Below are positions 1 through 64,000 of a stretch of 64,000 nucleotides of DNA, piece after piece (the stretch's first letter is position 1; the number at the start of each line of letters is the position of its first letter). The DNA comes from Escherichia coli. GTDB taxonomy: Bacteria > Pseudomonadota > Gammaproteobacteria > Enterobacterales > Enterobacteriaceae. The notes under the pieces were generated by a model, which saw nothing but the letters and a program-made list of their open reading frames with translations, did not search any database and was not told where the DNA came from. The position numbers were made by a program, and so were the translations under genes. The stretch is taken from assembly GCF_044647545.1 (NCBI RefSeq), contig NZ_CP172818.1. One strand, written 5' to 3'.

Positions 1-60
1 TGCGATCTTTTCCTGTGTGGTACGCCGTCTGCGTTTCTCCGGCCCTAAGACATCAATCAT
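1..60 (-). CDS. insC: IS2 transposase OrfA (InsC), N-terminal 20 codons only; partial at window edge
   Basis: Minus-strand ATG at 58..60 reads MIDVLGPEKRRRRTTQEKIA to the window edge. Confidence 0.7.
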   Translation of the reverse strand, partial: MIDVLGPEKRRRRTTQEKIA

Positions 61-151
61 CTGTTCTCCAATGACTAGTCTAAAAACTAGTATTAAGACT
101 ATCACTTATTTAAGTGATATTGGTTGTCTGGAGATTCAGGGGGCCAGTCTA
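1..151 (-). mobile_element. IS2 left end (partial; element continues upstream of window), terminal inverted repeat ending at 151
   Basis: Reverse complement of 61..151 matches the IS2 left end as I recall it (TAGACTGGCCCCCTGAATCTCCAGACAACC...), followed by the insC start. Confidence 0.85.
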
Positions 152-206
152 AACCCCAGAACTTACTTATGCTGATTCCGGTGCGAAAATTGTTAATAAA
201 GGTACT
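152..206 (+). pseudogene. ydbA: 55-bp ydbA autotransporter fragment trapped between IS2 and IS30
   Basis: Reads in frame (…[15 protein letters not shown]) into the ydbA frame that resumes after IS30 once one copy of the CT duplication is removed. Confidence 0.6.
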
Positions 207-1427
207 TGTAGATTCAATTGGTCAACGCAACAGTTATGTGAAAACATGGGGTTGCGGAGGTTTTTTGAATGAGACGAACATTTACAGCAGAGGAAAAAGC
301 CTCTGTTTTTGAACTATGGAAGAACGGAACAGGCTTCAGTGAAATAGCGAATATCCTGGGTTCAAAACCCGGAACGATCTTCACTATGTTAAGGGATACT
401 GGCGGCATAAAACCCCATGAGCGTAAGCGGGCTGTAGCTCACCTGACACTGTCTGAGCGCGAGGAGATACGAGCTGGTTTGTCAGCCAAAATGAGCATTC
501 GTGCGATAGCTACTGCGCTGAATCGCAGTCCTTCGACGATCTCACGTGAAGTTCAGCGTAATCGGGGCAGACGCTATTACAAAGCTGTTGATGCTAATAA
601 CCGAGCCAACAGAATGGCGAAAAGGCCAAAACCGTGCTTACTGGATCAAAATTTACCATTGCGAAAGCTTGTTCTGGAAAAGCTGGAGATGAAATGGTCT
701 CCAGAGCAAATATCAGGATGGTTAAGGCGAACAAAACCACGTCAAAAAACGCTGCGAATATCACCTGAGACAATTTATAAAACGCTGTACTTTCGTAGCC
801 GTGAAGCGCTACACCACCTGAATATACAGCATCTGCGACGGTCGCATAGCCTTCGCCATGGCAGGCGTCATACCCGCAAAGGCGAAAGAGGTACGATTAA
901 CATAGTGAACGGAACACCAATTCACGAACGTTCCCGAAATATCGATAACAGACGCTCTCTAGGGCATTGGGAGGGCGATTTAGTCTCAGGTACAAAAAAC
1001 TCTCATATAGCCACACTTGTAGACCGAAAATCACGTTATACGATCATCCTTAGACTCAGGGGCAAAGATTCTGTCTCAGTAAATCAGGCTCTTACCGACA
1101 AATTCCTGAGTTTACCGTCAGAACTCAGAAAATCACTGACATGGGACAGAGGAATGGAACTGGCCAGACATCTAGAATTTACTGTCAGCACCGGCGTTAA
1201 AGTTTACTTCTGCGATCCTCAGAGTCCTTGGCAGCGGGGAACAAATGAGAACACAAATGGGCTAATTCGGCAGTACTTTCCTAAAAAGACATGTCTTGCC
1301 CAATATACTCAACATGAACTAGATCTGGTTGCTGCTCAGCTAAACAACAGACCGAGAAAGACACTGAAGTTCAAAACACCGAAAGAGATAATTGAAAGGG
1401 GTGTTGCATTGACAGATTGAATCTACA
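207..1427 (+). mobile_element. IS30, complete 1221-bp copy
   Basis: Imperfect 26-bp terminal inverted repeats (TGTAGATTCAATTGGTCAACGCAACA at 207..232, about 23 of 26 matching at 1402..1427), 2-bp CT target duplication at 205..206 and 1428..1429, one long transposase ORF. Confidence 0.9.
269..1420 (+). CDS. insI: IS30 transposase InsI (383 aa, DDE family)
   Basis: 383-aa ORF filling IS30; N-terminal helix-turn-helix and C-terminal DDE region recognised as IS30 transposase. Confidence 0.9.
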   Translation: MRRTFTAEEKASVFELWKNGTGFSEIANILGSKPGTIFTMLRDTGGIKPHERKRAVAHLTLSEREEIRAGLSAKMSIRAIATALNRSPSTISREVQRNRGRRYYKAVDANNRANRMAKRPKPCLLDQNLPLRKLVLEKLEMKWSPEQISGWLRRTKPRQKTLRISPETIYKTLYFRSREALHHLNIQHLRRSHSLRHGRRHTRKGERGTINIVNGTPIHERSRNIDNRRSLGHWEGDLVSGTKNSHIATLVDRKSRYTIILRLRGKDSVSVNQALTDKFLSLPSELRKSLTWDRGMELARHLEFTVSTGVKVYFCDPQSPWQRGTNENTNGLIRQYFPKKTCLAQYTQHELDLVAAQLNNRPRKTLKFKTPKEIIERGVALTD

Positions 1428-4400
1428 CTGTTGAAATTCAGAATTTAGGTTTTGCTTTTGTTACTGGTGAAAATACAACAGGTATAAATAGTGGCACGAT
1501 CTCGTTATTACAAAATGGTAAAGATCCGGCACCGTCTCCCATTGTTTTACTGGCTACTAACGGAGGGAGCGCCACTAATGCAGGTACGATCACAGGTAAA
1601 GTGACGGAACAACATAGCGTATTTAACAAGTATTCAACGGGCACATCGAATTCATTTATTTTTAATAACGATGTCAGTAGCATAACAGGGTTAGTCGCTC
1701 AATCGAATAGCACAATTATCAATACTGACAGCGGCATCATTGATTTGTATGGTCGTGGTAGTGTCGGCATGCTTGCTATAGCAGATTCAACAGCAGAAAA
1801 TCAGGGTAAAATTACACTGGATTCTATGTGGGTAGATGCAAATGACACTACCGCAATGCGAGATATAGCTAGCAACAGCGCCATTGACTTCGGTACAGGT
1901 GTGGGAGTTGGTACTGATAGTTATAGTGGTGCAGGGAAAAATGCAACAGCAATTAACCAATTGGGCGGTGTTATAACTATTTATAACGCCGGCGCAGGTA
2001 TGGCGGCCTATGGCGCCAGCAATACAGTTATTAACCAGGGGACGATTAACCTCGAAAAAAATGGTAATTATGACGATAGTCTGGCAGCAAATACTCTGGT
2101 AGGGATGGCTGTTTATGAGCATGGTACTGCTATCAACGACCAGACGGGTGTTATCAATATCAATGTTGGTACTGGTCAGGCGTTTTATAACGATGGCACA
2201 GGAACAATTGTTAACTATGGTACAATCTGCACTTTCGGCGTGTGCCAATCGGGGAATGAGTACAATAATACAGATGATTTCACCTCACTGATCTATACCG
2301 GTGGCGATACGATTACACGAAGCGGAGAAACTGTAACGCTAAATAAATCTGCTGCTGTGACTGATAAGCTGGCTGGGAATGTTGTTAATAGCGGAACGCT
2401 TTCCGGTGATCAAATTACGGTATCAAGCGGTCTTCTGGAAAATACCAGCGGTGGCATCATCAATAACTTAGTAAAACTTGACAAGGGTGCCGTCATTAAA
2501 AATGCCGGGGTGATGACGAATAACGTCGATGTTAGCGGTGGAATCCTCAATAATGCCGGAGAAATGACTGCGCAAATTACCATGAATGCTGGTGCTGATA
2601 GTTCGTTAGTGAACAACACCGGAACCATCAATAAAATCGTGCAGAACGCGGGGGTATTCAATAATAGTGGCAGTGTAACAGGGCGGATGATGTCGGCTGG
2701 CGGGGTCTTTAATAATCAAACTGACGGGGCGATTATGAGAGGTGCTGCGCTGACAGGTACTGCAGTGGCAAATAACGAAGGAACCTGGAACCTCGGAAGT
2801 AGTAGTGAGGGTAACAACACCGGGATGCTGGAAGTTAATAATAATTCAGCTTTCAATAACCGCGGCGAGTTTATTCTTGATAACGACAAGAATGCTGTGC
2901 ACATCAACCAGTCCGGTACGCTTTATAATACCGGTCACATGAACATCAGTAATTCTTCCCACAACGGAGCCGTTAATATGTGGGGCGGAAATGGTCGTTT
3001 TATCAATGACGGAACGATTGATGTTTCTGCGAAGTCACTGGTAGTCAGCGCTAATAATGCCGGCGATCAGAATGCCTTCTTCTGGAACCAGGATAACGGG
3101 GTCATCAACTTCGATCACGACAGCGCCAGTGCCGTGAAAGTCACCCACAGCAACTTTATTGCCCAGAATGACGGCATCATGAACATCAGCGGCACCGGTG
3201 CTGTGGCTATGGAAGGTGATAAGAACGCGCAGCTGGTTAACAATGGCACCATCAACCTCGGTACCGCAGGCACTACTGACACGGGTATGATCGGTATGCA
3301 ACTCGATGCCAACGCCACGGCGGATGCGGTAATCGAAAACAACGGCACCATCAATATCTTCGCCAATGACTCGTTTGCATTTAGCGTACTGGGTACAGTA
3401 GGTCATGTGGTTAACAACGGCACGGTGGTGATTGCCGATGGGGTTACGGGTTCTGGACTGATCAAGCAGGGCGACAGCATCAATGTTGAAGGTATGAACG
3501 GTAACAACGGTAATAGCAGCGAAGTGCATTATGGCGACTATACGTTGCCGGATGTGCCGAAGCCCAATACGGTTAGTGTAACGTCGGGAAGTGATGAGGC
3601 TGGTGGCAGCATGAACAACCTCAACGGCTATGTCGTCGGTACCAACGTTAACGGCAGCGCCGGGAAGCTGAAGGTTAACAATGCCAGCATGAACGGCGTG
3701 GAGATTAACACGGGCTTTACCGCTGGTACGGCAGACACCACTGTGAGTTTTGATAACGTAGTGGAAGGTAGCAACCTGACCGACGCTGACGCCATCACCT
3801 CAACGTCCGTGGTATGGACTGCCAAAGGCAGCACCGATGCCAGCGGTAACGTTGACGTCACCATGAGCAAAAATGCCTACACCGATGTGGCAACAGATGC
3901 CTCGGTGAATGACATCGCGAAAGCACTGGATGCGGGTTACACCAACAACGAACTGTTTACCAGCCTGAACGTCGGCACGACTGCTGAACTGAACAGTGCT
4001 CTGAAACAGGTCAGCGGTAGCCAGGCGACCACGGTATTCCGCGAAGCGCGCGTGTTAAGCAACCGCTTTAGTATGCTGGCAGATGCCGCGCCGAAAGTGG
4101 GTAACGGTCTGGCGTTCAACGTTGTCGCGAAAGGCGATCCGCGTGCCGAGTTAGGTAATAATACCGAATACGACATGCTGGCATTGCGTAAAACTATCGA
4201 CCTGAGCGAAAGCCAGACGATGAGTCTGGAGTACGGTATCGCTCGTCTCGATGGTGATGGTGCGCAGAAAGCGGGTGATAATGGCGTTACAGGCGGTTAT
4301 AGCCAGTTTTTTGGCCTGAAACATCAGATGTCGTTCGATAACGGCATGAACTGGAATAACGCCTTGCGTTACGACGTTCACAACCTTGACAGCAGCCGCT

Positions 4401-4924
4401 CGATTGCATTTGGCAACACGAACAAAACGGCTGATACCGACGTGAAACAGCAGTACCTGGAGTTCCGCAGCGAAGGGGCGAAGACTTTCGAACCGAGCGA
4501 AGGACTGAAGGTTACGCCATATGCGGGTGTAAAACTGCGTCACACACTGGAAGGTGGCTATCAGGAGCGCAATGCCGGAGACTTTAACCTGAATATGAAC
4601 AGTGGCAGCGAAACGGCGGTGGACAGCATCGTCGGGCTGAAACTGGACTACGCAGGTAAAGACGGCTGGAGCGCTAGCGCTACGCTGGAAGGCGGGCCGA
4701 ACCTGAGCTACGCGAAGAGCCAGCGTACGGCAAGCCTGGCAGGCGCAGGCAGTCAGCACTTTAACGTCGATGACGGTCAGAAGGGCGGCGGCATCAATAG
4801 CCTGACAAGCGTCGGCGTGAAGTACAGCAGCAAAGAAAGTTCGCTGAATCTGGATGCGTACAACTGGAAAGAGGATGGCATCAGCGATAAAGGCGTGATG
4901 CTGAACTTCAAGAAAACGTTCTAA
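1428..4924 (+). pseudogene. ydbA: ydbA C-terminal portion: autotransporter passenger repeats plus beta-barrel translocator; gene disrupted by IS2 and IS30
   Basis: Open frame runs from the IS30 junction with no start of its own; Gly/Asn/Thr-rich repeats and a C-terminal barrel ending in F; annotated ORF 1601..4924 is the internal Met-start part. Confidence 0.8.
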
Positions 4925-4944
4925 TTTTTAGCATGTGATACCTA

Positions 4945-4977
4945 AACCGCAACGCTGATACAGGTTGCGGTTTTTTA
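4945..4977 (+). terminator. Rho-independent terminator downstream of ydbA
   Basis: GC stem AACCGCAAC / GTTGCGGTT followed by a T6 run. Confidence 0.65.
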
Positions 4978-5131
4978 TTGCCGGATGCGGCGCTTGACGC
5001 GTTTTGTTTTGGTGTCTTCCAGGACAATAGAGCAACTCATCCAGTAATCTTGTTTACGCCTTCGCATTATTTAACTCTTTTCGTTTCTATACTGATTTTT
5101 CTGAATTCGTTTTATTACAGGGCAGGGTGCG

Positions 5132-5992
5132 ATGAGCAGCAATACATTTACTCTCGGTACAAAATCCGTTAACCGTCTTGGTTATGGCGCGATGCAACTG
5201 GCAGGTCCTGGGGTTTTTGGCCCCCCAAGAGATCGCCACGTCGCTATAACCGTGCTGCGTGAGGCGCTGGCATTGGGCGTCAATCACATTGATACCAGCG
5301 ACTTTTATGGTCCGCACGTCACCAATCAGATTATCCGCGAAGCGCTTTATCCTTACTCTGACGACCTGACCATTGTTACTAAAATTGGGGCGCGGCGTGG
5401 AGAGGACGCCTCCTGGTTGCCCGCATTTTCTCCGGCAGAGTTGCAAAAAGCGGTGCACGATAATCTACGTAATCTCGGGCTGGACGTACTGGATGTGGTT
5501 AACCTGCGCGTTATGATGGGGGATGGTCATGGCCCAGCGGAAGGATCGATTGAAGCCAGCCTGACCGTGCTGGCAGAGATGCAAGAACAAGGCCTGGTAA
5601 AACATATTGGCCTGAGCAACGTCACACCGACGCAGGTTGCAGAGGCGCGTAAGATTACCGAAATCGTCTGTGTGCAGAACGAATACAACATTGCTCATCG
5701 TGCTGATGACGCAATGATTGATGCTTTGGCTCGTGACGGCATTGCCTACGTGCCGTTCTTTCCGCTCGGGGGCTTTACGCCGCTGCAATCTTCAACGCTT
5801 TCCGATGTTGCTGCGAGCCTGGGTGCAACACCAATGCAGGTAGCGCTGGCGTGGCTGTTACAACGTTCACCGAATATTTTGTTGATTCCTGGAACATCTT
5901 CTGTTGCGCATTTACGGGAGAATATGGCCGCAGAAAAATTGCATCTTTCTGAGGAAGTGTTGTCTACGTTGGATGGTATTTCGCGAGAATAA
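5132..5992 (+). CDS. ydbC: Aldo-keto reductase family oxidoreductase
   Basis: 286-aa ORF with aldo-keto reductase motifs (…HIDTSDFYG…); Shine-Dalgarno-like site upstream. Confidence 0.85.
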   Translation: MSSNTFTLGTKSVNRLGYGAMQLAGPGVFGPPRDRHVAITVLREALALGVNHIDTSDFYGPHVTNQIIREALYPYSDDLTIVTKIGARRGEDASWLPAFSPAELQKAVHDNLRNLGLDVLDVVNLRVMMGDGHGPAEGSIEASLTVLAEMQEQGLVKHIGLSNVTPTQVAEARKITEIVCVQNEYNIAHRADDAMIDALARDGIAYVPFFPLGGFTPLQSSTLSDVAASLGATPMQVALAWLLQRSPNILLIPGTSSVAHLRENMAAEKLHLSEEVLSTLDGISRE

Positions 5993-6055
5993 CGAATATA
6001 CAAAAGGGAAAGATGCATTTCCCTTTTGTTTCTTTTTTAATGGCATGGAGTGCAT

Positions 6056-8362
6056 ATGTTTAAGCCCAGGATTTGCAGCTGGATAGGTTTACTTCCCCTG
6101 TTTATGCTGAGTCTTCCAGTACAGGCGGACCTTCGATGTGTTGCAAATGCAGTTGATATTGAACCATTTTTTTCTGCGGCTACCGCTGAAGATAAACAAC
6201 AAGTTGAACAAGCTATCAACAGTAGCGTGAATCTTGTCCCCTTCGGTTTATCTGCATCGGACTGGAAAGTGCATCGTGGCGATTTAGTGGTAGACGGTAA
6301 TATAGAGAGTAATCAAAAATTGATTGTTCTTGGCAATTTGACAGTCAAAGGTAATATTTCCACTTTCTCTCTTTCTAATCCATGGGTTATTCTCGGTAAC
6401 GTGACGGCAACGAATATAGTTACGGATTCACCACTGTTAATTACCGGTTCGATAAATGCAAGTGGACTGGTATTTATCGACTCATATTACGATAATCCGT
6501 CTACGATTAAGGGGAGTATTAATGCGCGTGGGATATTTATCAATGACATAATTGCACCTGTTGTTGCGTCTTCGACAAATAGTGAATTCATGGTCCGTGC
6601 GAGTGACAAAAATGACACTGAAAATGTCAAAAAAGCGCTGATGATAATAAATCCTGATGCATATTATTGGGATCTAATAAATGATGAAGATGCTCTGAAA
6701 GAAATTTTTAAGCGAAGCAATATTCGCATGGCAGGGAATGTCTGTAATCTGATGAAAAAAGAAGCGCTGTTTCGCCCTAAGCCTTCTCCTGAGTTAGTGC
6801 AGGAATTGCAAATGCTGGATGAAGGCAACGTTGCTGCATTTGAAGGACGAGATATTGCGACATTTGATCTTGCCATAATGCGAACTCTCCCAAGGCTTAA
6901 AGGAATTTCAGCTAACCTACGCAAACAACTTATTAATAGCAATGATGGACAAACGATTGAAAGTATGGCGAGATATATGCCTGACAATGAGATTCTGGAG
7001 TTGACCGATCAGCAATTGGGTTACCAGCCTGTTGTTCTGGGGTTGCTCGACCGTGAACCGCTCTCTGTCGAAATAATGACGCGAATGAGTCATCTACCTG
7101 ATGGTGTCGGTCCGTTGAATCTTGCGCTACGTGAAAATCTCCCTCTGGATATCGTCATGACTCTGGCGAAAAGAGATTGGGATATGATCATTCAGGAGCT
7201 TTATAAAGATGCGTGGTTATTGCCCGAATCCATTATTGATGGCTATATCCGCAGTGATGATTCCTCTATTCGTCAGGTCGGTGCTGGAGGACAACTCACC
7301 TACAATCAGGCAATGCAGTTGGCGAACGATTCATCAAACGATGTTGTCACAAGCTTAGCGTCAAAGCTGGCAGAGATGAAACACCATGGTCAATTGTTGC
7401 GGATGACGCCACAAGAGAGTGACAAAATAGCAGTATATTTATACCAAAAATTCGAGAATGACGATGATCTAATAGGTGCGTTATTTTTAGCGTTGCCAGA
7501 TAACTTACAGTTTAATTTTGTTAAAAGGATGGAGAAAAAATCCCCTGCCTACTTTTGCTGTCGGGATATGCAGGTAATTCACTCTGACGCTGCTTTACAA
7601 CGGTTATTGACACGTTTCAACGATCCTGAGGGGTGGAGTAATCTGGCGAAAAATCAGTATCTGAGTACGGCGATGAAACAAAAAATTTGGCATCGCGCTT
7701 TATCGCATCGAAAAAATAATCCGAAAGCAGATTCTGCAGCATATGAAACCAGCGCTGATATGATTTTGTCGGAGCTTATCAGCTACGGTGAAGTTGATGA
7801 CCAGATGCTATTAAATGCCGCCTCTCTGATACGTTCGGAAGGCTGGGACTTTTTAGAGAGTGCATTAGTTAGTTGGGATAATTTACCCGCTGTTGTCCTC
7901 AAGGAATTACAGCAAAATATGCCACGCAATGATATTTGGGCGAAGTTTTTTCTGAGGCAGGAAAACAGCTCTCGTGCGCAGGTTAACGAAGCGTTACGTG
8001 TTTATTATGCACTAGACCCCGATGCGTTAGCACAACTGGATGTACTGGCAAAACAACCGGATCGTATATGGTGGAGTTCGCTGGCGAAAAGCAATCTTAC
8101 ATTTTTCAAGTTCGGTGCACTTAACAATCGCCATACACCGTCTGCGGCACTGGCGGCAGAAATTGATCCCGAGTGGTGGATTGTGGCGATGAATAATCCC
8201 CGTTTTCCAGTTGATGTATTAAAGGCGAGGCTGAAACGTGATCCTTTGCTGGCGTTAGAGCTTGTTAAACCTGAACTGGATTTAGTCCGCCAGCTGGCGC
8301 TTAACGGTAAGACGCGCGCAATACGGGAACAAGCGATGAGAAAACTTGATGAGTTGTATTGA
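6056..8362 (+). CDS. ydbD: Secreted protein YdbD of unknown function (signal peptide, beta-helix-like repeats, C-terminal helical repeats)
   Basis: 768-aa ORF from the ATG at 6056 (track ORF begins at an upstream GTG, 6050); N-terminal signal peptide …LSLPVQA. Confidence 0.8.
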   Translation: MFKPRICSWIGLLPLFMLSLPVQADLRCVANAVDIEPFFSAATAEDKQQVEQAINSSVNLVPFGLSASDWKVHRGDLVVDGNIESNQKLIVLGNLTVKGNISTFSLSNPWVILGNVTATNIVTDSPLLITGSINASGLVFIDSYYDNPSTIKGSINARGIFINDIIAPVVASSTNSEFMVRASDKNDTENVKKALMIINPDAYYWDLINDEDALKEIFKRSNIRMAGNVCNLMKKEALFRPKPSPELVQELQMLDEGNVAAFEGRDIATFDLAIMRTLPRLKGISANLRKQLINSNDGQTIESMARYMPDNEILELTDQQLGYQPVVLGLLDREPLSVEIMTRMSHLPDGVGPLNLALRENLPLDIVMTLAKRDWDMIIQELYKDAWLLPESIIDGYIRSDDSSIRQVGAGGQLTYNQAMQLANDSSNDVVTSLASKLAEMKHHGQLLRMTPQESDKIAVYLYQKFENDDDLIGALFLALPDNLQFNFVKRMEKKSPAYFCCRDMQVIHSDAALQRLLTRFNDPEGWSNLAKNQYLSTAMKQKIWHRALSHRKNNPKADSAAYETSADMILSELISYGEVDDQMLLNAASLIRSEGWDFLESALVSWDNLPAVVLKELQQNMPRNDIWAKFFLRQENSSRAQVNEALRVYYALDPDALAQLDVLAKQPDRIWWSSLAKSNLTFFKFGALNNRHTPSAALAAEIDPEWWIVAMNNPRFPVDVLKARLKRDPLLALELVKPELDLVRQLALNGKTRAIREQAMRKLDELY

Positions 8363-8532
8363 ATAACAGCGTAATATTTTTTAACCCTTTGATTAATTGG
8401 GGATAATCATTCCTGACAGTGAGTCCCCAATACCTTGATATATTCTGAATTTTTAATGAAGCGGCGTGTTGCGATATCTCCATCAGGGGAATTGATGCAC
8501 CATAGCGCAAACCGAATTATCAAGGATTGATA

Positions 8533-9138
8533 ATGACGCTCTACCAGATAAAACCGCTCTTTCAGTCGCTGTTAAGGCCGACGATGTTTTGGCTTTATAA
8601 GCACCACGTTACAGCGAATCACATCACTCTTGCTGCACTGGCGCTTTCTCTTCTTACCGGATTGCTGTTGATGTTGGTGGCACAACCCATCCTCTTTTTG
8701 CTATTGCCTATCGTGCTTTTTATCCGTATGGCGCTCAATGCGCTGGATGGCATGTTGGCGCGTGAGTGCAATCAGCAAACACGTCTGGGGGAGATTTTGA
8801 ATGAAACTGGCGATGTTATTTCCGATATTGCGCTCTATTTACCGTTTTTATTTTTACCGGAAAGTAACCCATCACTCGTAATACTCATGTTATTTTGCAC
8901 CATATTGACTGAGTTTTGTGGTTTACTCGCGCAGACGATTAACGGTATTCGCAGTTTTGCCGGTCCATTTGGCAAAAGCGATCGCGCGTTAATATTTGGT
9001 CTGTGGGGGCTAGCCGTTGCCATTTATCCACAGTGGATGCAATGGAATAATCTTTTATGGGGCATTGCTTCAATTCTGCTTATCTGGACTGCGATTAATC
9101 GTTGTCGGAGTGTGCTCCTGATGAGTGCTGAAAGATAA
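8533..9138 (+). CDS. ynbA: CDP-alcohol phosphatidyltransferase family membrane protein
   Basis: 201-aa hydrophobic ORF from the ATG at 8533 carrying a D-G-x2-A-R…G…D-type motif; stop overlaps the ynbB start (TAATG). Confidence 0.8.
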   Translation: MTLYQIKPLFQSLLRPTMFWLYKHHVTANHITLAALALSLLTGLLLMLVAQPILFLLLPIVLFIRMALNALDGMLARECNQQTRLGEILNETGDVISDIALYLPFLFLPESNPSLVILMLFCTILTEFCGLLAQTINGIRSFAGPFGKSDRALIFGLWGLAVAIYPQWMQWNNLLWGIASILLIWTAINRCRSVLLMSAER

Positions 9139-10034
9139 TGATGGAAAAATCTCTGGCAACACTTTTCGCGTTGTTAATTTTAGCAACGCTGATAAACCGT
9201 TTTCGGGTATGGCGGTTACCGGAGAGAAAAGGGGATGAAGTTACATTACGTATTCGTACCTGGTGGGGCATCGTCATTTGTTTTTCACTGGTGATTTCAG
9301 GTCCACGCTGGATGACGTTGACGTTTTTTGCGCTGATAAGTTTTCTGGCATTGAAAGAATATTGTACGCTTATATCCGTACATTTTCCGCGTTGGTTATA
9401 TTGGGGTATTCCTCTTAACTATTTGCTTATCGGTCATAATTGCTTTGAGCTGTTTCTGTTATTTATACCTTTGGCTGGGTTTCTGATATTAGCCACCTGG
9501 CAAGTTTTTGTGGGTGACCCCTCCGGTTTTCTGCATACAGTGAGCGCCATTTTTTGGGGCTGGATAATGACCGTTTTCGCCTTGAGTCATGCCGCCTGGT
9601 TATTAATGTTGCCAACCATAAATATCCAGGGCGAGGCGTTACTGGTGTTATTTCTTTTGGCATTAACCGAGTCAAACGATATTGCACAGTATTTATGGGG
9701 AAAATCCTGCGGCAGAAGAAAAGTGGTCCCCAAAGTCAGCCCGGGAAAAACGCTGGAAGGTCTGGTGGGGGGCGTAATCACCACCATGATTGCGTCACTA
9801 ATTATTGGACCGTTGCTGACACCGCTAAATACATTACAGGCATTATTAGCGGGTTTGTTAATTGGTATTAGTGGTTTTTGCGGCGATGTAGTGATGTCAG
9901 CCATCAAACGAGATATTGGTGTTAAAGATAGTGGAAAACTATTACCAGGACATGGCGGACTCCTTGACAGGATTGACTCATTAATTTTCACCGCTCCGGT
10001 ATTTTTTTATTTTATTCGCTACTGCTGTTACTGA
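9138..10034 (+). CDS. ynbB: CDP-diglyceride synthetase (CdsA) paralogue, membrane protein
   Basis: 298-aa hydrophobic ORF with a CdsA-like C-terminal signature (…KRDIGVKDSGKLLPGHGGLLDRIDS…). Confidence 0.8.
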   Translation: MMEKSLATLFALLILATLINRFRVWRLPERKGDEVTLRIRTWWGIVICFSLVISGPRWMTLTFFALISFLALKEYCTLISVHFPRWLYWGIPLNYLLIGHNCFELFLLFIPLAGFLILATWQVFVGDPSGFLHTVSAIFWGWIMTVFALSHAAWLLMLPTINIQGEALLVLFLLALTESNDIAQYLWGKSCGRRKVVPKVSPGKTLEGLVGGVITTMIASLIIGPLLTPLNTLQALLAGLLIGISGFCGDVVMSAIKRDIGVKDSGKLLPGHGGLLDRIDSLIFTAPVFFYFIRYCCY

Positions 10035-10049
10035 AGGAAAATAGAGAAA

Positions 10050-13113
<3,064 letters not shown>

Positions 13114-13122
13114 GCGGATTGA

Positions 13123-13152
13123 GATGTGGACTGAATATCTACAGTCCACATC
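13123..13152. terminator. Bidirectional hairpin between convergent ynbD and azoR
   Basis: 11-bp inverted repeat GATGTGGACTG / CAGTCCACATC in the 53-bp convergent gap. Confidence 0.5.
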
Positions 13153-13166
13153 AAAATAGTGTCCGG

Positions 13167-13781
<615 letters not shown>

Positions 13782-13972
13782 TTATAGATGTTTGAATGGG
13801 CGATGCCCCGTTGCTTGTTGACACTTTATTCACAATCCTGCCACAGAGATAGCGCAATAAATCGAAGCCTATGTTCGAATTTATTGAACAACGCATAGAA
13901 AGCCGCGATGTGGTACTCTATATCTATCATTTAAAAGAAAATTAATCAGGCAGCCTACTGCCCACTAACGTT

Positions 13973-16900
13973 ATGACAGAACAACAAAAATTGACCTTTA
14001 CGGCCTTGCAGCAGCGGCTGGATTCGCTGATGCTGCGTGACAGACTGCGTTTTTCCCGCCGTCTGCACGGCGTGAAGAAGGTTAAAAATCCTGATGCACA
14101 ACAGGCCATTTTCCAGGAGATGGCGAAAGAGATTGACCAGGCGGCAGGGAAAGTCCTGCTGCGTGAAGCGGCACGTCCGGAAATTACTTATCCTGACAAT
14201 TTGCCGGTTAGTCAGAAAAAGCAGGACATTCTCGAAGCGATTCGTGATCACCAGGTGGTGATCGTCGCCGGGGAAACCGGTTCCGGTAAAACGACTCAGC
14301 TACCGAAAATCTGTATGGAGCTGGGGCGCGGTATTAAAGGGCTGATCGGTCATACCCAACCGCGTCGCCTGGCGGCACGAACGGTGGCGAACCGTATTGC
14401 GGAAGAGCTGAAAACGGAGCCGGGCGGTTGCATCGGTTACAAAGTGCGTTTCAGCGATCACGTAAGTGATAACACGATGGTCAAGCTGATGACCGACGGT
14501 ATCCTGCTGGCGGAGATCCAGCAAGACCGCCTGCTGATGCAGTACGACACTATCATTATTGACGAAGCGCACGAACGCAGCCTGAATATCGATTTTCTGC
14601 TCGGCTATTTGAAAGAGTTGCTGCCGCGGCGTCCTGACCTAAAAATCATTATCACTTCCGCGACTATCGACCCGGAACGCTTTTCGCGCCACTTTAATAA
14701 TGCGCCGATTATCGAAGTCTCCGGTCGTACCTATCCGGTGGAGGTGCGTTATCGCCCGATTGTTGAAGAAGCTGATGACACCGAGCGCGACCAGTTGCAG
14801 GCGATTTTTGATGCCGTAGACGAACTGAGCCAGGAAAGCCCTGGCGACATTCTGATTTTTATGAGCGGCGAGCGAGAAATTCGCGATACCGCCGATGCGC
14901 TGAACAAGCTGAACTTACGCCATACGGAAATCTTGCCGCTTTATGCGCGGCTTTCGAACAGCGAACAGAACCGCGTCTTCCAGTCGCACAGTGGACGGCG
15001 CATTGTGCTGGCGACCAACGTCGCGGAAACCTCGCTGACCGTACCGGGTATTAAATACGTTATCGACCCCGGTACAGCGCGTATCAGCCGCTACAGCTAT
15101 CGCACCAAAGTGCAGCGTTTGCCGATTGAACCCATTTCGCAGGCGTCTGCCAATCAGCGTAAAGGCCGCTGTGGTCGTGTGTCCGAAGGGATCTGTATTC
15201 GTCTCTATTCCGAAGACGATTTCCTTTCGCGCCCGGAATTTACCGATCCGGAGATTCTGCGTACCAACCTGGCCTCGGTTATTTTGCAGATGACTGCGCT
15301 GGGGCTGGGCGATATCGCTGCGTTCCCGTTTGTTGAAGCACCGGATAAACGCAATATCCAGGATGGCGTGCGTCTGCTCGAAGAACTGGGCGCGATCACC
15401 ACGGATGAACAGGCCAGCGCCTATAAACTGACGCCGCTCGGTCGCCAGCTCTCGCAGTTGCCTGTCGACCCACGTCTGGCGCGTATGGTGCTGGAAGCGC
15501 AAAAACATGGCTGCGTGCGTGAGGCGATGATTATCACGTCCGCGCTCTCCATTCAGGATCCGCGCGAGCGTCCGATGGATAAACAGCAGGCATCGGACGA
15601 AAAACATCGCCGCTTCCACGACAAAGAATCCGACTTCCTCGCGTTTGTAAATCTGTGGAATTATCTTGGCGAGCAGCAAAAGGCGCTTTCTTCCAACGCC
15701 TTCCGTCGCCTGTGTCGTACCGATTATCTCAACTATCTGCGCGTGCGCGAATGGCAGGATATCTACACCCAGTTGCGCCAGGTGGTGAAAGAACTTGGCA
15801 TTCCGGTTAACAGCGAACCGGCGGAGTATCGTGAAATTCACATTGCGTTGCTGACGGGTTTACTTTCCCATATCGGCATGAAAGATGCCGATAAACAAGA
15901 ATATACCGGCGCACGTAACGCGCGTTTCTCCATTTTCCCCGGTTCCGGCTTATTTAAAAAGCCGCCGAAATGGGTAATGGTGGCGGAACTGGTAGAAACC
16001 AGCCGCCTGTGGGGGCGCATTGCTGCGCGTATCGACCCGGAATGGGTAGAACCCGTTGCTCAGCATTTGATTAAACGCACCTACAGCGAACCGCACTGGG
16101 AACGGGCGCAGGGCGCGGTGATGGCAACGGAAAAAGTCACTGTTTATGGTTTGCCGATTGTTGCTGCGCGTAAGGTCAACTACAGCCAGATCGATCCGGC
16201 GTTATGTCGTGAACTCTTTATTCGCCACGCTCTGGTGGAAGGTGACTGGCAGACGCGTCACGCATTCTTCCGTGAAAACCTGAAACTGCGGGCCGAAGTG
16301 GAAGAGCTGGAACACAAATCACGTCGCCGCGATATTCTGGTTGATGACGAAACGCTGTTTGAGTTCTACGACCAGCGCATCAGCCACGATGTAATCTCCG
16401 CTCGTCACTTCGATAGCTGGTGGAAAAAAGTCAGCCGCGAAACGCCTGATTTGCTCAACTTTGAAAAGAGCATGTTGATCAAAGAAGGGGCGGAAAAAAT
16501 CAGCAAGCTGGATTATCCGAACTTCTGGCATCAGGGCAATCTCAAGCTGCGTTTGAGCTATCAGTTTGAGCCCGGCGCGGATGCTGACGGTGTGACTGTG
16601 CATATCCCGCTGCCGCTGCTTAATCAGGTAGAAGAGAGCGGGTTTGAATGGCAAATCCCCGGCCTGCGCCGCGAACTGGTGATTGCTCTGATTAAATCGT
16701 TGCCGAAACCGGTACGCCGTAATTTTGTGCCTGCACCAAACTACGCAGAAGCGTTTTTAGGCCGCGTCACACCGCTGGAGTTACCGTTGCTCGACAGCCT
16801 TGAGCGCGAGTTACGGCGGATGACTGGCGTCACCGTTGACCGCGAAGACTGGCACTGGGATCAGGTGCCCGATCACCTGAAAATCACCTTCCGCGTGGTG

Positions 16901-17875
16901 GATGAAAAAAACAAGAAGCTAAAAGAAGGGCGCTCATTACAGGATCTGAAAGACGCCCTGAAAGGCAAAGTGCAGGAAACGCTGTCTGCCGTGGCGGATG
17001 ACGGTATCGAGCAGAGCGGCTTACATATCTGGAGTTTTGGTCAGCTGCCGGAAAGCTACGAGCAGAAGCGCGGCAACTACAAAGTGAAGGCGTGGCCGGC
17101 GCTGGTGGATGAACGCGACAGCGTGGCGATCAAACTGTTTGATAATCCGCTGGAACAAAAGCAGGCAATGTGGAACGGTCTTCGCCGTCTACTGCTGCTG
17201 AATATTCCATCGCCGATCAAGTATTTGCATGAAAAGTTACCGAACAAAGCCAAGCTGGGGCTGTACTTTAACCCGTATGGCAAAGTGCTGGAGCTGATCG
17301 ACGACTGTATCTCCTGCGGGGTGGATCAACTGATCGACGCCAATGGTGGCCCGGTCTGGACGGAAGAAGGCTTTGCTGCGCTGCATGAGAAAGTGCGTGC
17401 CGAACTGAACGACACGGTGGTGGATATTGCGAAGCAGGTCGAGCAAATTCTTACGGCAGTGTTCAATATCAACAAACGTCTGAAAGGGCGGGTGGATATG
17501 ACCATGGCGCTGGGGCTTTCTGACATTAAAGCGCAGATGGGCGGGCTGGTGTATCGCGGTTTTGTGACTGGTAACGGCTTCAAACGGTTGGGCGACACGC
17601 TGCGTTATTTGCAGGCGATTGAAAAACGGCTGGAAAAACTGGCGGTTGACCCACATCGCGACCGTGCTCAGATGCTGAAAGTCGAAAATGTCCAGCAGGC
17701 GTGGCAGCAATGGATCAATAAACTGCCGCCCGCACGTCGTGAGGATGAAGACGTGAAAGAGATCCGTTGGATGATAGAAGAGTTGCGCGTTAGTTACTTC
17801 GCTCAACAACTTGGTACGCCTTATCCGATTTCAGATAAGCGTATTTTGCAGGCGATGGAGCAGATTAGCGGTTAA
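13973..17875 (+). CDS. hrpA: ATP-dependent RNA helicase HrpA (DEAH-box)
   Basis: 1300-aa ORF with Walker A (GETGSGKTTQ), DEAH (IIIDEAHERS) and the helicase C-terminal domains. Confidence 0.9.
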   Translation: MTEQQKLTFTALQQRLDSLMLRDRLRFSRRLHGVKKVKNPDAQQAIFQEMAKEIDQAAGKVLLREAARPEITYPDNLPVSQKKQDILEAIRDHQVVIVAGETGSGKTTQLPKICMELGRGIKGLIGHTQPRRLAARTVANRIAEELKTEPGGCIGYKVRFSDHVSDNTMVKLMTDGILLAEIQQDRLLMQYDTIIIDEAHERSLNIDFLLGYLKELLPRRPDLKIIITSATIDPERFSRHFNNAPIIEVSGRTYPVEVRYRPIVEEADDTERDQLQAIFDAVDELSQESPGDILIFMSGEREIRDTADALNKLNLRHTEILPLYARLSNSEQNRVFQSHSGRRIVLATNVAETSLTVPGIKYVIDPGTARISRYSYRTKVQRLPIEPISQASANQRKGRCGRVSEGICIRLYSEDDFLSRPEFTDPEILRTNLASVILQMTALGLGDIAAFPFVEAPDKRNIQDGVRLLEELGAITTDEQASAYKLTPLGRQLSQLPVDPRLARMVLEAQKHGCVREAMIITSALSIQDPRERPMDKQQASDEKHRRFHDKESDFLAFVNLWNYLGEQQKALSSNAFRRLCRTDYLNYLRVREWQDIYTQLRQVVKELGIPVNSEPAEYREIHIALLTGLLSHIGMKDADKQEYTGARNARFSIFPGSGLFKKPPKWVMVAELVETSRLWGRIAARIDPEWVEPVAQHLIKRTYSEPHWERAQGAVMATEKVTVYGLPIVAARKVNYSQIDPALCRELFIRHALVEGDWQTRHAFFRENLKLRAEVEELEHKSRRRDILVDDETLFEFYDQRISHDVISARHFDSWWKKVSRETPDLLNFEKSMLIKEGAEKISKLDYPNFWHQGNLKLRLSYQFEPGADADGVTVHIPLPLLNQVEESGFEWQIPGLRRELVIALIKSLPKPVRRNFVPAPNYAEAFLGRVTPLELPLLDSLERELRRMTGVTVDREDWHWDQVPDHLKITFRVVDEKNKKLKEGRSLQDLKDALKGKVQETLSAVADDGIEQSGLHIWSFGQLPESYEQKRGNYKVKAWPALVDERDSVAIKLFDNPLEQKQAMWNGLRRLLLLNIPSPIKYLHEKLPNKAKLGLYFNPYGKVLELIDDCISCGVDQLIDANGGPVWTEEGFAALHEKVRAELNDTVVDIAKQVEQILTAVFNINKRLKGRVDMTMALGLSDIKAQMGGLVYRGFVTGNGFKRLGDTLRYLQAIEKRLEKLAVDPHRDRAQMLKVENVQQAWQQWINKLPPARREDEDVKEIRWMIEELRVSYFAQQLGTPYPISDKRILQAMEQISG

Positions 17876-17900
17876 CACTGCTATTTGCCTGATAAATCTA

Positions 17901-17933
17901 AAACCCGGTAAGCATTTAGCGCCGGGTTTTTTA
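17901..17933 (+). terminator. Rho-independent terminator of hrpA
   Basis: Stem AAACCCGG / CCGGGTTT followed by a T-run. Confidence 0.65.
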
Positions 17934-18147
17934 TTAATTCTAAAAACGGTATGGGAAAAAATTCAGGAGTTCAGAAAAATACAATTCTCTGCTGCAAGAT
18001 GAATAATGTTTATCTACAGCATTTCCTTAAAAGATATGTCAGGCTTGCGGAGTGGCGGTTAAGGAAATACGACTTCCTCCTTTCAGAGTGCTCCGCTTCT
18101 CACTATTATCTCACGCAGTATTCTTAAGGGAACGATAAGGAGGAACC

Positions 18148-18948
18148 ATGAACATTACCCCGTTTCCGACGCTTTCGCCGGCAACCATAGATGCCATAAA
18201 TGTTATCGGACAGTGGCTGGCGCAGGATGATTTCTCCGGTGAGGTGCCGTATCAGGCCGATTGCGTGATCCTTGCAGGCAATGCGGTTATGCCGACTATC
18301 GATGCGGCATGTAAGATTGCCCGCGATCAGCAAATTCCTTTACTGATTAGTGGTGGTATCGGTCACTCGACAACTTTTTTGTATAGCGCCATCGCACAGC
18401 ATCCGCACTACAACACTATCCGCACCACTGGCAGAGCAGAAGCTACCATTCTGGCGGATATCGCTCATCAGTTCTGGCACATTCCGCATGAAAAAATCTG
18501 GATTGAAGACCAGTCAACAAACTGCGGTGAAAACGCACGCTTTAGCATCGCGCTATTGAATCAGGCCGTAGAACGAGTTCACACAGCTATCGTTGTTCAG
18601 GACCCCACCATGCAGCGGCGCACGATGGCGACGTTCCGCCGTATGACCGGGGACAATCCCGATGCACCACGCTGGTTAAGTTATCCCGGATTCGTTCCTC
18701 AGTTAGGAAATAACGCAGACAGTGTAATCTTTATTAATCAGTTACAAGGATTATGGCCGGTTGAGCGTTATCTATCACTACTCACTGGCGAGCTGCCGCG
18801 TTTACACGATGATAGCGATGGCTACGGCCCCCGCGGGCGAGATTTTATCGTTCACGTTGATTTTCCTGCAGAAGTCATTCAGGCATGGCAAACGCTGAAA
18901 CACGATGCGGTGCTCATCGAGGCGATGGAAAGTCGCTCGTTACGTTAA
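18148..18948 (+). CDS. ydcF: DUF218 family protein YdcF
   Basis: 266-aa ORF recognised as YdcF; strong Shine-Dalgarno site AAGGAGG upstream. Confidence 0.8.
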
Positions 18949-19144
18949 AAATTGCCCGTTTGTGAACCACTTGTTTGCAAACGGGCATAACTCCTGCCTT
19001 TTATTTCTGCCTCTTATTCCTTTTACACTTGTTTTTATGAAGCCCTTCACAGAATTGTCCTTTCATGATGCCGTCTCTCTGATGATTGATGTTAATTAAC
19101 AATGTATTTACCAAAAACAAACATATAAATCACAGGAGTCGCTC

Positions 19145-20584
19145 ATGTCAGTACCCGTTCAACATCCTATGTATATTGATGGACAGTTTGTTACCTGGCG
19201 TGGAGACGCATGGATTGATGTGGTAAACCCTGCTACAGAGGCTGTCATTTCCCGCATTCCCGATGGTCAGGCCGAGGATGCCCGTAAGGCAATCGATGCA
19301 GCAGAACGTGCACAACCAGAATGGGAAGCGTTGCCTGCTATTGAACGCGCCAGTTGGTTGCGCAAAATCTCCGCCGGGATCCGCGAACGCGCCAGTGAAA
19401 TCAGTGCGCTGATTGTTGAAGAAGGGGGTAAGATCCAGCGGCTGGCTGAAGTCGAAGTGGCTTTTACTGCGGACTATATCGATTACATGTCGGAGTGGGC
19501 ACGGCGTTATGAAGGCGAGATTATTCAAAGCGATCGTCCAGGAGAAAATATTCTTCTGTTTAAACGTGCGCTTGGCGTGACTACCGGCATTCTGCCGTGG
19601 AACTTCCCGTTCTTCCTCATTGCCCGCAAAATGGCTCCCGCTCTTTTGACCGGTAATACCATCGTCATTAAACCCAGTGAATTTACGCCAAACAATGCGA
19701 TTGCATTCGCCAAAATCGTCGATGAAATAGGCCTTCCGCGCGGCGTGTTTAACCTTGTTCTGGGGCGTGGTGAAACCGTTGGGCAAGAACTGGCAGGTAA
19801 CCCAAAGGTCGCAATGGTCAGTATGACAGGCAGCGTCTCTGCAGGTGAAAAGATTATGGCGACTGCGGCGAAAAACATCACCAAAGTGTGCCTGGAACTG
19901 GGGGGTAAAGCACCGGCTATCGTAATGGACGATGCCGATCTTGAACTGGCAGTCAAAGCCATCGTTGATTCACGCGTCATTAATAGTGGGCAAGTGTGTA
20001 ACTGTGCAGAACGTGTTTATGTACAGAAAGGCATTTATGATCAGTTTGTCAATCGGTTGGGTGAAGCGATGCAAGCGGTTCAATTTGGTAACCCCGCTGA
20101 ACGCAACGACATTGCGATGGGGCCGTTGATTAACGCCGCGGCGCTGGAAAGGGTCGAGCAAAAAGTGGCGCGCGCAGTAGAAGAAGGGGCGAGAGTGGCG
20201 TTGGGGGGCAAGGCAGTAGAGGGGAAAGGATATTATTATCCGCCGACATTGCTGCTGGATGTTCGCCAGGAAATGTCGATTATGCATGAGGAAACCTTTG
20301 GCCCGGTTCTGCCGGTGGTCGCATTTGACACGCTGGAAGAGGCTATCTCAATGGCGAATGATAGTGATTACGGCCTGACCTCATCAATCTATACCCAAAA
20401 TCTGAACGTCGCGATGAAAGCCATTAAAGGGCTGAAGTTTGGTGAAACTTACATCAACCGTGAAAACTTCGAAGCTATGCAAGGCTTCCACGCCGGATGG
20501 CGTAAATCCGGTATTGGCGGCGCAGATGGCAAACATGGCTTGCATGAATACCTGCAGACCCAGGTGGTTTATTTACAGTCGTAA
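19145..20584 (+). CDS. aldA: Lactaldehyde dehydrogenase (NAD-dependent aldehyde dehydrogenase A)
   Basis: 479-aa ORF with aldehyde dehydrogenase catalytic Cys/Glu motifs; recognised as AldA. Confidence 0.9.
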   Translation: MSVPVQHPMYIDGQFVTWRGDAWIDVVNPATEAVISRIPDGQAEDARKAIDAAERAQPEWEALPAIERASWLRKISAGIRERASEISALIVEEGGKIQRLAEVEVAFTADYIDYMSEWARRYEGEIIQSDRPGENILLFKRALGVTTGILPWNFPFFLIARKMAPALLTGNTIVIKPSEFTPNNAIAFAKIVDEIGLPRGVFNLVLGRGETVGQELAGNPKVAMVSMTGSVSAGEKIMATAAKNITKVCLELGGKAPAIVMDDADLELAVKAIVDSRVINSGQVCNCAERVYVQKGIYDQFVNRLGEAMQAVQFGNPAERNDIAMGPLINAAALERVEQKVARAVEEGARVALGGKAVEGKGYYYPPTLLLDVRQEMSIMHEETFGPVLPVVAFDTLEEAISMANDSDYGLTSSIYTQNLNVAMKAIKGLKFGETYINRENFEAMQGFHAGWRKSGIGGADGKHGLHEYLQTQVVYLQS

Positions 20585-20593
20585 TGAATGAAA

Positions 20594-20617
20594 GAGGCGG
20601 AGGTTTTTCCTCCGCCT
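20594..20617. terminator. Bidirectional hairpin between convergent aldA and gapC
   Basis: Stem GAGGCGGAGG / CCTCCGCCT with a TTTTT loop immediately after the aldA stop. Confidence 0.55.
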
Positions 20618-20624
20618 GTGCTGG

Positions 20625-21625
20625 TCAGAGTTTGGCGAATTTTTCCAGGGTACGAATGAGTTGAGTGACGAAACCATACTCGTTATCGTACCAGGCGACG
20701 GTCTTCACCAGTTGTAAATCGCCCACTGCGGTGATTTCCGTTTGGGTCGCATCAAACACCGAACCGAAATGGCTGCCAATGATATCGGAAGAGACAATTT
20801 CTTCGTCGGTATAACCAAACGATTCGTTATCGGTTGTTGCTTTTTTAAGTGCGTTATTCACCTCTTCAGCAGTCACTTTTTTCCCCAGGATAGACACCAG
20901 CTCGGTCACTGAACCTGTTTTCACTGGCACGCGTTGCGCATGGCCTTTAAGTTTGCCGCTAAGTTCGGGGATCACCAGACCAATGGCTTTTGCCGCACCT
21001 GTAGTGTGGGGAATGATATTTTCTGCCGCTGCACGTGAAGCGCGTAAATCTTTACCTCGCGGACCATCCACCAGTGACTGAGTGCCGGTATAGGCATGAA
21101 TGGTCGTCATCGTGCCGACTTCTATTCCGAAACTGTCATGCAAGGCTTTTGCCATCGGAGCAAGACAGTTAGTGGTACAGGATGCCACGGAAACAATGGT
21201 GTCGTTGCATCCAGAGTGTCGTCATTGACGTTATAAACGATAGTTTTCATTTCACCGGCAGGGGCGGAAATCAACACCTTCTTCGCGCCAGCATCGAGAT
21301 GCGCCTGAGATTTCTCGGCGGAGGTATAAAAGCCAGTACATTCGACAATGATTTCTGCGCCTTTCGCTTTCCACGGAATATTTTTAGCCTCTTTTTCGGC
21401 GTAAACCGCGATACTTTTCCCATCAACGATAAGTGAATCTTCCGTAAAATCAACGCTCCAGGGGAACGGTCCGTAGTTTGAATCATGTTTCAGCAGGTAG
21501 GCGAGAATTTTTGGGGAAGTGAGATCATTAATAGCGACAATGTCTATGTTGCTTTTGACTTCAAGTAATCGACGCAACACCAGTCGACCGATACGACCAA
21601 AACCGTTAATACCAACTTTACTCAT
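20625..21625 (-). pseudogene. gapC: Glyceraldehyde-3-phosphate dehydrogenase paralogue split by a frameshift
   Basis: Two overlapping minus-strand ORFs in different frames (21122..21625 is the N-terminal NAD-binding part, 20625..21188 the C-terminal part carrying [10 protein letters not shown]). Confidence 0.8.
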
Positions 21626-21813
21626 GGTCTTCTCCTGTCAGGAACGTTCGGATGAAAATTGATCCTTTCCAGGCTTAGACCAGGATGGCGGGATGGGCAA
21701 TCTACATTCTTGCAGTGAAACGTAACGTACTGAAAACGGGTGAACAATATTTAATGAAATTTTAAGAAAAGCCCGTTATGTTAACGGAAAATTATGTTAA
21801 AGCAGGAAATGTT

Positions 21814-22344
21814 ATGGGAAATAAATACTCAAGGTTACAAATCAGCATTCACTGGCTGGTCTTTTTGCTGGTTATCGTAGCGTATTGCGCAATGGAGTTT
21901 CGTGGTTTCTTCCCACGTAGCGATCGGCCCCTCATCAACATGATTCATGTTTCCTGTGGCATCTCAATTCTCGTACTGATGGTGGTTCGTCTTTTGTTAA
22001 GGCTGAAATACCCAACCCCGCCGATTATACCTAAGCCAAAACCGATGATGACGGGACTGGCGCATTTGGGACATTTGGTGATCTATCTCCTGTTTATTGC
22101 GCTGCCAGTGATTGGTTTGGTGATGATGTATAACCGGGGTAACCCGTGGTTTGCGTTTGGTATGACGATGCCTTATGCATCAGAGGCCAATTTCGAACGG
22201 GTTGATAGCTTAAAGTCGTGGCATGAAACGCTGGCGAATCTGGGATACTTTGTCATCGGGTTGCACGCTGCGGCTGCACTGGCACACCACTATTTCTGGA
22301 AGGACAACACACTTCTACGCATGATGCCGCGTAAACGTTCCTGA
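21814..22344 (+). CDS. cybB: Cytochrome b561
   Basis: 176-aa ORF from the internal ATG at 21814; four-helix membrane protein with conserved histidines. Confidence 0.85.
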   Translation: MGNKYSRLQISIHWLVFLLVIVAYCAMEFRGFFPRSDRPLINMIHVSCGISILVLMVVRLLLRLKYPTPPIIPKPKPMMTGLAHLGHLVIYLLFIALPVIGLVMMYNRGNPWFAFGMTMPYASEANFERVDSLKSWHETLANLGYFVIGLHAAAALAHHYFWKDNTLLRMMPRKRS

Positions 22345-22354
22345 AGGATATTTA

Positions 22355-22418
22355 AAGAAAACGCCTGTACTAAAACCGACCCGTGGTACAGGCGAAGAAT
22401 ACGGGTCTACATCGGAAG
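22355..22418 (-). ncRNA. rydC: Hfq-dependent small RNA RydC
   Basis: Minus strand matches the 64-nt RydC sequence as I recall it; its 3' stem (CGCCTGTAC…GTACAGGCG) lies directly after the cybB stop. Confidence 0.7.
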
Positions 22419-22588
22419 CGCCTATTATATTTATTTGTATGACAAATAAAACCATAATCCTGGTCCATACGTCCATCTGGCTTATCTTTAATCAATTCAC
22501 CCGATCTTTGATCTCATCAACGGTATCAAAATAAACCAGCGTATAACGTTCAAATCGAACATAAGATTCGATAAACCATGGAGGTTAT

Positions 22589-22762
22589 ATGAAAAAACTG
22601 GCACTTATCTTGGTTTTAGGAGCGCTTGTTTCCTTTTATGCCGATGCCGGGCGCAAACCCTGTTCTGGTTCGAAAGGGGGGATCTCACACTGTACGGCAG
22701 GCGGCAAATTTGTCTGTAATGATGGTTCTATTAGTGCATCGAAAAAAACATGCACTAACTGA
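22589..22762 (+). CDS. ydcA: Small secreted protein YdcA (57 aa) with signal peptide
   Basis: ATG at 22589 behind a GGAGG site; reads MKKLALILVLGALVSFYADAGRKPCSG…; too short for the ORF track. Confidence 0.75.
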   Translation: MKKLALILVLGALVSFYADAGRKPCSGSKGGISHCTAGGKFVCNDGSISASKKTCTN

Positions 22763-22806
22763 AGTGTAAAAGGGGTGCCATGAGAAAATGAATCTGCTAG
22801 TCAGAT

Positions 22807-22827
22807 GCGCGGGGAAAATCCCCGCGC
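22807..22827 (-). terminator. Hairpin downstream of hokB
   Basis: GC stem GCGCGGGG / CCCCGCGC with an AAAAT loop just 3' of the hokB stop. Confidence 0.5.
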
Positions 22828-22833
22828 TTGCCC

Positions 22834-23029
<196 letters not shown>

Positions 23030-23041
<12 letters not shown>

Positions 23042-23090
23042 GATAGAAATATCGGTCGGGGCCTTCGTCTTTCTGATTCCCGGTTAGCCT
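23030..23090 (+). ncRNA. sokB: sokB antisense RNA; position approximate
   Basis: Placed by analogy with hok/sok loci, where the antisense RNA is complementary to the mok translation-initiation region; ends not determined. Confidence 0.3.
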
Positions 23091-23291
23091 GAAAACAGAA
23101 AGTCTCAGGCACCCGCAGGCATCCTATGAGGTTTCCTTAGGGACGAAAATAATCACTTGACGAAATTGCGTGCTGTTTTCCAGAATTTTTCGTCATTCGG
23201 TTTAGCCGTTCGTTACTCTCTTCATTCCAATGGCATTATTCTTCTCTGCCATAATTGTTGTAAAAATGTGACGCAAAGAGGTTTTTGGTCA

Positions 23292-23318
23292 TAAGTAATT
23301 ACCGTCAAGTGCCGATGA
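23292..23318 (+). promoter_or_regulatory. Sigma-28 (FliA) promoter of trg
   Basis: TAAG-N15-GCCGATGA matches the TAAA-N15-GCCGATAA class III flagellar consensus about 40 bp upstream of the trg ATG. Confidence 0.6.
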
Positions 23319-23357
23319 CTTTCTATCAGGAGTAAACCTGGACGAGAGACAACGGTA

Positions 23358-24998
23358 ATGAATACAACTCCCTCACAGCGATTAGGTTTTTTGCATCACA
23401 TCAGGCTGGTTCCGTTATTTGCCTGCATTCTTGGCGGTATCTTAGTTCTATTAGCATTAAGTTCTGCTCTGGCTGGCTATTTCCTCTGGCAGGCCGATCG
23501 CGATCAGCGTGATGTTACTGCGGAGATTGAGATTCGGACCGGGTTAGCGAACAGTTCAGATTTTTTGCGTTCAGCCCGGATCAATATGATTCAGGCCGGT
23601 GCTGCGAGTCGTATTGCGGAAATGGAAGCAATGAAGCGAAATATTGCGCAAGCCGAATCGGAGATTAAACAGTCGCAGCAAGGTTATCGTGCTTATCAGA
23701 ATCGGTCGGTGAAAACACCTGCTGATGAAGCCCTCGACACTGAATTAAATCAACGCTTCCAGGCTTATATCACGGGTATGCAACCGATGTTGAAATATGC
23801 CAAAAATGGCATGTTTGAAGCGATTATCAATCATGAAAGTGAGCAGATCCGACCGCTGGATAATGCTTATACCGATATTTTGAACAAAGCCGTTAAGATA
23901 CGTAGCACCAGAGCCAACCAACTGGCGGAACTGGCCCATCAGCGCACCCGCCTGGGTGGGATGTTCATGATTGGCGCGTTTGTGCTTGCCCTGGTCATGA
24001 CGCTGATAACATTTATAGTGCTACGTCGGATCGTCATTCGTCCACTGCAACATGCCGCACAACGGATTGAAAAAATCGCCAGTGGCGATCTGACGATGAA
24101 TGATGAACCGGCGGGTCGTAATGAAATCGGTCGCTTAAGTCGTCATTTACAGCAAATGCAGCATTCACTGGGGATGACTGTAGGGACCGTTCGACAGGGC
24201 GCGGAAGAGATTTATCGTGGCACCAGCGAAATTTCCGCTGGCAATGCGGACCTTTCATCTCGCACCGAAGAACAAGCGGCGGCAATTGAACAAACTGCCG
24301 CCAGCATGGAGCAACTCACTGCGACGGTGAAACAGAATGCAGATAACGCGCATCATGCCAGCAAACTGGCGCAGGAGGCTTCTATTAAAGCCAGCGATGG
24401 CGGGCAGACGGTTTCCGGTGTAGTAAAAACGATGGGCGCTATCTCCACGAGTTCGAAGAAAATTTCTGAGATCACCGCCGTCATCAACAGTATTGCTTTC
24501 CAGACGAATATTCTGGCACTGAATGCTGCCGTTGAAGCCGCGCGAGCGGGTGAGCAAGGACGTGGATTTGCCGTTGTCGCCAGCGAAGTACGGACACTCG
24601 CAAGCCGCAGCGCTCAGGCGGCGAAAGAGATTGAAGGCTTGATCAGTGAATCAGTCAGATTAATTGACCTGGGATCGGATGAGGTGGCAACGGCAGGGAA
24701 AACCATGAGCACTATTGTTGATGCCGTCGCGAGTGTCACACATATCATGCAGGAAATTGCCGCCGCCTCGGATGAACAAAGCAGAGGCATAACGCAGGTT
24801 AGCCAGGCGATTTCAGAAATGGATAAGGTGACGCAACAGAATGCTTCTCTGGTAGAAGAGGCCTCAGCGGCGGCGGTGTCCCTTGAAGAACAGGCGGCAC
24901 GATTAACTGAGGCGGTGGACGTATTCCGTCTGAACAAACATTCTGTGTCGGCAGAACCTCGCGGAGCGGGTGAATCAGTTAGTTTCGCTACGGTGTGA
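23358..24998 (+). CDS. trg: Methyl-accepting chemotaxis protein III (ribose/galactose transducer)
   Basis: 546-aa ORF with two transmembrane segments, HAMP domain and the conserved chemoreceptor signalling and methylation region. Confidence 0.9.
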
Positions 24999-25010
24999 AA
25001 ATGTTCAAGG

Positions 25011-25032
25011 AAGGGATCGACAGATCCCTTCA
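25011..25032. terminator. Bidirectional hairpin between convergent trg and ydcI
   Basis: Stem GAAGGGATC / GATCCCTTC between the two stop codons. Confidence 0.55.
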
Positions 25033-25036
25033 CCTT

Positions 25037-25960
25037 TCAGAACGGCATTGATTTTCGAATAGCGTTAATCATCAACTGGCAACCAGAAGAGAACGTCGCA
25101 TCTACGCGGGTCAGTATTCCAATCGGTTCGCCTGCACCATGTCCCGGAACAGGCAGGGCCACCAGCGTGGCATGACGCAGGTCGTCTTTTACAGCGCCAG
25201 AAGGGACAAACCACACGTAGTCGTATTCAACCGTAAGTTGACGAGATAGCGAAGCAGACAGTGTTTCGATACAGCCCGAAGGAATTTTACAGCCCTGGCT
25301 CTGCACTAATGCATCTGAATGCTGGCGTGGCGCAGTGCCTTCTGGTGATACAACGACCGGCCATTCCAGCACCCGGCTTAGCGTTACGTTCTCCTGAAGT
25401 AGCGGATGATTAGGGCGGACAACCAGCTTCAGCGATTCAAGAAACAGCAGTTCGTAATTAAGTCCGGTCATCAGTTCAGGATCTGACATCCGACCAATGC
25501 CGATATCGATTTCCCCGGTTTTTAAACCCGCAAGAATCATAGGGTTACTCATTGTCGCAACTTGCAAGGTCGTCTCTTTTTGTTGCTGATGAAACTGACC
25601 TATAACCGAAGGTAATATCCCCAGTGCCGCAGTCGGTAGTGCACCAACCCTGACGACATCATTATTAAGACCTTCTTTACGATGAAGCGACTGTCCAGCA
25701 GTGTTGATGGCGTCAAGAACTCTGACTGCATGCGTTAAAAATTGTTCGCCGGGTAAGGTAAGTTGCGCCCCCTGACGACCACGCTCAAACAAGCGAGCGC
25801 CCGTCAGCTGCTCCAGTTCATTCAATGTCTTAGAGAGCGCAGGTTGACTCAAATTAAGGGTTTCAGCCGCGCGCCCCAAAGTTCCTTGTTGTGCGACAGC
25901 TACGAATGTATGAAGGTGGCGCAAACGGATGCGCTGACTAAACAGACTATTTTTTTCCAT
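25037..25960 (-). CDS. ydcI: LysR-type transcriptional regulator
   Basis: 307 aa from the internal start MEKNSLFSQRIRLRHLHTFVAV… (track ORF extends further upstream); N-terminal helix-turn-helix. Confidence 0.8.
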   Translation of the reverse strand: MEKNSLFSQRIRLRHLHTFVAVAQQGTLGRAAETLNLSQPALSKTLNELEQLTGARLFERGRQGAQLTLPGEQFLTHAVRVLDAINTAGQSLHRKEGLNNDVVRVGALPTAALGILPSVIGQFHQQQKETTLQVATMSNPMILAGLKTGEIDIGIGRMSDPELMTGLNYELLFLESLKLVVRPNHPLLQENVTLSRVLEWPVVVSPEGTAPRQHSDALVQSQGCKIPSGCIETLSASLSRQLTVEYDYVWFVPSGAVKDDLRHATLVALPVPGHGAGEPIGILTRVDATFSSGCQLMINAIRKSMPF

Positions 25961-26176
25961 AAGCGATGTTAAAAACGAAGCGGTGTCGCTGACAAGTGAA
26001 GTTGTTTGATTATGATAACTTGATTGCAAAATATTATTAACAATTAAAGCAATTATGTTACAGCAAAATGGATAATATTGATGTTTTCGCGGCGAGATCA
26101 CAGTTTGTAAATTCTTCCCGCCGGAGTGAATGCGGTTACCTACACTCCAGATTACTGACCACTGGAGGCAGACACT

Positions 26177-27520
26177 ATGGCGAACAGCATCACGGCGGAT
26201 GAGATTCGGGAACAGTTTTCGCAGGCAATGTCAGCCATGTACCAGCAAGAAGTTCCGCAGTACGGCACGCTGCTGGAACTGGTAGCTGATGTGAATCTGG
26301 CTGTGCTGGAAAACAATCCTCAACTGCACGAAAAAATGGTAAATGCAGACGAGCTGGCGCGACTGAATGTTGAACGTCATGGGGCGATTCGTGTTGGGAC
26401 TGCACAAGAGCTTGCTACTCTTCGGCGGATGTTTGCCATTATGGGGATGTACCCGGTGAGCTATTACGATCTCTCGCAGGCGGGAGTGCCGGTACATTCC
26501 ACAGCATTTCGGCCCATTGATGATGCTTCTCTGGCGCGTAATCCATTCCGCATTTTTACCTCATTACTCCGCCTTGAGCTTATCGAGAACGAATTTTTGC
26601 GCCAGAAAGCGGCGGAGATTCTGCGTCAGCGCGATATCTTCACCCCACGTTGTCGACAACTGTTAGAGGAATATGAGCAGCGGGGCGGTTTTAACGAAAC
26701 ACAGGCACAGGAGTTTGTGCAGGAAGCCCTGGAAACGTTTCGTTGGCACCAGTCAGCAACGGTAGATGAAGAAACCTATCGCGCCTTGCACAACGAACAT
26801 CGGTTGATTGCTGATGTGGTCTGTTTTCCTGGATGCCATATCAACCACCTGACGCCACGTACGCTGGATATTGACCGGGTGCAGTCGATGATGCCTGAAT
26901 GCGGGATTGAACCCAAAATTCTGATCGAAGGGCCGCCGCGCCGCGAGGTACCTATTTTACTACGCCAGACCAGCTTTAAAGCACTGGAAGAGACGGTGTT
27001 GTTTGCAGGGCAGAAACAGGGTACGCATACCGCGCGCTTTGGTGAAATAGAGCAGCGTGGTGTGGCATTAACGCCGAAAGGGCGACAACTGTATGATGAT
27101 CTTCTGCGTAACGCTGGAACCGGGCAGGATAATCTCACTCACCAAATGCATTTACAGGAAACCTTCCGCACTTTTCCTGACAGTGAGTTTTTAATGCGTC
27201 AGCAAGGGTTGGCATGGTTCCGGTACCGTCTGACGCCTTCAGGTGAGGCGCATCGTCAGGCGATTCATTCCGGAGACGATCCACAGCCCTTAATTGAACG
27301 TGGTTGGGTAGTGGCGCAACCCATTACCTATGAAGATTTCTTGCCTGTTAGCGCGGCGGGGATCTTCCAGTCAAATCTGGGTAATGAAACGCAGGCACGC
27401 AGTCACGGTAATGCCAGTCGCGAAGCATTTGAGCAGGCGTTGGGCTGCCCGGTTTTGGATGAGTTCCAGCTTTATCAGGAAGCGGAAGAACGCAGTAAAC
27501 GTCGCTGTGGTTTGCTTTAA
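26177..27520 (+). CDS. ydcJ: DUF1338 family protein, putative metal-dependent enzyme
   Basis: 447-aa ORF divergent from ydcI with a Shine-Dalgarno-like site upstream. Confidence 0.8.
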   Translation: MANSITADEIREQFSQAMSAMYQQEVPQYGTLLELVADVNLAVLENNPQLHEKMVNADELARLNVERHGAIRVGTAQELATLRRMFAIMGMYPVSYYDLSQAGVPVHSTAFRPIDDASLARNPFRIFTSLLRLELIENEFLRQKAAEILRQRDIFTPRCRQLLEEYEQRGGFNETQAQEFVQEALETFRWHQSATVDEETYRALHNEHRLIADVVCFPGCHINHLTPRTLDIDRVQSMMPECGIEPKILIEGPPRREVPILLRQTSFKALEETVLFAGQKQGTHTARFGEIEQRGVALTPKGRQLYDDLLRNAGTGQDNLTHQMHLQETFRTFPDSEFLMRQQGLAWFRYRLTPSGEAHRQAIHSGDDPQPLIERGWVVAQPITYEDFLPVSAAGIFQSNLGNETQARSHGNASREAFEQALGCPVLDEFQLYQEAEERSKRRCGLL

Positions 27521-27744
27521 ATTCTGACCATCCGCCTTTGCAAAAATTTGCCTGATTTTACAAACGAATCAGGCTCATCCCATCGACATAAAAAAAATGC
27601 CAATTTATGCATATTCTCTGAGTTCAACAATTGGATTATTAATAAATATTGTCTAGAGTGAGCGGTCATAAATAAGCACTTTCTTGCCGCTGAAAACGAC
27701 CAGCGCGGGACCATTCACAACACCAGAAGGACTCACTTTCAGGT

Positions 27745-29400
27745 ATGGATCGTAGACGATTTATTAAAGGTTCAATGGCTATGGCCGCCGTGTGCGGTAC
27801 CAGCGGCATTGCTTCTCTTTTTTCTCAGGCGGCATTCGCGGCAGATTCTGATATTGCCGACGGGCAAACCCAGCGTTTTGACTTCTCCATTCTACAGTCA
27901 ATGGCGCACGACTTAGCGCAAACCGCGTGGCGTGGTGCGCCGCGTCCGTTACCTGACACTCTGGCGACAATGACGCCGCAGGCTTATAACAGTATTCAAT
28001 ACGACGCCGAAAAATCGCTCTGGCATAACGTTGAGAACCGTCAACTGGACGCTCAGTTCTTCCATATGGGAATGGGATTCCGTCGCCGCGTTCGTATGTT
28101 TTCTGTTGATCCCGCAACACATCTGGCGCGTGAAATTCACTTTCGCCCGGAGTTGTTCAAATACAACGATGCGGGTGTTGATACCAAACAATTAGAAGGG
28201 CAAAGCGATCTCGGTTTTGCCGGTTTTCGCGTGTTTAAAGCCCCCGAACTGGCGCGCCGTGATGTCGTATCATTCCTCGGCGCGAGTTATTTCCGCGCCG
28301 TTGATGATACATATCAATACGGTTTGTCGGCCCGCGGCCTGGCGATCGACACTTACACCGACAGTAAAGAAGAGTTCCCCGACTTTACCGCCTTCTGGTT
28401 TGATACGGTAAAACCGGGGGCAACCACCTTTACCGTTTATGCGTTGCTCGATAGCGCCAGCATTACTGGTGCCTATAAGTTCACTATCCATTGCGAGAAA
28501 AGTCAGGTGATTATGGATGTGGAAAATCACCTGTATGCGCGCAAAGACATTAAACAGCTGGGCATTGCGCCGATGACCAGTATGTTCAGCTGCGGTACTA
28601 ATGAACGTCGGATGTGCGACACCATTCATCCGCAAATCCATGACTCTGATCGTTTGTCCATGTGGCGGGGCAACGGCGAGTGGATTTGTCGTCCGCTGAA
28701 CAATCCGCAAAAATTGCAGTTCAATGCTTACACCGACAACAACCCGAAAGGGTTTGGTTTATTGCAACTGGATCGTGATTTCTCCCATTATCAGGACATT
28801 ATGGGCTGGTATAACAAACGCCCAAGTCTGTGGGTGGAACCGCGTAACAAGTGGGGTAAGGGCACCATCGGCCTGATGGAAATCCCAACAACGGGCGAAA
28901 CGCTGGATAACATTGTCTGCTTCTGGCAGCCAGAAAAAGCTGTAAAAGCGGGTGATGAGTTTGCATTCCAGTATCGTCTGTACTGGAGTGCGCAACCGCC
29001 TGTTCATTGCCCATTAGCGCGCGTTATGGCGACGCGTACCGGCATGGGTGGTTTCCCGGAAGGTTGGGCTCCAGGTGAACACTATCCCGAAAAATGGGCG
29101 CGTCGTTTTGCCGTCGATTTAGTTGGTGGTGATCTGAAAGCTGCCGCGCCAAAAGGCATTGAGCCGGTGATTACGCTTTCCAGTGGGGAAGCGAAGCAAA
29201 TCGAAATTCTCTATATTGAACCCATTGATGGTTATCGTATTCAGTTTGACTGGTATCCGACTTCGGACTCCACTGATCCGGTCGATATGCGGATGTATCT
29301 GCGTTGTCAGGGCGACGCTATCAGTGAAACATGGCTGTATCAGTATTTCCCGCCAGCGCCCGATAAACGTCAGTATGTTGACGACCGCGTGATGAGTTAA
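27745..29400 (+). CDS. opgD: Osmoregulated periplasmic glucan biosynthesis protein D, Tat-exported
   Basis: 551-aa ORF with twin-arginine signal ([10 protein letters not shown]…AFA). Confidence 0.9.
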
Positions 29401-29539
29401 TCGTTTTTTCTTCGGCACCTTCTTCGGGAGGTGCCGTCTGGTTAAACACGATCCCGCTCGCATTTTTCCCTAAGTTAAATGAGTAATCTGATGGTGTGTA
29501 TTTCAGATACACCTAGTCAGCCACTAACAGGGAGTGCGT

Positions 29540-29764
29540 ATGTTTCCTGAATATCGAGATTTAATATCCCGTCTGAAAAACGAAAATCCTCGCTTTATGT
29601 CCTTGTTCGATAAACACAATAAACTTGATCATGAAATTGCCAGAAAGGAAGGTTCCGACGGTCGAGGGTACAATGCGGAAGTGGTCCGCATGAAAAAACA
29701 AAAGCTACAGTTAAAAGATGAGATGCTCAAAATCCTGCAGCAGGAGAGCGTCAAAGAGGTGTAA
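29540..29764 (+). CDS. ydcH: DUF465 family small protein
   Basis: 74 aa from the ATG at 29540 (MFPEYRDLISRLK…) behind a GGGAG site; the track ORF begins at an upstream GTG. Confidence 0.7.
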   Translation: MFPEYRDLISRLKNENPRFMSLFDKHNKLDHEIARKEGSDGRGYNAEVVRMKKQKLQLKDEMLKILQQESVKEV

Positions 29765-29772
29765 ACTTTCCT

Positions 29773-29797
29773 AAGCCGCCAGCCAGGCGGCTTTTTT
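29773..29797 (+). terminator. Rho-independent terminator after ydcH
   Basis: Stem AAGCCGCC / GGCGGCTT followed by T6. Confidence 0.65.
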
Positions 29798-29826
29798 AAC
29801 AACTGCATGGATTGACTGGAGATAAG

Positions 29827-30366
29827 ATGACCGAAACGATAAAAGTAAGTGAATCACTTGAATTACATGCTGTTGCAGAAAGTCATGTCACACCTCTTTA
29901 TCTGTTAATCTGTAAAAATAGAACCTGGCTACAGCAGTCGCTAAACTGGCCGCAGTTTGTTCAAAGTGAAGAGGACACGCGAAAAACGGTGCAGGGCAAT
30001 GTAATGTTGCATCAACGCGGATATGCCAAAATGTTCATGATTTTCAAAGAAGATGAACTTATCGGCGTTATCTCGTTTAATCGTATTGAACCACTGAATA
30101 AAACCGCTGAAATCGGCTACTGGCTGGACGAATCTCATCAGGGGCAGGGGATCATTTCTCAGGCGCTGCAGGCATTGATTCATCATTACGCTCAGTCTGG
30201 TGAACTTAGACGCTTCGTGATCAAATGTCGGGTGGACAATCCGCAAAGCAACCAGGTCGCTTTGCGCAATGGTTTTATCCTTGAAGGTTGCCTGAAACAG
30301 GCTGAGTTCCTGAATGATGCCTATGATGATGTGAACTTATACGCGCGTATTATCGATTCACAATAA
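29827..30366 (+). CDS. rimL: Ribosomal protein L7/L12 serine N-acetyltransferase (GNAT)
   Basis: 179 aa from the ATG at 29827 ([14 protein letters not shown]…); GNAT fold motifs. Confidence 0.8.
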
Positions 30367-31338
30367 CCCTGCCAGCGGCGTTCGAGTAATGCGCTCCTCG
30401 CCGTTAATGACTTTTGGACCACGGACATGAACCGTGTCGCCATCAAAGGCTTCAACGACGGCGTGGTCGGTTAACTCCACATGGTTTTCAATTATCACCG
30501 CACCTGTAATACGGCTCTCACCTTGTATGACAACGTGCTCGTCGAGCAGAATCGGTCCGCCACGTACCACGGCATTTCCGCCAATCAAGACATGATGTTT
30601 TAACACACAATTACCTTCCACAATGGCATATTCCGCCACCTGCGAACTGTAATGAATCGTCGGAATGGCATCTTCTTCTATGCCAGCTTTCACCTGCGCG
30701 TGACCGCAGACTTTAGCACAATCGCATAGCCAGACGTTGTTCTCCTCATTACCTTCAATACTGGCAAAATCAAAAACTTCGGCGCGATGTTCAATAAAAG
30801 CATACCGGACGACGGCATCGCCATAAATTTGTGCCTGGTGGACAATCCGCGAGGCGCTAACCCTCGCGCGATCATAAATTTGTAGCAGGAGTTGATGGTC
30901 GGGCGTTAAGCCTTGTGCGGCGACGATCATAGAATGTTGATCAATTAAGGCGTGACCAAATATTCTACATTGACCGCAAACTAATGAGCCACGAATGGTG
31001 ACACTGTCACTTATATGTGCACCCTGGCTGATTTCACTATTATCGATCCAGACGTTATCCGTTGCGTAAACCTCTCCCCACAGCACGCTGGTGCCGGTGA
31101 TACGCGTATTACCGGAAATCACCGTTCCGCCGAACGCAATAGCATTCTGGTCGTAAATCCAGCAATTTCCTTCCTGTGCTAACACCGTTTCGCGATCGAT
31201 CCAGCCGCCAGCGCTTCCTGCTATCACATCGTTAAAATCGCTAATGGCGATAATCTGCCGTAATAACACATTTTTTTTAGTGCCATCTTCCTGATAACTA
31301 AAGGCTCGCTGTTCTTCACTTAGACGATATTTGCGCAT
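30358..31338 (-). CDS. ydcK: Hexapeptide-repeat (left-handed beta-helix) acyltransferase-like protein
   Basis: 326-aa ORF with repeated hexapeptide motifs; its 3' end overlaps the rimL 3' end by 9 bp. Confidence 0.8.
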
Positions 31339-31461
31339 AGCGTTTTCCCACAGGTGACTTACTATAACCGTAGCAAATTCTGCGGCTCTGGCTATGCTCG
31401 AGAAAATTCCATAAAATGCATTTCAAATATACTTTATAAATTAAACAAAATGAGTAAGAAG

Positions 31462-32454
31462 ATGCAGAGCGATAAAGTGCTCAATTTGCCGGCAGGCTAC
31501 TTTAGTATTGTGTTGGGGACGATAGGGATGGGATTTGCCTGGCGCTATGCCAGCCAGGTTTGGCAGGTCAGCCACTGGTTGGGGGATGGGCTGGTGATTC
31601 TGGCGATGATCATCTGGGGATTATTGACTGGCGCATTTATTACCCGACTCATACGCTTTCCGCATAGCGTGCTGGCAGAAGTGCGCCATCCAGTGCTGAG
31701 CAGTTTTGTGAGTTTGTTTCCGGCAACGACGATGCTGGTGGCGATTGGTTTTGTTCCGTGGTTTCGCCCACTGGCGGTGTGCCTGTTCAGTTTTGGTGTC
31801 GTGGTTCAGTTGGCTTATGCCGCCTGGCAAACTGCGGGATTATGGCGCGGATCTCACCCTGAAGAAGCTACCACGCCTGGACTGTATCTGCCGACAGTTG
31901 CCAACAACTTTATCAGCGCAATGGCCTGTGGTGCGTTGGGCTACACCGACGCCGGTCTGGTGTTTTTAGGCGCAGGCGTTTTCTCATGGCTAAGCCTGGA
32001 ACCGGTGATCTTGCAGCGTCTGCGCAGTTCGGGAGAATTACCCACGGCGCTGCGGACATCACTCGGCATTCAGCTCGCTCCTGCGCTGGTGGCCTGTAGT
32101 GCCTGGCTGAGCGTCAACGGCGGCGAGGGTGACACGCTGGCGAAAATGCTTTTCGGTTATGGACTGCTGCAACTGCTGTTTATGCTACGTCTGATGCCAT
32201 GGTATCTCTCCCAGCCATTTAATGCTTCATTCTGGAGTTTCTCGTTCGGCGTATCTGCACTGGCAACCACCGGTTTGCATCTGGGGATTGGCAGCGATAA
32301 TGGATTTTTCCATACGCTGGCGGTGCCGCTGTTTATCTTTACCAATTTTATTATTGCAATACTGCTCATCCGTACTTTTGCGCTTCTGATGCAGGGAAAA
32401 TTGTTAATCAGAACCGAGCGCGCCGTTTTAATGAAAGCAGAGGACAAAGAATGA
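31462..32454 (+). CDS. tehA: Tellurite resistance / C4-dicarboxylate-type channel protein TehA
   Basis: 330 aa from [14 protein letters not shown]… (in-frame ATGs also at 31450 and further upstream); polytopic membrane protein; ATGA overlap with tehB. Confidence 0.85.
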
Positions 32455-33044
32455 TCATTCGTGACGAAAACTATTTTACTGATAAATATGAATTAACCCG
32501 CACACACTCTGAAGTGCTGGAAGCGGTGAAAGTGGTTAAACCGGGTAAAACGCTGGATCTGGGCTGTGGCAATGGTCGTAACAGTCTTTACCTGGCAGCC
32601 AATGGTTATGATGTTGACGCATGGGATAAAAATGCCATGAGTATCGCCAACGTCGAGCGCATTAAGTCCATTGAAAATCTGGATAATTTACACACCCGGG
32701 TCGTTGATCTGAATAACCTCACATTTGATGGACAGTACGATTTTATTCTTTCGACTGTGGTGCTGATGTTCCTTGAGGCTAAAACCATCCCAGGGCTGAT
32801 TGCCAATATGCAACGTTGCACTAAACCTGGCGGTTACAACCTGATTGTGGCGGCGATGGATACCGCTGATTATCCATGTACCGTCGGCTTCCCGTTTGCC
32901 TTCAAAGAGGGAGAATTACGTCGATATTACGAAGGCTGGGAGAGGGTGAAATACAATGAAGACGTCGGCGAGCTGCACCGCACCGACGCCAACGGTAATC
33001 GTATTAAACTGCGTTTCGCCACGATGCTGGCACGTAAAAAATGA
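32451..33044 (+). CDS. tehB: Tellurite methyltransferase TehB (SAM-dependent)
   Basis: 197-aa ORF with SAM-binding motif ([11 protein letters not shown]). Confidence 0.9.
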
Positions 33045-33346
33045 CCCGCTAAGAACAAGGCGCGTGAAAATTCCCCCCGCTGAGATGGTTTACTGTTCTT
33101 CTTTTCGGTAAGCATAATTTTTATCGAAGGGATGTGAAATTAATCACAGTAGTCGAAGTTTTTTAGCAGCTTAACTTACTGAAATTTAACTACTGATGAT
33201 TGACTTAGCCCCTTTTTCGGCATTGACTATGTCGTCTGTAAAGGGGCTGAAAAATTTATTTTCACCAACACTTTTTTTGCCACAACACGAAGCGGCGCTT
33301 TTTGCTATAACTTAAAAAGTAATATAATCATCTCAGGAAACTATTC

Positions 33347-34015
33347 ATGCGTACCACATCAATTGCGAAAGTTGCAGCTTTATGCGGCTTGTTGGCTCTG
33401 TCTGGTTGTGCCTCTAAAATCACCCAGCCAGATAAATATTCTGGTTTTTTAAACAATTACTCTGATTTAAAAGAAACAAATTCTGCAACGGGTAAACCTG
33501 TTTTACGTTGGGTAGACCCGAGTTTTGATCAAAGCAAATATGACAGCATCGTCTGGAACCCAATCACTTATTATCCGGTACCGAAACCTTCAACCCAGGT
33601 AGGGCAGAAAGTTCTGGATAAAATTTTGAACTATACCAACACCGAAATGAAAGAAGCGATAGCGCAGCGTAAACCACTGGTTACCACCGCTGGGCCGCGT
33701 AGTCTGATTTTCCGTGGGGCCATTACCGGTGTAGATACCAGCAAAGAAGGGCTGCAATTCTATGAAGTGGTTCCTGTTGCATTAGTGGTTGCGGGGACGC
33801 AAATGGCTACAGGCCACCGTACCATGGATACTCGCTTGTATTTTGAAGGTGAGCTGATTGATGCAGCGACTAATAAACCGGTTATCAAAGTCGTTCGTCA
33901 GGGCGAAGGTAAAGACCTGAATAACGAAAGTACGCCAATGGCTTTCGAAAATATTAAACAAGTTATTGATGACATGGCGACCGATGCCACCATGTTTGAC
34001 GTTAACAAAAAGTAG
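33347..34015 (+). CDS. ydcL: Lipoprotein YdcL
   Basis: 222-aa ORF with lipoprotein signal and lipobox (…LALSGC). Confidence 0.8.
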   Translation: MRTTSIAKVAALCGLLALSGCASKITQPDKYSGFLNNYSDLKETNSATGKPVLRWVDPSFDQSKYDSIVWNPITYYPVPKPSTQVGQKVLDKILNYTNTEMKEAIAQRKPLVTTAGPRSLIFRGAITGVDTSKEGLQFYEVVPVALVVAGTQMATGHRTMDTRLYFEGELIDAATNKPVIKVVRQGEGKDLNNESTPMAFENIKQVIDDMATDATMFDVNKK

Positions 34016-34023
34016 TTCCAGAC

Positions 34024-34048
34024 GCGCCATCGTTAGATGGCGCTTTTT
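34024..34048 (+). terminator. Rho-independent terminator after ydcL
   Basis: Stem GCGCCATC / GATGGCGC followed by T5. Confidence 0.65.
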
Positions 34049-34269
34049 ATTAACTGTAAAGGTTTCTCTTCTTTTTTCTTCAAATGCCAAAACCCTTATA
34101 ATCTCTCAATACTGTCGCTCCAAACCTACTCTTCTTTTCGCGTCCCAGTTATAGTTATTAACAATCTCTTCCCATCCATTCAACACACTCAAACGCAATA
34201 CATTAAGTATTTCCCTCATCAAAAATCTGATCGTATGTGACAAAGACCGTGAACACACAGGAAAACACA

Positions 34270-35450
34270 TGCCTTCCACGCCGATACGTTTCTTCACAGA
34301 CCAAAGTCATTTGCCTGTGAAACACTACAGCATTTAAATCCATTAGCCCGTGTCAAAGAGCGTGAAATGGCGCTTCCGGCGCATGTCGTTTCGTTTCAAT
34401 CTCTCTGGCACGTCAGAAGAGAATCATGAGCCGTAATAAATACATCCCTTACGGGAAAATGCTTCCTCTGTTGAGTGAAAAACGCCACGAAACCAATGCT
34501 AAAGATCGCCCTCACAGCCATTCAACACACTGAAAGACCTTGAGCGCTTAAAAAACTTCTCCAGAAGCCTGCTTTTCCCCGATCAAAAAGCGGGGACAGA
34601 AGATGCATTCGCTACCCGCAGGGCGTTAAGCTCGACAGGAAAACAGCCGTATTTTTCGCCGAAACTTGGCTGGATGCGCTACCGGAATAGCCGTCAGGTC
34701 ACGGGTGTGTGAAAAATGTCACTGTCAGCCAGTCCTGCGTAAGGTACATCAGTATCAGACTGAAAATGAAGTATCAACTCCGTTCACCCTTCAGCATCAA
34801 TGGTCGGCTGGAGCGCGGGCTAAACTCGCCACGCTGTCAGAGCAAGCTTTGACCTGAAACAGTTTTCAGAAAAACCAGAAGAAGCTGGCGAGACTTCAGC
34901 GACAGTTAAGCCGCAAGGTCAAATTCAGCAATAACTGGCAGAAGCAGAAACGCAAAATACAGCGACTGCATCCTGTACGCAAATATCCGCAGGGACTACC
35001 TTCACAAAGTCACAACGACCGTCAGCAAAAACCACGCAATGATAGTCATTGAGGATTTGAAGGTCAGCAACATGTCAAAGTCAGCAGCGGGTACGGTCAG
35101 CCAGCCGGGGCGCAATGTCCGGGCAAAATCAGGTTTAAACCGTTCGATACTGGATCAGGGCTGGTATGAAATGCGCCGCCAGCTTGAGTACAAGCACCTG
35201 GCGTGGCGGTCAGGTGCTTGCTGCCGCCAGCGTACACAAGCCAGCGTTGCGCGTGCTGTGGTCATACAGCGAAAGAAAATCGCCTGTCACAAAGTAAATT
35301 CAGATGCCAGCATGTGGATATACAGCGAACGCCGATGAAATGCCTCGTAACATTTTAGCGGCGGGGCACGCCGTTCTTGCCTGTGGAGAGATGGTGCATC
35401 AGCCGCTCGTTGAAGCAGGAACCCCCCGAAATGATTTAGCGACAGCCTGA
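34270..35450 (+). pseudogene. insQ: Decayed IS200/IS605-family (IS609-like) tnpB / insQ-type gene
   Basis: TnpB-like peptide segments (…KLGWMRYRNSRQVTGV…, …KKLARLQRQLSRKVKFSNNWQKQKRKIQRLH…, …MIVIEDLKVSNMSK…) lie in different frames with in-frame stops; no ORF over 99 aa on either strand. Confidence 0.65.
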
Positions 35451-35487
35451 ACGTAGCAGGGATCCACGTCCTTCAGGGCGTGAGGAT

Positions 35488-36663
35488 TCAATATCGGTTT
35501 CTGTCAGCGATTAAATTCAACACCACGTAACAAACGCCTCCGGCAATTAATCCCCAAAACGCAGAACCAATCCCGGCCAGCGTCAATCCACTTGCCGTTA
35601 CCAGAAATGCCACCACCGCCGCGTCGCGCTCACGCTCATTATGCAGCGCCTGATACAAACTGCCGCCAATGGTACTCAACAGCGCCAGACCTGCCAGCAT
35701 CTGGATCCAACTTACGGGCAGGGCAGCCATCATCCCGGTAATGGCACTACCAAACAGACCTGCGAGCAAATAGAAAATGCCTGCAACGGCAGCTGCCAGC
35801 CAACGTTGATCTTTATCCGGATGCGCTTCCGGGCTTTGGCAAATAGCCGCGGTGATTGCCGCAATACCGACGGAATAAACGCCGAAAGGGGAAAAAACCA
35901 GTGCCAGCAATCCAGTAAATACAATTAATGGCGAAACAGGAGCCGAATATCCGGCTGCTTTCATTGCTGCGATACCCGGTGCGTTTTGCGATGCCATCGT
36001 CACCAGAAAAAGGGGGAGTGCAACGCTCAGGCTGTGAGCAAACGAAAAATCAGGGCTAATATAAGTGGGGAGAACGGGTTTAAAGACAACATCAGTTGTG
36101 ACAACGTCACCTTGCGCGATAACGATCACGCCCCCAATAATCATCGCGGCAATTACCGCATAGCGCGGCGCAACGGCCCTGGTTGCCAGCCATACCAGCA
36201 ACATACTGCCACACAACGTAAATTGACCATCCAGGCTCGCAAACGCCTGTAAACCAAAGCGTAATAAAATCCCGGCAAGCATTGCCGCCGCAAGCGAGTG
36301 CGGAATAATGCGCATCAGACGAGCAAAGAGTCCCGTTATGCCGCAGAGGACTATTAACGCGTTGGTGACAATAAAAACGCCGATGGTTTCGTTAAGTGTT
36401 AGTCCCTGCAATCCGGTGACCAACAAAGCCGCGCCAGGCGTTGACCATGCGGTGAGAACAGGTACGCGATACCATAATGTCAGAGCCAGCGTACTGACGC
36501 CCATTGCCAGCCCCAGCGCCGTCATCCAGCCAGAGATTTGTGCAGTGGTGGCTCCGGCGACAATCGCTGCTTGCCAGATTATTGCCGCTGAACTGGCGTA
36601 GCCAATTAATACCGCCAGAAACCCCGCCAGTAGCGTGGGCGGAGGAATAGAAAACAGACGCAT
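35488..36663 (-). CDS. ydcO: BenE-family (benzoate-type) inner-membrane transporter
   Basis: 391 aa from MRLFSIPPPTLLAGF…; highly hydrophobic multi-pass protein. Confidence 0.8.
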   Translation of the reverse strand: MRLFSIPPPTLLAGFLAVLIGYASSAAIIWQAAIVAGATTAQISGWMTALGLAMGVSTLALTLWYRVPVLTAWSTPGAALLVTGLQGLTLNETIGVFIVTNALIVLCGITGLFARLMRIIPHSLAAAMLAGILLRFGLQAFASLDGQFTLCGSMLLVWLATRAVAPRYAVIAAMIIGGVIVIAQGDVVTTDVVFKPVLPTYISPDFSFAHSLSVALPLFLVTMASQNAPGIAAMKAAGYSAPVSPLIVFTGLLALVFSPFGVYSVGIAAITAAICQSPEAHPDKDQRWLAAAVAGIFYLLAGLFGSAITGMMAALPVSWIQMLAGLALLSTIGGSLYQALHNERERDAAVVAFLVTASGLTLAGIGSAFWGLIAGGVCYVVLNLIADRNRY

Positions 36664-36754
36664 AGTCACCTCGTGCGTTATAGCATACAGGCACCGTAGC
36701 ATTTGTCCGTTATAACGCACAAGTGATAAACTTACGTTTTGCCGGAGGAGTCGC

Positions 36755-37291
36755 ATGGAAAATCTCGCTCGCTTTTTATCCACCACACTTAAACAACTAC
36801 GTCAGCAGCGCGGCTGGAGTCTTTCGCGACTGGCAGAAGCGACGGGCGTTTCTAAAGCGATGTTAGGGCAGATTGAGCGTAATGAATCCAGCCCGACGGT
36901 CGCGACATTATGGAAAATAGCCACCGGGTTGAACGTGCCATTTTCGACATTTATTTCTCCGCCGCAGTCCGCAACGCCTTCAGTTTATGATCCACAACAA
37001 CAGGCGATGGTGATCACTTCGCTGTTTCCTTATGATCCACAACTCTGCTTTGAACACTTCTCGATTCAGATGGCACCCGGTGCAATAAGCGAATCGACGC
37101 CCCATGAGAAGGGAGTAATCGAACATGTTGTCGTCATTGATGGGCAACTTGATCTGTGCGTTGATGGTGAATGGCAGAGCCTTAATTGTGGGGAAGGCGC
37201 TCGATTTGCTGCAGACGTCACGCATGTCTATTGTAATGGTGGGGAGCAAATCGTACATTTTCATTCCCTCATCCATTACCCACGCAGTTAA
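36755..37291 (+). CDS. sutR: XRE-family helix-turn-helix plus cupin-domain transcriptional regulator
   Basis: 178-aa ORF with N-terminal helix-turn-helix (…LSRLAEATGVSKAMLGQIERNES…); divergent from ydcO. Confidence 0.75.
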   Translation: MENLARFLSTTLKQLRQQRGWSLSRLAEATGVSKAMLGQIERNESSPTVATLWKIATGLNVPFSTFISPPQSATPSVYDPQQQAMVITSLFPYDPQLCFEHFSIQMAPGAISESTPHEKGVIEHVVVIDGQLDLCVDGEWQSLNCGEGARFAADVTHVYCNGGEQIVHFHSLIHYPRS

Positions 37292-37363
37292 GCGGGAAAA
37301 CTATTTCGCAACGTCGCGCTTGTGGCTAAAATAGCCGCCATTTTTCAGCTACTGGATAAGAAT

Positions 37364-39325
37364 GTGACCGTATCTTCTCATCGACTTGAACTGTTAAGCC
37401 CGGCACGCGATGCCGCCATTGCCCGCGAAGCTATTTTGCACGGTGCCGATGCTGTTTATATCGGCGGCCCTGGTTTTGGTGCCCGTCATAATGCCAGTAA
37501 TAGCCTGAAAGATATTGCCGAGCTGGTGCCGTTTGCCCATCGTTATGGTGCAAAAATTTTCGTCACGCTTAACACAATTTTGCATGATGATGAGCTGGAA
37601 CCCGCGCAACGGCTGATTACTGACCTCTACCAGACCGGCGTCGATGCGCTGATTGTTCAGGATATGGGGATTCTGGAACTTGATATTCCGCCGATTGAAC
37701 TGCACGCCAGTACGCAGTGCGATATTCGCACAGTAGAAAAAGCGAAGTTCCTCTCTGATGTTGGCTTTACGCAGATTGTGCTGGCGCGAGAGCTGAATCT
37801 TGAGCAGATCCGCGCGATTCACCAGGCCACGGACGCGACCATTGAATTCTTTATTCATGGCGCACTGTGCGTGGCCTATTCGGGTCAGTGCTACATTTCT
37901 CATGCGCAAACAGGGCGTAGCGCCAACCGTGGCGATTGCTCGCAGGCGTGCCGTTTGCCATACACATTGAAAGACGATCAGGGGCGGGTGGTTTCCTATG
38001 AAAAACATCTGCTGTCGATGAAAGATAACGATCAGACTGCCAACCTCGGCGCGCTGATTGATGCTGGCGTACGCTCCTTCAAGATTGAAGGGCGTTACAA
38101 AGATATGAGCTACGTGAAGAATATCACCGCCCATTATCGCCAGATGCTGGATGCCATTATTGAAGAACGTGGCGATCTGACGCGTGCTTCATCAGGTCGT
38201 ACTGAACATTTCTTTGTTCCATCGACGGAAAAGACTTTCCACCGTGGTAGCACAGATTATTTTGTGAATGCCCGTAAAGGCGATATTGGCGCGTTCGATT
38301 CGCCGAAATTTATCGGCCTGCCGGTGGGCGAAGTATTGAAAGTAGCGAAAGATCATATTGATGTTGCCGTTACCGAGCCACTGGCAAATGGCGATGGCCT
38401 GAACGTGATGATTAAACGTGAAGTCGTCGGTTTTCGTGCCAATACGGTCGAGAAAACCGGAGAAAATCAGTACCGCGTCTGGCCCAATGAAATGCCAGCA
38501 GATTTGCACAAAATTCGCCCGCATCACCCACTAAACCGTAATCTTGATCATAACTGGCAGCAGGCACTGACAAAAACCTCCAGCGAACGTCGGGTGGCGG
38601 TAGACATTGAACTGGGCGGCTGGCAGGAACAACTGATTCTGACCCTCACCAGTGAAGAGGGTGTCAGCATCACGCATACGCTGGACGGGCAGTTCGACGA
38701 AGCCAATAACGCCGAAAAAGCAATGAACAATCTAAAGGATGGTCTGGCAAAACTGGGGCAAACCATCTATTACGCCCGCGATGTGCAAATTAATTTGCCG
38801 GGTGCGCTGTTTGTACCAAACAGTCTGTTAAACCAGTTCCGCCGTGAAGCCGCCGACATGCTGGATGCTGCACGTCTTGCCGGTTACCAGCGGGGCAGCC
38901 GTAAACCGGTTGCTGATCCTGCGCCGGTTTATCCGCAAACGCATCTGAGTTTCCTCGCGAACGTATACAACCAGAAAGCGCGTGAATTTTATCATCGCTA
39001 TGGTGTGCAACTGATTGACGCGGCGTATGAGGCACATGAAGAGAAGGGCGAAGTCCCGGTGATGATCACCAAGCATTGTCTGCGCTTTGCCTTCAATCTG
39101 TGCCCGAAACAGGCGAAAGGCAATATCAAAAGCTGGAAGGCGACGCCAATGCAACTGGTTAACGGCGATGAAGTATTAACGCTAAAGTTTGATTGCCGCC
39201 CATGCGAGATGCACGTCATTGGCAAAATCAAAAATCACATACTGAAAATGCCGTTACCGGGAAGCGTAGTGGCATCCGTAAGTCCGGATGATCTGCTGAA
39301 AACATTGCCGAAGCGAAAAGGGTAA
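37364..39325 (+). CDS. ydcP: Peptidase U32 family protein (YdcP/RlhA, implicated in 23S rRNA hydroxylation)
   Basis: 653 aa from the GTG at 37364 (MTVSSHRLELLSPARD…); the track ORF starts at an upstream GTG, 37322. Confidence 0.75.
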   Translation: MTVSSHRLELLSPARDAAIAREAILHGADAVYIGGPGFGARHNASNSLKDIAELVPFAHRYGAKIFVTLNTILHDDELEPAQRLITDLYQTGVDALIVQDMGILELDIPPIELHASTQCDIRTVEKAKFLSDVGFTQIVLARELNLEQIRAIHQATDATIEFFIHGALCVAYSGQCYISHAQTGRSANRGDCSQACRLPYTLKDDQGRVVSYEKHLLSMKDNDQTANLGALIDAGVRSFKIEGRYKDMSYVKNITAHYRQMLDAIIEERGDLTRASSGRTEHFFVPSTEKTFHRGSTDYFVNARKGDIGAFDSPKFIGLPVGEVLKVAKDHIDVAVTEPLANGDGLNVMIKREVVGFRANTVEKTGENQYRVWPNEMPADLHKIRPHHPLNRNLDHNWQQALTKTSSERRVAVDIELGGWQEQLILTLTSEEGVSITHTLDGQFDEANNAEKAMNNLKDGLAKLGQTIYYARDVQINLPGALFVPNSLLNQFRREAADMLDAARLAGYQRGSRKPVADPAPVYPQTHLSFLANVYNQKAREFYHRYGVQLIDAAYEAHEEKGEVPVMITKHCLRFAFNLCPKQAKGNIKSWKATPMQLVNGDEVLTLKFDCRPCEMHVIGKIKNHILKMPLPGSVVASVSPDDLLKTLPKRKG

Positions 39326-39370
39326 AACGTCAGTTTTCGGGTTACTCACCACTCATCAAATCTGCATGAT

Positions 39371-39405
39371 ATTGCCTGGCGGGTAAGGCGTCATGCCGCA
39401 TCCGG
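39371..39405. repeat. REP (repetitive extragenic palindrome) element
   Basis: Reverse complement TTGCCGGATGCGGCATGACGCCTTACCCGCCAGGC matches the REP consensus; sits in the convergent ydcP/yncJ gap. Confidence 0.6.
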
Positions 39406-39416
39406 CAACAAATGAC

Positions 39417-39647
39417 TCAACGCTGTCCCGCTTCTGGTTTGCGCGATTTTTGCCAGTAAAAATGCTCGCGCAAACCTTCCGCCGACTCTTCCGCCACAGC
39501 ACGCAATTCATCGCTGTCCGCTTCATGACGCAGCTGATGATCCACATTCTTTACCCACATAAATTCATGTCCTTTGTGCCCTGCCATGAGTTGTCCTGAG
39601 AACAGTGCACACGTTAATAAGACAACCGATAACGCCTTCGAAAACAT
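39417..39647 (-). CDS. yncJ: DUF2554 family secreted small protein
   Basis: 76-aa ORF with signal peptide (MFSKALSVVLLTCALFSGQLMA). Confidence 0.7.
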   Translation of the reverse strand: MFSKALSVVLLTCALFSGQLMAGHKGHEFMWVKNVDHQLRHEADSDELRAVAEESAEGLREHFYWQKSRKPEAGQR

Positions 39648-39868
39648 CCCGCCACCTTTTTCTAACCTTTTGCCGCTATGATGCCAATCGTTTCTTGAGG
39701 TTATTATTCAGTTTTGCAAATTAGCGCAAAGAAATTCTGGAATCTTCCTTCCTGATTTTGCATTGCATTCTGCCGTTGCGGCGATTTAGTGCTATTTTCG
39801 AGCAAATTACACACGGAGGTAAACACTAATGTTTACTTTGTTGATATACTCAGCGGCAGGGAGGCGAT

Positions 39869-40045
39869 GTGAAACAAAGCGAGTTCAGACGTTGGCTCGA
39901 ATCTCAGGGCGTCGATGTAGCGAATGGCAGCAACCATTTAAAACTGAGGTTTCATGGGAGGCGCAGTGTCATGCCGCGTCACCCCTGCGATGAGATTAAA
40001 GAACCATTGCGTAAAGCAATCCTGAAACAACTCGGTTTGAGTTAA
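39869..40045 (+). CDS. hicA: Type II toxin HicA (mRNA interferase), 58 aa
   Basis: GTG start at 39869 behind a GGGAGG site; reads VKQSEFRRWLESQGVDVANGSNHLKLRFHG…; directly upstream of hicB. Confidence 0.8.
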   Translation: MKQSEFRRWLESQGVDVANGSNHLKLRFHGRRSVMPRHPCDEIKEPLRKAILKQLGLS

Positions 40046-40090
40046 TCGCCAATTAAAAAGGTTAATGACATGCGAGAGACAGTCGAAATT

Positions 40091-40507
<417 letters not shown>

Positions 40508-40585
40508 TTACAGTTAACGAAAAGTTGTCATTTTTAACAACTGATATAGACTGCCGAATCATCTGCACATAATTACGATTCGATA

Positions 40586-41992
40586 ATGAAAAAATACCAG
40601 CAGCTTGCAGAACAATTACGCGAGCAGATTGCGTCGGGTATCTGGCAACCCGGCGATCGTTTGCCTTCGTTGCGTGACCAGGTGGCGCTTTCTGGCATGA
40701 GCTTTATGACCGTGAGCCATGCCTATCAGTTGCTCGAAAGTCAGGGATATATTATCGCGCGACCGCAGTCGGGTTATTACGTTGCGCCACAGGCAATAAA
40801 AATGCCGAAAGCGCCAGTCATTCCAGTCACTCGAGATGAAGCAGTCGATATCAACACCTATATTTTTGATATGTTGCAGGCCAGTCGCGATCCGTCGGTA
40901 GTTCCGTTTGCCTCGGCCTTTCCCGACCCGCGACTTTTCCCCCTCCAACAACTAAACCGCTCGCTGGCGCAGGTAAGCAAAACCGCCACGGCGATGAGCG
41001 TGATTGAAAACTTACCGCCAGGAAACGCAGAACTGCGTCAGGCTATTGCTCGTCGCTATGCCTTACAGGGCATCACCATTTCTCCTGATGAAATTGTCAT
41101 TACTGCCGGGGCGTTAGAGGCATTAAACCTCAGTTTGCAAGCGGTAACTGAACCGGGCGATTGGGTGATAGTAGAGAATCCTTGTTTCTACGGCGCGTTG
41201 CAGGCGCTGGAGCGGTTACGGCTGAAGGCGTTATCGGTGGCGACGGACGTTAAAGAAGGGATAGATCTTCAGGCGCTGGAACTGGCGTTGCAGGAGTATC
41301 CGGTGAAAGCGTGCTGGCTGATGACTAATAGCCAGAATCCACTCGGATTTACCTTAACACCGCAAAAAAAAGCACAACTGGTGGCGTTGCTCAATCAGTA
41401 CAACGTAACGCTGATTGAAGATGACGTATACAGCGAACTTTATTTTGGACGGGAAAAACCGCTGCCTGCGAAAGCGTGGGATCGCCACGATGGCGTTTTG
41501 CATTGCTCTTCGTTTTCGAAATGTCTGGTGCCTGGTTTTCGTATTGGTTGGGTCGCCGCCGGAAAACATGCACGTAAAATTCAACGCTTGCAGTTGATGA
41601 GTACGCTTTCCACCAGCTCACCGATGCAGCTTGCGCTGGTGGATTACCTTTCCACGCGCCGATACGACGCCCATCTTCGTCGCCTGCGTCGCCAGCTTGC
41701 GGAACGTAAACAACGTGCCTGGCAGGCACTGCTGCGTTATCTGCCTGCGGAAGTGAAAATTCATCATAATGACAGCGGTTATTTTCTCTGGCTGGAGCTC
41801 CCCGCGCCGTTAGATGCGGGCGAATTAAGCCTGGCAGCACTGACGCATCATATCAGTATTGCGCCGGGTAAAATGTTTTCTACCGGTGAAAACTGGTCAC
41901 GTTTTTTCCGTTTTAATACCGCGTGGCAGTGGGGAGAACGTGAAGAACAGGCGGTTAAACAATTAGGCACACTTATTCAAGAACGGCTGTAA
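40586..41992 (+). CDS. ydcR: MocR/GabR-type regulator: GntR helix-turn-helix fused to a PLP aminotransferase-like domain
   Basis: 468-aa ORF; N-terminal winged helix-turn-helix and class-I aminotransferase-like body. Confidence 0.8.
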   Translation: MKKYQQLAEQLREQIASGIWQPGDRLPSLRDQVALSGMSFMTVSHAYQLLESQGYIIARPQSGYYVAPQAIKMPKAPVIPVTRDEAVDINTYIFDMLQASRDPSVVPFASAFPDPRLFPLQQLNRSLAQVSKTATAMSVIENLPPGNAELRQAIARRYALQGITISPDEIVITAGALEALNLSLQAVTEPGDWVIVENPCFYGALQALERLRLKALSVATDVKEGIDLQALELALQEYPVKACWLMTNSQNPLGFTLTPQKKAQLVALLNQYNVTLIEDDVYSELYFGREKPLPAKAWDRHDGVLHCSSFSKCLVPGFRIGWVAAGKHARKIQRLQLMSTLSTSSPMQLALVDYLSTRRYDAHLRRLRRQLAERKQRAWQALLRYLPAEVKIHHNDSGYFLWLELPAPLDAGELSLAALTHHISIAPGKMFSTGENWSRFFRFNTAWQWGEREEQAVKQLGTLIQERL

Positions 41993-42236
41993 TAGCGTTT
42001 AATTTAATTCCTCTCAGGTTGGGTAATATGAATTTCGAATAGCAGTCATATTTCCTAACTCCTTGTCTATACTCCAGAAGATAACCTTACAGACGGCATA
42101 ATGCGCGGTAGCTCACAACCTGATTAAATTTTCTCAGGGGCGAAGGTGTGCCTGCAAGCCGCCGTCTATGGTTAAACAAGGAGATATTTTTACGGCACGG
42201 CGGCTGAACAATTAATTACGACAGGAGTAAGACTTT

Positions 42237-43382
42237 ATGAGCAAGACATTTGCCCGCAGCAGCCTGTGTGCGCTTACCATGACATTAATGACCGCCCACG
42301 CCGCCGAACCTCCCACAAATTTAGATAAACCGGAAGGGCGACTGGATATTATCGCCTGGCCGGGATACATCGAACGCGGACAAACTGATAAACAATACGA
42401 CTGGGTAACGCAATTCGAAAAAGAGACAGGCTGCGCGGTGAATGTGAAAACCGCCGCGACTTCCGATGAAATGGTCAGTCTGATGACCAAAGGGGGTTAC
42501 GATCTGGTTACGGCATCCGGCGATGCCTCGCTGCGCCTGATTATGGGCAAACGCGTGCAGCCGATTAATACCGCATTGATTCCCAACTGGAAAGCGCTCG
42601 ATCCGCGCGTGGTTAAAGGCGACTGGTTTAACGTTGGCGGCAAAGTTTACGGCACACCTTACCAATGGGGGCCGAACCTGCTGATGTACAACACTAAAAC
42701 CTTCCCGACGCCGCCGAATAGCTGGCAAGTGGTTTTTGTTGAGCAGAATCTGCCGGACGGCAAGAGCAATAAAGGCCGCGTTCAGGCTTATGATGGCCCT
42801 ATCTACATTGCGGACGCTGCGTTGTTCGTTAAAGCCACTCAGCCACAGTTGGGCATCAGCGATCCGTATCAACTCACCGAAGAACAGTACCAGGCGGTGC
42901 TGAAAGTGCTGCGCGATCAACATAGTTTGATCCATCGCTACTGGCATGACACTACCGTGCAAATGAGCGATTTCAAAAACGAGGGTGTGGTTGCTTCCAG
43001 TGCATGGCCCTATCAGGCCAACGCCCTGAAAGCCGAAGGCCAGCCTGTCGCTACCGTTTTCCCGAAGGAGGGCGTTACCGGTTGGGCTGATACCACCATG
43101 CTACATAGCGAAGCGAAACATCCGGTTTGCGCCTACAAATGGATGAACTGGTCATTAACCCCAAAAGTGCAGGGCGATGTAGCGGCCTGGTTTGGCTCGC
43201 TACCGGTAGTGCCGCAAGGGTGTAAAGCCAGTCCGTTATTAGGCGAGAAAGGTTGTGAAACAAACGGTTTTAACTATTTCGATAAAATCGCCTTCTGGAA
43301 AACGCCTATCGCAGAAGGGGGCAAGTTTGTTCCCTACAGTCGCTGGACGCAGGATTACATTGCCATTATGGGTGGTCGCTAA
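42237..43382 (+). CDS. ydcS: Periplasmic polyamine-binding protein of an ABC transporter
   Basis: 381-aa ORF with signal peptide (…MTLMTAHAAEP); PotD/PotF-like. Confidence 0.85.
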   Translation: MSKTFARSSLCALTMTLMTAHAAEPPTNLDKPEGRLDIIAWPGYIERGQTDKQYDWVTQFEKETGCAVNVKTAATSDEMVSLMTKGGYDLVTASGDASLRLIMGKRVQPINTALIPNWKALDPRVVKGDWFNVGGKVYGTPYQWGPNLLMYNTKTFPTPPNSWQVVFVEQNLPDGKSNKGRVQAYDGPIYIADAALFVKATQPQLGISDPYQLTEEQYQAVLKVLRDQHSLIHRYWHDTTVQMSDFKNEGVVASSAWPYQANALKAEGQPVATVFPKEGVTGWADTTMLHSEAKHPVCAYKWMNWSLTPKVQGDVAAWFGSLPVVPQGCKASPLLGEKGCETNGFNYFDKIAFWKTPIAEGGKFVPYSRWTQDYIAIMGGR

Positions 43383-43399
43383 CTTCGCTGGGGTGTTTT

Positions 43400-44413
43400 A
43401 TGACGTACGCAGTGGAGTTTGACAACGTCTCACGGTTGTACGGTGACGTGCGCGCAGTAGATGGCGTCAGTATTGCGATAAAAGATGGTGAGTTCTTCTC
43501 TATGCTGGGGCCGTCCGGTTCCGGCAAAACCACCTGCCTGCGCCTGATTGCTGGATTCGAACAACTTTCCGGCGGGGCTATCTCTATCTTTGGTAAACCC
43601 GCCAGCAATCTGCCACCGTGGGAGCGGGACGTGAATACTGTCTTCCAGGACTACGCGCTATTTCCGCATATGTCGATTCTTGACAACGTCGCCTACGGGC
43701 TGATGGTCAAAGGCGTGGATAAAAAACAGCGGCATGCGATGGCGCAAGAGGCGCTGGAGAAAGTGGCGCTGGGTTTTGTTCAGCAACGTAAACCGTCACA
43801 ACTTTCTGGTGGTCAGCGCCAGCGGGTTGCTATCGCCAGAGCATTGGTGAATGAACCGCGTGTGTTGTTGCTGGATGAACCGCTCGGCGCACTGGATCTC
43901 AAATTGCGTGAGCAGATGCAACTGGAACTGAAAAAGCTGCAACAGTCTCTCGGTATCACTTTTATCTTCGTTACCCACGATCAGGGCGAAGCGTTATCGA
44001 TGTCCGATCGTGTGGCGGTTTTCAATAATGGACGCATTGAGCAGGTCGATTCCCCGCGTGATCTCTATATGCGCCCGCGCACGCCGTTTGTTGCCGGGTT
44101 CGTCGGGACATCGAATGTTTTTGATGCACTGATGGCAGACAAACTTTGTGGCATGACGGGAAGCTTCGCCCTGCGACCGGAACATATCCGCTTCAACATC
44201 CCCGGCGAAGTGCAGGCTAATGGCACGATCCAGGCGGTGCAGTATCAGGGCGCGGCGACCCGTTTTGAACTGAGACTGAACGGCGGTGAAAAACTGCTGG
44301 TGAGTCAGGCCAATATGACAGGCGAAGAACTGCCCGCCACACTCACGCCCGGAAAACAGGTGATGGTTTCCTGGTCGCGTGATGTGATGGTACCGCTGGT
44401 TGAGGAGAGGTGA
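43400..44413 (+). CDS. ydcT: ABC transporter ATP-binding protein (PotA-like)
   Basis: 337-aa ORF with Walker A (GPSGSGKTT), ABC signature (LSGGQRQR) and Walker B. Confidence 0.85.
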   Translation: MTYAVEFDNVSRLYGDVRAVDGVSIAIKDGEFFSMLGPSGSGKTTCLRLIAGFEQLSGGAISIFGKPASNLPPWERDVNTVFQDYALFPHMSILDNVAYGLMVKGVDKKQRHAMAQEALEKVALGFVQQRKPSQLSGGQRQRVAIARALVNEPRVLLLDEPLGALDLKLREQMQLELKKLQQSLGITFIFVTHDQGEALSMSDRVAVFNNGRIEQVDSPRDLYMRPRTPFVAGFVGTSNVFDALMADKLCGMTGSFALRPEHIRFNIPGEVQANGTIQAVQYQGAATRFELRLNGGEKLLVSQANMTGEELPATLTPGKQVMVSWSRDVMVPLVEER

Positions 44414-45355
44414 ATGGCGATGAACGTATTGCAATCACCTTCACATCCAGGTCTGGGTAAGGTGTCCGGTTTCTTCTGGCGTAATCCGGGGCTGGGGCTG
44501 TTTTTACTGCTGCTTGGCCCGCTAATGTGGTTTGGCATTGTCTATTTCGGCTCGCTGCTGACACTGTTATGGCAGGGATTTTATACCTTTGACGATTTCA
44601 CCATGTCGGTAACGCCGGAACTGACGCTGGCCAATATCCGTGCGCTGTTTAATCCGGCGAATTACGACATCATTCTCCGCACGCTGATTATGGCTGTGGC
44701 AGTCACTATCGCCAGCGCCATTCTGGCTTTTCCAATGGCGTGGTATATGGCGCGCTATACCAGCGGGAAAATGAAAGCGTTTTTTTATATCGCGGTAATG
44801 TTGCCGATGTGGGCGAGCTACATTGTGAAAGCCTATGCCTGGACGTTATTGCTTGCAAAAGATGGCGTGGCGCAGTGGTTTTTACAACATCTGGGGCTGG
44901 AACCACTGCTGACGGCGTTCCTTACATTACCTGCGGTGGGCGGCAATACGCTGTCAACTTCCGGGCTGGGGCGCTTTCTGGTGTTTCTCTATATCTGGCT
45001 GCCGTTCATGATCCTGCCCGTGCAGGCGGCGCTTGAGCGTTTGCCGCCGTCATTGTTGCAGGCGTCAGCTGATCTCGGCGCACGTCCACGACAAACCTTT
45101 CGCTATGTGGTGCTGCCGCTGGCGATCCCGGGTATTGCTGCTGGCTCTATCTTTACCTTCTCACTCACACTGGGCGATTTTATCGTCCCGCAGCTGGTTG
45201 GCCCGCCAGGATATTTTATCGGCAATATGGTTTATTCCCAGCAGGGGGCGATTGGCAATATGCCGATGGCGGCGGCATTCACCCTGGTGCCGATTGTTCT
45301 CATCGCACTGTACCTGGCGTTCGTGAAACGTCTGGGAGCGTTCGATGCACTCTGA
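44414..45355 (+). CDS. ydcU: ABC transporter permease (PotB-like)
   Basis: 313-aa membrane ORF; start abuts the ydcT stop. Confidence 0.85.
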
Positions 45356-46139
45356 ACGCGCACCGTTTTTCCTCAAACTGGCGGCCTGGGGCGGCGTGGT
45401 TTTCCTACATTTTCCCATCCTGATTATCGCCGCCTATGCGTTTAACACTGAAGATGCGGCGTTTAGTTTTCCACCGCAAGGCCTGACGCTGCGCTGGTTT
45501 AGCGTGGCAGCACAGCGTAGTGATATTCTTGATGCCGTGACACTGTCACTTAAAGTGGCAGCGCTGGCGACATTAATCGCGCTGGTGTTAGGGACGCTGG
45601 CCGCTGCCGCGCTGTGGCGACGAGACTTTTTCGGCAAAAACGCCATTTCGCTGTTACTGCTGCTGCCCATTGCGCTGCCGGGCATTGTCACTGGTCTGGC
45701 GCTATTAACCGCCTTTAAAACCATCAATCTGGAGCCGGGATTTTTCACCATCGTGGTCGGCCATGCGACTTTTTGCGTAGTGGTGGTGTTTAACAATGTC
45801 ATCGCCCGTTTTCGCCGCACCTCGTGGAGTCTGGTTGAGGCGTCAATGGATCTTGGGGCCAATGGCTGGCAAACCTTCCGCTACGTAGTGTTGCCGAATC
45901 TCAGTTCGGCGCTACTGGCAGGAGGAATGCTGGCGTTTGCCTTGTCGTTCGATGAAATCATCGTGACGACCTTTACGGCAGGTCATGAACGAACGTTACC
46001 GTTGTGGTTGCTCAATCAGCTTGGGCGACCGCGTGATGTACCGGTAACCAACGTGGTGGCACTGCTGGTTATGTTGGTAACAACCTTGCCGATCCTGGGA
46101 GCCTGGTGGCTAACCCGCGAAGGCGACAATGGTCAATAA
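45345..46139 (+). CDS. ydcV: ABC transporter permease (PotC-like)
   Basis: 264-aa membrane ORF overlapping ydcU by 11 bp. Confidence 0.85.
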
Positions 46140-46160
46140 CCACTGATACAGGAATATGCT

Positions 46161-47585
46161 ATGCAACATAAGTTACTGATTAACGGAGAACTGGTTAGCG
46201 GCGAAGGGGAAAAACAGCCTGTCTATAATCCGGCAACGGGGGACGTTTTACTAGAGATTGCCGAGGCATCCGCAGAGCAGGTGGATGCTGCTGTTCGCGC
46301 GGCAGATGCAGCATTTGCCGAATGGGGGCAAACCACGCCGAAAGCGCGTGCGGAATGCCTGCTGAAACTGGCTGATGTTATCGAAGAAAATGGTCAGGTT
46401 TTTGCCGAACTGGAGTCCCGTAACTGTGGCAAACCGCTGCATAGTGCGTTCAATGATGAAATTCCGGCGATTGTCGATGTCTTTCGCTTTTTCGCCGGAG
46501 CAGCTCGCTGCCTGAATGGTCTGGCGGCAGGTGAATATCTTGAAGGTCATACTTCGATGATCCGTCGCGATCCGTTGGGAGTCGTGGCTTCTATCGCACC
46601 GTGGAATTATCCGCTGATGATGGCAGCGTGGAAACTGGCTCCGGCGCTGGCGGCAGGGAACTGCGTAGTGCTCAAACCATCAGAAATTACCCCGCTGACC
46701 GCGTTGAAGTTGGCAGAGCTGGCGAAAGATATCTTCCCGGCAGGCGTGATTAACGTACTGTTTGGCAGAGGCAAAACGGTGGGCGATCCGCTGACCGGAC
46801 ATCCCAAAGTGCGGATGGTGTCGCTGACGGGCTCTATCGCCACTGGGGAACACATCATCAGCCATACCGCGCCGTCCATTAAGCGTACTCATATGGAACT
46901 TGGTGGCAAAGCGCCAGTGATTGTTTTTGATGATGCGGATATTGAAGCTGTGGTCGAAGGTGTACGTACTTTTGGCTATTACAATGCCGGACAGGATTGT
47001 ACTGCGGCTTGTCGGCTCTACGCGCAAAAAGGCATTTACGATACGCTGGTGGAAAAACTCGGTGCTGCGGTGGCAACGTTAAAATCGGGTTCGCCGGATG
47101 ACGAGTCTACGGAGCTTGGACCTTTAAGCTCGCTGGCGCATCTCGAACGCGTCAGCAAGGCGGTAGAAGAGGCGAAAGCGACAGGGCACATCAAAGTGAT
47201 CACTGGCGGTGAAAAGCGCAAGGGTAATGGCTATTACTATGCGCCGACGCTGCTGGCTGGCGCATTACAGGACGATGCCATCGTGCAAAAAGAGGTATTT
47301 GGTCCGGTAGTGAGTGTTACGCTCTTCGACAACGAAGAACAGGTGGTGAATTGGGCAAATGACAGCCAGTACGGACTTGCATCCTCGGTATGGACGAAAG
47401 ATGTGGGCAGGGCGCATCGCGTCAGCGCGCGGCTGCAATATGGTTGTACCTGGGTCAATACCCATTTCATGCTGGTAAGTGAAATGCCGCACGGTGGGCA
47501 GAAACTTTCTGGTTACGGCAAGGATATGTCACTTTATGGGCTGGAGGATTACACCGTCGTCCGCCACGTCATGGTTAAACATTAA
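46161..47585 (+). CDS. patD: Gamma-aminobutyraldehyde dehydrogenase
   Basis: 474-aa aldehyde dehydrogenase ORF, last gene of the ydcSTUV cluster. Confidence 0.9.
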
Positions 47586-47681
47586 GGGTAATATTGCAGA
47601 TCGTAAGAGTATGAGATGATCTTGCGTACTGTCAGAGCACTGATTTCTCTGACAGTACGTGCTGCGTGCAAAATCACTACA

Positions 47682-47777
47682 TCAAATAAACCAGCCAAAT
47701 CTCATAGAGATAAGAGTAAACAAACCAACAGCAGCAAAGACATTTATCAGTACTACAGTTCTACTGGAAACATTCAT
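47682..47777 (-). CDS. yncL: Small membrane protein YncL (31 aa)
   Basis: Minus-strand reading MNVSSRTVVLINVFAAVGLFTLISMRFGWFI behind a GGTGG site; below the ORF-track length cutoff. Confidence 0.7.
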   Translation of the reverse strand: MNVSSRTVVLINVFAAVGLFTLISMRFGWFI

Positions 47778-47971
47778 TTTTGCCACCTTTTATCATTGCC
47801 CCTATGTGTATAGTACGGGTTAAGAAAATCCGCAATAATACTCATTCTGAAGATGGATAAGGACAAGTTGCTGTTTGATGATTTTTTCTCAAACTGGTGA
47901 AAAAATTTGATGCACGTCAAAAAATGACGCATATTTGCGCGCGTTTTATTCATCTGGCTGGACGCCCGTAC

Positions 47972-48145
47972 ATGTCTCTCTATCAACACATGCTTGTTTT
48001 TTATGCGGTTATGGCAGCAATCGCATTTCTTATCACCTGGTTTCTTTCTCACGATAAGAAACGCATCCGTTTCTTAAGCGCCTTTCTGGTGGGGGCAACA
48101 TGGCCGATGAGTTTCCCGGTGGCGCTGTTGTTTTCACTGTTTTAA
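47972..48145 (+). CDS. ortT: Orphan membrane toxin OrtT (YdcX), 57 aa
   Basis: Internal ATG of track ORF 47897..48145 gives MSLYQHMLVFYAVMAAIAFLITWFLSHDKKRIRF…; in-frame ATG at 47924 is an alternative start. Confidence 0.7.
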   Translation: MSLYQHMLVFYAVMAAIAFLITWFLSHDKKRIRFLSAFLVGATWPMSFPVALLFSLF

Positions 48146-48230
48146 ATCTTACTCACTGGCTTGACGGCACCACGCAGACTTATATCATTTGGATGAATCG
48201 ATAAATTTCACAAGTGGCTAAGGAGAAAGT

Positions 48231-48464
48231 ATGTCGCATCTGGATGAAGTCATCGCGCGCGTGGATGCCGCGATTGAAGAGAGCGTCATTGCCCATATGA
48301 ACGAATTATTAATCGCCCTGAGCGATGACGCGGAGTTAAGTCGGGAAGATCGCTACACCCAGCAGCAGCGTTTGCGCACAGCGATCGCCCATCACGGTCG
48401 CAAGCATAAAGAAGATATGGAAGCGCGCCATGAACAGTTAACCAAAGGCGGCACCATCCTGTGA
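48231..48464 (+). CDS. ydcY: DUF2526 family small protein
   Basis: 77-aa ORF (MSHLDEVIARVDAAIEESV…). Confidence 0.7.
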   Translation: MSHLDEVIARVDAAIEESVIAHMNELLIALSDDAELSREDRYTQQQRLRTAIAHHGRKHKEDMEARHEQLTKGGTIL

Positions 48465-48914
48465 TTAAAATGAGCGTCTGGCTACCAACCAGGCGCCAAC
48501 CACAAGTAAAATTGCGCCACAAATTGGGCCGAACAACGCCCGTAGTGGTACGCCATGACTGCGAAAGATATCCAGCACCAGACCGCCAATCAGCTGGCTG
48601 GCGACCAGTACTGCAATAGTTGTCGCCGCTCCCACATTCTGATATCCGCTGATACTGGCGAAGACAAAAAACGATCCCAGCAAGCCAGGTATAAGTGTCC
48701 ACCAGCGCACGCTGGACACCAGTTCGCCAAACCCCGCCATACCTTGTTTAAACCATAAAATAGAAACAAAGAGCACAATCCCCACCAGTGAGTTCAGCAA
48801 CATGGCGATGAGAATGGTAGAGGAGGTCTGGGTGATGCGCACCATCAGCGTGTTCTGGACTACCAGACCAATTCCGGCGGCAATCAAAAAAGCAAGGGTG
48901 AGCGACTGATTCAT
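48465..48914 (-). CDS. ydcZ: DMT-superfamily inner-membrane protein
   Basis: 149-aa hydrophobic ORF; 4-bp overlap with mnaT. Confidence 0.75.
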   Translation of the reverse strand: MNQSLTLAFLIAAGIGLVVQNTLMVRITQTSSTILIAMLLNSLVGIVLFVSILWFKQGMAGFGELVSSVRWWTLIPGLLGSFFVFASISGYQNVGAATTIAVLVASQLIGGLVLDIFRSHGVPLRALFGPICGAILLVVGAWLVARRSF

Positions 48915-49429
48915 CCAATCGCGTCCGGTTCAGTGCGCTCGTCGAGTTGCAACTGCATAAATGTCAGATCCAGCCAGCGCCCAAATTTAGTGCCCACCTG
49001 CGGCATTTGTGCGGTGATGACAAATCCCAGCGACTGGTGGAGATGCAGCGAAGCCTGATTTTGCGATTCGATCCCGGCGACCATGACATGCTTCCCGCAA
49101 TCCCGCGCTTCATCAATCAATCGGCTTAACAATTTACGCCCCAGACCTTTGCCCTGATGATCGGGATGGACATAAACCGAATGTTCCACGGTATGGCGAA
49201 AACCATCGAAACTACGCCAGTCGCCAAACGAGGCATATCCCGTCACTACGCCATCTTGTTCACTTACCAGCACTGGATAACCAGCTAAAGTCCGCGCTTC
49301 AAACCAGGCAATGCGATTATCTGCATCCACCGTTTGGTCATTCCAGATAGCCGCCGTATACAACACGGCGTGGTTATAAATTTCCGCAATGGCAGCACAG
49401 TCGGCTTTGCGGGCAAAACGGATGGACAT
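48911..49429 (-). CDS. mnaT: GNAT-family L-amino acid N-acyltransferase
   Basis: 172 aa from MSIRFARKADCAAIAEIYNHAV…; track ORF extends further upstream. Confidence 0.8.
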   Translation of the reverse strand: MSIRFARKADCAAIAEIYNHAVLYTAAIWNDQTVDADNRIAWFEARTLAGYPVLVSEQDGVVTGYASFGDWRSFDGFRHTVEHSVYVHPDHQGKGLGRKLLSRLIDEARDCGKHVMVAGIESQNQASLHLHQSLGFVITAQMPQVGTKFGRWLDLTFMQLQLDERTEPDAIG

Positions 49430-49609
49430 GTTTGGCCTCAATAAAATAATGATGATGACGTTATCAATACTATCGAAAACAGCCCGAAGCAACGGATTCC
49501 TCGATGAAATTATTGCGTGTTGCAGAGGGGATGTGACGGCTGCAAACAAAACCATTCCTGCGAGCCTGCTACTATTGATGGATTCATGCCAAAAGCACAG
49601 GAGAGCATT

Positions 49610-50647
49610 ATGGGGCAACAAAAGCAGCGTAACCGCCGTTGGGTTCTGGCCTCGCGTCCGCATGGCGCGCCGGTTCCGGAGAATTTCCGTCTTGAAGAAG
49701 ATGATGTCGCCACACCGGGTGAAGGACAGGTGTTACTGCGCACAGTTTATTTGTCCCTGGACCCGTATATGCGTGGACGTATGAGCGATGAGCCATCTTA
49801 TTCACCGCCTGTTGATATTGGCGGCGTTATGGTCGGCGGCACGGTGAGCCGTGTCGTGGAGTCGAATCATCCTGATTATCAGCCTGGCGACTGGGTACTG
49901 GGCTACAGTGGATGGCAGGACTATGACATATCCAGTGGTGATGAACTGGTGAAACTTGGCGATCATCCGCAAAATCCATCGTGGTCGCTGGGTGTGCTGG
50001 GGATGCCAGGCTTTACTGCTTATATGGGCCTACTGGATATCGGTCAGCCTAAAGAGGGCGAAACGCTGGTGGTTGCGGCGGCGACAGGACCAGTAGGGGC
50101 GACGGTGGGGCAAATCGGCAAACTTAAAGGTTGCAGAGTGGTGGGGGTAGCCGGTGGCGCGGAAAAATGCCGCCATGCTACCGAGGTGTTAGGCTTCGAT
50201 GTTTGCCTTGATCACCACGCGGACGATTTTGCCGAACAACTGGCGAAAGCGTGCCCAAAAGGTATTGATATCTATTATGAAAACGTGGGCGGTAAGGTAT
50301 TTGATGCAGTGCTACCATTACTTAATACATCTGCGCGCATTCCCGTTTGTGGCTTAGTGAGCAGCTATAACGATACAGAGCTACCACCCGGTCCGGATCG
50401 TTTACCCCTGTTGATGGCAACGGTGCTGAAAAAACGCATTCGCTTGCAAGGGTTTATTATTAGTCAGGATTATGGTCACCGCATCCATGAGTTTCAGCAA
50501 GAGATGGGGCAGTGGGTAAAAGAGGGAAAAATTCACTATCGTGAACAAGTTACCAACGGTTTGGAGAACGCCCCACAGACGTTTATTGGCCTGCTGAACG
50601 GCAAAAACTTCGGTAAAGTTGTTATTCGCGTCGCGGGTGATGACTAA
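49610..50647 (+). CDS. curA: NADPH-dependent curcumin/enone reductase (medium-chain dehydrogenase family)
   Basis: 345 aa from MGQQKQRNRRWVLAS… behind an AGGAGAG site; Rossmann motif AAATGPVGATVGQ. Confidence 0.85.
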   Translation: MGQQKQRNRRWVLASRPHGAPVPENFRLEEDDVATPGEGQVLLRTVYLSLDPYMRGRMSDEPSYSPPVDIGGVMVGGTVSRVVESNHPDYQPGDWVLGYSGWQDYDISSGDELVKLGDHPQNPSWSLGVLGMPGFTAYMGLLDIGQPKEGETLVVAAATGPVGATVGQIGKLKGCRVVGVAGGAEKCRHATEVLGFDVCLDHHADDFAEQLAKACPKGIDIYYENVGGKVFDAVLPLLNTSARIPVCGLVSSYNDTELPPGPDRLPLLMATVLKKRIRLQGFIISQDYGHRIHEFQQEMGQWVKEGKIHYREQVTNGLENAPQTFIGLLNGKNFGKVVIRVAGDD

Positions 50648-50845
50648 AGATACGACGGCGGCGTAAAGCCGCCACAAAAATCCAGGCAAAAATCTTATTT
50701 CCAGCTTTAATTAACTAACTACATCACTGTTCGACGGCTAATAACAATAAAGATGAGTGGATAATGATTATTCAGCTTCATACGCCAGGTAAACAACTTC
50801 TGCTATACCGGCAGAGTTAGAACGAATACACGTGAAGGAAATAAC

Positions 50846-51511
50846 ATGCCTGGAACGGAAAAAATACCGCATATCAGTTTGACTATGCAGGTTGAGAACG
50901 ACCTGAAACATCAGCTTAGTATTGGCGCATTAAAACCTGGCGCACGCCTGATTACTAAAAATCTGGCGGAGCAATTAGGTATGAGTATTACACCCGTGCG
51001 TGAAGCATTATTACGTCTGGTTTCGGTGAATGCGCTTTCTGTCGCACCAGCGCAAGCATTTACAGTTCCGGAAGTGGGGAAACGTCAATTAGACGAAATC
51101 AATCGGATTCGCTACGAACTGGAATTAATGGCAGTTACTCTGGCTGTTGAAAACCTCACCCCGCAAGACCTGGCGGAACTAGAGGAATTGCTCGAGAAAT
51201 TACAGCAGGCGCAAGAAAAGGGCGACATGGAACAAATCATTAATGCGAACAGGCTATTTCGCTTAGCGATTTATCATCGTTCAAATATGCCCATCCTGTG
51301 TGAAATGATTGAGCAACTGTGGATCAGGATGGGACCTGGTTTACATTATCTTTATGAAGCGATTAACCCAGCGGAATTACGTGAGCGTATAGAAAGCTAT
51401 CATGAACTACTCGCCGCGTTAAAAGTAAAAGACAAAGAGGGATGCAGTCATTGTCTTGCTGAAATTATGCAAAAAAACGTTGCTATGTTATACCAGCAAT
51501 ATAATCGTTAA
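50846..51511 (+). CDS. mcbR: GntR/FadR-family transcriptional regulator
   Basis: 221-aa ORF with N-terminal GntR helix-turn-helix and FadR-type helical C-terminal domain. Confidence 0.8.
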   Translation: MPGTEKIPHISLTMQVENDLKHQLSIGALKPGARLITKNLAEQLGMSITPVREALLRLVSVNALSVAPAQAFTVPEVGKRQLDEINRIRYELELMAVTLAVENLTPQDLAELEELLEKLQQAQEKGDMEQIINANRLFRLAIYHRSNMPILCEMIEQLWIRMGPGLHYLYEAINPAELRERIESYHELLAALKVKDKEGCSHCLAEIMQKNVAMLYQQYNR

Positions 51512-51517
51512 AGTAAG

Positions 51518-51537
51518 TGCCCGGCAAATACCGGGCA
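51518..51537. terminator. Bidirectional hairpin between convergent mcbR and yncD
   Basis: Stem TGCCCGG / CCGGGCA with loop CAAATA. Confidence 0.5.
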
Positions 51538-51546
51538 TCAAGGTAA

Positions 51547-53649
51547 TCACTCAAATCGCCACGCAACATTCACGCCGATACCATAATTTCGTCCGGGCGC
51601 AGGTTCGTAATATCGCCCGTTTGACTCATTGACAATGACAGAACCAACGTATTCTTTATCGAATAAATTATCGACACGACCAAATAAATCCACGGTTAAA
51701 TTGTGGTAATTGTATTTATACCCGGTGAATAAGCCGACGAGTGTATAAGACGGCGCTTTTGCCGTATTTTCATCATCTGCCATAATATCGCCCATATAAC
51801 GCGCTTCCGTGCCTGCATACCAACCATCTTCCGGTATATAACCTATCGACGCAAAGCCCATATTACGGGCGATCCCTGGCATCCGGTTACCGTTACAATC
51901 CTGTTCATTGCAAACATTGCTGCGATAGGTCGCATCAAGCCAGGTCCAGGACGCTTTTACGCGAAAATCTCCCGCGAAACGTTGATCCCATGCCAGTTCA
52001 GCGCCTTGACGACGGGTCTTTCCGGCATTTTTGTAAGTCGTACGCCCACCGCTACTGCTATCGACAACAATTTCATCATCGGTGTCGGTCTGGAACAATG
52101 CGAGACTAAGCAGCCCATCACCAATACGCGTTTTACTGCCGATCTCAATTGTATCGTTGGTGGAGGGTTTTAACCCAAAGTTCATACCGCTTTGTCCATC
52201 AGCACGATAAGACAGCTCATTAATCGTCGGCGTTTCAAAACCTCGCCCGGCTGCCAGATAGATATTCCAGGCATCGGTCATTGCATATTTTAACGAACCG
52301 GCAGGTAGCCATTTGTGATAACTGGCATCACCGCTGTCATCGCCGTTACCCGGAGTAACGTAATGGTCGTTGGAATCAAACCACACGGAGCTGTAGCGCA
52401 CGCCAGCATCCAGCGACAGTTTTTCGCTCAGCTGCCACTGCGTCTGTAAATAGGGATCGACGTTCCACATCAGATTGCGTTCGTCGCGGCGCAACTCACC
52501 TTTTTGCCCGTATTCCGGCACGCCGCTATTCAGGCGGAAGTTATTGTAGCCCTTGCGGTTTTCACTCATGTTTTCGTAGTTCAGGCCGGTAGTGAACGTG
52601 AGCGGAACGCCCAGTTCACCACGGTGTGTCCAGCGGCTGTCTATCCCCTGATAATGGCGTTGCAGAGTAATCACGCCGCCCGCATGTGACGGGTTAAGTT
52701 GGGGAGCCATCGGGATTGACTGGTACTGGGTCGTTTCTCGCTCCCCGGCATACATCATCACACTCATCTCATCCCGCGAACTCAGGCTACGCTCATAGCG
52801 CAACCCAGCCTGAGTTTGCTTGATGGTTTTTCGCGTGTCGTACTGTTCAGCGCGTGGCGCTTGTTGCGGATTCGCCTTCCATTCTGCTTCGGTTAGCCCA
52901 CCTGGGTCATCTGCTTTGATATCCACACTATTGAAAATCAGGCTTAATTTGCTGGCGTCATCAATGCGTACGCCCAGTTTGGCATTGGCTAAATTTTTCT
53001 GTGCGCCACTATGGTCACGATAGCCGTGGGTCGTAAAACGCGTGGTTGAGACGGTGTAATCGACATCGCCAGGCTGTGTGCCGTCGCCCGTTGCGCCTGT
53101 TGCTTTCAGCCCATAGCGCCAGCTGCCAAAACTGCCGTAGTAACTACTGGCTTCAATGGTTGGTGGCTGTTGTCCGGTCTGGGTGATGACATTCATTACA
53201 CCGCCAGACGCGTTGCCATACAGAGCAGAGAAGGGGCCACGCAGCACTTCCACATTTTGCACACTGCTTAAATCGATGTTGGATGTTTGCCCTTGCCCGT
53301 CGGGCATGGTGGCGGGAATACCGTCCACATACAGGCGAATACCGCGAATTCCGTAAGTGGAGCGGGAGCCAAATCCGCGAATCGACAGCTGTAAATCTTG
53401 CGCATAGTTCTGCCGGTTTTGTACCTGCAAACCAGGCACGCCAGTCAGTGATTCAGACAAGTTAATGCGCGGTGTTGCCAGGCGCATCTCCTCGCCATCC
53501 ACCACGCTCACGGCTGCTGGGGTATCCAGTTCTGAAATCACCTGCGGCGCGGCACTGACAATCATGGTCTGTTCATCAGCGGCAAAAACAACGGGGGAAA
53601 GGACAAGCAGTGCGGGCAAAACGGTCTGTCGGACGGAAAAAATCTTCAT
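51547..53649 (-). CDS. yncD: TonB-dependent outer-membrane receptor
   Basis: 700-aa ORF with signal peptide, plug domain and C-terminal barrel ending in aromatic F. Confidence 0.85.
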   Translation of the reverse strand: MKIFSVRQTVLPALLVLSPVVFAADEQTMIVSAAPQVISELDTPAAVSVVDGEEMRLATPRINLSESLTGVPGLQVQNRQNYAQDLQLSIRGFGSRSTYGIRGIRLYVDGIPATMPDGQGQTSNIDLSSVQNVEVLRGPFSALYGNASGGVMNVITQTGQQPPTIEASSYYGSFGSWRYGLKATGATGDGTQPGDVDYTVSTTRFTTHGYRDHSGAQKNLANAKLGVRIDDASKLSLIFNSVDIKADDPGGLTEAEWKANPQQAPRAEQYDTRKTIKQTQAGLRYERSLSSRDEMSVMMYAGERETTQYQSIPMAPQLNPSHAGGVITLQRHYQGIDSRWTHRGELGVPLTFTTGLNYENMSENRKGYNNFRLNSGVPEYGQKGELRRDERNLMWNVDPYLQTQWQLSEKLSLDAGVRYSSVWFDSNDHYVTPGNGDDSGDASYHKWLPAGSLKYAMTDAWNIYLAAGRGFETPTINELSYRADGQSGMNFGLKPSTNDTIEIGSKTRIGDGLLSLALFQTDTDDEIVVDSSSGGRTTYKNAGKTRRQGAELAWDQRFAGDFRVKASWTWLDATYRSNVCNEQDCNGNRMPGIARNMGFASIGYIPEDGWYAGTEARYMGDIMADDENTAKAPSYTLVGLFTGYKYNYHNLTVDLFGRVDNLFDKEYVGSVIVNESNGRYYEPAPGRNYGIGVNVAWRFE

Positions 53650-53783
53650 GAAAAAAGCCAGGTTAAGAATGGGAAAACGCCGTCATGGTAATAAAATTGT
53701 AAATTTATGGAAAACGAAACGGCACGATACGTTAAGTAATTGAGAAAATTGTAGTCGTAACGGCAAGAAATGCTCCACATTTG

Positions 53784-53802
53784 ATAAAATAATGATTACC
53801 AT
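53784..53802. promoter_or_regulatory. Putative Fur box in the yncD/yncE divergent region
   Basis: GATAAAATAATGATTACCA resembles the Fur consensus GATAATGATAATCATTATC; a second partial match AACGATGATTACG lies about 25 bp downstream. Confidence 0.5.
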
Positions 53803-53890
53803 TCCCATTTATAACAAAAGCGTAACGATGATTACGCTTAGCGAAGCATTGTGAAGCAGCAAAAATATCGGTTCATCAAAGGGAGTCGTC

Positions 53891-54952
53891 ATGCATTTAC
53901 GTCATCTGTTTTCATCGCGCCTGCGTGGTTCATTACTGTTAGGTTCATTGCTTGTTGCTTCATCATTCAGTACGCAGGCCGCAGAAGAAATGCTGCGTAA
54001 AGCGGTAGGTAAAGGTGCCTACGAAATGGCTTATAGCCAGCAAGAAAACGCGCTGTGGCTCGCCACTTCGCAAAGCCGCAAAGTGGATAAAGGCGGCGTG
54101 GTTTATCGTCTTGATCCGGTTACTCTGGAAGTGACGCAGGCGATCCATAACGATCTCAAGCCGTTTGGTGCCACCATCAATAACACGACTCAGACGTTGT
54201 GGTTTGGTAACACTGTAAACAGCGCGGTCACGGCGATAGATGCCAAAACGGGCGAAGTGAAAGGCCGTCTGGTGCTGGATGATCGTAAGCGCACGGAAGA
54301 GGTGCGCCCGCTTCAACCGCGTGAGCTGGTAGCTGATGATGCCACGAACACCGTTTACATCACTGGTATTGGTAAAGAGAGCGTGATTTGGGTCGTTGAT
54401 GGCGAGAATATCAAACTGAAAACCGCCATCCAGAACACCGGTAAAATGAGTACCGGTTTAGCGCTGGATAGCAAAGGCAAACGTCTTTACACCACTAACG
54501 CTGACGGCGAATTGATTACCATCGACACCGCCGACAATAAAATCCTCAGCCGTAAAAAGCTGCTGGATGACGACAAAGAGCACTTCTTTATCAACATCAG
54601 CCTTGATACCACCAATCAGCGTGCATTTATCACCGATTCTAAAGCGGCAGAAGTGTTAGTGGTTGATACCCGTAATGGCAATATTCTTGCGAAGGTTGCG
54701 GCACCGGAATCACTGGCTGTGCTGTTTAACCCAGCGCGTAATGAAGCCTACGTGACGCATCGTCAGGCAGGTAAAGTCAGTGTGATTGACGCGAAAAGCT
54801 ATAAAGTGGTGAAAACGTTCGATACGCCGACTCATCCGAACAGCCTGGCGCTGTCTGCCGATGGCAAAACGCTGTATGTCAGTGTGAAACAAAAATCCAC
54901 TAAACAGCAGGAAGCTACCCAGCCGGACGATGTGATTCGTATTGCGCTGTAA
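53891..54952 (+). CDS. yncE: Periplasmic seven-bladed beta-propeller protein YncE
   Basis: 353-aa ORF with signal peptide (…SSFSTQAAEE) and repeating propeller blades. Confidence 0.8.
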   Translation: MHLRHLFSSRLRGSLLLGSLLVASSFSTQAAEEMLRKAVGKGAYEMAYSQQENALWLATSQSRKVDKGGVVYRLDPVTLEVTQAIHNDLKPFGATINNTTQTLWFGNTVNSAVTAIDAKTGEVKGRLVLDDRKRTEEVRPLQPRELVADDATNTVYITGIGKESVIWVVDGENIKLKTAIQNTGKMSTGLALDSKGKRLYTTNADGELITIDTADNKILSRKKLLDDDKEHFFINISLDTTNQRAFITDSKAAEVLVVDTRNGNILAKVAAPESLAVLFNPARNEAYVTHRQAGKVSVIDAKSYKVVKTFDTPTHPNSLALSADGKTLYVSVKQKSTKQQEATQPDDVIRIAL

Positions 54953-55033
54953 TAGATATGGCGAGGGTGAAAACGGAGAGACTTGCCTGACTTTTATCAC
55001 GCCGTATCCGGCACCTTCGTCAGTAATTTGAAT

Positions 55034-55060
55034 TTGCCCGGCACGCAGCCGGGCAATTTT
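55034..55060 (+). terminator. Rho-independent terminator after yncE
   Basis: Stem GCCCGG / CCGGGC followed by AATTTT. Confidence 0.5.
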
Positions 55061-55064
55061 GCAA

Positions 55065-56564
55065 TTAACTCGCCGTTTCAGGTTTAAACACAATTTCCTG
55101 TTTTTCTTCATCTTCCTCGACGACTGGCGCAGTGCTGTGAATTTCAGCAACGCGTTTGCGCACACCAAACCAGCCTATAACCAGCAGAATACCGATAATC
55201 GGCAGCGCCGCGATAGTATAAGTCCCGTTCGGGTAATCGAACGCCATCAGCACCAGAACACTCAGTAAAAACAGTAATGTCAGCCAGGAAGTGAAGGGCG
55301 CGCCAGGCAGTTTAAAACTGACATCCGCTGCTTTGCCTTCTTTAATCGCTTTACGCAGGCGCATCTGGCACACGATGATAAACGCCCATGAAGCGATGAT
55401 TCCCAGCGACGCGAAGTTCAACACAATCTCAAATACGCGCGACGGCACCAGATAGTTGAGGAATACGCCGACGACATACACAACCAGTGTCGCCAGAATC
55501 CCGGCATACGGCACATGCTGACGACTCATTTTCGCCATAAAACTCGGTGCGGAACCGCCCATCGCCATTGAGCGCAGAATGCGTCCGGTGCAGTACAGAC
55601 CTGAATTCAGGCTGGAGAGGGCAGCGGTCAGCACCACAATGTTCATAATGCTGCCGATATATGGCACACCCAGTTTAGAGAAAAACGTCACGAACGGACT
55701 TTGCCCCGCCTGATACGCGCTCCACGGCAATAACATAACCAGCAACACCACGGAGCCGACGTAAAACAGGCCAATACGCCAAATCACACTGTTAATGGCT
55801 TTAGGCACCATGGTCTGCGGATCTTTACATTCTCCGGCAGCTGTCCCCACCATTTCAATGGAGGCAAAAGCAAACACTACGCCCTGAATCAACACCAGCG
55901 CAGGCAGCAAACCGTGGGGGAAGAAGCCGCCATTATCGGTGATTAAATGAAAGCCAGTGGTGTTGCCATCCAGCGGCTGACCACTACCGAGGAACACTGT
56001 ACCCACGACCAAAAAGGTCACAATGGCGAGCACTTTAATAAGCGCAAACCAGAACTCCATCTCCGCAAACCATTTCACACCGATCATATTCATGGTGCCA
56101 ACGATGGTAAGTGCAGCGAGCGCAAAGACCCACTGCGGCACGCCGCCAAACGCACCCCAGTAATGCATATACAGAGCGACGGCGGTAATATCAACAATCC
56201 CCGTCATCGCCCAGTTGATGAAGTACATCCAGCCAGCAACATAAGCGGCTTTCTCACCCAAAAACTCACGGGCATAAGAGACAAAACTGCCACTGGAAGG
56301 GCGGTGTAGCACCAGCTCACCCAATGCACGCAGAATAAAAAACGAAAACAAGCCACAAATTAAATAAACCAGTGCCAGTGCTGGACCCGCCATTTGCAGT
56401 CGGGCTCCTGCACCTAAAAACAAGCCGGTGCCAATCGCGCCGCCAATGGCGATCATCTGTACCTGGCGATTGCCCATCGCTTTGTGATACCCCTCTTCGT
56501 GGGCATTAAGCCAGCGGCGTTTCGCGGCGTGTTGATCTGAAGTGTCGGTGTCGTGTTTACTCAT
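55065..56564 (-). CDS. ansP: L-asparagine permease (amino acid-polyamine-organocation family)
   Basis: 499 aa from MSKHDTDTSDQHAAKRRWLNAHEEGYHKAMGNRQVQMIAIGGAIGTGLFLG…; 12 predicted transmembrane segments. Confidence 0.9.
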   Translation of the reverse strand: MSKHDTDTSDQHAAKRRWLNAHEEGYHKAMGNRQVQMIAIGGAIGTGLFLGAGARLQMAGPALALVYLICGLFSFFILRALGELVLHRPSSGSFVSYAREFLGEKAAYVAGWMYFINWAMTGIVDITAVALYMHYWGAFGGVPQWVFALAALTIVGTMNMIGVKWFAEMEFWFALIKVLAIVTFLVVGTVFLGSGQPLDGNTTGFHLITDNGGFFPHGLLPALVLIQGVVFAFASIEMVGTAAGECKDPQTMVPKAINSVIWRIGLFYVGSVVLLVMLLPWSAYQAGQSPFVTFFSKLGVPYIGSIMNIVVLTAALSSLNSGLYCTGRILRSMAMGGSAPSFMAKMSRQHVPYAGILATLVVYVVGVFLNYLVPSRVFEIVLNFASLGIIASWAFIIVCQMRLRKAIKEGKAADVSFKLPGAPFTSWLTLLFLLSVLVLMAFDYPNGTYTIAALPIIGILLVIGWFGVRKRVAEIHSTAPVVEEDEEKQEIVFKPETAS

Positions 56565-56830
56565 TGCTCTCCCTGATTGCTTTAATGAAAAAGTCATATA
56601 AGTTGCCATGAACAATGTTTATTCATCCTGGCGATGATAGTTATCACCATTATTCTTTATGGGTATAAAACTATCGGCGCAGCATCCTACCCGTTATCGA
56701 TAAACGATGCAAAACATCCCCTTACAATCCTGAAGGGGAATAATACAACTGACGAAAAAATGACAAATCCTTTTGCTGGTTAACCTGTGTACTGTCCTAC
56801 ACTTAATCTTTAAAAGATTGTGAGGGGCAT

Positions 56831-57448
56831 ATGATTAAGGTGTATGGCGTACCCGGATGGGGCTCTACAATCAGTGAGCTGATGCTAACACTGGCTGATA
56901 TTCCTTATCAGTTCTTTGATGTCAGTGGTTTTGACCACGAGGGAACTTCACGCGAGTTATTGAAAACCCTGAACCCGTTGTGTCAGATTCCGACACTGGC
57001 GCTGGAAAATGACGAGATTATGACGGAGACAGCGGCGATTGCATTGATGGTTCTCGATCGTCGCCCGGACCTTGCGCCACCGGTTGGGCGCGCCGAACGT
57101 CAGCAGTTTCAACGGCTATTGGTCTGGCTGGTTGCTAATGTCTATCCAACATTCACTTTCGCCGATTACCCTGAGCGTTGGGCTCCTGACGCACCTGAAC
57201 AGTTAAAGAAGAATGTTATTGAATATCGAAAATCGCTTTATATCTGGTTGAATTCGCAGCTCACTGCTGAACCTTATGCGTTTGGTGAGCAACTAACGCT
57301 GGTGGACTGTTATCTTTGCACTATGCGCACATGGGGGCCTGGGCATGAATGGTTTCAGGATAATGCCACGAATATCAGTGCGATTGCTGATGCTGTATGT
57401 CAGTTACCGAAATTACAAGAAGTATTAAAAAGGAATGAAATTATTTGA
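56831..57448 (+). CDS. yncG: Glutathione S-transferase-like protein
   Basis: 205-aa ORF with thioredoxin-like N-terminus. Confidence 0.8.
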   Translation: MIKVYGVPGWGSTISELMLTLADIPYQFFDVSGFDHEGTSRELLKTLNPLCQIPTLALENDEIMTETAAIALMVLDRRPDLAPPVGRAERQQFQRLLVWLVANVYPTFTFADYPERWAPDAPEQLKKNVIEYRKSLYIWLNSQLTAEPYAFGEQLTLVDCYLCTMRTWGPGHEWFQDNATNISAIADAVCQLPKLQEVLKRNEII

Positions 57449-57523
57449 GTGGGATACCAGAAGATTATGTTATTTATTATTCAGTAACTTTATCCACAAT
57501 GATGGGCGTAATTAATTAAATTC

Positions 57524-57736
57524 ATGTTATGTTTTTTAATTTATATCACTCTCCCTTTCATTCAGCTTGTCTATTTCATTTCCTCTGAAAAGAAACTAAC
57601 TATTCACATTGTGCAGATGTTTCAGTTGTTATCACAGGTATTCTATAATCTCAAAATGTTTTTAATGATGGATATGCTCGGAGTTGGAGATGCAATTAAT
57701 ATTAATACAAATAAAAATATCCGGCAGGTATGCTAA
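57524..57736 (+). CDS. yncH: Small hydrophobic protein YncH (70 aa) in AT-rich DNA
   Basis: ATG-start ORF MLCFLIYITLPFIQLVYFISSEKK… in strongly AT-rich sequence; coding status uncertain. Confidence 0.5.
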   Translation: MLCFLIYITLPFIQLVYFISSEKKLTIHIVQMFQLLSQVFYNLKMFLMMDMLGVGDAININTNKNIRQVC

Positions 57737-58474
57737 AAGGATAAATGGCGTTCTCTGTATTTATTCGCAATTATCTGTAGGACAAATATGGAGAGCTTGA
57801 TGAGTCAGAGCTAAAACAGCAATTGATTAATAAACATGTTGATTTATTCAAGAAAATGGATGTATTTTAAATATTGATTCTTAATATAACCTAATCAATA
57901 GATTATCACGTGAGAGCTGCACATTATTGGAGGGGCAGGGGAAAACACCATTTTGGGAACAATGCATCAGGTACTCTTACCACTGAAGCAAGATCATCCG
58001 GGCACCAGGTGGTGGTGCAGTGCTTTGGAAATGGTCCCCTCGGGGGAGTTGTCATTATTTTCTATGCTATTTGCTTATTATATTCATCAGGTGAATTTAA
58101 TAAATTCCTAATTTGAAATATCCACTATTAAGCCAGTGTTTAACGACGTTAAGATGGCAATGTGCAGATCATGTTATCAGGGTGGGGCGGTAGCGTATAT
58201 TCCTTATACAAACCATCATTCATTTCAATGATTGTTATTGAATTATTTATTGTTGTGAATAAAAAGACATTATGAATATTGGTTTGACTTTGCATATCAG
58301 GTTTTTTATTACTCGCTGTAATGTACGAGCCTGTCGTGAATAACGTCGAGAACCCATCCGTTGCGTTTGTGATTATTTTGTTGACTAAACAGACACCCGT
58401 TTCTCTGAAGTAAAATCCCAGACTAAATCATCACATAACCATGACATTTTTCTGATATTCCCCGGTAACGCCAG

Positions 58475-60109
58475 ATGTCGACTCGCTTATCCACCCTCAG
58501 CCATACCAGTGAAGGCCACCGCGTGTCGGTCCACTACGGCTATGACGATAAAGGCCGCCTGACCGGCGAACGCCAGACGGTGGAGAACCCGGAGACGGGG
58601 GAACTGCTGTGGCACCATGAGACCGGACATGCGTACAACGAACAGGGGCTGGCAAACCGCGTCACGCCGGACAGTCTGCCGCCGGTGGAGTGGCTGACCT
58701 ACGGCAGCGGCTATCTTGCGGGCATGAAGCTGGGCGGGACGCCGCTGCTGGAGTTCACGCGCGACCGCCTGCACCGTGAGACGGTGCGCAGCTTCGGCAG
58801 CATGGCAGGCAGTAATGCCGCATATAAACTGACCAGCACATACACCCCCGCAGGCCAGTTACAGAGCCAGCACCTGAACAGCCTGGTGTATGACCGTGAC
58901 TACGGGTGGAATGACAACGGCGACCTGGTGCGCATCAGCGGCCCGCGACAGACGCGGGAATACGGCTACAGCGCCACGGGCAGGCTGGAGAGTGTGCGCA
59001 CCCTCGCACCAGACCTGGACATCCGCATCCCGTATGCCACGGACCCGGCGGGCAACCGGCTGCCGGACCCGGAGCTGCACCCGGACAGTACACTCACAGT
59101 GTGGCCGGATAACCGCATCGCGGAGGATGCGCACTATGTCTACCGCCACGATGAATACGGCAGGCTGACGGAGAAGACGGACCGCATCCCGGCGGGTGTG
59201 ATACGGACGGACGACGAGCGGACCCACCACTACCACTACGACAGCCAGCACCGCCTGGTGTTCTACACGCGGATACAGCATGGCGAGCCACTGGTCGAGA
59301 GCCGCTACCTCTACGACCCGCTGGGACGGCGAATGGCAAAACGGGTCTGGCGGCGGGAGCGTGACCTGACGGGGTGGATGTCGCTGTCGCGTAAACCGGA
59401 GGTGACGTGGTATGGCTGGGACGGAGACAGGCTGACGACGGTGCAGACTGACACCACACGTATCCAGACGGTATACGAGCCGGGAAGCTTCACGCCGCTC
59501 ATCCGGGTCGAGACAGAGAACGGCGAGCGGGAAAAAGCGCAGCGGCGCAGCCTGGCAGAGACGCTCCAGCAGGAAGGGAGTGAGAACGGCCACGGCGTGG
59601 TGTTCCCGGCTGAACTGGTGCGGCTGCTGGACAGGCTGGAGGAAGAAATCCGGGCAGACCGCGTGAGCAGTGAAAGCCGGGCGTGGCTTGCGCAGTGCGG
59701 GCTGACGGTGGAGCAACTGGCCAGACAGGTGGAGCCGGAATACACACCGGCGCGAAAAGTTCATTTTTACCACTGCGACCACCGGGGCCTGCCGCTGGCG
59801 CTCATCAGCGAAGACGGCAATACGGCGTGGCGCGGGGAGTATGATGAATGGGGCAACCAGCTTAATGAGGAGAACCCGCATCACCTGCACCAGCCGTACC
59901 GTCTGCCAGGGCAGCAGTATGATAAGGGAGTCGGGCTGGTACTTATAACCGTCACCGGTACTACGATCCGTTGCAGGGGCGGTATATCACCCGGGACCCG
60001 ATTGGGTTGAGAGGTGGATATGGATATGTATCAGTATCCGTTGAATCCCATACAAGTGATAGACCCAATGGGGTTAGATGCGATTGAGAATATCATAATA
60101 TCAGGCTAA
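58475..60109 (+). pseudogene. rhsE: rhsE remnant: C-terminal part of an Rhs core with a frameshifted tail
   Basis: GC-rich ORF 58475..60010 with YD-repeat content (…[12 protein letters not shown]…[12 protein letters not shown]…); the conserved end (…[17 protein letters not shown]… and DPMGL) continues in the two other frames; no N-terminal half upstream. Confidence 0.8.
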
Positions 60110-61204
60110 TTAATTTATGCCGTATCTGGTGTACCTGGATTGATTGCTGCAAACAGCATTACTAACAGTGCTTACCAGTTCGGTTATGATATGGATGCTA
60201 TTGTTGGCGGAAGCTCATAATGGGGCCGCCGATGCAATGAGACATATCGTCACTTGATGTGTCGAATGACTAAGACATTTGGATCAAACAATAGCTGACG
60301 TGATAGGAAAAATCATGAGGCGGCAGGGATAACAAGGTCAGCCAGCTAAAGAAAAGTAATCATGGATCTAAAAAATAACACTGTCGGTATTGCTTGTGGC
60401 GATTTTTGGCCAAATGTAGCGATGATGTATTGTAAAATATAACACTGGGAAAACTCTTCGGGTTAGATGGTATAAAAGCAGATAACTCCAATAAAAACAA
60501 AGCAAGGGAGTTTCAGACGCTTCAAATTATTAGAGGCAAACTTGTCATTTTTTTTAATTACCCTTTGTTTATTTGTTGTTTACAATCTTCTGGGTTTGAT
60601 AACAATTCAAATTCTTGATATTGTCATTTTATGGACATAAATACCTAAAGAGCGTTGAGATATCTTTCTGAAAAAAATATTATTTATAAAATAATTAATG
60701 ACCAAAAAATTAGTAGAGGGAATGGTCATTTTATAAGTATAATGGTTAATAATTACAGGACGCACTGTGGAGTGGTTGATAAACTTAATTTTTTCAATGA
60801 TATTCTTTATAGCGTGCGATTAAAAAACATTAAAGCAAACTTGCAGAATATGGAGTTCTGCGCTAAAAAATAATGCGTATTTTAGTGATAAAAACAAGAA
60901 GGCTAGTTATAAAATAATTAATTATGGAGAACTATCACGATGTTGATTATTATGATAACAATTTGAAAAATGAAGCTTTTTGACTGGATTGGTAAATGGT
61001 CATAATGAACAACACCAGAAAGTAGAAAAATATAAAATACATACAGAAGATACTAGAAGCAAGGGACGGGCAGGGCAATATTATGAAAATTGTGATGTAA
61101 AATCACGATTTTCATCTTGGCTTGAACGCTAGCAGGCTATTAAAATTTAACCTTTGGATAAATGGAAAAAGATAAAAAAGGACCAAGTGATATTTTAAGT
61201 TTGC

Positions 61205-62290
61205 TTGATTATATTTAGCTATCTCTATATACGACAACAAGGAAGCTTAAACATAAATCTATCCGCTATTTTGTTTCTCACCGTATGTGAGAATTGCGAG
61301 GCCCATGAGTGGCAGGAAATTGAAGATTTTGGACATGAAAGACTTGAATGGCTAAAGAAATATGGTGATTTTGATAATGGGATTGCGGTCGATGACACCA
61401 TTGCACGCGTTGTGAGTAACATTGACAGTTTGGCCTTTGGAAGATGTTTATTGAATGGATGCAGGAGTGCCATGAAATCACTGATGGTGAAATTATAGCA
61501 ATAGATGGAAAGACCATAAGAGGCTCCTTTGATAAGGAAAGAAAAGGAGCAATCCATATGGTGAGTGCATTCTCAACCAAATGGTGTTGTACTCCGGCAG
61601 GCGAAACGGAAGCCAAAAGTAATGAGATTACAGCCATTCCACAGTTGCTTAACCTACTGTATTTAAAGAAAATTTTGATAACCATCGACGCTATGGGCTG
61701 TCAGAAAGATATCGCTTCGAAGATTAAAAGATAAAAAAGCAGATTATCTTCTGGCAGAAAAGGCAATCAGGGGAAATTACATCATGCATTCGAGGAAAAA
61801 TTTCCTGTAAATGTGTTTTCTAATTATAGGCGATTCGTTTAGTACGCAGGAGATAGTCATGGAAGAAAAGAAACACGTTTTCATATTGTAGTAACGTAAC
61901 GCCTGAACTTTTGTGATTTTGAATTCAATGGAAGGGATTAAAAAAGCTTTGTGTAGCATTGTCATTCAGGCAGAAGAAAGAAGATAAATCAGCAGAAGGT
62001 GTAAGCATCCGATACTATATTTCATCAAAGGATATGGATGCTAAAGAATTTGCACATGCTATCAGAGCGCACTGGCTGATCGAGCACAGTCTTCATTGGG
62101 TGTTAGATGTAAAAATGAATGAAGATGCCGCCGGATAAGAAGAGGAAACGCAGCCTAAATAATATCTGGAATAAAGAAGATGGCACTGAATTTATTAAGA
62201 GATTGCAAAGACATTAAGGGTGAAGAGGAAAAGAAAGAAGGCTGCGTTAAACACAGGGAAAGATCATCAGAAGTTCACTTTTTGTACTAA
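61205..62290 (+). pseudogene. yncI: Degenerate H-repeat (ISAs1-family) transposase copy
   Basis: ORFs 61205..61498 and 61444..61734 plus downstream fragments align piecewise to the ydcC protein (…WQEIEDFGHERLEWLKKYGDFDNGI…, …IAIDGKTIRGSFDK…AIHMVSAFS…) with several frameshifts and stops. Confidence 0.65.
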
Positions 62291-62397
62291 ATAATTCGCA
62301 TTTTATGTTTAAAAATTGAGATATTCCTCATTACCTGAAGCTGTTTTTTATTGCTTATACATGATCAAATACTCCTTACATAATTAAGGAGAACAAA

Positions 62398-63533
62398 ATG
62401 GAACTTAAAAAATTGATGGAACATATTTCTATTATCCCCGATTACAGACAAGCCTGGAAAGTGGAGCATAAATTATCGGACATTCTACTGTTGACTATTT
62501 GTGCCGTTATTTCTGGTGCAGAAGGCTGGGAAGATATAGAGGATTTTGGGGAAACACATCTCGATTTTTTGAAGCAATATGGTGATTTTGAAAATGGTAT
62601 TCCTGTTCACGATACCATTGCCAGAGTTGTATCCTGTATCAGTCCTGCAAAATTTCACGAGTGCTTTATTAACTGGATGCGTGACTGCCATTCTTCAGAT
62701 GATAAAGACGTTATTGCAATTGATGGAAAAACGCTCCGGCACTCTTATGACAAGAGTCGCCGCAGGGGAGCGATTCATGTCATTAGTGCGTTCTCAACAA
62801 TGCACAGTCTGGTCATCGGACAGATCAGGACGGATGAGAAATCTAATGAGATTACAGCTATCCCTGAACTTCTTTACATGTTGGACATTAAAGGAAAAAT
62901 CATCACAACTGATGCGATGGGTTGCCAGAAAGATATTGCAGAGAAGATACAAAAACAGGGAGGTGATTATTTATTCGCTGAAAATGAAACCAGGGGCGGC
63001 TAAATAAAGCCTTCGAGGAAAAATTTCCGCTGAAAGAATTAAATAATCCAGAGCATGACAGTTACGCAATGAGTGAAAAGAGTCACGGCAGAGAAGAAAT
63101 CCGTCTTCACATTGTTTGCGATGTCCCTGATGAACTTATTGATTTCACGTTTGAATGGAAAGGTCTGAAGAAATTATGCGTGGCAGTCTCCTTTCGGTCA
63201 ATAATAGCAGAACAAAAGAAAGAGCCAGAAATGACGGTCAGATATTATATCAGTTCTGCTGATTTAACCGCAGAGAAGTTCGCCACAGCAATCCGAAACC
63301 ACTGGCACGTGGAGAATAAGCTGCACTGGCGTCTGGACGTGGTAATGAATGAAGACGACTGCAAAATAAGAAGAGGAAATGCAGCAGAATTATTTTCAGG
63401 GATACGGCACATCGCTATTGATATTTTGACGAATGATAAGGTATTCAAGGCAGGGTTAAGACGTAAGATGCGAAAAGCAGTCATGGACAGAAACTATCTG
63501 GCGTCAGTCCTTGCGGGGAGCGGGCTTTCGTAA
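62398..63533 (+). pseudogene. ydcC: H-repeat-associated (ISAs1-family) transposase, split into two frames in this sequence
   Basis: ORF 62398..63003 ([18 protein letters not shown]…) and ORF 63069..63533 are contiguous parts of one protein; the span is 1136 bp (not a multiple of 3), with the frame change near 62985..63003. Confidence 0.65.
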
Positions 63534-63912
63534 TCTTTCCCTGGAGTGGCAAAGAACTGGTGGTGAATAATCCCGTTATTAGCAGACTTTTAACAATATG
63601 ATTAAGCTGCATCTTAAGCGTCTCCAGAATGGACTTTTATTGGGGGTATTTACGGATAAAAATTTTTGTGAGGGGAAAAATAAATATAATGGGCGTTAAT
63701 AAATTGGCAAGCCGGGAATTTTTTTTTTTTTAATGGCATGTTGGCAAAAAATATATTCTGCAAGTTTTTTTTTTTGGCTTTTTTTTTAAAAGGGTGTAAA
63801 ACAAACCTGTACAAATTCAAGTAGGCATTATTGCCGTAAAAAAGCATCACCGGACACATAACATTCACAACGTGTGTTAATTTTACTGACATCTTTCAAA
63901 AGGAGCACAATC

Positions 63913-64000
63913 ATGCCGCACATAGACATTAAATGTTTTCCACGTGAACTGGACGAACAACAAAAAGCAGCACTTGCTGCAGATATTACCGACGTTATTA
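63913..64000 (+). CDS. pptA: Tautomerase PptA (4-oxalocrotonate tautomerase family), N-terminal part; continues past window end
   Basis: ATG at 63913 behind AAAGGAGC; reads [29 protein letters not shown], starting with the catalytic Pro typical of the family. Confidence 0.8.

Follow-up and report, generated by a model that had tools for sequence, protein, structure and literature searches.

Two insertion sequences lie only 55 bp apart inside one large autotransporter gene at the beginning of the window, i.e. of the whole stretch of 64,000 nucleotides analysed here, which comes from an Escherichia coli contig. The locus raises the questions of how this gene came to be interrupted twice at such a short distance, whether its 3' part has remained open by recent origin or by continued expression, and how the block came to stand in this chromosomal background.

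Identity and reconstruction of the interrupted gene

The whole region is the ydbA locus of E. coli K-12, where a gene for a BigA-like type Va autotransporter adhesin of roughly 2020 amino acids is now a pseudogene (Table 1). In the RefSeq record of MG1655, ydbA (b4492) is given in three fragments, split by IS2D (insC2/insD2) and IS30C (insI2) at exactly the positions seen in the window, and positions 1-4939 are base-identical to this locus, with the same fragments, IS boundaries and orientations. The K-12 arrangement ydbA::IS2D::IS30C has long been annotated at single-base resolution, and there is nothing new in its structure. The unique ydbA part of the island between the two elements measures 50 bp (157-206) and corresponds to the MG1655 'gene fragment 2 of ydbA' (1469246-1469295), and the 3' part corresponds to 'gene fragment 3' (1470519-1474013). 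The original prediction had named the gene as ydbA and the elements as IS2 and IS30, in agreement with the MG1655 annotation, and its placing of the IS2 end at 151 and of IS30 at 207-1427, with a gap of 55 bp between them, is correct to the base.

Table 1. Positions of the features of the interrupted ydbA locus in the window
Feature	Position	Strand	Evidence or remarks
IS2, terminal 151 bp (IS2D of K-12)	1-151	-	100% identity to MG1655 IS2D; orfA-proximal end
Target duplication of IS2 (5 bp), right copy, AACCC	152-156		Comparison with the empty site of PigCaeca_2
ydbA island between IS2 and IS30 (55 bp)	152-206	+	Comparison with the empty site of PigCaeca_2
Target duplication of IS30, CT	left 205-206, right 1428-1429	+	Single CT in the empty site of PigCaeca_2
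Complete IS30 (IS30C), 1221 bp	207-1427	+	Identical to MG1655 IS30C
insI, IS30 transposase, 383 aa	269-1420	+	NF033563 (transpos_IS30), 276 bits, cutoff 80
Outward -35 TTGACA in the right inverted repeat of IS30	1409-1414	+	Sequence; 13 bp from the IS end
ydbA fragment 3	1430-4924	+	1164 codons plus stop; residues 857-2020 of intact YdbA
BigA beta-sandwich domain of the passenger	3626-3877	+	PF25783, E=3.7e-26; residues 1589-1672 of the intact protein
Autotransporter beta-domain (outer-membrane barrel)	4238-4834	+	PF03797, E=1.4e-19, obtained with the C-terminal 374 aa; no PF03797 match in a scan of the full-length protein
Switch interval	4916-4939		Left side 100% MG1655; right side 100% ST648-type (MS6198), a lineage without ydbA

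An intact allele is carried by an E. coli of the phylogroup A type (PigCaeca_2, WP_201792210.1, 2020 aa), where ydbA has no interruption and its annotation is that of a functional autotransporter. Its empty site reads ...GACAAG AACCC CAGAAC...AAAGGTA CT GTTGAAATT..., and alignment to it places the junctions as had been described from the window and confirms that excision restores a continuous ydbA frame, with codons over 153-206 and then onward from 1430. The removal in silico of both elements, together with one copy of each duplication, gives an open reading frame of 6063 nt (2020 aa) without an internal stop, and this is possible because both insertions were clean, cut-and-paste-type events without an associated deletion. 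The reconstructed gene differs from the PigCaeca_2 allele at two of the 6063 nucleotides (S111L and K2017N). In fragment 3 there is a single difference from PigCaeca_2, and none from ECCHD184 and PCP06173. The number of passenger repeats varies by strain, the 5' fragment of ydbA measuring 2526 nt in K-12, as against 3450 nt for ATCC 8739 and 3744 nt for G3/10.

The last bases of IS2 (...GGCCAGTCTA) reach position 151, which is the end of IS2D in MG1655 (1469240), and insC/insD, the transposase genes, are encoded on the minus strand. Upstream of the window lie the left AACCC and the remaining part of the element. They are present in the comparison locus L001, where the element is 1331 bp long, has AACCC on both sides and carries an annotated IS2 transposase with a programmed frameshift. 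IS30 is bounded by imperfect inverted repeats of 26 bp (207-232 and 1402-1427, 23 of 26 positions matching); this copy is identical to IS30C and IS30D of MG1655 and differs by 3 nt from IS30A. InsI contains the Pfam domains HTH_38 and rve, i.e. it is a single transposase with an N-terminal HTH and a DDE core, as in the IS30 family. A target duplication of 2 bp has been described for IS30 (PMC9333248); the CT duplicated here is single in the empty site and the frame is continuous after excision, which bears out the earlier view of the IS30 insertion as a clean single event.

The gene became a pseudogene by two independent transpositions: IS30 (IS30C) entered it with a 2-bp CT duplication, and IS2 (IS2D) came to lie 50 unique bp upstream of IS30, in the opposite orientation and with a 5-bp AACCC duplication. 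A K-12-type allele with IS2 only, which would order the two insertions, was not found among 5,426 complete genomes. Twenty apparent IS2-only matches were rejected, as their IS2 lies at other positions in or beside ydbA and not at the K-12 position.

Domain composition of YdbA

The domains recognised in YdbA are BigA_N, BigA_beta and the autotransporter beta-domain. The whole of 1428-4924 had been called the barrel portion in the original prediction, which has to be amended: PF03797 matches only at about 4238-4834, so that fragment 3 encodes passenger up to about 4237 and the barrel occupies only its last ~200 codons. Of the features of a classical (type Va) autotransporter, ydbA has the C-terminal barrel, and in K-12 it has no N-terminal Sec signal peptide on the barrel polypeptide. 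A signal-like N-terminus (MQRKTLLSACIALALSGQGWA..., judged by eye) is present only in the reconstructed and intact ydbA, and in K-12 the two IS elements separate it from the barrel. The three domains are common to YdbA and Salmonella BigA (NF033178), whose profile aligns with residues 1218-2020; the score of 1122.5 bits is nevertheless far under the family cutoff of 3400. Judging by these profiles, YdbA is a BigA-like relative and not BigA itself.

Expression of the 3' fragment

The region 1427-4924 is open over 1165 codons, and the predicted lack of codon-level decay in the 3' part holds throughout. Two explanations had been offered for it, a recent inactivation or an upkeep of the fragment by expression from an outward promoter borne by the IS element. 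Recent inactivation is the right one. With just two of 6063 nucleotides substituted since the intact allele, fewer than 0.1 disrupting mutations would be expected, and an open 3' frame is expected without any selection. By these counts, the intact 3' fragment reflects very recent events and not selection on an expressed product.

The other explanation, that the 3' fragment is still expressed from an outward or hybrid promoter of IS30, or, if the UGA of insI is read through, as a fusion of InsI and YdbA, and is kept by selection, is very improbable. It can draw on a perfect outward -35 hexamer, TTGACA, which is known to form fusion promoters: at the right end of IS30 this hexamer is given as the -35 of Pjunc, or fusion promoter, in PMC9333248 and PMC9330008 (Dalrymple 1987, as cited there). 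It can also draw on the position of the insI stop codon, 7 bp from the IS end; as there is no terminator-like site nearby, insI transcripts must run into ydbA. In addition, this TGA (1418-1420) shares its frame with fragment 3 and is the only stop between insI and fragment 3, and ydbA transcripts were found in K-12 by RT-qPCR, the fragment being unspecified (PMC5811629). However, Pjunc takes its -10, TAGATT, from an abutting left inverted repeat, whereas the ydbA flank offers only TGAAAT, TTGAAA or GAAATT at 16-18 nt after TTGACA, all of which fail the -10 requirements of the promoter scan; the outward -35 is probably not joined by a functional -10, the second part of an IS-generated fusion promoter. 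No consensus promoter or terminator beyond chance was found in 1-2000, including the IS30/ydbA junction, and no promoter comparable to Pjunc appears to be formed there. The first in-frame start of fragment 3 is GTG at 1601, with a Shine-Dalgarno match of 3/6, and none of its in-frame starts has a better one; nor was a signal-peptide-like N-terminus found at the in-frame starts in 1430-2400. Because a signal peptide is not recognisable at any candidate N-terminus, the barrel could not reach the outer membrane, and fragment 3 is probably unable to yield a functional exported barrel. The frame match between insI and ydbA has a 1-in-3 chance of arising, and the same fragment is truncated or deleted in other strains.

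Recent inactivation, which accounts for the open frame, leaves room for low-level transcription into 1430-4924, whose source could be read-through from insI or a weak hybrid promoter, TTGACA-17-TGAAAT. An InsI-YdbA fusion protein formed by UGA read-through, for which the coinciding frames might allow, is more speculative. Published evidence for the expression of fragment 3 consists of just unspecific mentions of ydbA in RT-qPCR and ChIP-chip work.

Mosaic structure of the window

In comparison with the ydbA locus of MG1655, the block is without differences and only the background differs, since downstream of 4939 the window belongs to a ydbA-less, ST648-like lineage. Segments 4916-34052 and 35492-58491 are 100% and 99.996% identical, respectively, to MS6198, in which paaY abuts pdxI with no ydbA between them; against MG1655, 4916-58491 is about 97% identical, with no SNP-free kilobase. 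That the block equals MG1655 while the rest equals a ydbA-less lineage had not been seen in the original prediction. No match to 1-14000 above 98.0% was found among complete genomes, and the examined contigs encoding the pdxI variant of the window have only ydbA-less contexts or a ydbA allele just 87% identical. There are other K-12-structured segments, for which no natural match was found above 93.2% (33900-35650) or above 96.5% (58300-62400). BHUCD02, which is 114 bp longer than MG1655 (4,641,766 vs 4,641,652 bp), has the same pattern, with zero differences from MG1655 across the ydbA block and SNPs that start immediately outside it.

We infer from these sequence patterns that the mosaic is an artefact of assembly: most likely, the ydbA block is MG1655 reference carried into the templated assembly of an isolate that is ST648-like and has no ydbA by nature. 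A fill-in from the reference everywhere was rejected, given that neither the IS609-like nor the rhsE-yncI segment is identical to MG1655, from which both diverge; these may rather be a consensus built from mis-mapped paralogous reads.

On a further reading, which is on balance unlikely, the mosaic is real: recombination, be it natural or brought about in the laboratory through conjugation or transduction from K-12, would have placed the ydbA::IS2::IS30 block of that strain in an ST648-like recipient. In favour of this, the sequence that flanks the block is of high quality and has 0-1 mismatches to MS6198 over 52 kb, neither the IS609-like nor the rhs segment is a simple copy of MG1655, and donor SNPs right up to a large heterology might in principle be removed when heteroduplex arms undergo mismatch repair. 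Such an event would, however, need a crossover inside the 24 bp of 4916-4939, at the very edge of homology, and would have to leave 4939 bp without any difference from MG1655; moreover, the combination occurs in none of the 5,426 complete genomes, nor in the contigs examined for the pdxI variant of the window, the pattern is repeated in BHUCD02, a record near MG1655 in length, and the other K-12-shaped segments are without natural counterpart.

Distribution of the insertions and choice of the IS30 target

In the 5,426 complete genomes, the ydbA site carries both elements in 364 cases and IS30 only in 13, and is empty in 850. The gene gathers insertion sequences elsewhere as well: ECCHD184 has IS2 at another ydbA position, 2 HS-C carries IS1 together with a remnant of IS2, and PK8277 has an IS3-family element, IS30 and IS1.

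The 55-bp spacing may need no special mechanism, as further insertions in an already dead gene would be neutral, and the IS30 site in ydbA also seems to resemble a preferred IS30 target. A competing explanation, only slightly on the doubtful side, is that the spacing results from targeted insertion, CT being a hot spot of IS30 that was hit independently in different lineages, and/or IS2 being drawn to an IS end. IS30 lies at the same CT and in the same orientation in 13 non-K-12 genomes, and all six of these that were sampled have G, where K-12 has A, at both of the nearest markers, nt 755 of IS30 and flank position -267. Both -267 alleles are found on empty-site chromosomes too (G in 238 genomes), and the K-12 flanks differ from those of the empty PigCaeca_2 site at 0 of 1450 positions upstream and 1 of 3495 downstream. 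The same pattern would nevertheless result if IS30 had inserted once in an ancestor and both a recombination within 267 bp and a conversion of nt 755 had come afterwards, and downstream of the element recombination is clear in ATCC 8739 (27 SNPs from +184). As to the target itself, the use of hot spots by IS30 is already known, and they are described as nearly palindromic (PMC9333248); TTAATAAAGGTACT, the half-site on the left of the ydbA target, is similar to the sites in IS911 at which IS30A and IS30D lie, TTAAAAAAGGCTAC, but the ydbA site is not palindromic. For IS2 there is no evidence of a choice of IS ends, and the K-12 IS2 site is confined to K-12-type genomes.

Taken together, the flank and IS markers are suggestive of independent insertion as against common descent, and are not decisive. 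It is tentatively proposed, with rather more doubt than confidence, that IS30 has a natural chromosomal hot spot at the CT in ydbA, and that at least two lineages (K-12, and the group of ATCC 8739 and G3/10) received the element there independently, each time in the same orientation. If this is true, ydbA is a recurrent sink for IS elements, and its loss is tolerated or favoured in commensal phylogroup A strains.

Significance and comparison with other IS clusters

The most coherent account of the locus, and very probably the correct one, is that ydbA of K-12 became a pseudogene by two recent, clean IS hits and that the block in the window is MG1655 sequence in a reference-templated, ST648-like assembly. 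The biological weight of the locus is little, as it illustrates in textbook fashion how IS elements turn a K-12 gene into a pseudogene. Chimeric MG1655-templated records exist in public collections, the window apparently comes from one of them, and whatever one concluded on the organism from 1-4939 would be mistaken. The ydbA locus provides a small and clean data set on how IS30 chooses its targets and on how a large adhesin gene is lost repeatedly across E. coli through IS elements.

Similar situations are known from the nested IS clusters of K-12, in which IS30A lies inside IS911A and IS30D lies between IS911B and IS600. In these clusters, as in ydbA, IS30 is found in or near another IS element, in dead DNA and at a similar A-rich half-site; the difference is that the elements of the K-12 IS911 clusters are nested in one another, whereas IS2 and IS30 of ydbA stand adjacent within a host pseudogene.

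Structure of the interrupted ydbA locus

The first 4939 nucleotides of the window are 100% identical to E. coli K-12 MG1655, in whose RefSeq annotation ydbA (b4492), a gene of a BigA-like autotransporter, is a pseudogene of three fragments, in the order fragment 1, IS2D (minus strand), a 50-bp fragment 2, IS30C (plus strand) and fragment 3. The same pieces, IS2 and IS30 lying 55 bp apart in ydbA, had been named in the original prediction, and all of its coordinates were borne out by reading positions 1-1700 and by alignment with the uninterrupted ydbA of strain PigCaeca_2. The interrupted locus is already known in full detail.

The empty site of PigCaeca_2 reads GACAAG-AACCC-CAGAAC...AAAGGTA-CT-GTTGAAATT; the left AACCC copy precedes the opposite IS2 end upstream of the window, as seen in NZ_CM183444.1 (BHUCD02). 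When both elements were excised in silico from the K-12-type locus, along with a single copy of each duplication, the result was an ORF of 6063 nt (2020 aa) with no internal stops, differing from PigCaeca_2 ydbA by 2 nt. The codons of the island span 153-206 and the ydbA frame resumes at 1430, confirming that island and post-IS30 sequence are continuous. The duplications, the empty site and the 2-nt difference also uphold the view that the insertions were recent and clean.

Features of the window discussed in the text
Feature	Position	Strand	Remarks
IS2, terminal part	ends at 151		ends with ...GGCCAGTCTA; read directly from 1-1700
IS2 5-bp duplication, right copy	152-156		AACCC; by comparison with the empty site of PigCaeca_2
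CT duplication of IS30	205-206 and 1428-1429		
IS30	207-1427	+	1221 bp; inverted repeats match at 23/26
Outward -35	1409-1414	+	TTGACA; IS30 right end
ydbA fragment 3	1430-4924		MG1655 1470519-1474013
IS609-like segment	34053-35491		1439 bp; at the K-12 IS609 position; empty in MS6198
rhsE-ydcD-yncO-yncI-like segment	~58492-62253		missing from MS6198

Mosaic structure of the window

Past position 4939 the identity with MG1655 falls to ~97%, with 11-99 differences in each kilobase, the first non-K-12 SNP being at 4940, in the ydbA-pdxI intergenic region (4925-5131). Compared with the ST648-type genome MS6198, the window is 100% identical over 4916-34052 and 99.996% identical over 35492-58491. 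MS6198 and its relatives lack ydbA, so that paaY directly adjoins pdxI, and the ydbA allele of related genomes that do carry the gene is only 87% identical. The switch interval, 4916-4939 (24 bp), is the start of homology between both genome types. Differences among MG1655, BHUCD02 and the window are clustered in 4925-5131, which includes a REP-like GCCGGATGCGGCG motif.

Two other segments are K-12-shaped. The IS609-like one is only ~90% identical to MG1655 IS609 and contains no intact insQ/tnpB ORF (the longest ORF is 99 aa); across 5,426 genomes, none of its matches exceeds 93.2%. The rhsE-ydcD-yncI segment shows 0 differences from MG1655 over 58500-59750 and, over 59750-62000, dense substitutions together with about 80 single-base indels; its best natural match is 96.5%, and it represents either a consensus of mis-mapped reads or an unsampled decayed allele.

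The ydbA block might have been acquired by a true recombinant or introduced during assembly. No complete genome matched positions 1-14000 above 98.0%. A parallel is BHUCD02, a RefSeq "complete" chromosome of 4,641,766 bp (MG1655, 4,641,652 bp), which has 0 differences from MG1655 over the whole ydbA block and SNPs directly outside; judging from its sequence, it is likely another reference-guided assembly, and the window shares this signature. The most economical reading is that an ST648-like isolate was probably assembled on an MG1655 template, with the ydbA::IS2::IS30 block as reference carry-over; a true recombinant carrying this block is possible, albeit less likely. The block is thus probably more informative on the assembly than on the organism.

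Distribution and origin of the insertions

Among 5,426 complete E. coli genomes the full IS2 and IS30 arrangement was found in 364, some of which may be likely reference-guided records similar to BHUCD02, and the site was empty in 850. IS30 alone, at the identical dinucleotide and in the identical orientation, occurred in 13 genomes, including ATCC 8739, G3/10, LH13-b, PK8277, B-3008, LD39-1 and PCP06173, and the K-12 IS2 site without IS30 in none. Twenty apparent IS2-only matches were rejected, as IS2 was at different positions within or beside ydbA.

At the two markers nearest the IS30 insertion, nucleotide 755 of IS30 and flank position -267, all six sampled IS30-only alleles have G, whereas K-12 has A. 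Both -267 alleles are present on empty-site chromosomes (G in 238 genomes), and the K-12 flanks agree with the empty PigCaeca_2 allele. K-12 IS30C is identical in sequence to IS30D, which in MG1655 is placed between the IS911B site and IS600. IS30A (1542-2762 of its MG1655 locus, L006) and IS30D (1460-2680 of L007) both adjoin the same IS911-copy site with the flank ...TTAAAAAAGGCTAC, to which the left half-site of the ydbA target, TTAATAAAGGTACT, is similar. The markers, the K-12 flanks, the identity of IS30C and IS30D and the likeness of the half-sites suggest that IS30 may have inserted independently at a preferred ydbA target, which fits its known use of hot spots (PMC9333248). A single gain followed by recombination is also possible, and the downstream allele of ATCC 8739 has clearly recombined, with 27 SNPs from 184 bp past IS30.

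Other strains carry pile-ups in ydbA: PK8277 has an upstream IS3-family element and an IS30 truncated by an IS1 whose deletion extends through ynbC, and 2 HS-C has an IS2 remnant and IS1. Such repeated pile-ups make ydbA a recurrent IS sink, as would be predicted if insertions accumulate neutrally in a gene that is dispensable or dead.

The undecayed 3' part

The intact 3' frame had been explained by recent inactivation or by expression from an IS-borne outward promoter. K-12 differs from the intact allele by 2 substitutions in 6 kb, and far less than one frame-breaking change would be expected in 3.5 kb, so the open frame (1427-4924, 1165 codons) is uninformative on selection. An outward -35 at the right end of IS30 is documented (PMC9333248, PMC9330008). 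The hexamers 16, 17 and 18 nt past TTGACA are TTGAAA, TGAAAT and GAAATT, and a promoter scan gave no promoter at the IS30/ydbA junction. The earliest in-frame start of fragment 3 is GTG at 1601, and none of the in-frame starts in its first 1 kb has a Shine-Dalgarno match above 3/6 or a signal-peptide-like N-terminus; these results, with the negative scan, give the promoter proposal no support. In type Va secretion a barrel without export cannot enter the outer membrane, and the barrel of fragment 3 would not be insertable. Expression of fragment 3 is, on this sequence evidence, a weak alternative.

The insI stop is 7 bp before the IS30 end and no terminator was detected after insI, so insI transcripts must continue into ydbA. 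The two are in one frame with a single TGA between them (1418-1432, …LTD*IYTVEIQ…), and UGA read-through, if it occurs, would give an InsI-YdbA fusion; the common frame is probably a coincidence, with a prior of one in three. RNA of K-12 ydbA, fragment unspecified, has been detected (PMC5811629).

Domain structure and relation to BigA

The autotransporter beta-domain is confined to the last ~200 residues (4238-4834); therefore most of 1430-4924 is passenger, and the term "barrel portion" applied to 1428-4924 in the original prediction was too broad. The passenger contains tandem repeats of roughly 100 aa, with strain-dependent copy number. The 5' fragment measures 2526 nt in K-12, 3156 nt in LD39-1, 3450 nt in ATCC 8739 and 3744 nt in G3/10. 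The intact YdbA protein carries BigA_N and BigA_beta domains, but its alignment with the BigA adhesin profile scores 1122 bits, far under the 3400-bit cutoff of that profile.

Follow-up and report, generated by a model that had tools for sequence, protein, structure and literature searches.

A lineage-specific single-base deletion in gapC of Escherichia coli

In this work, we analysed the gapC locus in a 64,000-nucleotide stretch of Escherichia coli DNA (contig NZ_CP172818.1 of assembly GCF_044647545.1), hereafter referred to as the window. We found that gapC, the gene for a type I glyceraldehyde-3-phosphate dehydrogenase (GAPDH) and the "type 1", bacterial-type GAPDH paralogue of E. coli, lacks a single G in this window, and we hold with high confidence that it is an ordinary unitary frameshift pseudogene specific to one lineage. 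The inactivation was already known in kind, as gapC is a classic pseudogene of E. coli, and also in particular, as RefSeq labels this allele "frameshifted". What is newly added here is that the lesion is independent of the one found in K-12 and is present in 82 of 5,426 complete genomes, and that lesions of the K-12 type are common in natural isolates.

The gapC locus and its single lesion

The gene order aldA-gapC-cybB in the window matches those of FDAARGOS_497, K-12, BL21, and the relatives that have an intact gapC. The features of this locus are as follows (window positions).

19145-20584, plus strand: aldA, as given by the open reading frame (ORF) listing
20595-20617, no strand assigned: GC-rich hairpin in the spacer that separates convergent aldA and gapC, identified by a terminator scan (stem of 9 bp, 7 of them GC pairs)
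20625-21625, minus strand: gapC pseudogene of 1001 nt, one short of the expected 1002 nt; type I glyceraldehyde-3-phosphate dehydrogenase
20625-21221, minus strand: C-terminal reading frame, open from 21221; the listed ORF has 187 aa and starts at GTG 21188 (20625-21188)
21096-21098, minus strand: CAT codon for the catalytic His177, in the C-terminal frame
21122-21625, minus strand: N-terminal ORF of 167 codons, with 139 native residues (the NAD-binding Rossmann part) and 28 out-of-frame residues followed by TAG
21177-21179, minus strand: TGT codon for the catalytic Cys150, within the SCTTN motif and 10 codons 3' of the deletion (gene positions 447-449)
21208, minus strand: site of the 1-nt deletion in codon 140, where GAT GGC AAC became GAT GC AAC
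21626-21777, minus strand: region upstream of gapC, shared with the divergent cybB and including an AGGAG ribosome-binding site, undecayed
from 21778, plus strand: cybB, as given by the ORF listing

The hairpin between aldA and gapC is likely a bidirectional terminator. The 152 nt upstream of gapC have no differences from AR_0077 and one to two differences from A13 and Q5, and all three of these strains have an intact gap. In K-12, the gapC-cybB intergenic region is bound by sigma-S RNA polymerase (PMC4447067). With its promoter and ribosome-binding site intact, the gapC locus in the window is probably still transcribed. An IS1A copy is located in this intergenic region, directly upstream of gapC, in BL21 (L003 2134-2831), where gapC is intact, and in the chicken isolate AHM9C68I (L012 1-46), which has a K-12-type pseudogene; this insertion may affect the promoter activity of gapC or cybB. 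On the other side of the region, the start of cybB is ambiguous (window 21778-22344): the longest ORF starts at ATG 21778 and has 188 aa, and the cybB annotated by PGAP in the matching genomes is shorter (531 nt, 176 aa).

The first-pass annotation had described two ORFs in different frames, with an overlap at 21122-21188, and the ORF listing agrees with this description. The C-terminal ORF encodes the catalytic domain and is set in the -1 frame with respect to the N-terminal part. When the reading frames are considered instead of the listed ORFs, both frames are open over 100 nt (gene positions 405-504; window 21122-21221), which exceeds the overlap between the listed ORFs. The same annotation had attributed the break to a single frameshift that spares the catalytic motif, and had proposed an alignment to intact gapC to locate the indel. 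In the alignment to BL21, K-12 C600, and FDAARGOS_497, the only indel of the window gene was one G absent from GATGGCAAC at gene position 418. Window position 21208 is the surviving G of the original GG; on the plus strand, the change is a GCCA minus one C. An uninterrupted frame of 333 codons is absent from the window gapC, as the frame is broken at codon 140 and a stop follows after 167 codons. The codons for Cys150 and His177 are both present.

The first-pass annotation had also seen no other obvious decay and had named multiple additional lesions as the outcome that would speak against its reading. No in-frame stop and no further indel were found in gapC when it was aligned to the intact BL21 gapC and to K-12. 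A sequencing or assembly error behind the deletion was considered and ruled out, because the deletion is carried by 82 independent complete genomes.

When the missing G is put back, the gene has 1002 nt and a full-length ORF of 333 aa, so that one indel does restore a full-length GAPDH paralogue, as had been expected. Intact genes of 1002 nt were available for comparison from BL21, A13, FDAARGOS_1253, Q5, GF130, 20Y000092, MS 57-2, and AR_0077. Pfam searches of the restored protein found Gp_dh_N (PF00044) and Gp_dh_C (PF02800), both at full length. Among the separate ORFs, the N-terminal one alone has only Gp_dh_N (E 3e-36), and the C-terminal one alone has Gp_dh_C at full length (E 2e-58). 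The restored gene has 16 synonymous and no non-synonymous differences from the intact gap of Q5 and GF130; therefore, the restored protein is identical in amino-acid sequence to the GapC of other E. coli (WP_021540957.1 of Q5 and GF130). Relative to BL21 (WP_000048667.1), three non-synonymous and 52 synonymous differences were found.

The restored protein is also identical at 330 of 333 positions to PDB 7C5F ("EcGAPDH1"). EcGAPDH1 is an active GAPDH, in which the substitution C150A kills the activity and H177A lowers it about 8,000-fold (PMC8615399). The window gapC has the same Cys150/His177 pair as intact E. coli GapC/EcGAPDH1 (BL21 WP_000048667.1, PDB 7C5F and related entries, and WP_021540957.1). 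However, the intact gene encodes an enzyme, whereas the window copy is one nucleotide short and cannot.

Translation of the frameshifted gene

The deletion plausibly arose by replication slippage, with one G lost from the GG at codon 140. This loss was probably a single event, which took place in an ancestor of the ST648-containing clone and has been inherited vertically since. Transcription and translation initiation would probably continue from the intact promoter and ribosome-binding site. The predicted translation product has 167 residues, namely, 139 native residues of the NAD-binding part and 28 missense residues, and would be without Cys150, His177, and the whole catalytic domain. Because such a product has no catalytic domain, we infer that no GapC activity is made and that this activity is absent in the carriers. 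Glycolytic GAPDH is supplied by gapA, which is located outside the window, and the loss of gapC would be tolerated for this reason.

As an alternative to a recent pseudogene, the first-pass annotation had offered programmed or slipped translation. Programmed -1 ribosomal frameshifting or transcriptional slippage could allow some full-length, functional GapC to be made, and there are several observations in its favour. A return to the native frame would take a -1 shift. The lesion is flanked by the 100 nt that are open in both frames; no damage is seen in the remaining gene, its promoter, or its ribosome-binding site; and one weakly shift-prone A AAG motif is found at gene position 477. The overlap (gene positions 405-504) was scanned for homopolymers, single-tRNA slip sites, and heptamers of the form X XXY YYZ. 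Neither such a heptamer nor a homopolymer of at least 5 nt was found, and the A AAG at 477 was the only hit. The Cys150 codon is on the 5' side of this motif, so a shift there would leave residues 140-159 as missense, the active-site Cys included. A search for Rfam elements at E <=1 over 20400-22000 found only a 17-bit chance match to Mu-gpT-DE, for which the gathering score is 49; thus, no Rfam element supports a recoding site.

Comparison with known recoding systems of E. coli points in the same direction. In dnaX and IS1 insAB', a slippery heptamer (A AAA AAG type) is combined with stimulators, and different lineages conserve the frameshift. In these two genes, the latter of which is annotated beside gapC in BL21, the overlapping frames stand at -1 to each other, as in the window gapC. 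Unlike in dnaX and IS1 insAB', the overlap in the window gapC has neither a heptamer nor such conservation. Conservation across lineages is expected of a recoding site, but the opposite pattern was observed here: the frameshift is limited to a single allele (82 genomes), and neither the 4,472 genomes with the in-frame sequence nor the closest intact alleles have it. Moreover, in strain EM10-18-28 an insertion sequence (IS) has been added to the deletion. Taken together, we consider recoding very improbable, and this part of the earlier proposal was not supported.

Another possibility is that the two ORFs are expressed as separate polypeptides that assemble into an active split enzyme. The break is near the boundary of the two domains, and each ORF keeps a complete Pfam domain. 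However, no Shine-Dalgarno motif was found before any of the candidate starts GTG 21188, ATG 21155, and ATG 21110, and none of these starts adjoins the upstream TAG for translational coupling. Separate translation of the C-terminal ORF is unlikely because of the lack of this motif. Furthermore, the tail of the N-terminal fragment consists of the 28 missense residues. In the fold of type I GAPDH, the helix at the C-terminus is packed against the NAD domain, and because of this packing the two parts of a protein split at residue 140 would not be autonomous domains. A split enzyme is thus hardly credible for this locus, and an ordinary frameshift pseudogene is the reading that we adopt below.

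Distribution of the deletion and history of the allele

A 73-nt probe that spans the deletion site was found at 100% identity in exactly 82 of the 5,426 complete E. coli genomes, and the version of this probe with the extra base (i.e., the in-frame GG) was found in 4,472. For identity over the whole gene, 82 of the 5,426 genomes are at least 99% identical to the window gapC, and 5,313 are in the range of 90-95%. At least 60 complete genomes are 100% identical over gapC, and these include the strain "ST648" and IMT16316, the latter of which has been typed as ST648 (PMC6003029). Over 7,001 positions, only two differences were found between the window and FDAARGOS_497; gapC is 100% identical between the two, and the locus in FDAARGOS_497 is labelled as "gap ... 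frameshifted" by PGAP/RefSeq. Based on these sequence comparisons, the deletion appears to be a marker of the clone that includes ST648, and its carriers probably form a single clade. Our literature search on gapC in ST648 found nothing specific.

The low whole-gene identity to other E. coli is explained by a divergent tract with a mosaic distribution.

20552-21183, minus strand: divergent (mosaic) tract, made up of the aldA-gapC spacer and the 3' 56% of gapC

This tract has sharp boundaries and is approximately 8.7% different from the mainstream E. coli alleles, compared to approximately 1.4% for the 5' 440 nt of gapC. Between the restored gapC and that of BL21, six differences are located in positions 1-440 and 49 in positions 441-1002. 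Relative to K-12, there are 7-13 mismatches per 100 nt in the tract against a background of 0-5, and the raised divergence is limited to about window 20552-21250. The mosaics vary by strain; for instance, AR_0077 agrees with the window over gene positions 1-440 and 723-1002 and departs from it over 501-722. These patterns look like the result of intragenic recombination between two old classes of gapC alleles. The 5' edge of the tract is about 25 nt from the deletion. Elsewhere in the window, comparison with K-12 gives 11-25 mismatches or indels per 100 nt for the short segments 22950-23037, 23135-23225, and 24526-24625 (hokB/yncP region and trg), against the same background of 0-5.

The divergent 3' allele, as detected with a 101-nt probe from the tract, was found at >=99% identity in 94 genomes. 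About 12 genomes have this allele without the deletion, and all seven of those inspected have an intact 1002-nt gene that is annotated as functional. Because the divergent allele is also found undeleted, the deletion postdates the allele, and it is limited to one clone. This result upholds the recent pseudogene, which was the other half of the first-pass proposal. There are no substitutions among the at least 60 carriers that are 100% identical over gapC, and one carrier, EM10-18-28 (L015, 987-2195), has the G deletion of the window together with an insertion of ISVsa5 (IS4-like) in gapC at about gene position 711-720, with an apparent 9-bp target duplication. This insertion on top of the deletion is further decay in one strain, and is what a dead gene would be expected to show.

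The distribution also bears on whether gapC could be a contingency locus, in which an indel toggles the gene on and off as a reversible phase-variable switch. Phase variation does use 1-nt indels. However, the indel here is in a GG dinucleotide, not in a long homopolymer or simple-sequence repeat, and the nearest run of at least 5 nt is at gene position 241. As judged from the counts, the 82 genomes that are >=99% identical over the gene would be the same set as the 82 carriers of the deletion; because the two counts are equal, no revertants are apparent. In addition, each of the nearest intact alleles that were inspected is separated from the window gapC by 14 or more further differences, and no on/off pair was seen within the clone. 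We therefore give phase variation almost no weight, and the fixed loss of a gene in one clone remains our explanation.

A plasmid location of gapC was considered as well and set aside, as the five matches in the plasmid collection (H281-H285) are uninformative. Three of these records are chromosome-sized (4.8-4.9 Mb) and mislabelled, and the other two are 250-390 kb and non-mobilizable; the latter two are probably chromosomal fragments.

Independent lesions of gapC in E. coli

The gapC of K-12 is a documented pseudogene, described as "interrupted" or as a "pseudogene" (PMC4512719, PMC4447067). It resides in the same locus between aldA and cybB as that of the window, and the two are both well preserved otherwise and both annotated as pseudogenes by PGAP. 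However, their lesions differ. In K-12 (C600, L002 3001-4001), codon 39 is changed from AAA to TAA and one nucleotide is deleted from an A-run at position 744, and the GG at 418 is intact; in the window, the G deletion at 418 is the sole lesion. The two alleles are about 6% different overall, with the differences mostly in the 3' 560 nt. The possibility that the window allele is the K-12 pseudogene was rejected on these grounds, and the window is not K-12 DNA. As the lesions are unlike those of K-12, the inactivation in the lineage of the window is independent, and the allele comparison indicates that gapC has been lost independently at least twice in E. coli.

Using exact-match probes, we found the K-12 nonsense segment in 1,152 of the 5,426 complete genomes, a count that covers the TAA allele of K-12 only, and the segment with the K-12 A-run deletion in 1,034. 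Humans, pigs, chickens, pork, and river water are among the sources of the carriers of K-12-type lesions, and three natural isolates were checked base by base. Truncated gapC alleles also occur (H40, H250). An additional 1-nt deletion at position 988 was observed in the K-12-type gapC of AHM9C68I.

In the passage of PMC2949598 that follows Espinosa-Urgel and Kolter (1998), laboratory strains are described as having a truncated gapC and environmental isolates an intact one, with expression of gapC preferentially in fresh water. This expression pattern raises the question of whether gapC loss is adaptive rather than neutral, in the sense that host-associated lineages have convergently inactivated a paralogue that is expressed in the environment. 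At least two independent inactivations (82 genomes with the ST648-type deletion, and the 1,152 and 1,034 genomes with the K-12-type TAA and A-run deletion, respectively), together with the truncations and the human, pig, chicken, and river isolates among the K-12-type carriers, are consistent with this explanation. However, two or a few events in 5,426 genomes also fit the neutral loss of a dispensable gene combined with clonal expansion. Moreover, most lineages keep gapC intact under strong purifying selection, as seen in the 52 synonymous and three non-synonymous differences between alleles. For these reasons, we regard adaptive loss as unlikely. The broader claim, that the loss in at least two successful host-associated lineages is adaptive or marks a shift from an environmental phase of the life cycle, and is not neutral decay or laboratory domestication, is in our view quite improbable.

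The independence of the lesion and the spread of the K-12-type lesions have no bearing on recoding or on any new mechanism and matter little in this respect. For the biology of E. coli, the G deletion could serve as a lineage marker of the clone that includes ST648. In addition, the finding that natural isolates commonly carry K-12-type lesions (more than 1,000 genomes) qualifies the description of gapC as intact in the environment and mutated in the laboratory.

Follow-up and report, generated by a model that had tools for sequence, protein, structure and literature searches.

The ydcI-ydcJ locus of Escherichia coli raises the question of whether a LysR-type regulator controls the enzyme gene from which it diverges. 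In the window (the whole stretch of 64,000 nucleotides that was analysed), ydcI lies at 25037-25960 on the minus strand and encodes 307 amino acids, while ydcJ, named hglS in RefSeq, lies at 26177-27520 on the plus strand and encodes 447 amino acids; both were placed by an ORF scan and by the RefSeq annotation of an E. coli genome with 100% identity. A longer ORF of 354 amino acids, with a GTG start at 26101, was set aside for ydcI, as it differs from the annotated start. The two genes diverge over a spacer of 216 bp (25961-26176), and these coordinates, together with the names ydcI and ydcJ given by an earlier, sequence-only reading of this DNA, were borne out by the ORF scan, the Pfam domains and RefSeq. 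The same reading called the spacer AT-rich, which is true of the whole (38.9% GC against 48.7% for the window) but not of the 81 bp nearest ydcJ (49.4% GC), the AT-richness being limited to the 135 bp nearest ydcI (32.6% GC). The locus was found in 5405 of 5426 complete E. coli genomes. The gene pair is already known: HglS has an established reaction, structure and name, and there are earlier studies of YdcI as a regulator with pleiotropic effects. The locus is thus ordinary, known biology, and its evolutionary twist is modest.

The HglS enzyme

The product of hglS is identified by PF07063, NF049974, PDB matches and RefSeq as an Fe(II)/O2-dependent 2-oxoadipate dioxygenase/decarboxylase, and according to the literature it catalyzes the Fe(II)- and O2-dependent decarboxylation and hydroxylation of 2-oxoadipate to give D-2-hydroxyglutarate (PMC7286885). 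The purified E. coli enzyme was reported to turn 2-oxoadipate into 2-hydroxyglutarate in vitro, as followed by LC-MS (PMC7286885). The proposal that YdcJ depends on a metal and acts on 2-oxo acids was therefore correct and already proven with 2-oxoadipate, and the accompanying remark that no substrate was evident is outdated.

YdcJ scores 537 bits against the Pfam family HGLS (PF07063; cutoff 25), covering profile positions 1-386 of 386, and passes the NCBIfam equivalog HglS (NF049974) with 741.9 bits against a cutoff of 550. It shares about 99% identity with Shigella YdcJ, whose structure has been solved (PDB 2RJB, E=3e-301), a near-identity through which it can be assigned the partly closed beta-barrel of the VOC type, and it also matches PDB 6W1G (E=9e-158). 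The latter belongs to HglS of Pseudomonas putida (PP_5260, hydroxyglutarate synthase; PDB 6W1G/6W1H), which shares 59% full-length identity with YdcJ and was solved with 2RJB as the molecular-replacement model. The two proteins have in common the VOC fold, a His-His-Glu metal triad, a substrate-specifying arginine and a Val-Ser pair, and the same in vitro activity was reported for both (PMC7286885). The triad H68/H224/E290 of YdcJ aligns with H70, H226 and E294 of HglS, R72 corresponds to R74, and V391/S392 to V402/S403, all of them being invariant; the roles of the arginine and of the Val-Ser pair have been described (PMC7286885). A lack of the metal-binding residues had been named as the first finding that would speak against the assignment, and with the triad, R72 and V391/S392 all kept this test fails to refute it.

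The neighbourhood of the E. coli gene is different. Genes of lysine/2-aminoadipate catabolism are typical of the HglS family, though not defining, and in P. putida, Ralstonia and Agrobacterium hglS lies among them (aminotransferase, aldehyde dehydrogenase and an oxidoreductase resembling D-2-hydroxyglutarate dehydrogenase), whereas in E. coli it is monocistronic and its neighbours are ydcI and opgD. In Ralstonia and Agrobacterium the gene sits in aminotransferase/dehydrogenase operons with other regulators, and the LysR gene that diverges from hglS in Ralstonia shows no kinship to YdcI beyond the family level. No source of 2-oxoadipate is known in E. coli (PMC7286885), and the comparison frames the question of what role HglS has in such an organism.

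YdcI and the PcaQ family

YdcI is a LysR-type regulator by its domains, HTH_1 (PF00126, 69.4 bits) and LysR_substrate (PF03466, 121.1 bits), and falls in the PcaQ clade. PcaQ, the LysR-type activator of protocatechuate genes in Agrobacterium, Sinorhizobium and Burkholderiales, is its best curated family by a wide margin (TIGR02424, 287.7 bits; next family, 136.6), but since the cutoff is 303.8 bits, this is the nearest family and not an accepted equivalog; the Klebsiella orthologue reaches 297.0 bits against the same cutoff. In a plasmid search (E<1e-40), the annotated non-enteric matches listed were all named pcaQ, except for one generic LysR entry. YdcI is 48.6% identical to a regulator of R. 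solanacearum that diverges from pcaHG across a region containing a perfect box, and the recognition helix SQPA(L/I)SKTL, common to PcaQ and YdcI, is kept between the two. Membership of the clade holds in all genera, those without pcaHG included. Unlike PcaQ, YdcI of E. coli has neither pca genes nor a good operator nearby.

In Agrobacterium, the effector of PcaQ is reportedly beta-carboxy-cis,cis-muconate or gamma-carboxymuconolactone. Because PcaQ is the nearest family, an intermediate of the protocatechuate pathway is more likely than 2-oxoadipate to have been the ancestral inducer of YdcI, as far as the sequences can tell. A different case is that of HgcR (PP_4494) of P. putida, a LysR activator that responds to D-2-hydroxyglutarate and lies beside the gene of D-2-hydroxyglutarate dehydrogenase (PMC12297413). 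Like YdcI, it adjoins a gene of the 2-oxoadipate/D-2-hydroxyglutarate pathway, and it is induced by a metabolite of that pathway (PMC12297413); it belongs, however, to another gene pair in another organism, and the likeness is drawn at the level of the LysR family. YdcI itself has been reported to be regulated at the translational level in acid stress (PMC10746267).

Two modules in the spacer

The spacer was studied with a conservation profile of 74 sequences and with a set of 73 loci from Enterobacteriaceae for which the start codons of both genes could be located, 28 of them with an insert between the genes and 45 tight. The ydcI leader (25961-25988, minus strand) is nearly invariant across genera at 25961-25977 and has no obvious Shine-Dalgarno sequence. 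Next to it lies module A (25989-26045), a conserved block predicted to be the promoter/operator of ydcI. Its distance from the ydcI ATG is 29-30 nt in 72 loci, that of Pantoea sp. L079 being the exception among the 73, and it remains with ydcI where other genes are inserted. A consensus scan places in it a predicted sigma-70 promoter of ydcI (26012-26040, minus strand; 9/12) with -35 TTAATA (26035-26040) and -10 TATCAT (26012-26017), the same hexamers being listed by Shimada 2014 (PMC3946193). The scan also predicts a promoter-like element on the plus strand (25989-26016; CTGACA-16-TATGAT, 10/12), which has been assigned to ydcJ as a 'constitutive promoter' (PMC3946193) and whose -10 is weaker in most other genera (TTTGAT).

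These two -10 elements overlap (26012-26017 on the minus strand and 26011-26016 on the plus strand), so that RNA polymerase or YdcI on module A would set hglS reciprocally to ydcI. Coupling by such promoter interference, with no inducer or operator, draws on the 9/12 and 10/12 hexamers, both listed as constitutive promoters (PMC3946193), and on base 26012, which is A in Escherichia and T in most genera, the A improving both -10 elements. We nevertheless consider it very improbable: the hexamers are consensus matches alone, a start near 26023 would give hglS a leader of 153 nt, and the plus-strand -10 of most genera is without the key A at position 2, with other genes standing between it and ydcJ. 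Nor do the two genes behave reciprocally, as ydcJ was reported to rise 3.64-fold at the transition to stationary phase, and ydcI and ydcJ both rise about 3.5-fold on entry to stationary phase in O157:H7 (PMC2241611).

The published consensus of the PcaQ operator is ATAAC-N5-GTTAT (PMC3572157). A scan against it found a box with three mismatches in module A, ATTGCAAAATATTAT (26023-26037), which in most genera reads ATAGCAAAATATTAT and has two mismatches. As it overlaps the -35 of ydcI, this putative site is likely to be autoregulatory.

Beyond module A, the junction (26046-26095) is poorly conserved, with only the pentamer GTTAC (26057-26061) kept, and it is here that relatives carry inserts. 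Module B, GATCACAGTTTGTAAATTCTTCC (26096-26118, plus strand), falls within the predicted promoter region of ydcJ itself; in 27 of the 28 insert loci 57-60 nt lie between its end and the ydcJ ATG, the 45 tight loci have it at the matching place in the alignment, and it holds a weak pseudo-box at 26097 (ATCAC-N5-GTAAA, three mismatches). Module C, conserved as TACCTACACTCCAGAT (26137-26152, plus strand), ends 23-24 nt before the hglS ATG and includes CTACACT (26140-26146), which we take to resemble a -10 of the sigma-S type with -13C. The Shine-Dalgarno sequence of hglS, GGAGG (26164-26168, plus strand), is conserved in the alignment.

Other candidates in this part of the spacer were rejected. 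As a CRP site, module B has a TCACA half-site alone, its partner half not being conserved by eye, and as a sigma-54 promoter it lacks, again by eye, the GG dinucleotide. The repeat CTCCAG/CTGGAG, which might form a hairpin hiding the Shine-Dalgarno sequence of hglS, is present, but RNAalifold on 28 orthologues gave no consensus pairs.

In relatives, the ydcI-linked and ydcJ-linked modules are split by pcaHG, by a pyrophosphatase gene (ppaC-like) or by a 5.7-kb insert. Judged by its sequence, then, the E. coli spacer joins two separately inherited modules, one tied to ydcI and the other to ydcJ. The locus resembles the classical pairs CatR-catBCA, BenM-benA and CynR-cynTSX in that the LysR gene and its metabolic neighbour are transcribed away from each other across a short AT-rich spacer, in which the regulator's promoter overlaps a box; it departs from them in that its spacer arose secondarily by fusion of the two modules and has no good box before the 'target'. 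A search of the spacer for the T-N11-A motif of LysR regulators, suggested as a check by the sequence-only reading, gave 20 sites against 19.0 expected from composition, five of the 20 having partial dyads and none being distinctive; as the count equals chance, the search is uninformative. The argument from a classic arrangement of LysR regulator and divergent target fails on these points and on the operator, which is missing in Escherichia.

The locus in Enterobacteriaceae

The protein homologue search returned near-identical E. coli sequences alone, and representatives of 50% clusters lay mostly on short metagenome contigs and so gave poor gene context; the comparison below concerns the 73 loci. 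In 19 of them, and also in K. pneumoniae, pcaHG lies between ydcI and ydcJ, the inserted genes being recognised by profile (PcaG 266 bits, cutoff 126; PcaH 362 bits, cutoff 296). The wider form of the locus is ydcI(pcaQ) <- pcaG <- pcaH <- operator ATAAC-N5-GTTAT -> hglS. As in PcaQ systems, the operator adjoins pcaH, at roughly the canonical -65, and another conserved element follows 31 bp beyond; unlike in those systems, the regulator gene follows pcaG and is co-oriented with it, and the divergent slot is taken by hglS.

The operator occurs with at most one mismatch in all 19 pcaHG loci, where its first base is 124-146 nt upstream of the ydcJ ATG, and in 15 of the 45 tight loci, which lack pcaHG, against a background of 0.08 per kb. 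In the tight loci its arms carry 1.68 bits and its flanks, which are random, 0.35 bits. No good operator was found in the Escherichia spacers, where every locus has at least three mismatches, and the best boxes of the E. coli spacer (26023 and 26097, three mismatches each) are at the background level of 3.4 per kb. The window locus has no pca genes, and among E. coli genomes pcaH is absent from the natural ones, four engineered strains being its only carriers. The sole box with at most one mismatch in the 64-kb window (25602-25616) was rejected, as it lies inside the ydcI coding sequence, where it is not conserved in orthologues, and 1.9 such boxes are expected by chance.

It could be argued that the tight pair is ancestral, that a mobile cassette of pcaHG and operator was inserted in some genera, and that E. 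coli lost nothing. The junction evidently accepts DNA, since unrelated inserts share it (a ppaC-like gene in Citrobacter; cytochrome bd, Mn-catalase and DUF892 genes in Enterobacter), and enteric PcaH is 76% identical to that of Ralstonia whereas the regulators are only 49% identical. Such a gain is quite unlikely in our view, since YdcI belongs to the PcaQ clade in every genus, also without pcaHG, and the operator stands without pcaHG in at least 15 loci. A 20-mer from the pcaH side, a promoter remnant, persists in Superficieibacter, which lacks pcaHG, and Cedecea shows three graded states (pcaHG with box, box only, neither). From the latter two observations, and from the confinement of pcaH to engineered E. 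coli, we infer loss rather than gain in Escherichia, the direction being read from the states of the locus.

The locus is thus probably best read as a characterised HglS beside an orphaned regulator of the PcaQ type, pcaHG and the operator having been lost in Escherichia. With both absent, module A of ydcI would be joined directly to modules B and C of hglS. YdcI may bind the degenerate box in module A and so regulate itself, while hglS would be transcribed from its own promoter in modules B and C, with the sigma-S-like -10, and possibly also from the plus-strand promoter within module A. As the cognate operator is gone, direct inducer-dependent control of hglS by YdcI in E. coli would be residual at most, and since the regulator has lost its neighbouring targets and its operator, its back-to-back position is no proof of control. 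YdcI might persist on scattered PcaQ-like boxes elsewhere, for example in the gltA-sdhC spacer, which has three such boxes against 0.34 expected. It was reported that YdcI acts at gltA and that its motif consists of inverted repeats that are rich in AT and spaced by 7 nt (PMC6237786).

The opposing view, that YdcI bound to the spacer turns hglS on, by activation or derepression, in response to 2-oxoadipate or a close precursor and that the pair is a self-contained catabolic switch, appears unlikely, though several observations favour it and count against the orphan reading. The divergent neighbourhood is conserved family-wide, ydcI and ydcJ being neighbours in every Enterobacteriaceae locus with enough flank. 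Selection acts on the PcaQ-type operator, which keeps a fixed distance from the ydcJ ATG, also in genera without adjacent pcaHG, and this suggests that YdcI there regulates hglS or its own gene. The weak boxes at 26023 and 26097 remain in E. coli, and ydcI and ydcJ are induced together at stationary phase. Finally, 2-oxoadipate, as a C6 dicarboxylate, resembles the muconate-type effectors known from related LysR regulators, a likeness that speaks for the switch. What weighs against it is the absence of a good operator from all Escherichia loci, the chance-level count of T-N11-A sites and the conservation of module B (GATCACA and AAATTCTT, with a variable middle), which is unlike that of a dyad. 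In other phyla HglS stands under unrelated regulators. A ChIP-exo/RNA-seq study of YdcI does not mention ydcJ in its main text (PMC6237786), and further literature checked for ydcJ expression or YdcI peaks gave nothing on ydcJ.

The locus serves as a warning: where LysR and enzyme genes stand back to back in E. coli, this can be the scar of a deletion and not a regulatory unit. The uses of the comparative result are modest, there being little new in the gene pair, but YdcI gains a concrete candidate operator (ATAAC-N5-GTTAT) and a candidate inducer class. A further and doubtful proposal is that hglS of Enterobacteriaceae is wired to the catabolism of aromatic acids and not of lysine. On this view E. 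coli YdcI would be a sensor, now orphaned, whose signal comes from the protocatechuate pathway (carboxymuconate-like) or is a related dicarboxylate; its puzzling effects on pH, acetate and starvation, and the frequency with which it is lost when strains evolve in the laboratory, would be those of a regulator without its cognate regulon. The proposal draws on the operator selected at a fixed distance without pcaHG and on one Pantoea, in which the gene of a PcaK-like aromatic-acid transporter lies immediately before hglS.

The ydcI/hglS locus and its enzyme

The window is chromosomal DNA of E. coli. Several complete genomes match its region 24900-27700 at 100% identity, and 5405 of 5426 E. coli genomes contain that region. 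In the RefSeq annotation, ydcI lies on the minus strand (25037-25960) and hglS (ydcJ) on the plus strand (26177-27520), with trg and opgD flanking the pair. The pair is real and its component genes were already known. The gene coordinates bear out the 216-bp spacer proposed in the sequence-only reading, whose description as AT-rich holds for the ydcI-proximal 135 bp (32.6% GC) but not for the ydcJ-proximal 81 bp (49.4% GC); the whole spacer has 38.9% GC, against 48.7% in the window.

In a Pfam search PF07063, a family now named HGLS, aligns to YdcJ over its full length, and the NCBIfam HglS equivalog model gives 741.9 bits against a cutoff of 550. YdcJ shares about 99% identity with the Shigella YdcJ structure 2RJB and 59% with HglS of P. 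putida (6W1G), whose mechanism-defining residues H70, H226, E294, R74, V402 and S403 correspond to H68, H224, E290, R72, V391 and S392 in YdcJ, all conserved. Thompson et al. found that purified E. coli YdcJ turns 2-oxoadipate into 2-hydroxyglutarate and left the role of the enzyme in E. coli open (PMC7286885). The guess of a metal-dependent enzyme acting on a 2-oxo acid was therefore right, but already established; H68, H224 and E290, the metal-binding residues whose absence would speak against it, are all kept.

YdcI as a relative of PcaQ

Two LysR domains were found in YdcI by Pfam search. Among curated families PcaQ matches it best, scoring 287.7 bits, slightly below the cutoff of 303.8, with the next family at 136.6. 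When plasmids and chromids were searched by tblastn (E<1e-40), the annotated non-enteric hits among the matches listed were all named pcaQ except one generic LysR entry, with identities to YdcI among these matches of 48.6% in R. solanacearum, 41.6% in C. metallidurans and 31-36% in rhizobia. The R. solanacearum homologue is divergent from the protocatechuate 3,4-dioxygenase genes pcaHG, with a perfect ATAACCGGATGTTAT box in between, and its recognition helix is conserved in YdcI. The operator consensus of Burkholderiales PcaQ, ATAAC-N5-GTTAT (PMC3572157), fits the YdcI ChIP-exo motif, described as AT-rich inverted repeats 7 nt apart (PMC6237786). Three PcaQ-like boxes with 2, 1 and 2 mismatches (NC_000913.3 754996, 755034 and 755108) lie within 127 bp in the spacer between gltA and sdhC, which has been reported as a target of YdcI (PMC6237786); about 0.34 are expected there. 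What the analysis adds is modest: a view of YdcI as an orphaned PcaQ for which a candidate operator is defined. Given this family relationship, the inducer, if any, would more likely be a protocatechuate-pathway dicarboxylate or tricarboxylate than 2-oxoadipate.

On the R. solanacearum megaplasmid, the box (L090, 6949-6963) runs with its right arm into the pcaQ start codon (GTT-ATG-GAA-AA). Enteric boxes are likewise followed by ATG, possibly what remains of an ancestral pcaQ start after the segment with pcaHG and the box was turned round with respect to the regulator gene.

The neighbours of hglS differ outside the family. In Ralstonia wenshanensis hglS is the first gene of an operon that also encodes an aminotransferase and an FAD oxidoreductase, and the regulator opposite it is of GcvA type and unrelated to YdcI; on an Agrobacterium pAt plasmid hglS is followed by genes for an aldehyde dehydrogenase, an aminotransferase and an FAD/Fe-S protein, with a MarR gene opposite. 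The YdcI-HglS association is thus specific to Enterobacteriaceae.

Genes between ydcI and hglS across Enterobacteriaceae

Among 80 Enterobacteriaceae loci with ydcJ orthologues (69-95% identity; designated by L-numbers), a complete ydcI start is upstream and divergent in 73, and the start-to-start distances of these fall into discrete classes. The tight class (45 loci, 213-379 bp) comprises Escherichia and genera throughout the family. [quoted passage not shown] This class includes Klebsiella (K. pneumoniae has the same arrangement), Raoultella, Kluyvera, Buttiauxella, Franconibacter, Pseudocitrobacter, one Cedecea and C. sedlakii. In L019, pcaG and pcaH occupy 4404-5812 between the ydcI and ydcJ orthologues, and a near-perfect ATAAC-N5-GTTAT box lies between pcaH and ydcJ; the same holds for L007, L021, L022, L026, L028, L035, L040, L044, L053, L055-L057, L060, L061, L065, L067, L069, L074 and L089.

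Seven loci of the Citrobacter freundii group (about 1255 bp) have a ppaC-like gene in between. It encodes a Mn-dependent inorganic pyrophosphatase-like protein of 300 aa (NF003877, 286.4 bits, cutoff 283) on the ydcJ strand, about -1025 to -122 from the ydcJ ATG, and was found in L008-L011, L014, L054 and L066, and also in L007. In one Pantoea locus (1724 bp; L079, Pantoea sp. ARC607), a gene for a PcaK-like aromatic-acid/H+ symporter of 444 aa (2108-3442; best family PcaK, 466.8 bits, below cutoff) lies on the ydcJ strand 58 nt upstream of ydcJ, and the two look like one operon; no PcaQ box with up to two mismatches was found at this locus. The largest insert, of about 5.7 kb, encodes cytochrome bd oxidase subunits I and II, a manganese catalase and two DUF892 proteins and occurs in the Enterobacter asburiae group and Lelliottia (L025, L027, L029, L038, L075). 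It spans 5733 bp in E. asburiae L027, the sole locus where the ydcI end is visible; in the other four the same genes lie upstream of ydcJ, and ydcI was not found within the 6 kb covered.

A search of E. coli genomes for pcaH found it in no natural strain. The four matches, JME64-JME67 (H49-H52; host 'not applicable'; 70% identity to enteric pcaH), are evidently engineered strains with a foreign pca pathway. In L081, an enteric-like metagenome contig, the ydcI orthologue (73% identity) keeps the ydcI-linked promoter block (module A) in the spacer, and a perfect box starts 247 nt before the ydcJ ATG, an offset unlike that of other loci. A carboxylesterase gene starts 42 nt after its ydcJ homologue (59% identity); another LysR gene and an amidohydrolase gene come next, and there is an opgD-like gene downstream.

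The PcaQ operator and the E. coli spacer

All 19 pcaHG loci carry the ATAAC-N5-GTTAT box, 12 of them in perfect form and 7 with a single mismatch, with its start 124-146 nt ahead of the ydcJ ATG and a freely variable N5. Together with a conserved 20-mer, TGTTAATTTAAAGTGAAATT, 31 bp further toward pcaH, it gives the pcaH promoter the canonical LysR arrangement of two sites. A box with 0-1 mismatch is also present, at the same offset, in 15 of the 45 tight loci (four Cedecea, an eight-locus Kosakonia/Phytobacter/Enterobacter sp. group and a three-locus Pseudescherichia group), against a background of 0.08 per kb. Since its arms are conserved (1.68 bits) while the flanks have drifted to near-random (0.35 bits), the box would still work where pcaHG is not adjacent, on either hglS or ydcI. 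Six more tight loci have two mismatches; the remaining 24, every Escherichia included, have at least three. In the E. coli spacer the best matches, at 26023 and 26097, have 3 mismatches each, a background frequency (3.4 per kb). The only box in the 64-kb window with at most one mismatch, ATAACCGAAGGTAAT (25602-25616), falls within the ydcI coding sequence and was rejected as a meaningful site, being within chance expectation in number and not conserved in orthologues.

From these comparisons we infer that Escherichia lost pcaHG and the operator, because YdcI resembles PcaQ in all genera, 15 loci without pcaHG still have the operator, the 20-mer from the pcaH side is kept in Superficieibacter, which lacks pcaHG, and Cedecea includes loci with pcaHG plus box, with the box only and with neither. 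Repeated insertion at the junction between the spacer modules may instead account for the distribution, and this junction clearly accepts foreign DNA. The E. coli spacer is bipartite, with ydcI-linked and ydcJ-linked modules that, under the preferred reading, loss, would have been fused. Module A (25989-26045) keeps a distance of 29-30 nt to the ydcI ATG in 72 of 73 loci (the exception is Pantoea sp. L079) and remains with ydcI regardless of insert; modules B (26096-26118) and C (26137-26152) remain with ydcJ, ending 57-60 and 23-24 nt before its ATG. The junction (26046-26095) is poorly conserved.

The sequence-only interpretation of the pair as a whole is partly supported. Its step from divergent arrangement to control of ydcJ by ydcI finds no support in the E. 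coli sequence: T-N11-A sites number 20 against 19.0 expected, the level of chance, the spacer is apparently fused and the cognate operator is missing. Such control is not refuted, since relatives have the operator before hglS and, in an array study of O157:H7, ydcI and ydcJ both went up about 3.5-fold on the shift to stationary phase (PMC2241611).

Module A contains a predicted ydcI promoter, TTAATA-17-TATCAT, whose -35 is overlapped by a PcaQ-like box (26023-26037; ATTGCAAAATATTAT in E. coli, ATAGCAAAATATTAT in most genera), the geometry expected for LysR autorepression. Position 26012 is A in Escherichia and T in most genera; the change turns the minus-strand -10 from TATCAA to TATCAT and a plus-strand hexamer from TTTGAT to TATGAT, and would strengthen two overlapping, predicted divergent promoters at once. 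In module C, the conserved CTACACT (26140-26146) resembles a -10 element of the sigma-S type, in which position -13 is C. The 17 nt before the ydcI start codon (25961-25977) are almost invariant across genera, with no evident Shine-Dalgarno sequence. YdcI was reported to be under translational regulation in acid stress (PMC10746267), and this near-invariant leader may be involved in that control.

Follow-up and report, generated by a model that had tools for sequence, protein, structure and literature searches.

The 9-bp tail-to-tail overlap of rimL and ydcK in Escherichia coli: probably an ordinary convergent junction under coding constraint, with Rho-dependent termination past rimL

Genes and features of the rimL-ydcK locus

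We analyzed the junction of the rimL and ydcK genes in a window of 64,000 nucleotides of Escherichia coli DNA (assembly GCF_044647545.1, contig NZ_CP172818.1). The junction belongs to the E. coli core region opgD-ydcH-rimL / ydcK / tehAB, and window positions were converted to coordinates of K-12 MG1655 with an offset of 1469111. The genes and their shared segment are as follows.

29540..29764, plus strand: ydcH coding sequence, upstream of rimL (mapped to K-12 1498651..1498875; NCBIfam NF008505, 170.6 bits)
29827..30366, plus strand: rimL coding sequence, 179 aa, L7/L12-serine acetyltransferase (ATG at 29827, stop codon TAA at 30364-30366)
30358..31338, minus strand: ydcK coding sequence, 326 aa, YdcK family protein, putative beta-helix
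30358..30366, both strands: 9-bp tail-to-tail overlap, TCA CAA TAA on the plus strand and TTA TTG TGA on the minus strand, with codons in register

The plus strand reads ...ATC GAT TCA CAA TAA CCC TGC... across the junction, and the ydcK stop codon TGA is the reverse complement of the TCA at 30358-30360. The original prediction that the two genes overlap by 9 bp at their 3' ends agrees exactly with the coordinates read from the sequence and with the RefSeq annotation of MG1655, in which rimL (1498938..1499477, plus strand) and ydcK (1499469..1500449, minus strand) form an identical overlap. The accompanying claim that each transcript must read into the coding region of the other gene also holds: with no intergenic space, each full-length mRNA carries sequence antisense to its partner, in agreement with the published ExcludonFinder list (PMC12288877). 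Transcript 3' ends mapping upstream of the overlap on both strands had been named as the observation that would overturn this claim. Since both stop codons lie inside the overlap, such ends would belong to non-stop mRNAs, and they are therefore impossible for functional mRNAs.

RimL was confirmed as the ribosomal protein L7/L12-serine acetyltransferase, as first proposed, by a full-length match (residues 1-179 of 179) to the NCBIfam equivalog NF007539 at 366.6 bits (cutoff 184), and it is ~75% alike to the crystallised Salmonella enzyme (1S7F/1Z9U). YdcK matches NF040481 over residues 1-326 of 326 (554 bits, cutoff 350). Structures of its close homologue have been solved in Salmonella (2F9C/2PIG), with PDB entries titled "hypothetical protein" and "putative transferase", and the PGAP product name is only "YdcK family protein". 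Among the Pfam families, YdcK scores 39.4 versus 30 for B_solenoid_ydck, 25.1 versus 23.3 for Hexapep_GlmU, the latter without an individually significant stretch, and 44.9 for LbH_EIF2B, below the cutoff of 54; similarity to LpxD is weak (E ~1e-4). As the beta-helix and hexapeptide matches are marginal and a literature search found 13 papers that name ydcK, all on other subjects than its function, the name hexapeptide-repeat acyltransferase, given to this protein in the original prediction, is an annotation-level, putative label for what is itself a putative left-handed beta-helix protein.

Distribution and types of the junction

The junction is nearly invariant within the species. An 81-nt junction probe was colinear and matched end to end in 5412 of 5426 complete E. 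coli genomes, hence no junction indels occur among those 5412 genomes. A scan of species-representative genomes for YdcK yielded 39 loci, in 37 of which rimL lies tail to tail with ydcK. We classified these 37 species by the spacing of the two stop codons.

31 of 37 species: 9-bp in-register overlap (Escherichia, Citrobacter species, Superficieibacter electus, Pluralibacter, Yokenella, Trabulsiella and others)
1 of 37 species: 4-bp TTAA overlap (Enterobacteriaceae bacterium RIT693)
3 of 37 species: abutting stop codons, 0 bp (Cedecea and Dryocola)
1 of 37 species: 3-bp gap (Superficieibacter sp. 1612_C1)
1 of 37 species: 22-bp gap (a Buttiauxella metagenome-assembled genome, MAG)

The 9-bp overlap persists down to 54% YdcK identity. 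Salmonella enterica, which was fetched separately and is not counted among the 37 species, has a 4-bp TTAA shared-stop overlap (locus L042, 3478-3481), so that synteny of rimL and ydcK with a spacing of at most 22 bp extends over 37 species plus Salmonella. In none of the lineages examined is there room for an intergenic terminator between the two genes, and the pair thus apparently lacks one across a whole bacterial family. The occurrence of 9-bp, 4-bp, 0-bp and gapped junctions in different lineages points to drift by small steps and shows that the junction is not fixed at 9 bp. As judged by these sequence comparisons, the overlap is evolutionarily old and not a strain-level accident.

Several rearrangements and irregular records were observed around the locus. 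In a Pluralibacter MAG (locus L040, 3979-3991), rimL is replaced by hrpA, which is convergent to ydcK and 9 bp away from it; this fits either a loss of the hrpA..rimL block or a chimeric assembly. In S. enterica (L042, 4234-5981), a peptidase M42 gene and PTS genes are located upstream of rimL, where they replace ydcH and opgD. E. coli IMT16316 (NZ_CP023815.1), which is 100% identical to the window over this region, carries an IS1 element at the 5' end of ydcK (L002, 4623-5320). The element, absent from the window, makes the gene shorter in the annotation of that strain. Shortened YdcK proteins of 242-320 aa are also found in many E. coli and Shigella sonnei entries (P0080-P0101), those of S. 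sonnei being annotated as partial, an indication that some lineages can dispense with ydcK or are losing it. Five matches to the chromosomal rimL-ydcK locus in the E. coli collection sit on plasmid-classed records. Finally, two records carry non-enterobacterial labels that are likely due to mislabelling or contamination. One, labelled Chryseobacterium sp. 18061 (L024, CACSKA010000006.1), contains an enterobacterial ydcK-rimL pair and is near-identical to a "Citrobacter sp. 18056" contig of the same project; the other, a 237-bp contig of very low coverage labelled Alkalicoccobacillus porphyridii (L041), is a 97% match to a fragment of E. coli ydcK.

Coding constraint on the two C-termini

The two proteins differ in how their C-termini are conserved. 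The YdcK C-terminus consists of TRTP followed by five residues and the stop codon, and its length is invariant in 37 of 37 species and in Salmonella. The tail of RimL after the motif YARI[IV][DE] is variable and comprises 0 to 4 residues. Wherever the overlap measures 9 bp, in 31 species, the second-to-last codon of YdcK is TTA, CTA or TCA, which are the complements of the rimL stop codons TAA, TAG and TGA. The second-to-last codon of RimL is TCA, or TTA in the two species whose ydcK stop is TAA, and thus tracks the alternation of TGA and TAA. The last sense codons of the two genes are exact complements of each other (GAG/CTC, GAA/TTC, CAA/TTG, CAG/CTG, AAG/CTT and ACG/CGT). In lineages without the 9-bp overlap, the equivalent position of YdcK is occupied by Val.

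These patterns are consistent with a simple history, in which the short and poorly conserved tail of RimL would run to the first in-frame stop codon, supplied by the reverse complement of the second-to-last codon of YdcK. Loss of this stop in E. coli, as read from the sequence, would make RimL ~35 residues longer. The overlap would then persist through purifying selection on both protein ends at a junction without spare bases. We attribute its conservation to this coding constraint on both ends: the overlap is a dual-coding region, and selection for regulation is unnecessary to explain it.

Transcription past the rimL stop codon

The search for terminators covered both strands near the junction by a consensus scan, RNA folding, a looser custom scan and inspection by eye, and it returned no canonical intrinsic terminator. 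The looser scan was designed because the consensus promoter/terminator scan has false negatives, having missed the clear terminator of the upstream gene ydcH, which the looser scan recovers at 29773-29797. Global folding of the two 3' regions was unremarkable (z -0.14 and -1.24), and an Rfam scan of 29400-31500 gave a single match at chance level (E 0.72). The features on the rimL strand are as follows.

29773..29797, plus strand: intrinsic terminator between ydcH and rimL, AAGCCGCC-AGCCA-GGCGGCUU followed by six U, ending 30 nt before the rimL ATG
30367..30654, plus strand: untranslated RNA downstream of rimL, antisense to ydcK, C>G-rich, containing the published Rho region with its peak at ~30476
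30374..30405, plus strand: stem-loop 8 nt past the rimL stop codon, within the 3' UTR, an imperfect palindrome antisense to ydcK codons

The ydcH hairpin has a folding energy of -14.6 kcal/mol (z -3.85), and the consensus scan misses it because its stem absorbs two U residues. Adams et al. 2021 (PMC7815308) report a 3' end from Term-seq at 1498877, which corresponds to window position 29766, upstream of this hairpin. Given a terminator 30 nt ahead of its start codon, rimL would be expressed by readthrough or from a promoter that overlaps the terminator.

The original statement that the junction has no terminator stands for the intergenic, intrinsic type and fails for the Rho-dependent type, a region of which has been published within ydcK. 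In the data of Adams et al. 2021 (supplementary file 2 of PMC7815308), Rho-dependent termination is called at 1499587 on the plus strand, antisense to ydcK, with a Rho score of 4.31 and p 1.5e-8. The 3'-end reads upstream and downstream of this point number 82 and 20 without bicyclomycin, and 137 and 144 with it. The region maps to window position ~30476, ~110 nt past the rimL stop, a coarse location since the method uses 800-nt windows. The composition of the RNA is that expected before a Rho termination zone (untranslated, C-rich and G-poor): every 78-nt window between +1 and +398 past the rimL stop has a C/G ratio of 1.0 to 2.6, with the maximum of 2.6 at +191..+268. Rho would load on the untranslated, C-rich RNA behind the rimL stop and terminate transcription roughly 100 nt or more into ydcK. 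In the Term-seq tables of the same study (PMC7815308) there is no 3' end in rimL, ydcK, opgD or tehAB, and the SMRT-Cappable-seq tables mention neither rimL nor ydcK.

The stem-loop after the rimL stop

The stem-loop at 30374-30405 folds with -14.2 kcal/mol (z -2.0), or -15.2 kcal/mol in the MG1655 version. Its tail is UAAUGACUUUU, with no adjacent U tract, and it thus does not qualify as an intrinsic terminator. The hairpin recurs in many species, and several genera have a far more stable version of it (-28 to -31 kcal/mol per 75 nt). When ydcK codons were resampled synonymously, the mean z of the hairpin was -0.84, the most negative among 18 ydcK windows (p ~0.06). Stability above the synonymous expectation could hint at selection.

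The candidate function that fits these data is that of a rimL 3'-end element, either a protective stem-loop that remains after Rho termination or a bidirectional site that positions the collision of RNA polymerases. As a hairpin blocking exonucleases, it may mark the stable 3' end of rimL mRNA once Rho has acted, a step that we infer. Its placement directly after the stop codon, without a U tract and with C-rich RNA downstream, follows the published pattern of Rho-dependent transcripts (PMC6061677), and programmed collision termination requires a stem-loop. However, covariation is absent from the hairpin (82.7% of alignment cells are paired versus 82.4% in shuffles, with 178 of 500 shuffles as high), and pairs at wobble positions fail to form in 12-15 of the 37 sequences. 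The YdcK protein sequence by itself accounts for most of the pairing, as conserved N-G and T-P-L residues dictate the arms and simulated sequences already reach ~-12 kcal/mol. The first rank among 18 windows is of borderline significance at the p value given above, the Term-seq tables place no 3' end at the stem-loop, and the collision mechanism demands dense polymerase traffic. We therefore regard a functional 3'-end element as a tentative proposal, somewhat doubtful on balance, which complements the preferred explanation of the junction by coding constraint and Rho termination and does not exclude it.

The 3' side of ydcK and structures inside rimL

On the opposite strand, a single candidate terminator was found downstream of ydcK, well inside rimL.

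29913..29962, minus strand: terminator-like hairpin followed by UAUUUUUA, candidate, 437 nt downstream of the ydcK stop and antisense of a rimL motif

This hairpin has a folding energy of -15.7 kcal/mol (z -1.2) and is present at the homologous position in ~17 species. Synonymous resampling gave it a mean z of -0.40, within the background of -0.52 to +0.58, and its strength is ascribed to the conserved RimL motif to which it is antisense. The 3' end of ydcK mRNA would likely be formed by Rho or at this hairpin with its U run.

Two further symmetric sequences lie in the 3' part of rimL. The inverted repeat CGCAAAGC-n9-GCTTTGCG (30242-30266) was considered as a ydcK 3' element and rejected: its arms are broken outside the closest relatives of E. 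coli, in all other Escherichia species as well as in other genera. A perfect 12-bp palindrome, ATACGCGCGTAT, occupies 30339-30350, a short way upstream of the overlap, in the rimL codons for L-Y-A-R-I; conservation of the YAR motif probably produces it incidentally.

Interpretation of the junction

We interpret the junction as an ordinary overlap, present in the existing annotation, at which two unrelated E. coli core genes meet tail to tail. It is constrained by coding, with termination by Rho past rimL, and we assign this reading a probability of roughly 0.8. Regulatory coupling of rimL and ydcK is unnecessary to explain anything seen here. The scope for antisense interference, which the original prediction had drawn from the overlap, is a possibility only, and any effect is probably small. 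A small effect is expected because the rimL strand has few reads (82 in 800 nt, in one dataset, PMC7815308) and no functional link between the two genes is known.

An alternative is that the arrangement without a spacer is kept by selection as an excludon, in which polymerase collision or RNase III would bring about mutual repression and mutually exclusive expression of the two genes. The pair is indeed present in a published list of 165 convergent excludons (PMC12288877), excludon pairs as a class show higher synteny, and the near-zero spacing found in every lineage, in 37 species and Salmonella, is also what a selected antisense arrangement would give. Moreover, a ydcK transcript reaching the hairpin at 29913-29962 would be antisense to ~80% of rimL. 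However, overlapping coding sequences satisfy the ExcludonFinder definition trivially once both genes are expressed, and coding constraint fully explains the conservation. The length of the overlap varies among lineages (9, 4, 0, -3 and -22 bp), and the embedded hairpins have neither covariation nor stability in excess of the background, save for one weak signal. RimL and YdcK have no known functional link, collisions should be rare given the low number of rimL-strand reads, and validation by p19 capture of double-stranded RNA is not feasible for convergent pairs according to the authors of the list (PMC12288877). On this evidence a selected excludon is improbable.

Slightly less probable still is the specific case of a selected antisense switch, with ydcK transcripts running ~440 nt through rimL to 29913-29962 and induction of ydcK lowering RimL. 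If true, it would change the L7/L12 acetylation ratio in the ribosome stalk and make the palindrome at 30374-30405 a shared boundary element of the two genes. Should antisense coupling be demonstrated, it would connect a putative beta-helix protein, as yet uncharacterised, with the acetylation of ribosomal protein L12.

An annotation artefact, in which one gene end is mis-called and no true overlap exists, was considered since gene callers sometimes produce short overlaps, found no support and is ruled out because a 3' overlap depends on stop codons alone, which are unambiguous; both proteins also fit their family profiles to the last residue, crystallised orthologues of equal length exist for both, and the stop positions are kept across genera.

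The coding-constrained, Rho-terminated junction that we favor has little significance in itself, such arrangements being common in E. coli, and the overlap, the transcript overlap and the Rho region are already known from the reference annotation and published genome-wide tables.

Comparison with known systems

Bidirectional intrinsic terminators and the programmed collision of polymerases between convergent genes (Wang et al. 2022, bioRxiv 10.1101/2022.10.23.513370) resemble the rimL-ydcK junction in having a palindromic stem-loop at the boundary of a convergent pair. In contrast to them, the stem-loop of rimL/ydcK has no U and A tracts on its flanks, is embedded in the coding sequence of ydcK and is found in genes of low expression.

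The likeness to excludons (PMC12288877) consists in the necessary overlap of the rimL and ydcK transcripts and in the presence of the pair in the published list, where ExcludonFinder reports it among the 165 convergent overlapping pairs, in half or more of 58 MG1655 RNA-seq samples. The definition of an excludon needs reciprocal expression, through interference or RNase III cleavage, whereas rimL-ydcK is alike by transcript overlap alone. Such overlap is widespread: Conway et al. 2014 (PMC4161252) found overlapping transcripts for 276 of the 370 convergent operons of E. coli, with a mean overlap of 286 nt. Convergent transcript overlap is thus the norm in E. coli.

Rho-dependent termination at 3' ends and in antisense transcripts (PMC7815308, PMC6061677) shares with rimL the bicyclomycin-sensitive readthrough ~110 nt past the stop codon and the C>G-rich RNA, and the Rho-dependent transcripts described by Dar and Sorek 2018 (PMC6061677) share with it the stem-loop without a U tract just after the stop. 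The difference is that the rimL data are coarse and come from the plus strand only.

Convergent overlapping gene pairs show no essential difference from rimL/ydcK. Huvet and Stumpf 2014 (PMC4161906) counted 75 convergent overlaps of coding sequences in E. coli, and a 9-bp tail-to-tail overlap is statistically unremarkable. As in the pairs described there, rimL and ydcK are genuine genes on opposite strands that share 3' bases, keep the arrangement in orthologous pairs of related genomes and owe its origin to the movement of a stop codon. The details peculiar to rimL/ydcK are the in-register phase and the restriction of the YdcK codon to TTA, CTA or TCA. The pair thereby offers a worked example of how a stop codon in one gene restricts a residue of the opposite gene to Leu or Ser; when one stop codon is exchanged for another in the first gene, the second gene shows a Leu/Ser exchange.

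Follow-up and report, generated by a model that had tools for sequence, protein, structure and literature searches.

Is the tnpB-like sequence between ydcL and ydcO in an Escherichia coli chromosome (NZ_CP172818.1) an old transposon remnant that has decayed in place, and does it still hold a guide RNA? In the 64,000-nucleotide stretch of DNA that was analyzed, referred to here as the window, ydcL is found at 33347-34015 on the plus strand, ydcO is found at 35488-36786 on the minus strand, and the insert lies between both genes. A preliminary description had placed an IS200/IS605-family sequence at 34060-35480. Comparison with K-12 and other strains bears out the presence of such a sequence and sets its limits at 34051-35491, where a 1441-bp IS609-derived insert occupies the same point as IS609 (tnpA' and insQ) in K-12. 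The locus contains the following features.

34024 to 34043, plus strand: hairpin of the ydcL terminator, GCGCCATCGTTAGATGGCGC, followed by a T run; found by a terminator scan and the same in K-12 and in the empty-site strain.
34046 to 34050, plus strand: TTTAT pentanucleotide directly 5' of the IS609 left end; target site, judging from four IS609 loci, and, from what is known of the family, putative TAM.
34051 to 35491, plus strand: IS609-derived insert of 1441 bp, every base of which occurs in order within an intact IS609 of 1748 bp (the source element).
34051 to 34310, minus strand: left end and tnpA-derived stretch, in which positions 1-489 of the source have shrunk to 260 nt.
34317 to 35439, plus strand: tnpB (insQ)-derived stretch, with 75 of 1197 bases missing in 65 events and no substitutions.
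35380 to 35421, plus strand: conserved core of the presumed guide-RNA (omega/reRNA) scaffold, CCUGUGGAGAG...CUCGUUGAAGCAGGAA, a sub-threshold match to Rfam RAGATH-18.
35461 to 35491, plus strand: right-end subterminal hairpin and cleavage end (...CCACGTCCTTCAGGGCGTG-GAGGAT-TCAA), with two single G deletions.
35492 to 35511, plus strand: flank that, by the mechanism of the family, would form the guide part of any omegaRNA made from an element here; antisense to the last ydcO codons.
35488 to 36786, minus strand: ydcO ORF; its stop codon (TGA, 35488-35490) is read on the opposite strand from the TCA of the IS end TCAA.

The insert begins after TTTTTAT and ends in ...TCAA/TATCGG, where the slash marks the boundary. 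Insertion 3' of a fixed short target without target-site duplication, as in IS200/IS605-family elements, is apparent from TTTAT on the left, TCAA on the right, and an empty site that reads TTTTTAT/TATCGG. The junction TTTAT/CCGG... was found at four independent IS609 loci (ydcL-ydcO, yjfZ-ytfB, gltX-yfeD, and yhgE-hslO), the right-side flanks of which are unrelated, and this arrangement fits the insertion of an IS200/IS605-family element 3' of a fixed pentanucleotide. The comparison suggests that TTTAT is the 5-nt target and TAM of IS609.

At ydcL-ydcO, IS609 is present in K-12 and in other strains that were compared. In the K-12 element, a minus-strand tnpA pseudogene precedes insQ/tnpB (also ydcM, of the RNA-guided endonuclease InsQ/TnpB family), which lies on the plus strand; the element shares its insertion point, gene order, and ends with the copy in the window. 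However, the K-12 copy is 1748 bp long with an intact insQ of 402 codons, whereas the window copy is 307 bases short, has no such ORF, and carries the alleles of another IS609 copy. The similarity to tnpB is real, and the underlying element is the already known IS609 with InsQ/TnpB. It carries the gene of a Y1 transposase, tnpA, on one strand and that of an RNA-guided nuclease, tnpB (insQ), on the other, and it inserts 3' of TTTAT.

All 1441 bases of the insert form an exact subsequence of the 1748-bp IS609 located between yjfZ and ytfB in strain 2014C-4135 (NZ_CP027310: 733,465-735,212), with no base substituted or inserted and 307 missing. The missing bases fall into approximately 140 events, 90 of which are single-base deletions. 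The yjfZ-ytfB copy, which occurs in ST648-like and other strains, 2014C-4135 among them, contains every base of the window copy in the same order but differs from it in being intact, with no missing bases, and in lying at another chromosomal locus. Even the worst 180 nt, at the left end, fit into the first 388 source bases; none of 2000 shuffled versions of them fitted into fewer than 607, so the similarity is far beyond chance.

Aligned to the K-12 copy, the insert showed approximately 91% identity, interrupted by numerous small gaps. The K-12 and 2014C-4135 copies differ from each other at 33 sites and by no indels. Twenty-nine of these sites are retained in the window, and all 29 have the non-K-12 (2014C-4135) allele. 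The K-12 copy was rejected as the source on this ground and because the insert is not a subsequence of it.

The deleted bases comprise 130 G, 79 T, 50 A, and 48 C; past source position 600 they are all G or T save four, each of them C. The loss is also graded along the element, from 77% in the first 100 bp through 5-17% in the middle to 0-4% over the last 650 bp. Four simple accounts of these features were considered and rejected. Pure homopolymer contraction is only partly true: shortening of GG to G is favored (19 of 32 GG runs between source positions 400 and 1100), but many isolated G and T bases have been lost, and runs of A and C have been spared. As for errors at Dam or Dcm motifs, a few deletions fall in CCWGG or GATC and most lie elsewhere, as judged by inspection. 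Reads from an empty site forced onto the left end would resemble the ydcO flank; the longest common subsequence with that flank was 112, compared with a shuffle mean of 111.1. Divergence between K-12 and the paralogue does not produce the gradient either, the 33 differing sites being evenly spread and free of indels.

The left-end subterminal hairpin typical of IS200/IS605 elements, CCCCGTCCTTCAGGGCGGGG, is gone, together with 77% of the first 100 bp; the right-end hairpin is preserved except for one deleted G. The preliminary description had reported no tnpA. A tnpA-derived stretch does exist at 34051-34310, in divergent orientation, but it is mangled and contains no ORF for a Y1/HUH transposase, and it is not recognizable by eye because 40-77% of its bases are missing. 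The intact source gene (positions 1191-1613, minus strand, of the 2014C-4135 locus) scored 145 bits on NF033573 (IS200/IS605 transposase), for which the cutoff is 55.

The tnpA ORF of the yjfZ-ytfB copy (locus positions 999-1613, minus strand) spans the whole Y1 profile, positions 2-126 of 126. It continues past the left end of the element into the flank, giving a 204-aa ORF that PGAP labels "incomplete, missing C-terminus." The gene may be functional despite this label.

In the tnpB-derived part, likewise, a full-length TnpB with RuvC and zinc-ribbon regions in one frame was absent from the insert; two ORF fragments scored 40.5 and 26 bits on NF040570, where the cutoff is 100 bits, compared with 388.7 bits for the intact 398-aa TnpB of the source. 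Sixty-four of the 65 deletion events in this part shift the frame. The earlier observation of tnpB pieces in several frames interrupted by stops was accurate, as all three plus-strand frames are broken, with 10-18 stops per frame.

In principle, neutral mutation could have brought an old IS609 to this state where it stands, with tnpA lost, tnpB left behind as a stranded pseudogene, and a guide RNA perhaps surviving in residual form. The broken frames of tnpB, the position of the element at the TTTAT site that it shares with K-12 IS609, and the annotation of tnpA as a pseudogene in natural copies at ydcL-ydcO would all fit such a history. Neutral decay, however, yields substitutions and deletions alike, and here 0 substitutions in 1441 aligned bases stand against approximately 140 deletion events. 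Moreover, the alleles match the paralogue at yjfZ-ytfB and no copy at ydcL-ydcO, and no other genome searched has the same version.

The uniqueness of this version was evident in every collection searched. It was absent from 5426 complete E. coli genomes, in which the best match to the insert was 92.7%. An exact-protein lookup among some 15 billion proteins found none of eight ORF products of the region. A 45-nt string across eight of the deletions was likewise absent from genome and metagenome contig collections.

Near-identical strains, furthermore, have no element at the site, so the version cannot be said to be inherited as a pseudogene would be. The flanks of the insert match the ST648-like strain FDAARGOS_497 with 100.000% identity over 35492-58491 and 99.99% identity (2 mismatches) over 14051-34052. 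In FDAARGOS_497 the gap between ydcL and ydcO is 34 bp, and the site is empty (...GCGCTTTTTAT/TATCGG...). With 2 base differences from empty-site relatives in 43 kb of flank, there was no time for decay in place. The earlier reading of the insert as a decayed and stranded remnant thus gives way before deletions without substitutions, a version found nowhere else, and near-identical relatives that are empty at the site; we give neutral decay next to no credence. That description had allowed that its reading would fall if the frameshifts were errors, and this is effectively what the comparison shows.

In three further strains with identical right flanks (ECONIH1, WP5-S18-ESBL-08, and WP4-S18-ESBL-09), a 331-bp test segment from the element matched at one place only, and two 1-bp deletions are the sole difference between that place and the window. 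In both WP strains, this place adjoins a TetR/AcrR pseudogene, as it does at yjfZ-ytfB of 2014C-4135. The sole IS609 copy of K-12 is the one at ydcL-ydcO.

A near-full-length IS609 is present somewhere in 4854 of the 5426 complete E. coli genomes. About 400 matching E. coli records hit only the 33-bp ydcL terminator stretch; among those listed, H29 and H30 have ydcO directly beneath, as at the empty site. Taken together, these counts indicate that the ydcL-ydcO site is polymorphic for the element across the species.

The mixed ancestry of the insert extends to the window as a whole. Two segments outside the locus are specific to K-12.

1 to 4915, no strand assigned: K-12-specific segment with IS30 and ydbA', 100% identical to K-12-type sequence.
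58491 to 59750, no strand assigned: junction and core of the truncated rhsE' specific to K-12, 100% K-12.

The first of these segments is absent from the ST648-like strain. Homology to that strain begins at 4916, and the first informative site, 4991, already has the ST648-like allele. At the other end, position 58490 has the ST648-type allele, and from 58491 the sequence is 100% K-12 for 1260 bp, through the truncated rhsE' junction. The informative sites nearest to IS609 on either side, 33838 and 35576, have ST648-type alleles. In the shared DNA between 14.5 and 55.5 kb, the SNPs compared, roughly 1000 in number, follow the ST648-like strain, as do the small indels; every large structural feature (IS30/ydbA', IS609, and the truncated rhsE') follows K-12, and the switches between strains occur within 1-212 bp of the structural boundaries. 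The window lacks the ST648-type vgrG expected after yncH. As a whole, it is a composite, K-12 in structure and ST648-like (phylogroup F type) in its alleles.

We attribute the apparent decayed tnpB to a corrupted copy of IS609 that arose when the sequence was built as a K-12-scaffolded consensus, and not to a real evolutionary remnant, with a probability of roughly 0.8. In reference-guided consensus genomes, reference bias keeps segments that only the reference has, and paralogous reads fill repeats that only the reference has. The window resembles such artefacts in all respects of this kind: it retains segments specific to the reference and lacks those specific to the sample, shows the sample's alleles in DNA common to both, and has a reference-only repeat apparently occupied by paralogous reads.

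The proposed sequence of events would start from a K-12 scaffold and reads of an ST648-like strain, combined into a reference-guided consensus or pseudo-assembly. The strain would have an empty ydcL/ydcO site and, as in the relatives checked, a single paralogous IS609 copy at yjfZ-ytfB. Data from this paralogue would have filled the K-12 IS609 slot at ydcL-ydcO, which would account for the presence of the strain's own IS609 alleles at that locus. About 18% of the bases would then have been lost in a consensus step. We infer both the reference-guided origin and the status of the missing bases as calling errors from the pattern of alleles and gaps. In the sequenced strain, the ydcL-ydcO locus is very probably unoccupied by IS609.

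Some features fit this origin poorly. The dropout is G/T-biased, graded, and deletion-only, and in this the window departs from ordinary reference-bias artefacts, since it is not attributable to a specific tool; no standard consensus pipeline known to us predicts a loss that is specific to G and T and graded across some 1100 bp. Among the K-12-specific segments, three patterns occur (K-12-identical, deletion-only, and with mixed noise), and no one simple pipeline obviously yields all of them. Recombination tracts that end at heterology boundaries could also mimic some of the junctions.

The last point bears on a genuine recombinant, made in the laboratory or in nature, in which a K-12-like recipient acquired about 53 kb from an ST648-like donor as two tracts halted at heterologies and kept its own IS609. 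Such an exchange would combine K-12 structure with donor alleles, and large heterologies that block strand exchange could set the tract ends at structural boundaries. A retained IS609 should, however, be of the K-12 type, yet 29 of 29 diagnostic sites are non-K-12. Recombination also leaves unexplained the 307 deletions and a noisy region at 59750-62250, and the junction at 58490/58491 disfavors it. We regard this origin as highly improbable.

Another reading is a very recent, real move of the strain's IS609 from yjfZ-ytfB to TTTAT at ydcL/ydcO, with the new copy intact in the cell but badly assembled or polished, either as one member of a two-copy repeat or because it was present in part of the culture. 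The exact boundaries without target duplication are those of a true insertion, all retained diagnostic alleles match the strain-type copy, the source tnpA ORF spans the Y1 transposase profile in full, and errors consisting of deletions only resemble a consensus problem. A move of this kind does not account for the K-12 structure at ydbA'/IS30 and rhsE', the switches at structural boundaries, or the loss of the strain's vgrG, and this allele type was found at ydcL-ydcO in 0 of 5426 complete genomes. We consider recent transposition very unlikely.

The noisy region is a second anomalous stretch, at approximately 59750-62250, which covers the rhsE' tip, ydcD, yncO, and an ISAs1 pseudogene. Among the 5426 genomes, the closest match to it was of K-12 type, at 94.5%. 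The differences there consist of many mismatches, insertions, and deletions, unlike the deletion-only IS609. The stretch is specific to the reference, K-12, and probably represents a further artefact; the same problem thus affects at least one other part of the window.

Alteration in silico, with the stretch or the whole window simulated, corrupted, or generated by a model, was also weighed. The two anomalous stretches match nothing in the collections searched, and both the unnatural deletion-only change and the two-strain mosaic would be in keeping with such an origin. Conversely, exact identity over 23 kb to a real non-K-12 lineage, along with the correct paralogue-specific alleles, is more simply obtained from real reads placed on a reference. 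We therefore hold alteration in silico to be very unlikely.

Were the sequence real DNA, and only then, its deletion-only pattern would be remarkable. A fresh IS609 would then have entered TTTAT in single-stranded form and been copied by a process extremely prone to deletion, in which G and T in the template were passed over more and more often toward the left end, which would amount to a one-step, deletion-only inactivation of a transposon. We find this barely credible.

If the insert is an artefact of sequence building, as we favor, its value lies mainly in quality control: an apparent "ancient TnpB pseudogene with orphan guide RNA" is the damaged image of a known intact element. Inferences drawn from the window about pseudogene decay, the distribution of IS609, orphan guide RNAs, or ydcO termination would mislead.

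The 3' end of the element had been proposed as the place to look for a guide RNA. The proposal holds as to location, since a search with Rfam covariance models placed a RAGATH-18 match at 35380-35421. Membership in that family is not established: the core is only weakly detectable, with 29.6 bits (E = 0.01), where the gathering score is 44.9. Intact copies scored 29.5 and 25.4 bits on RAGATH-18, with the conserved core present and the family threshold not reached. Over their last ~160 nt, scores on two other families were 25.2 for HgcC (threshold, 50) and 18.1 for sot0042 (threshold, 88). The predicted fold of the 3' region had a z-score of -3.06 in the intact copy versus -1.67 in the window version.

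RNAs derived from RAGATH-18 are the reRNAs of IS607 TnpBs (PMC11061315), which makes the IS609 3' end the right place to look. The two systems share the TnpB protein family, and the 3' RNA core of IS609 resembles the RAGATH-18 consensus while scoring below threshold. A further likeness may lie in the insertion of IS609 beside a fixed short motif, TTTAT, as a putative TAM. They differ in that the RAGATH-18/IS607 reRNA lies outside the coding sequence (PMC11061315), whereas the IS609 core overlaps the 3' end of tnpB.

By analogy, the guide RNA of IS609 would consist of the last 150-250 nt of the element and the adjacent flank, and the guide of an element at ydcL-ydcO would be antisense to the 3' end of ydcO. 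With TTTAT as TAM, the putative InsQ target would be TATCGGTTTCTGTCAGCGAT. In the literature, nothing specific was found on a guide RNA of IS609 or insQ.

The remnant had also been suggested to supply a terminator for ydcO. The terminator scan revealed none in the right end: a minus-strand terminator-like site was absent from 35487 to about 34980, ~500 nt past the ydcO stop. The nearest minus-strand candidates, at 34975-34953 and 34889-34874, are weak matches to the consensus.

The element does affect the end of ydcO itself, as the IS609 insertion point lies inside the stop codon of this gene. With IS609 in place, ydcO ends in ...CGA TAT TGA, with one Tyr added and the TGA supplied by the IS end TCAA; at the empty site it ends in ...CGA TAA. 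The annotated length of ydcO is 1176 nt in K-12 versus 1173 nt in FDAARGOS_497.

Follow-up and report, generated by a model that had tools for sequence, protein, structure and literature searches.

A degenerate, solitary Y-type REP element in the Escherichia-specific spacer between the convergent genes rlhA and yncJ

The Y-type REP of E. coli, or palindromic unit, is an extragenic sequence of about 34 nt (Stern 1984; Bachellier 1999; Ton-Hoang 2012, PMC3333891). It is dispersed over the genome, carries an AA/GC mismatch in its stem together with a GTAG/CTAC tetranucleotide 5' of the stem foot, and 84 of the 584 REPs of K-12 occur singly. GTAG plus the stem mismatch are required for binding and cleavage by TnpA_REP (PMC3333891). 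The loops of REPs are also the target sites of IS1397, which in CFT073 is inserted between GCGGCGTG and AACGCC (PMC1525189, supplement 13). At the RNA level, Dar and Sorek described Rho-dependent transcripts that end precisely just 3' of stable stem-loops lacking a U-tract, 24% of them at REPs, with PNPase and RNase II trimming back to such stem-loops (PMC6061677). Translation is lowered by REPs located no more than 15 nt past a stop codon, as the work of Liang, Rudd and Deutscher (2015) is summarised in PMC12306157.

A REP of this thoroughly known, ordinary kind is present as a worn single copy between the genes rlhA and yncJ in the window, that is, the whole stretch of E. coli DNA analysed here (64 kb). 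The 251 bases around the REP are 100% identical to strain FDAARGOS_497, and the gene coordinates are those of the RefSeq annotation of this strain, transferred to the window. The locus contains the following features:

37364-39325, plus strand: rlhA (ydcP), 23S rRNA 5-hydroxycytidine C2501 synthase by RefSeq annotation, with Pfam Peptidase_U32 and DUF3656
39326-39416, no strand: spacer between the convergent stop codons, 91 bp, Escherichia-specific
39356-39547, minus strand: 63-aa open reading frame, an artefact, one frame off yncJ and spanning the REP
39374-39406, minus strand: degenerate Y-type REP core, 33 nt, reading GCCGGATGCGGCATGACGCCTTACCCGCCAGGC on the minus strand (yncJ-mRNA sense), identified by consensus, covariance model and copy number
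39374-39377, plus strand: position expected for GTAG, here GCCT, 1/4 matching in a position-by-position consensus comparison
39378-39406, no strand: imperfect hairpin with arms 39378-39390 and 39394-39406 and loop 39391-39393, from model alignment and RNA folding
39379, no strand: rare C-to-G change that breaks an outer stem pair, in the window allele only among 10 aligned alleles
39394, no strand: C-to-T change in the innermost stem pair, giving a G.U wobble on the plus strand and an A x C mismatch on the minus strand, common to ST131
39417-39647, minus strand: yncJ by RefSeq annotation, with Pfam DUF2554 (E=2.2e-51)

The two genes are convergent, and their stop codons (TAA of rlhA at 39323-39325 on the plus strand, TGA of yncJ at 39419-39417 on the minus strand) leave the 91-bp gap that the first-pass annotation had given. 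The REP is extragenic and lies within this stop-to-stop gap. The rlhA stop codon is found 48 nt upstream of the REP core and, in mRNA sense, the yncJ stop codon 10 nt upstream of it. Just past yncJ lies a HicAB toxin-antitoxin pair (hicA/hicB, window 39869-40507). In the strains E7-1N7 (7998-8075 of the locus sequence) and 24A16CRGN010 (2081-2317), hicA is unannotated and hicB is annotated as a pseudogene without its N-terminus.

The Y-type REP consensus was verified on 235 kb of K-12; real K-12 REPs (aceA-aceK, pgi, malE-malF, lamB-malM, srmB and cstA-ybdD) score 30-34 out of 34 against it. Its best semi-global score in the window, 19, falls on the REP, and the null maxima in 30 Markov simulations of the window are 8-13. 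A covariance model was built from 12 unrelated K-12 REPs, aligned on the known stem of 12 pairs. Run over the 64 kb with filters off, it gives a sole significant match at 39372-39410 on the minus strand (23.6 bits, E=4.7e-4), the runner-up reaching 9.8 bits (E=2.1). The copy number points in the same direction. The 38-nt element recurs in 5425 of 5426 E. coli genomes, with a median of 40 or more places per genome, the dispersal expected of a Y-type REP. The 51 nt of the gap next to it, taken as a control, occur at exactly 1 place per genome, and the non-REP remainder of the gap is single-copy. The left arm, GCCGGATGCGGC, agrees with the Y type at 12 of 12 positions, and the AA/GC mismatch bubble is retained at 39385-39386 and 39398-39399 in the model alignment. 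On these sequence comparisons, the element is a real REP-derived one, far above chance.

The REP that had been placed in the convergent gap is consequently upheld by the consensus, the covariance model and the copy number, and a scan with a REP consensus model, which had been put forward as a check, does give a match at the site. It was also rightly described as single: neither the consensus scan nor the covariance model finds a partner, and they detected no second decayed REP or other repeat in the 57 nt of the gap that lie outside it. In this, it resembles the K-12 REPs that occur singly. Its earlier placement at 39371-39405 concerns the same REP, with an offset of 2-3 nt from the core determined here. 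In Rfam, which has no general REP family, the only REP-derived family is naRNA4 (derived from REP325). It gives a partial, sub-threshold match (17.7 bits, E=1.3, gathering score 59.5), all other matches being noise. The RefSeq record of MG1655 carries no REP feature in the gap. Since it carries none either at the control region 5,560-5,670, which holds a known REP pair, this absence is uninformative.

The copy is clearly worn. In an independent K-12 test (100 kb left out of model training), the model gives 54-66 bits for intact Y REPs and 26-34 bits for the other REP types, whereas the window copy remains at 23.6 bits. Compared with the Y type, it lacks the GTAG/CTAC tetranucleotide, is one loop base short and has two extra stem pairs damaged. 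Two of the 12 covariance-model pairs score as negative non-canonical ones; the minus strand has a further mismatch at A39401 x C39383. Of the 12 stem pairs, 10 form on the plus strand (two of them wobbles) and 9 on the minus strand. According to the ten-allele alignment, the low score results from the stem substitutions G39379 and T39394, which also take the hairpin from about -19 to -21 kcal/mol to -15. The predicted RNA hairpin of the plus strand has an energy of -15.0 kcal/mol; on the minus strand (yncJ sense), the REP hairpin is not the minimum-energy fold (-13.0). The predicted hairpins of the other alleles and of the consensus range from -18 to -21 kcal/mol. The REP fold is no better than that of shuffled sequence (z -0.45 to -0.85), and a repeat search found no perfect repeat arm of at least 6 nt for the REP. 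At 99% identity or more, the 38-mer of the window is found in only 112 records. The term canonical palindrome, used in the first-pass annotation, does not fit an element with broken pairs, no perfect arm, such z-scores and a score well under that of intact copies. By its alignment and score, it is a degenerate Y-type copy decayed by mutation.

Orthologous copies of the REP were scored with the same covariance model:

E. whittamii: 57.8 bits
DETEC-S586: 51.2 bits
24A16CRGN010: 50.5 bits
K-12: 40.7 bits
NU14: 37.9 bits
ST131: 33.3 bits
Escherichia sp. MOD1-EC7003: 27.1 bits

Among the sampled orthologous copies that still give a match (27-58 bits for the others), the window copy is the lowest. 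YncJ-encoding loci were also scanned more widely, in one genome per species (47 loci). In 36 non-Escherichia loci of Enterobacteriaceae (Citrobacter, Leclercia, Enterobacter, Lelliottia, Silvania, Huaxiibacter and Salmonella enterica subsp. arizonae), the distance between the rlhA and yncJ stops is only -4 to +3 nt, and exactly 0 in 24 of them; none of the 36 has a REP between the two genes. With stops that abut or overlap, the convergent transcripts must overlap in those genera. The gap is 91-106 nt in six Escherichia loci, and in five of these (E. coli, E. whittamii and three other lineages) a Y REP starts 10 nt past the yncJ stop. E. albertii NBRC 107761 (about 1432-1540 of the locus sequence; gap of 106 nt) has lost the right arm of the REP, and the left arm, TTGCCGGATGCAACGTA, stands alone. 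Beside its rlhA stop lies another hairpin, which carries a T-run (AATAGCCCGATA...TATCGGGCTATTTT).

Because the stops abut in the 36 other loci and are 91-106 nt apart in Escherichia, the whole spacer, REP included, was inserted in the Escherichia lineage and has been decaying since. The REP and about 57 nt of unique spacer arrived between rlhA and yncJ in an ancestor of the genus. Across ten alleles, the REP has no lower share of variable columns (9/34) than the rest of the gap (11/57). A manual reading gives 3/20 variable sites in the stem, 6/14 in non-stem positions and 11/57 in the flank, differences that are not significant with so few alleles.

The loop of an orthologous copy has been invaded by a mobile element. 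In E7-1N7, a 1432-bp IS3-family element with TG...CA ends (6146-7577 of the locus sequence) is located inside the REP loop, with a duplication of TAC. Its insertion point, between GGCGTA and ACGCC, corresponds to the REP loop of the window at about 39391-39393. Two more copies of this IS were found, both in REP loops and with 4-bp duplications: one at yhaL/cyuA in E7-1N7, the other at yghU/hybG in FDAARGOS_497. The loop position and the behaviour match those published for IS1397, a likeness drawn from the insertion site. The insertion indicates that, to a REP-specific mobile element, the intact allele of this locus counts as a REP. Unlike the targets of IS1397, the window REP itself carries no IS.

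Both strands of the REP are probably transcribed, as rlhA-yncJ is among the 165 convergent pairs for which ExcludonFinder reports overlapping transcripts in half or more of 58 RNA-seq data sets from MG1655 (PMC12288877). The sequence past the stem, CAACAAATG on the plus strand and AATATCATG on the minus strand, has no T-run on either strand, and zero terminator-like sites were found on both strands between 39000 and 40100. A promoter-like site at 39394-39366 on the minus strand was set aside as a chance match (2 sites against 1.3 expected). Over the 100-150 nt that follow the REP in rlhA sense, the C/G ratio of the RNA is 1.8-1.9. This exceeds the 95th percentile for the window (1.73), and the stretch resembles a Rho-utilisation site. 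In yncJ sense, this ratio is about 1.0. The window REP shares with the Rho-dependent stem-loops of PMC6061677 the lack of a U-tract, a position just past the end of a gene and, for rlhA, a C-rich and G-poor downstream RNA. It differs from them in being one weak hairpin and not a BIME pair.

The explanation that accounts best for these data, and that we consider rather probable, is a solitary decayed Y REP, inserted in the ancestor of Escherichia, that would form a weak barrier to 3' exonucleases, mainly on the rlhA mRNA. Both convergent mRNAs would include the REP in their overlapping 3' ends, and its sole likely activity would be that of an RNA stem-loop lacking a U-tract. Termination would take place further downstream, and Rho-dependent termination is proposed for rlhA, whose downstream RNA has more C than G. 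The 3'-to-5' exonucleases PNPase and RNase II would then trim the transcripts back to the REP hairpin. Such an exonuclease-blocking stem-loop is the most likely role of the REP. The hairpin is better preserved on the plus strand, where the G.U wobbles hold it at -15 kcal/mol, so the effect would be stronger for the rlhA mRNA. In yncJ sense, another fold is now favoured over the REP hairpin, and in the window strain the effect on the yncJ mRNA would therefore be weak or absent. A transcript-stabilising role, which had been suggested for REPs in general, is thus plausible for this copy but weakened; in this strain the REP is probably at most a weak RNA-stabilising hairpin.

It is also possible, if less likely, that the copy is an inert relic, a selfish or neutral repeat in decay with no present function in the window strain. 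The density of variable sites is at least that of the flank, which together with the half-loss in E. albertii gives no sign of selective constraint, and the copy may do nothing. The loss of GTAG, the lowest model score among the matching orthologs, the non-significant fold z-score and the ancestral arrangement without any spacer agree with such a relic. However, the same position has been kept across the genus, most E. coli alleles hold hairpins of -18 to -21 kcal/mol, and a stem-loop of -15 kcal/mol may still impede exonucleases.

The position of the element raises a further, rather doubtful option, namely that it down-regulates the translation of yncJ. A REP hairpin less than 16 nt past the stop would stall the terminating ribosome and lead to mRNA cleavage and tmRNA tagging. 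The REP core begins 10 nt past the TGA of yncJ, within the distance of up to 15 nt given for Liang, Rudd and Deutscher (2015) in PMC12306157, and this 10-nt spacing is kept in all Escherichia copies. Unlike those REPs, the window copy has a destabilised yncJ-sense hairpin, with 3 of 12 pairs broken and a fold that is not the best one (-13.0). Because of this disruption, control of yncJ translation is doubtful in the window strain; it would be likelier in K-12-type alleles (-18 to -19 kcal/mol). A search for literature linking yncJ with REP found none.

A bidirectional transcription terminator separating the convergent genes would suit a G+C-rich stem-loop placed between them. This is very unlikely, as no T-run is present on either side, no terminator-like site was detected, the convergent transcripts of MG1655 are reported to overlap (PMC12288877), and the relatives cope with a gap of 0 nt. 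The terminating role that had been mentioned for REPs is hence not expected here.

That the element is active at the DNA level, as a substrate for the REP-associated transposase or as a BIME-type site bound by gyrase or IHF, is the least probable reading: although the element belongs to the REP family and related alleles can take a REP-loop-specific IS, the GTAG needed for TnpA_REP binding and cleavage (PMC3333891) is GCCT here, and no second inverted REP or linker is present, hence no BIME. The stem mismatch demanded by TnpA_REP is present, but since GTAG is lacking, the window copy is unlikely to be a TnpA_REP (RAYT) substrate, and the role of transposase target, which the first-pass annotation gave for REPs in general, is not supported for it. 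The tetranucleotide varies in other alleles, being GTCG in those of E7-1N7 and 24A16CRGN010 and ATAG (CTAT on the other strand) in E. whittamii. Neither the consensus scan nor the covariance model revealed a second REP in the gap or nearby with which a BIME could be formed.

The 63-aa open reading frame overlapping the REP had already been regarded as an artefact, and this view is confirmed. It has no Pfam match, it runs in a frame other than that of yncJ, and the RefSeq annotation of the strain identical over the locus does not list it. K-12-type alleles do not conserve its stop, and its tail is encoded by the REP itself (...AGCGMTPYPPGN...).

REPs being among the best-described bacterial repeats, the finding matters little in itself. 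Its contribution is that a REP-spanning reading frame is kept from being mistaken for a gene, that the label canonical is corrected, and that the 91-bp spacer with its REP is dated as an Escherichia-specific insertion between genes whose stops otherwise abut. The orthologous copies also provide a natural allele series for testing the effects of REPs on mRNA 3' ends or on translation termination. At 10 nt past the yncJ stop, this series runs from the near-consensus copy of E. whittamii (58 bits) through the decayed one of the window (24 bits) to the half-deleted copy of E. albertii. If REP hairpins so near a stop codon truly throttle translation, differences in YncJ between lineages are expected. 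It is a speculative and improbable extension of this that the output of YncJ, and possibly the stability of the rlhA mRNA, differs among Escherichia lineages, with the window strain as a natural partial loss of control.

Elsewhere, the 64-kb window contains no intact REP; the match of 23.6 bits is the only one to the Y model, and the best score against the Z1 or Z2 consensus is 11. For contrast, another 100 kb of K-12 holds 5 intact Y copies and about 6 of other types. At window 43125-43138, GTTTGC followed by GCCTACAA resembles the flanks of a REP without the palindrome (9.8 bits, E=2.1) and is probably due to chance. Half-REP remnants are found at 4979-5012 and 54997-55013 (TTGCCGGATGCGGCGCTTGACGCG and CACGCCGTATCCGGCAC), neither being significant with the Y-type model. 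At 17814-17850, ACGCCTTATCCGATTTCAGATAAGCGTATTTT, an imperfect inverted repeat with a T-run behind it, is terminator-like and not a REP.
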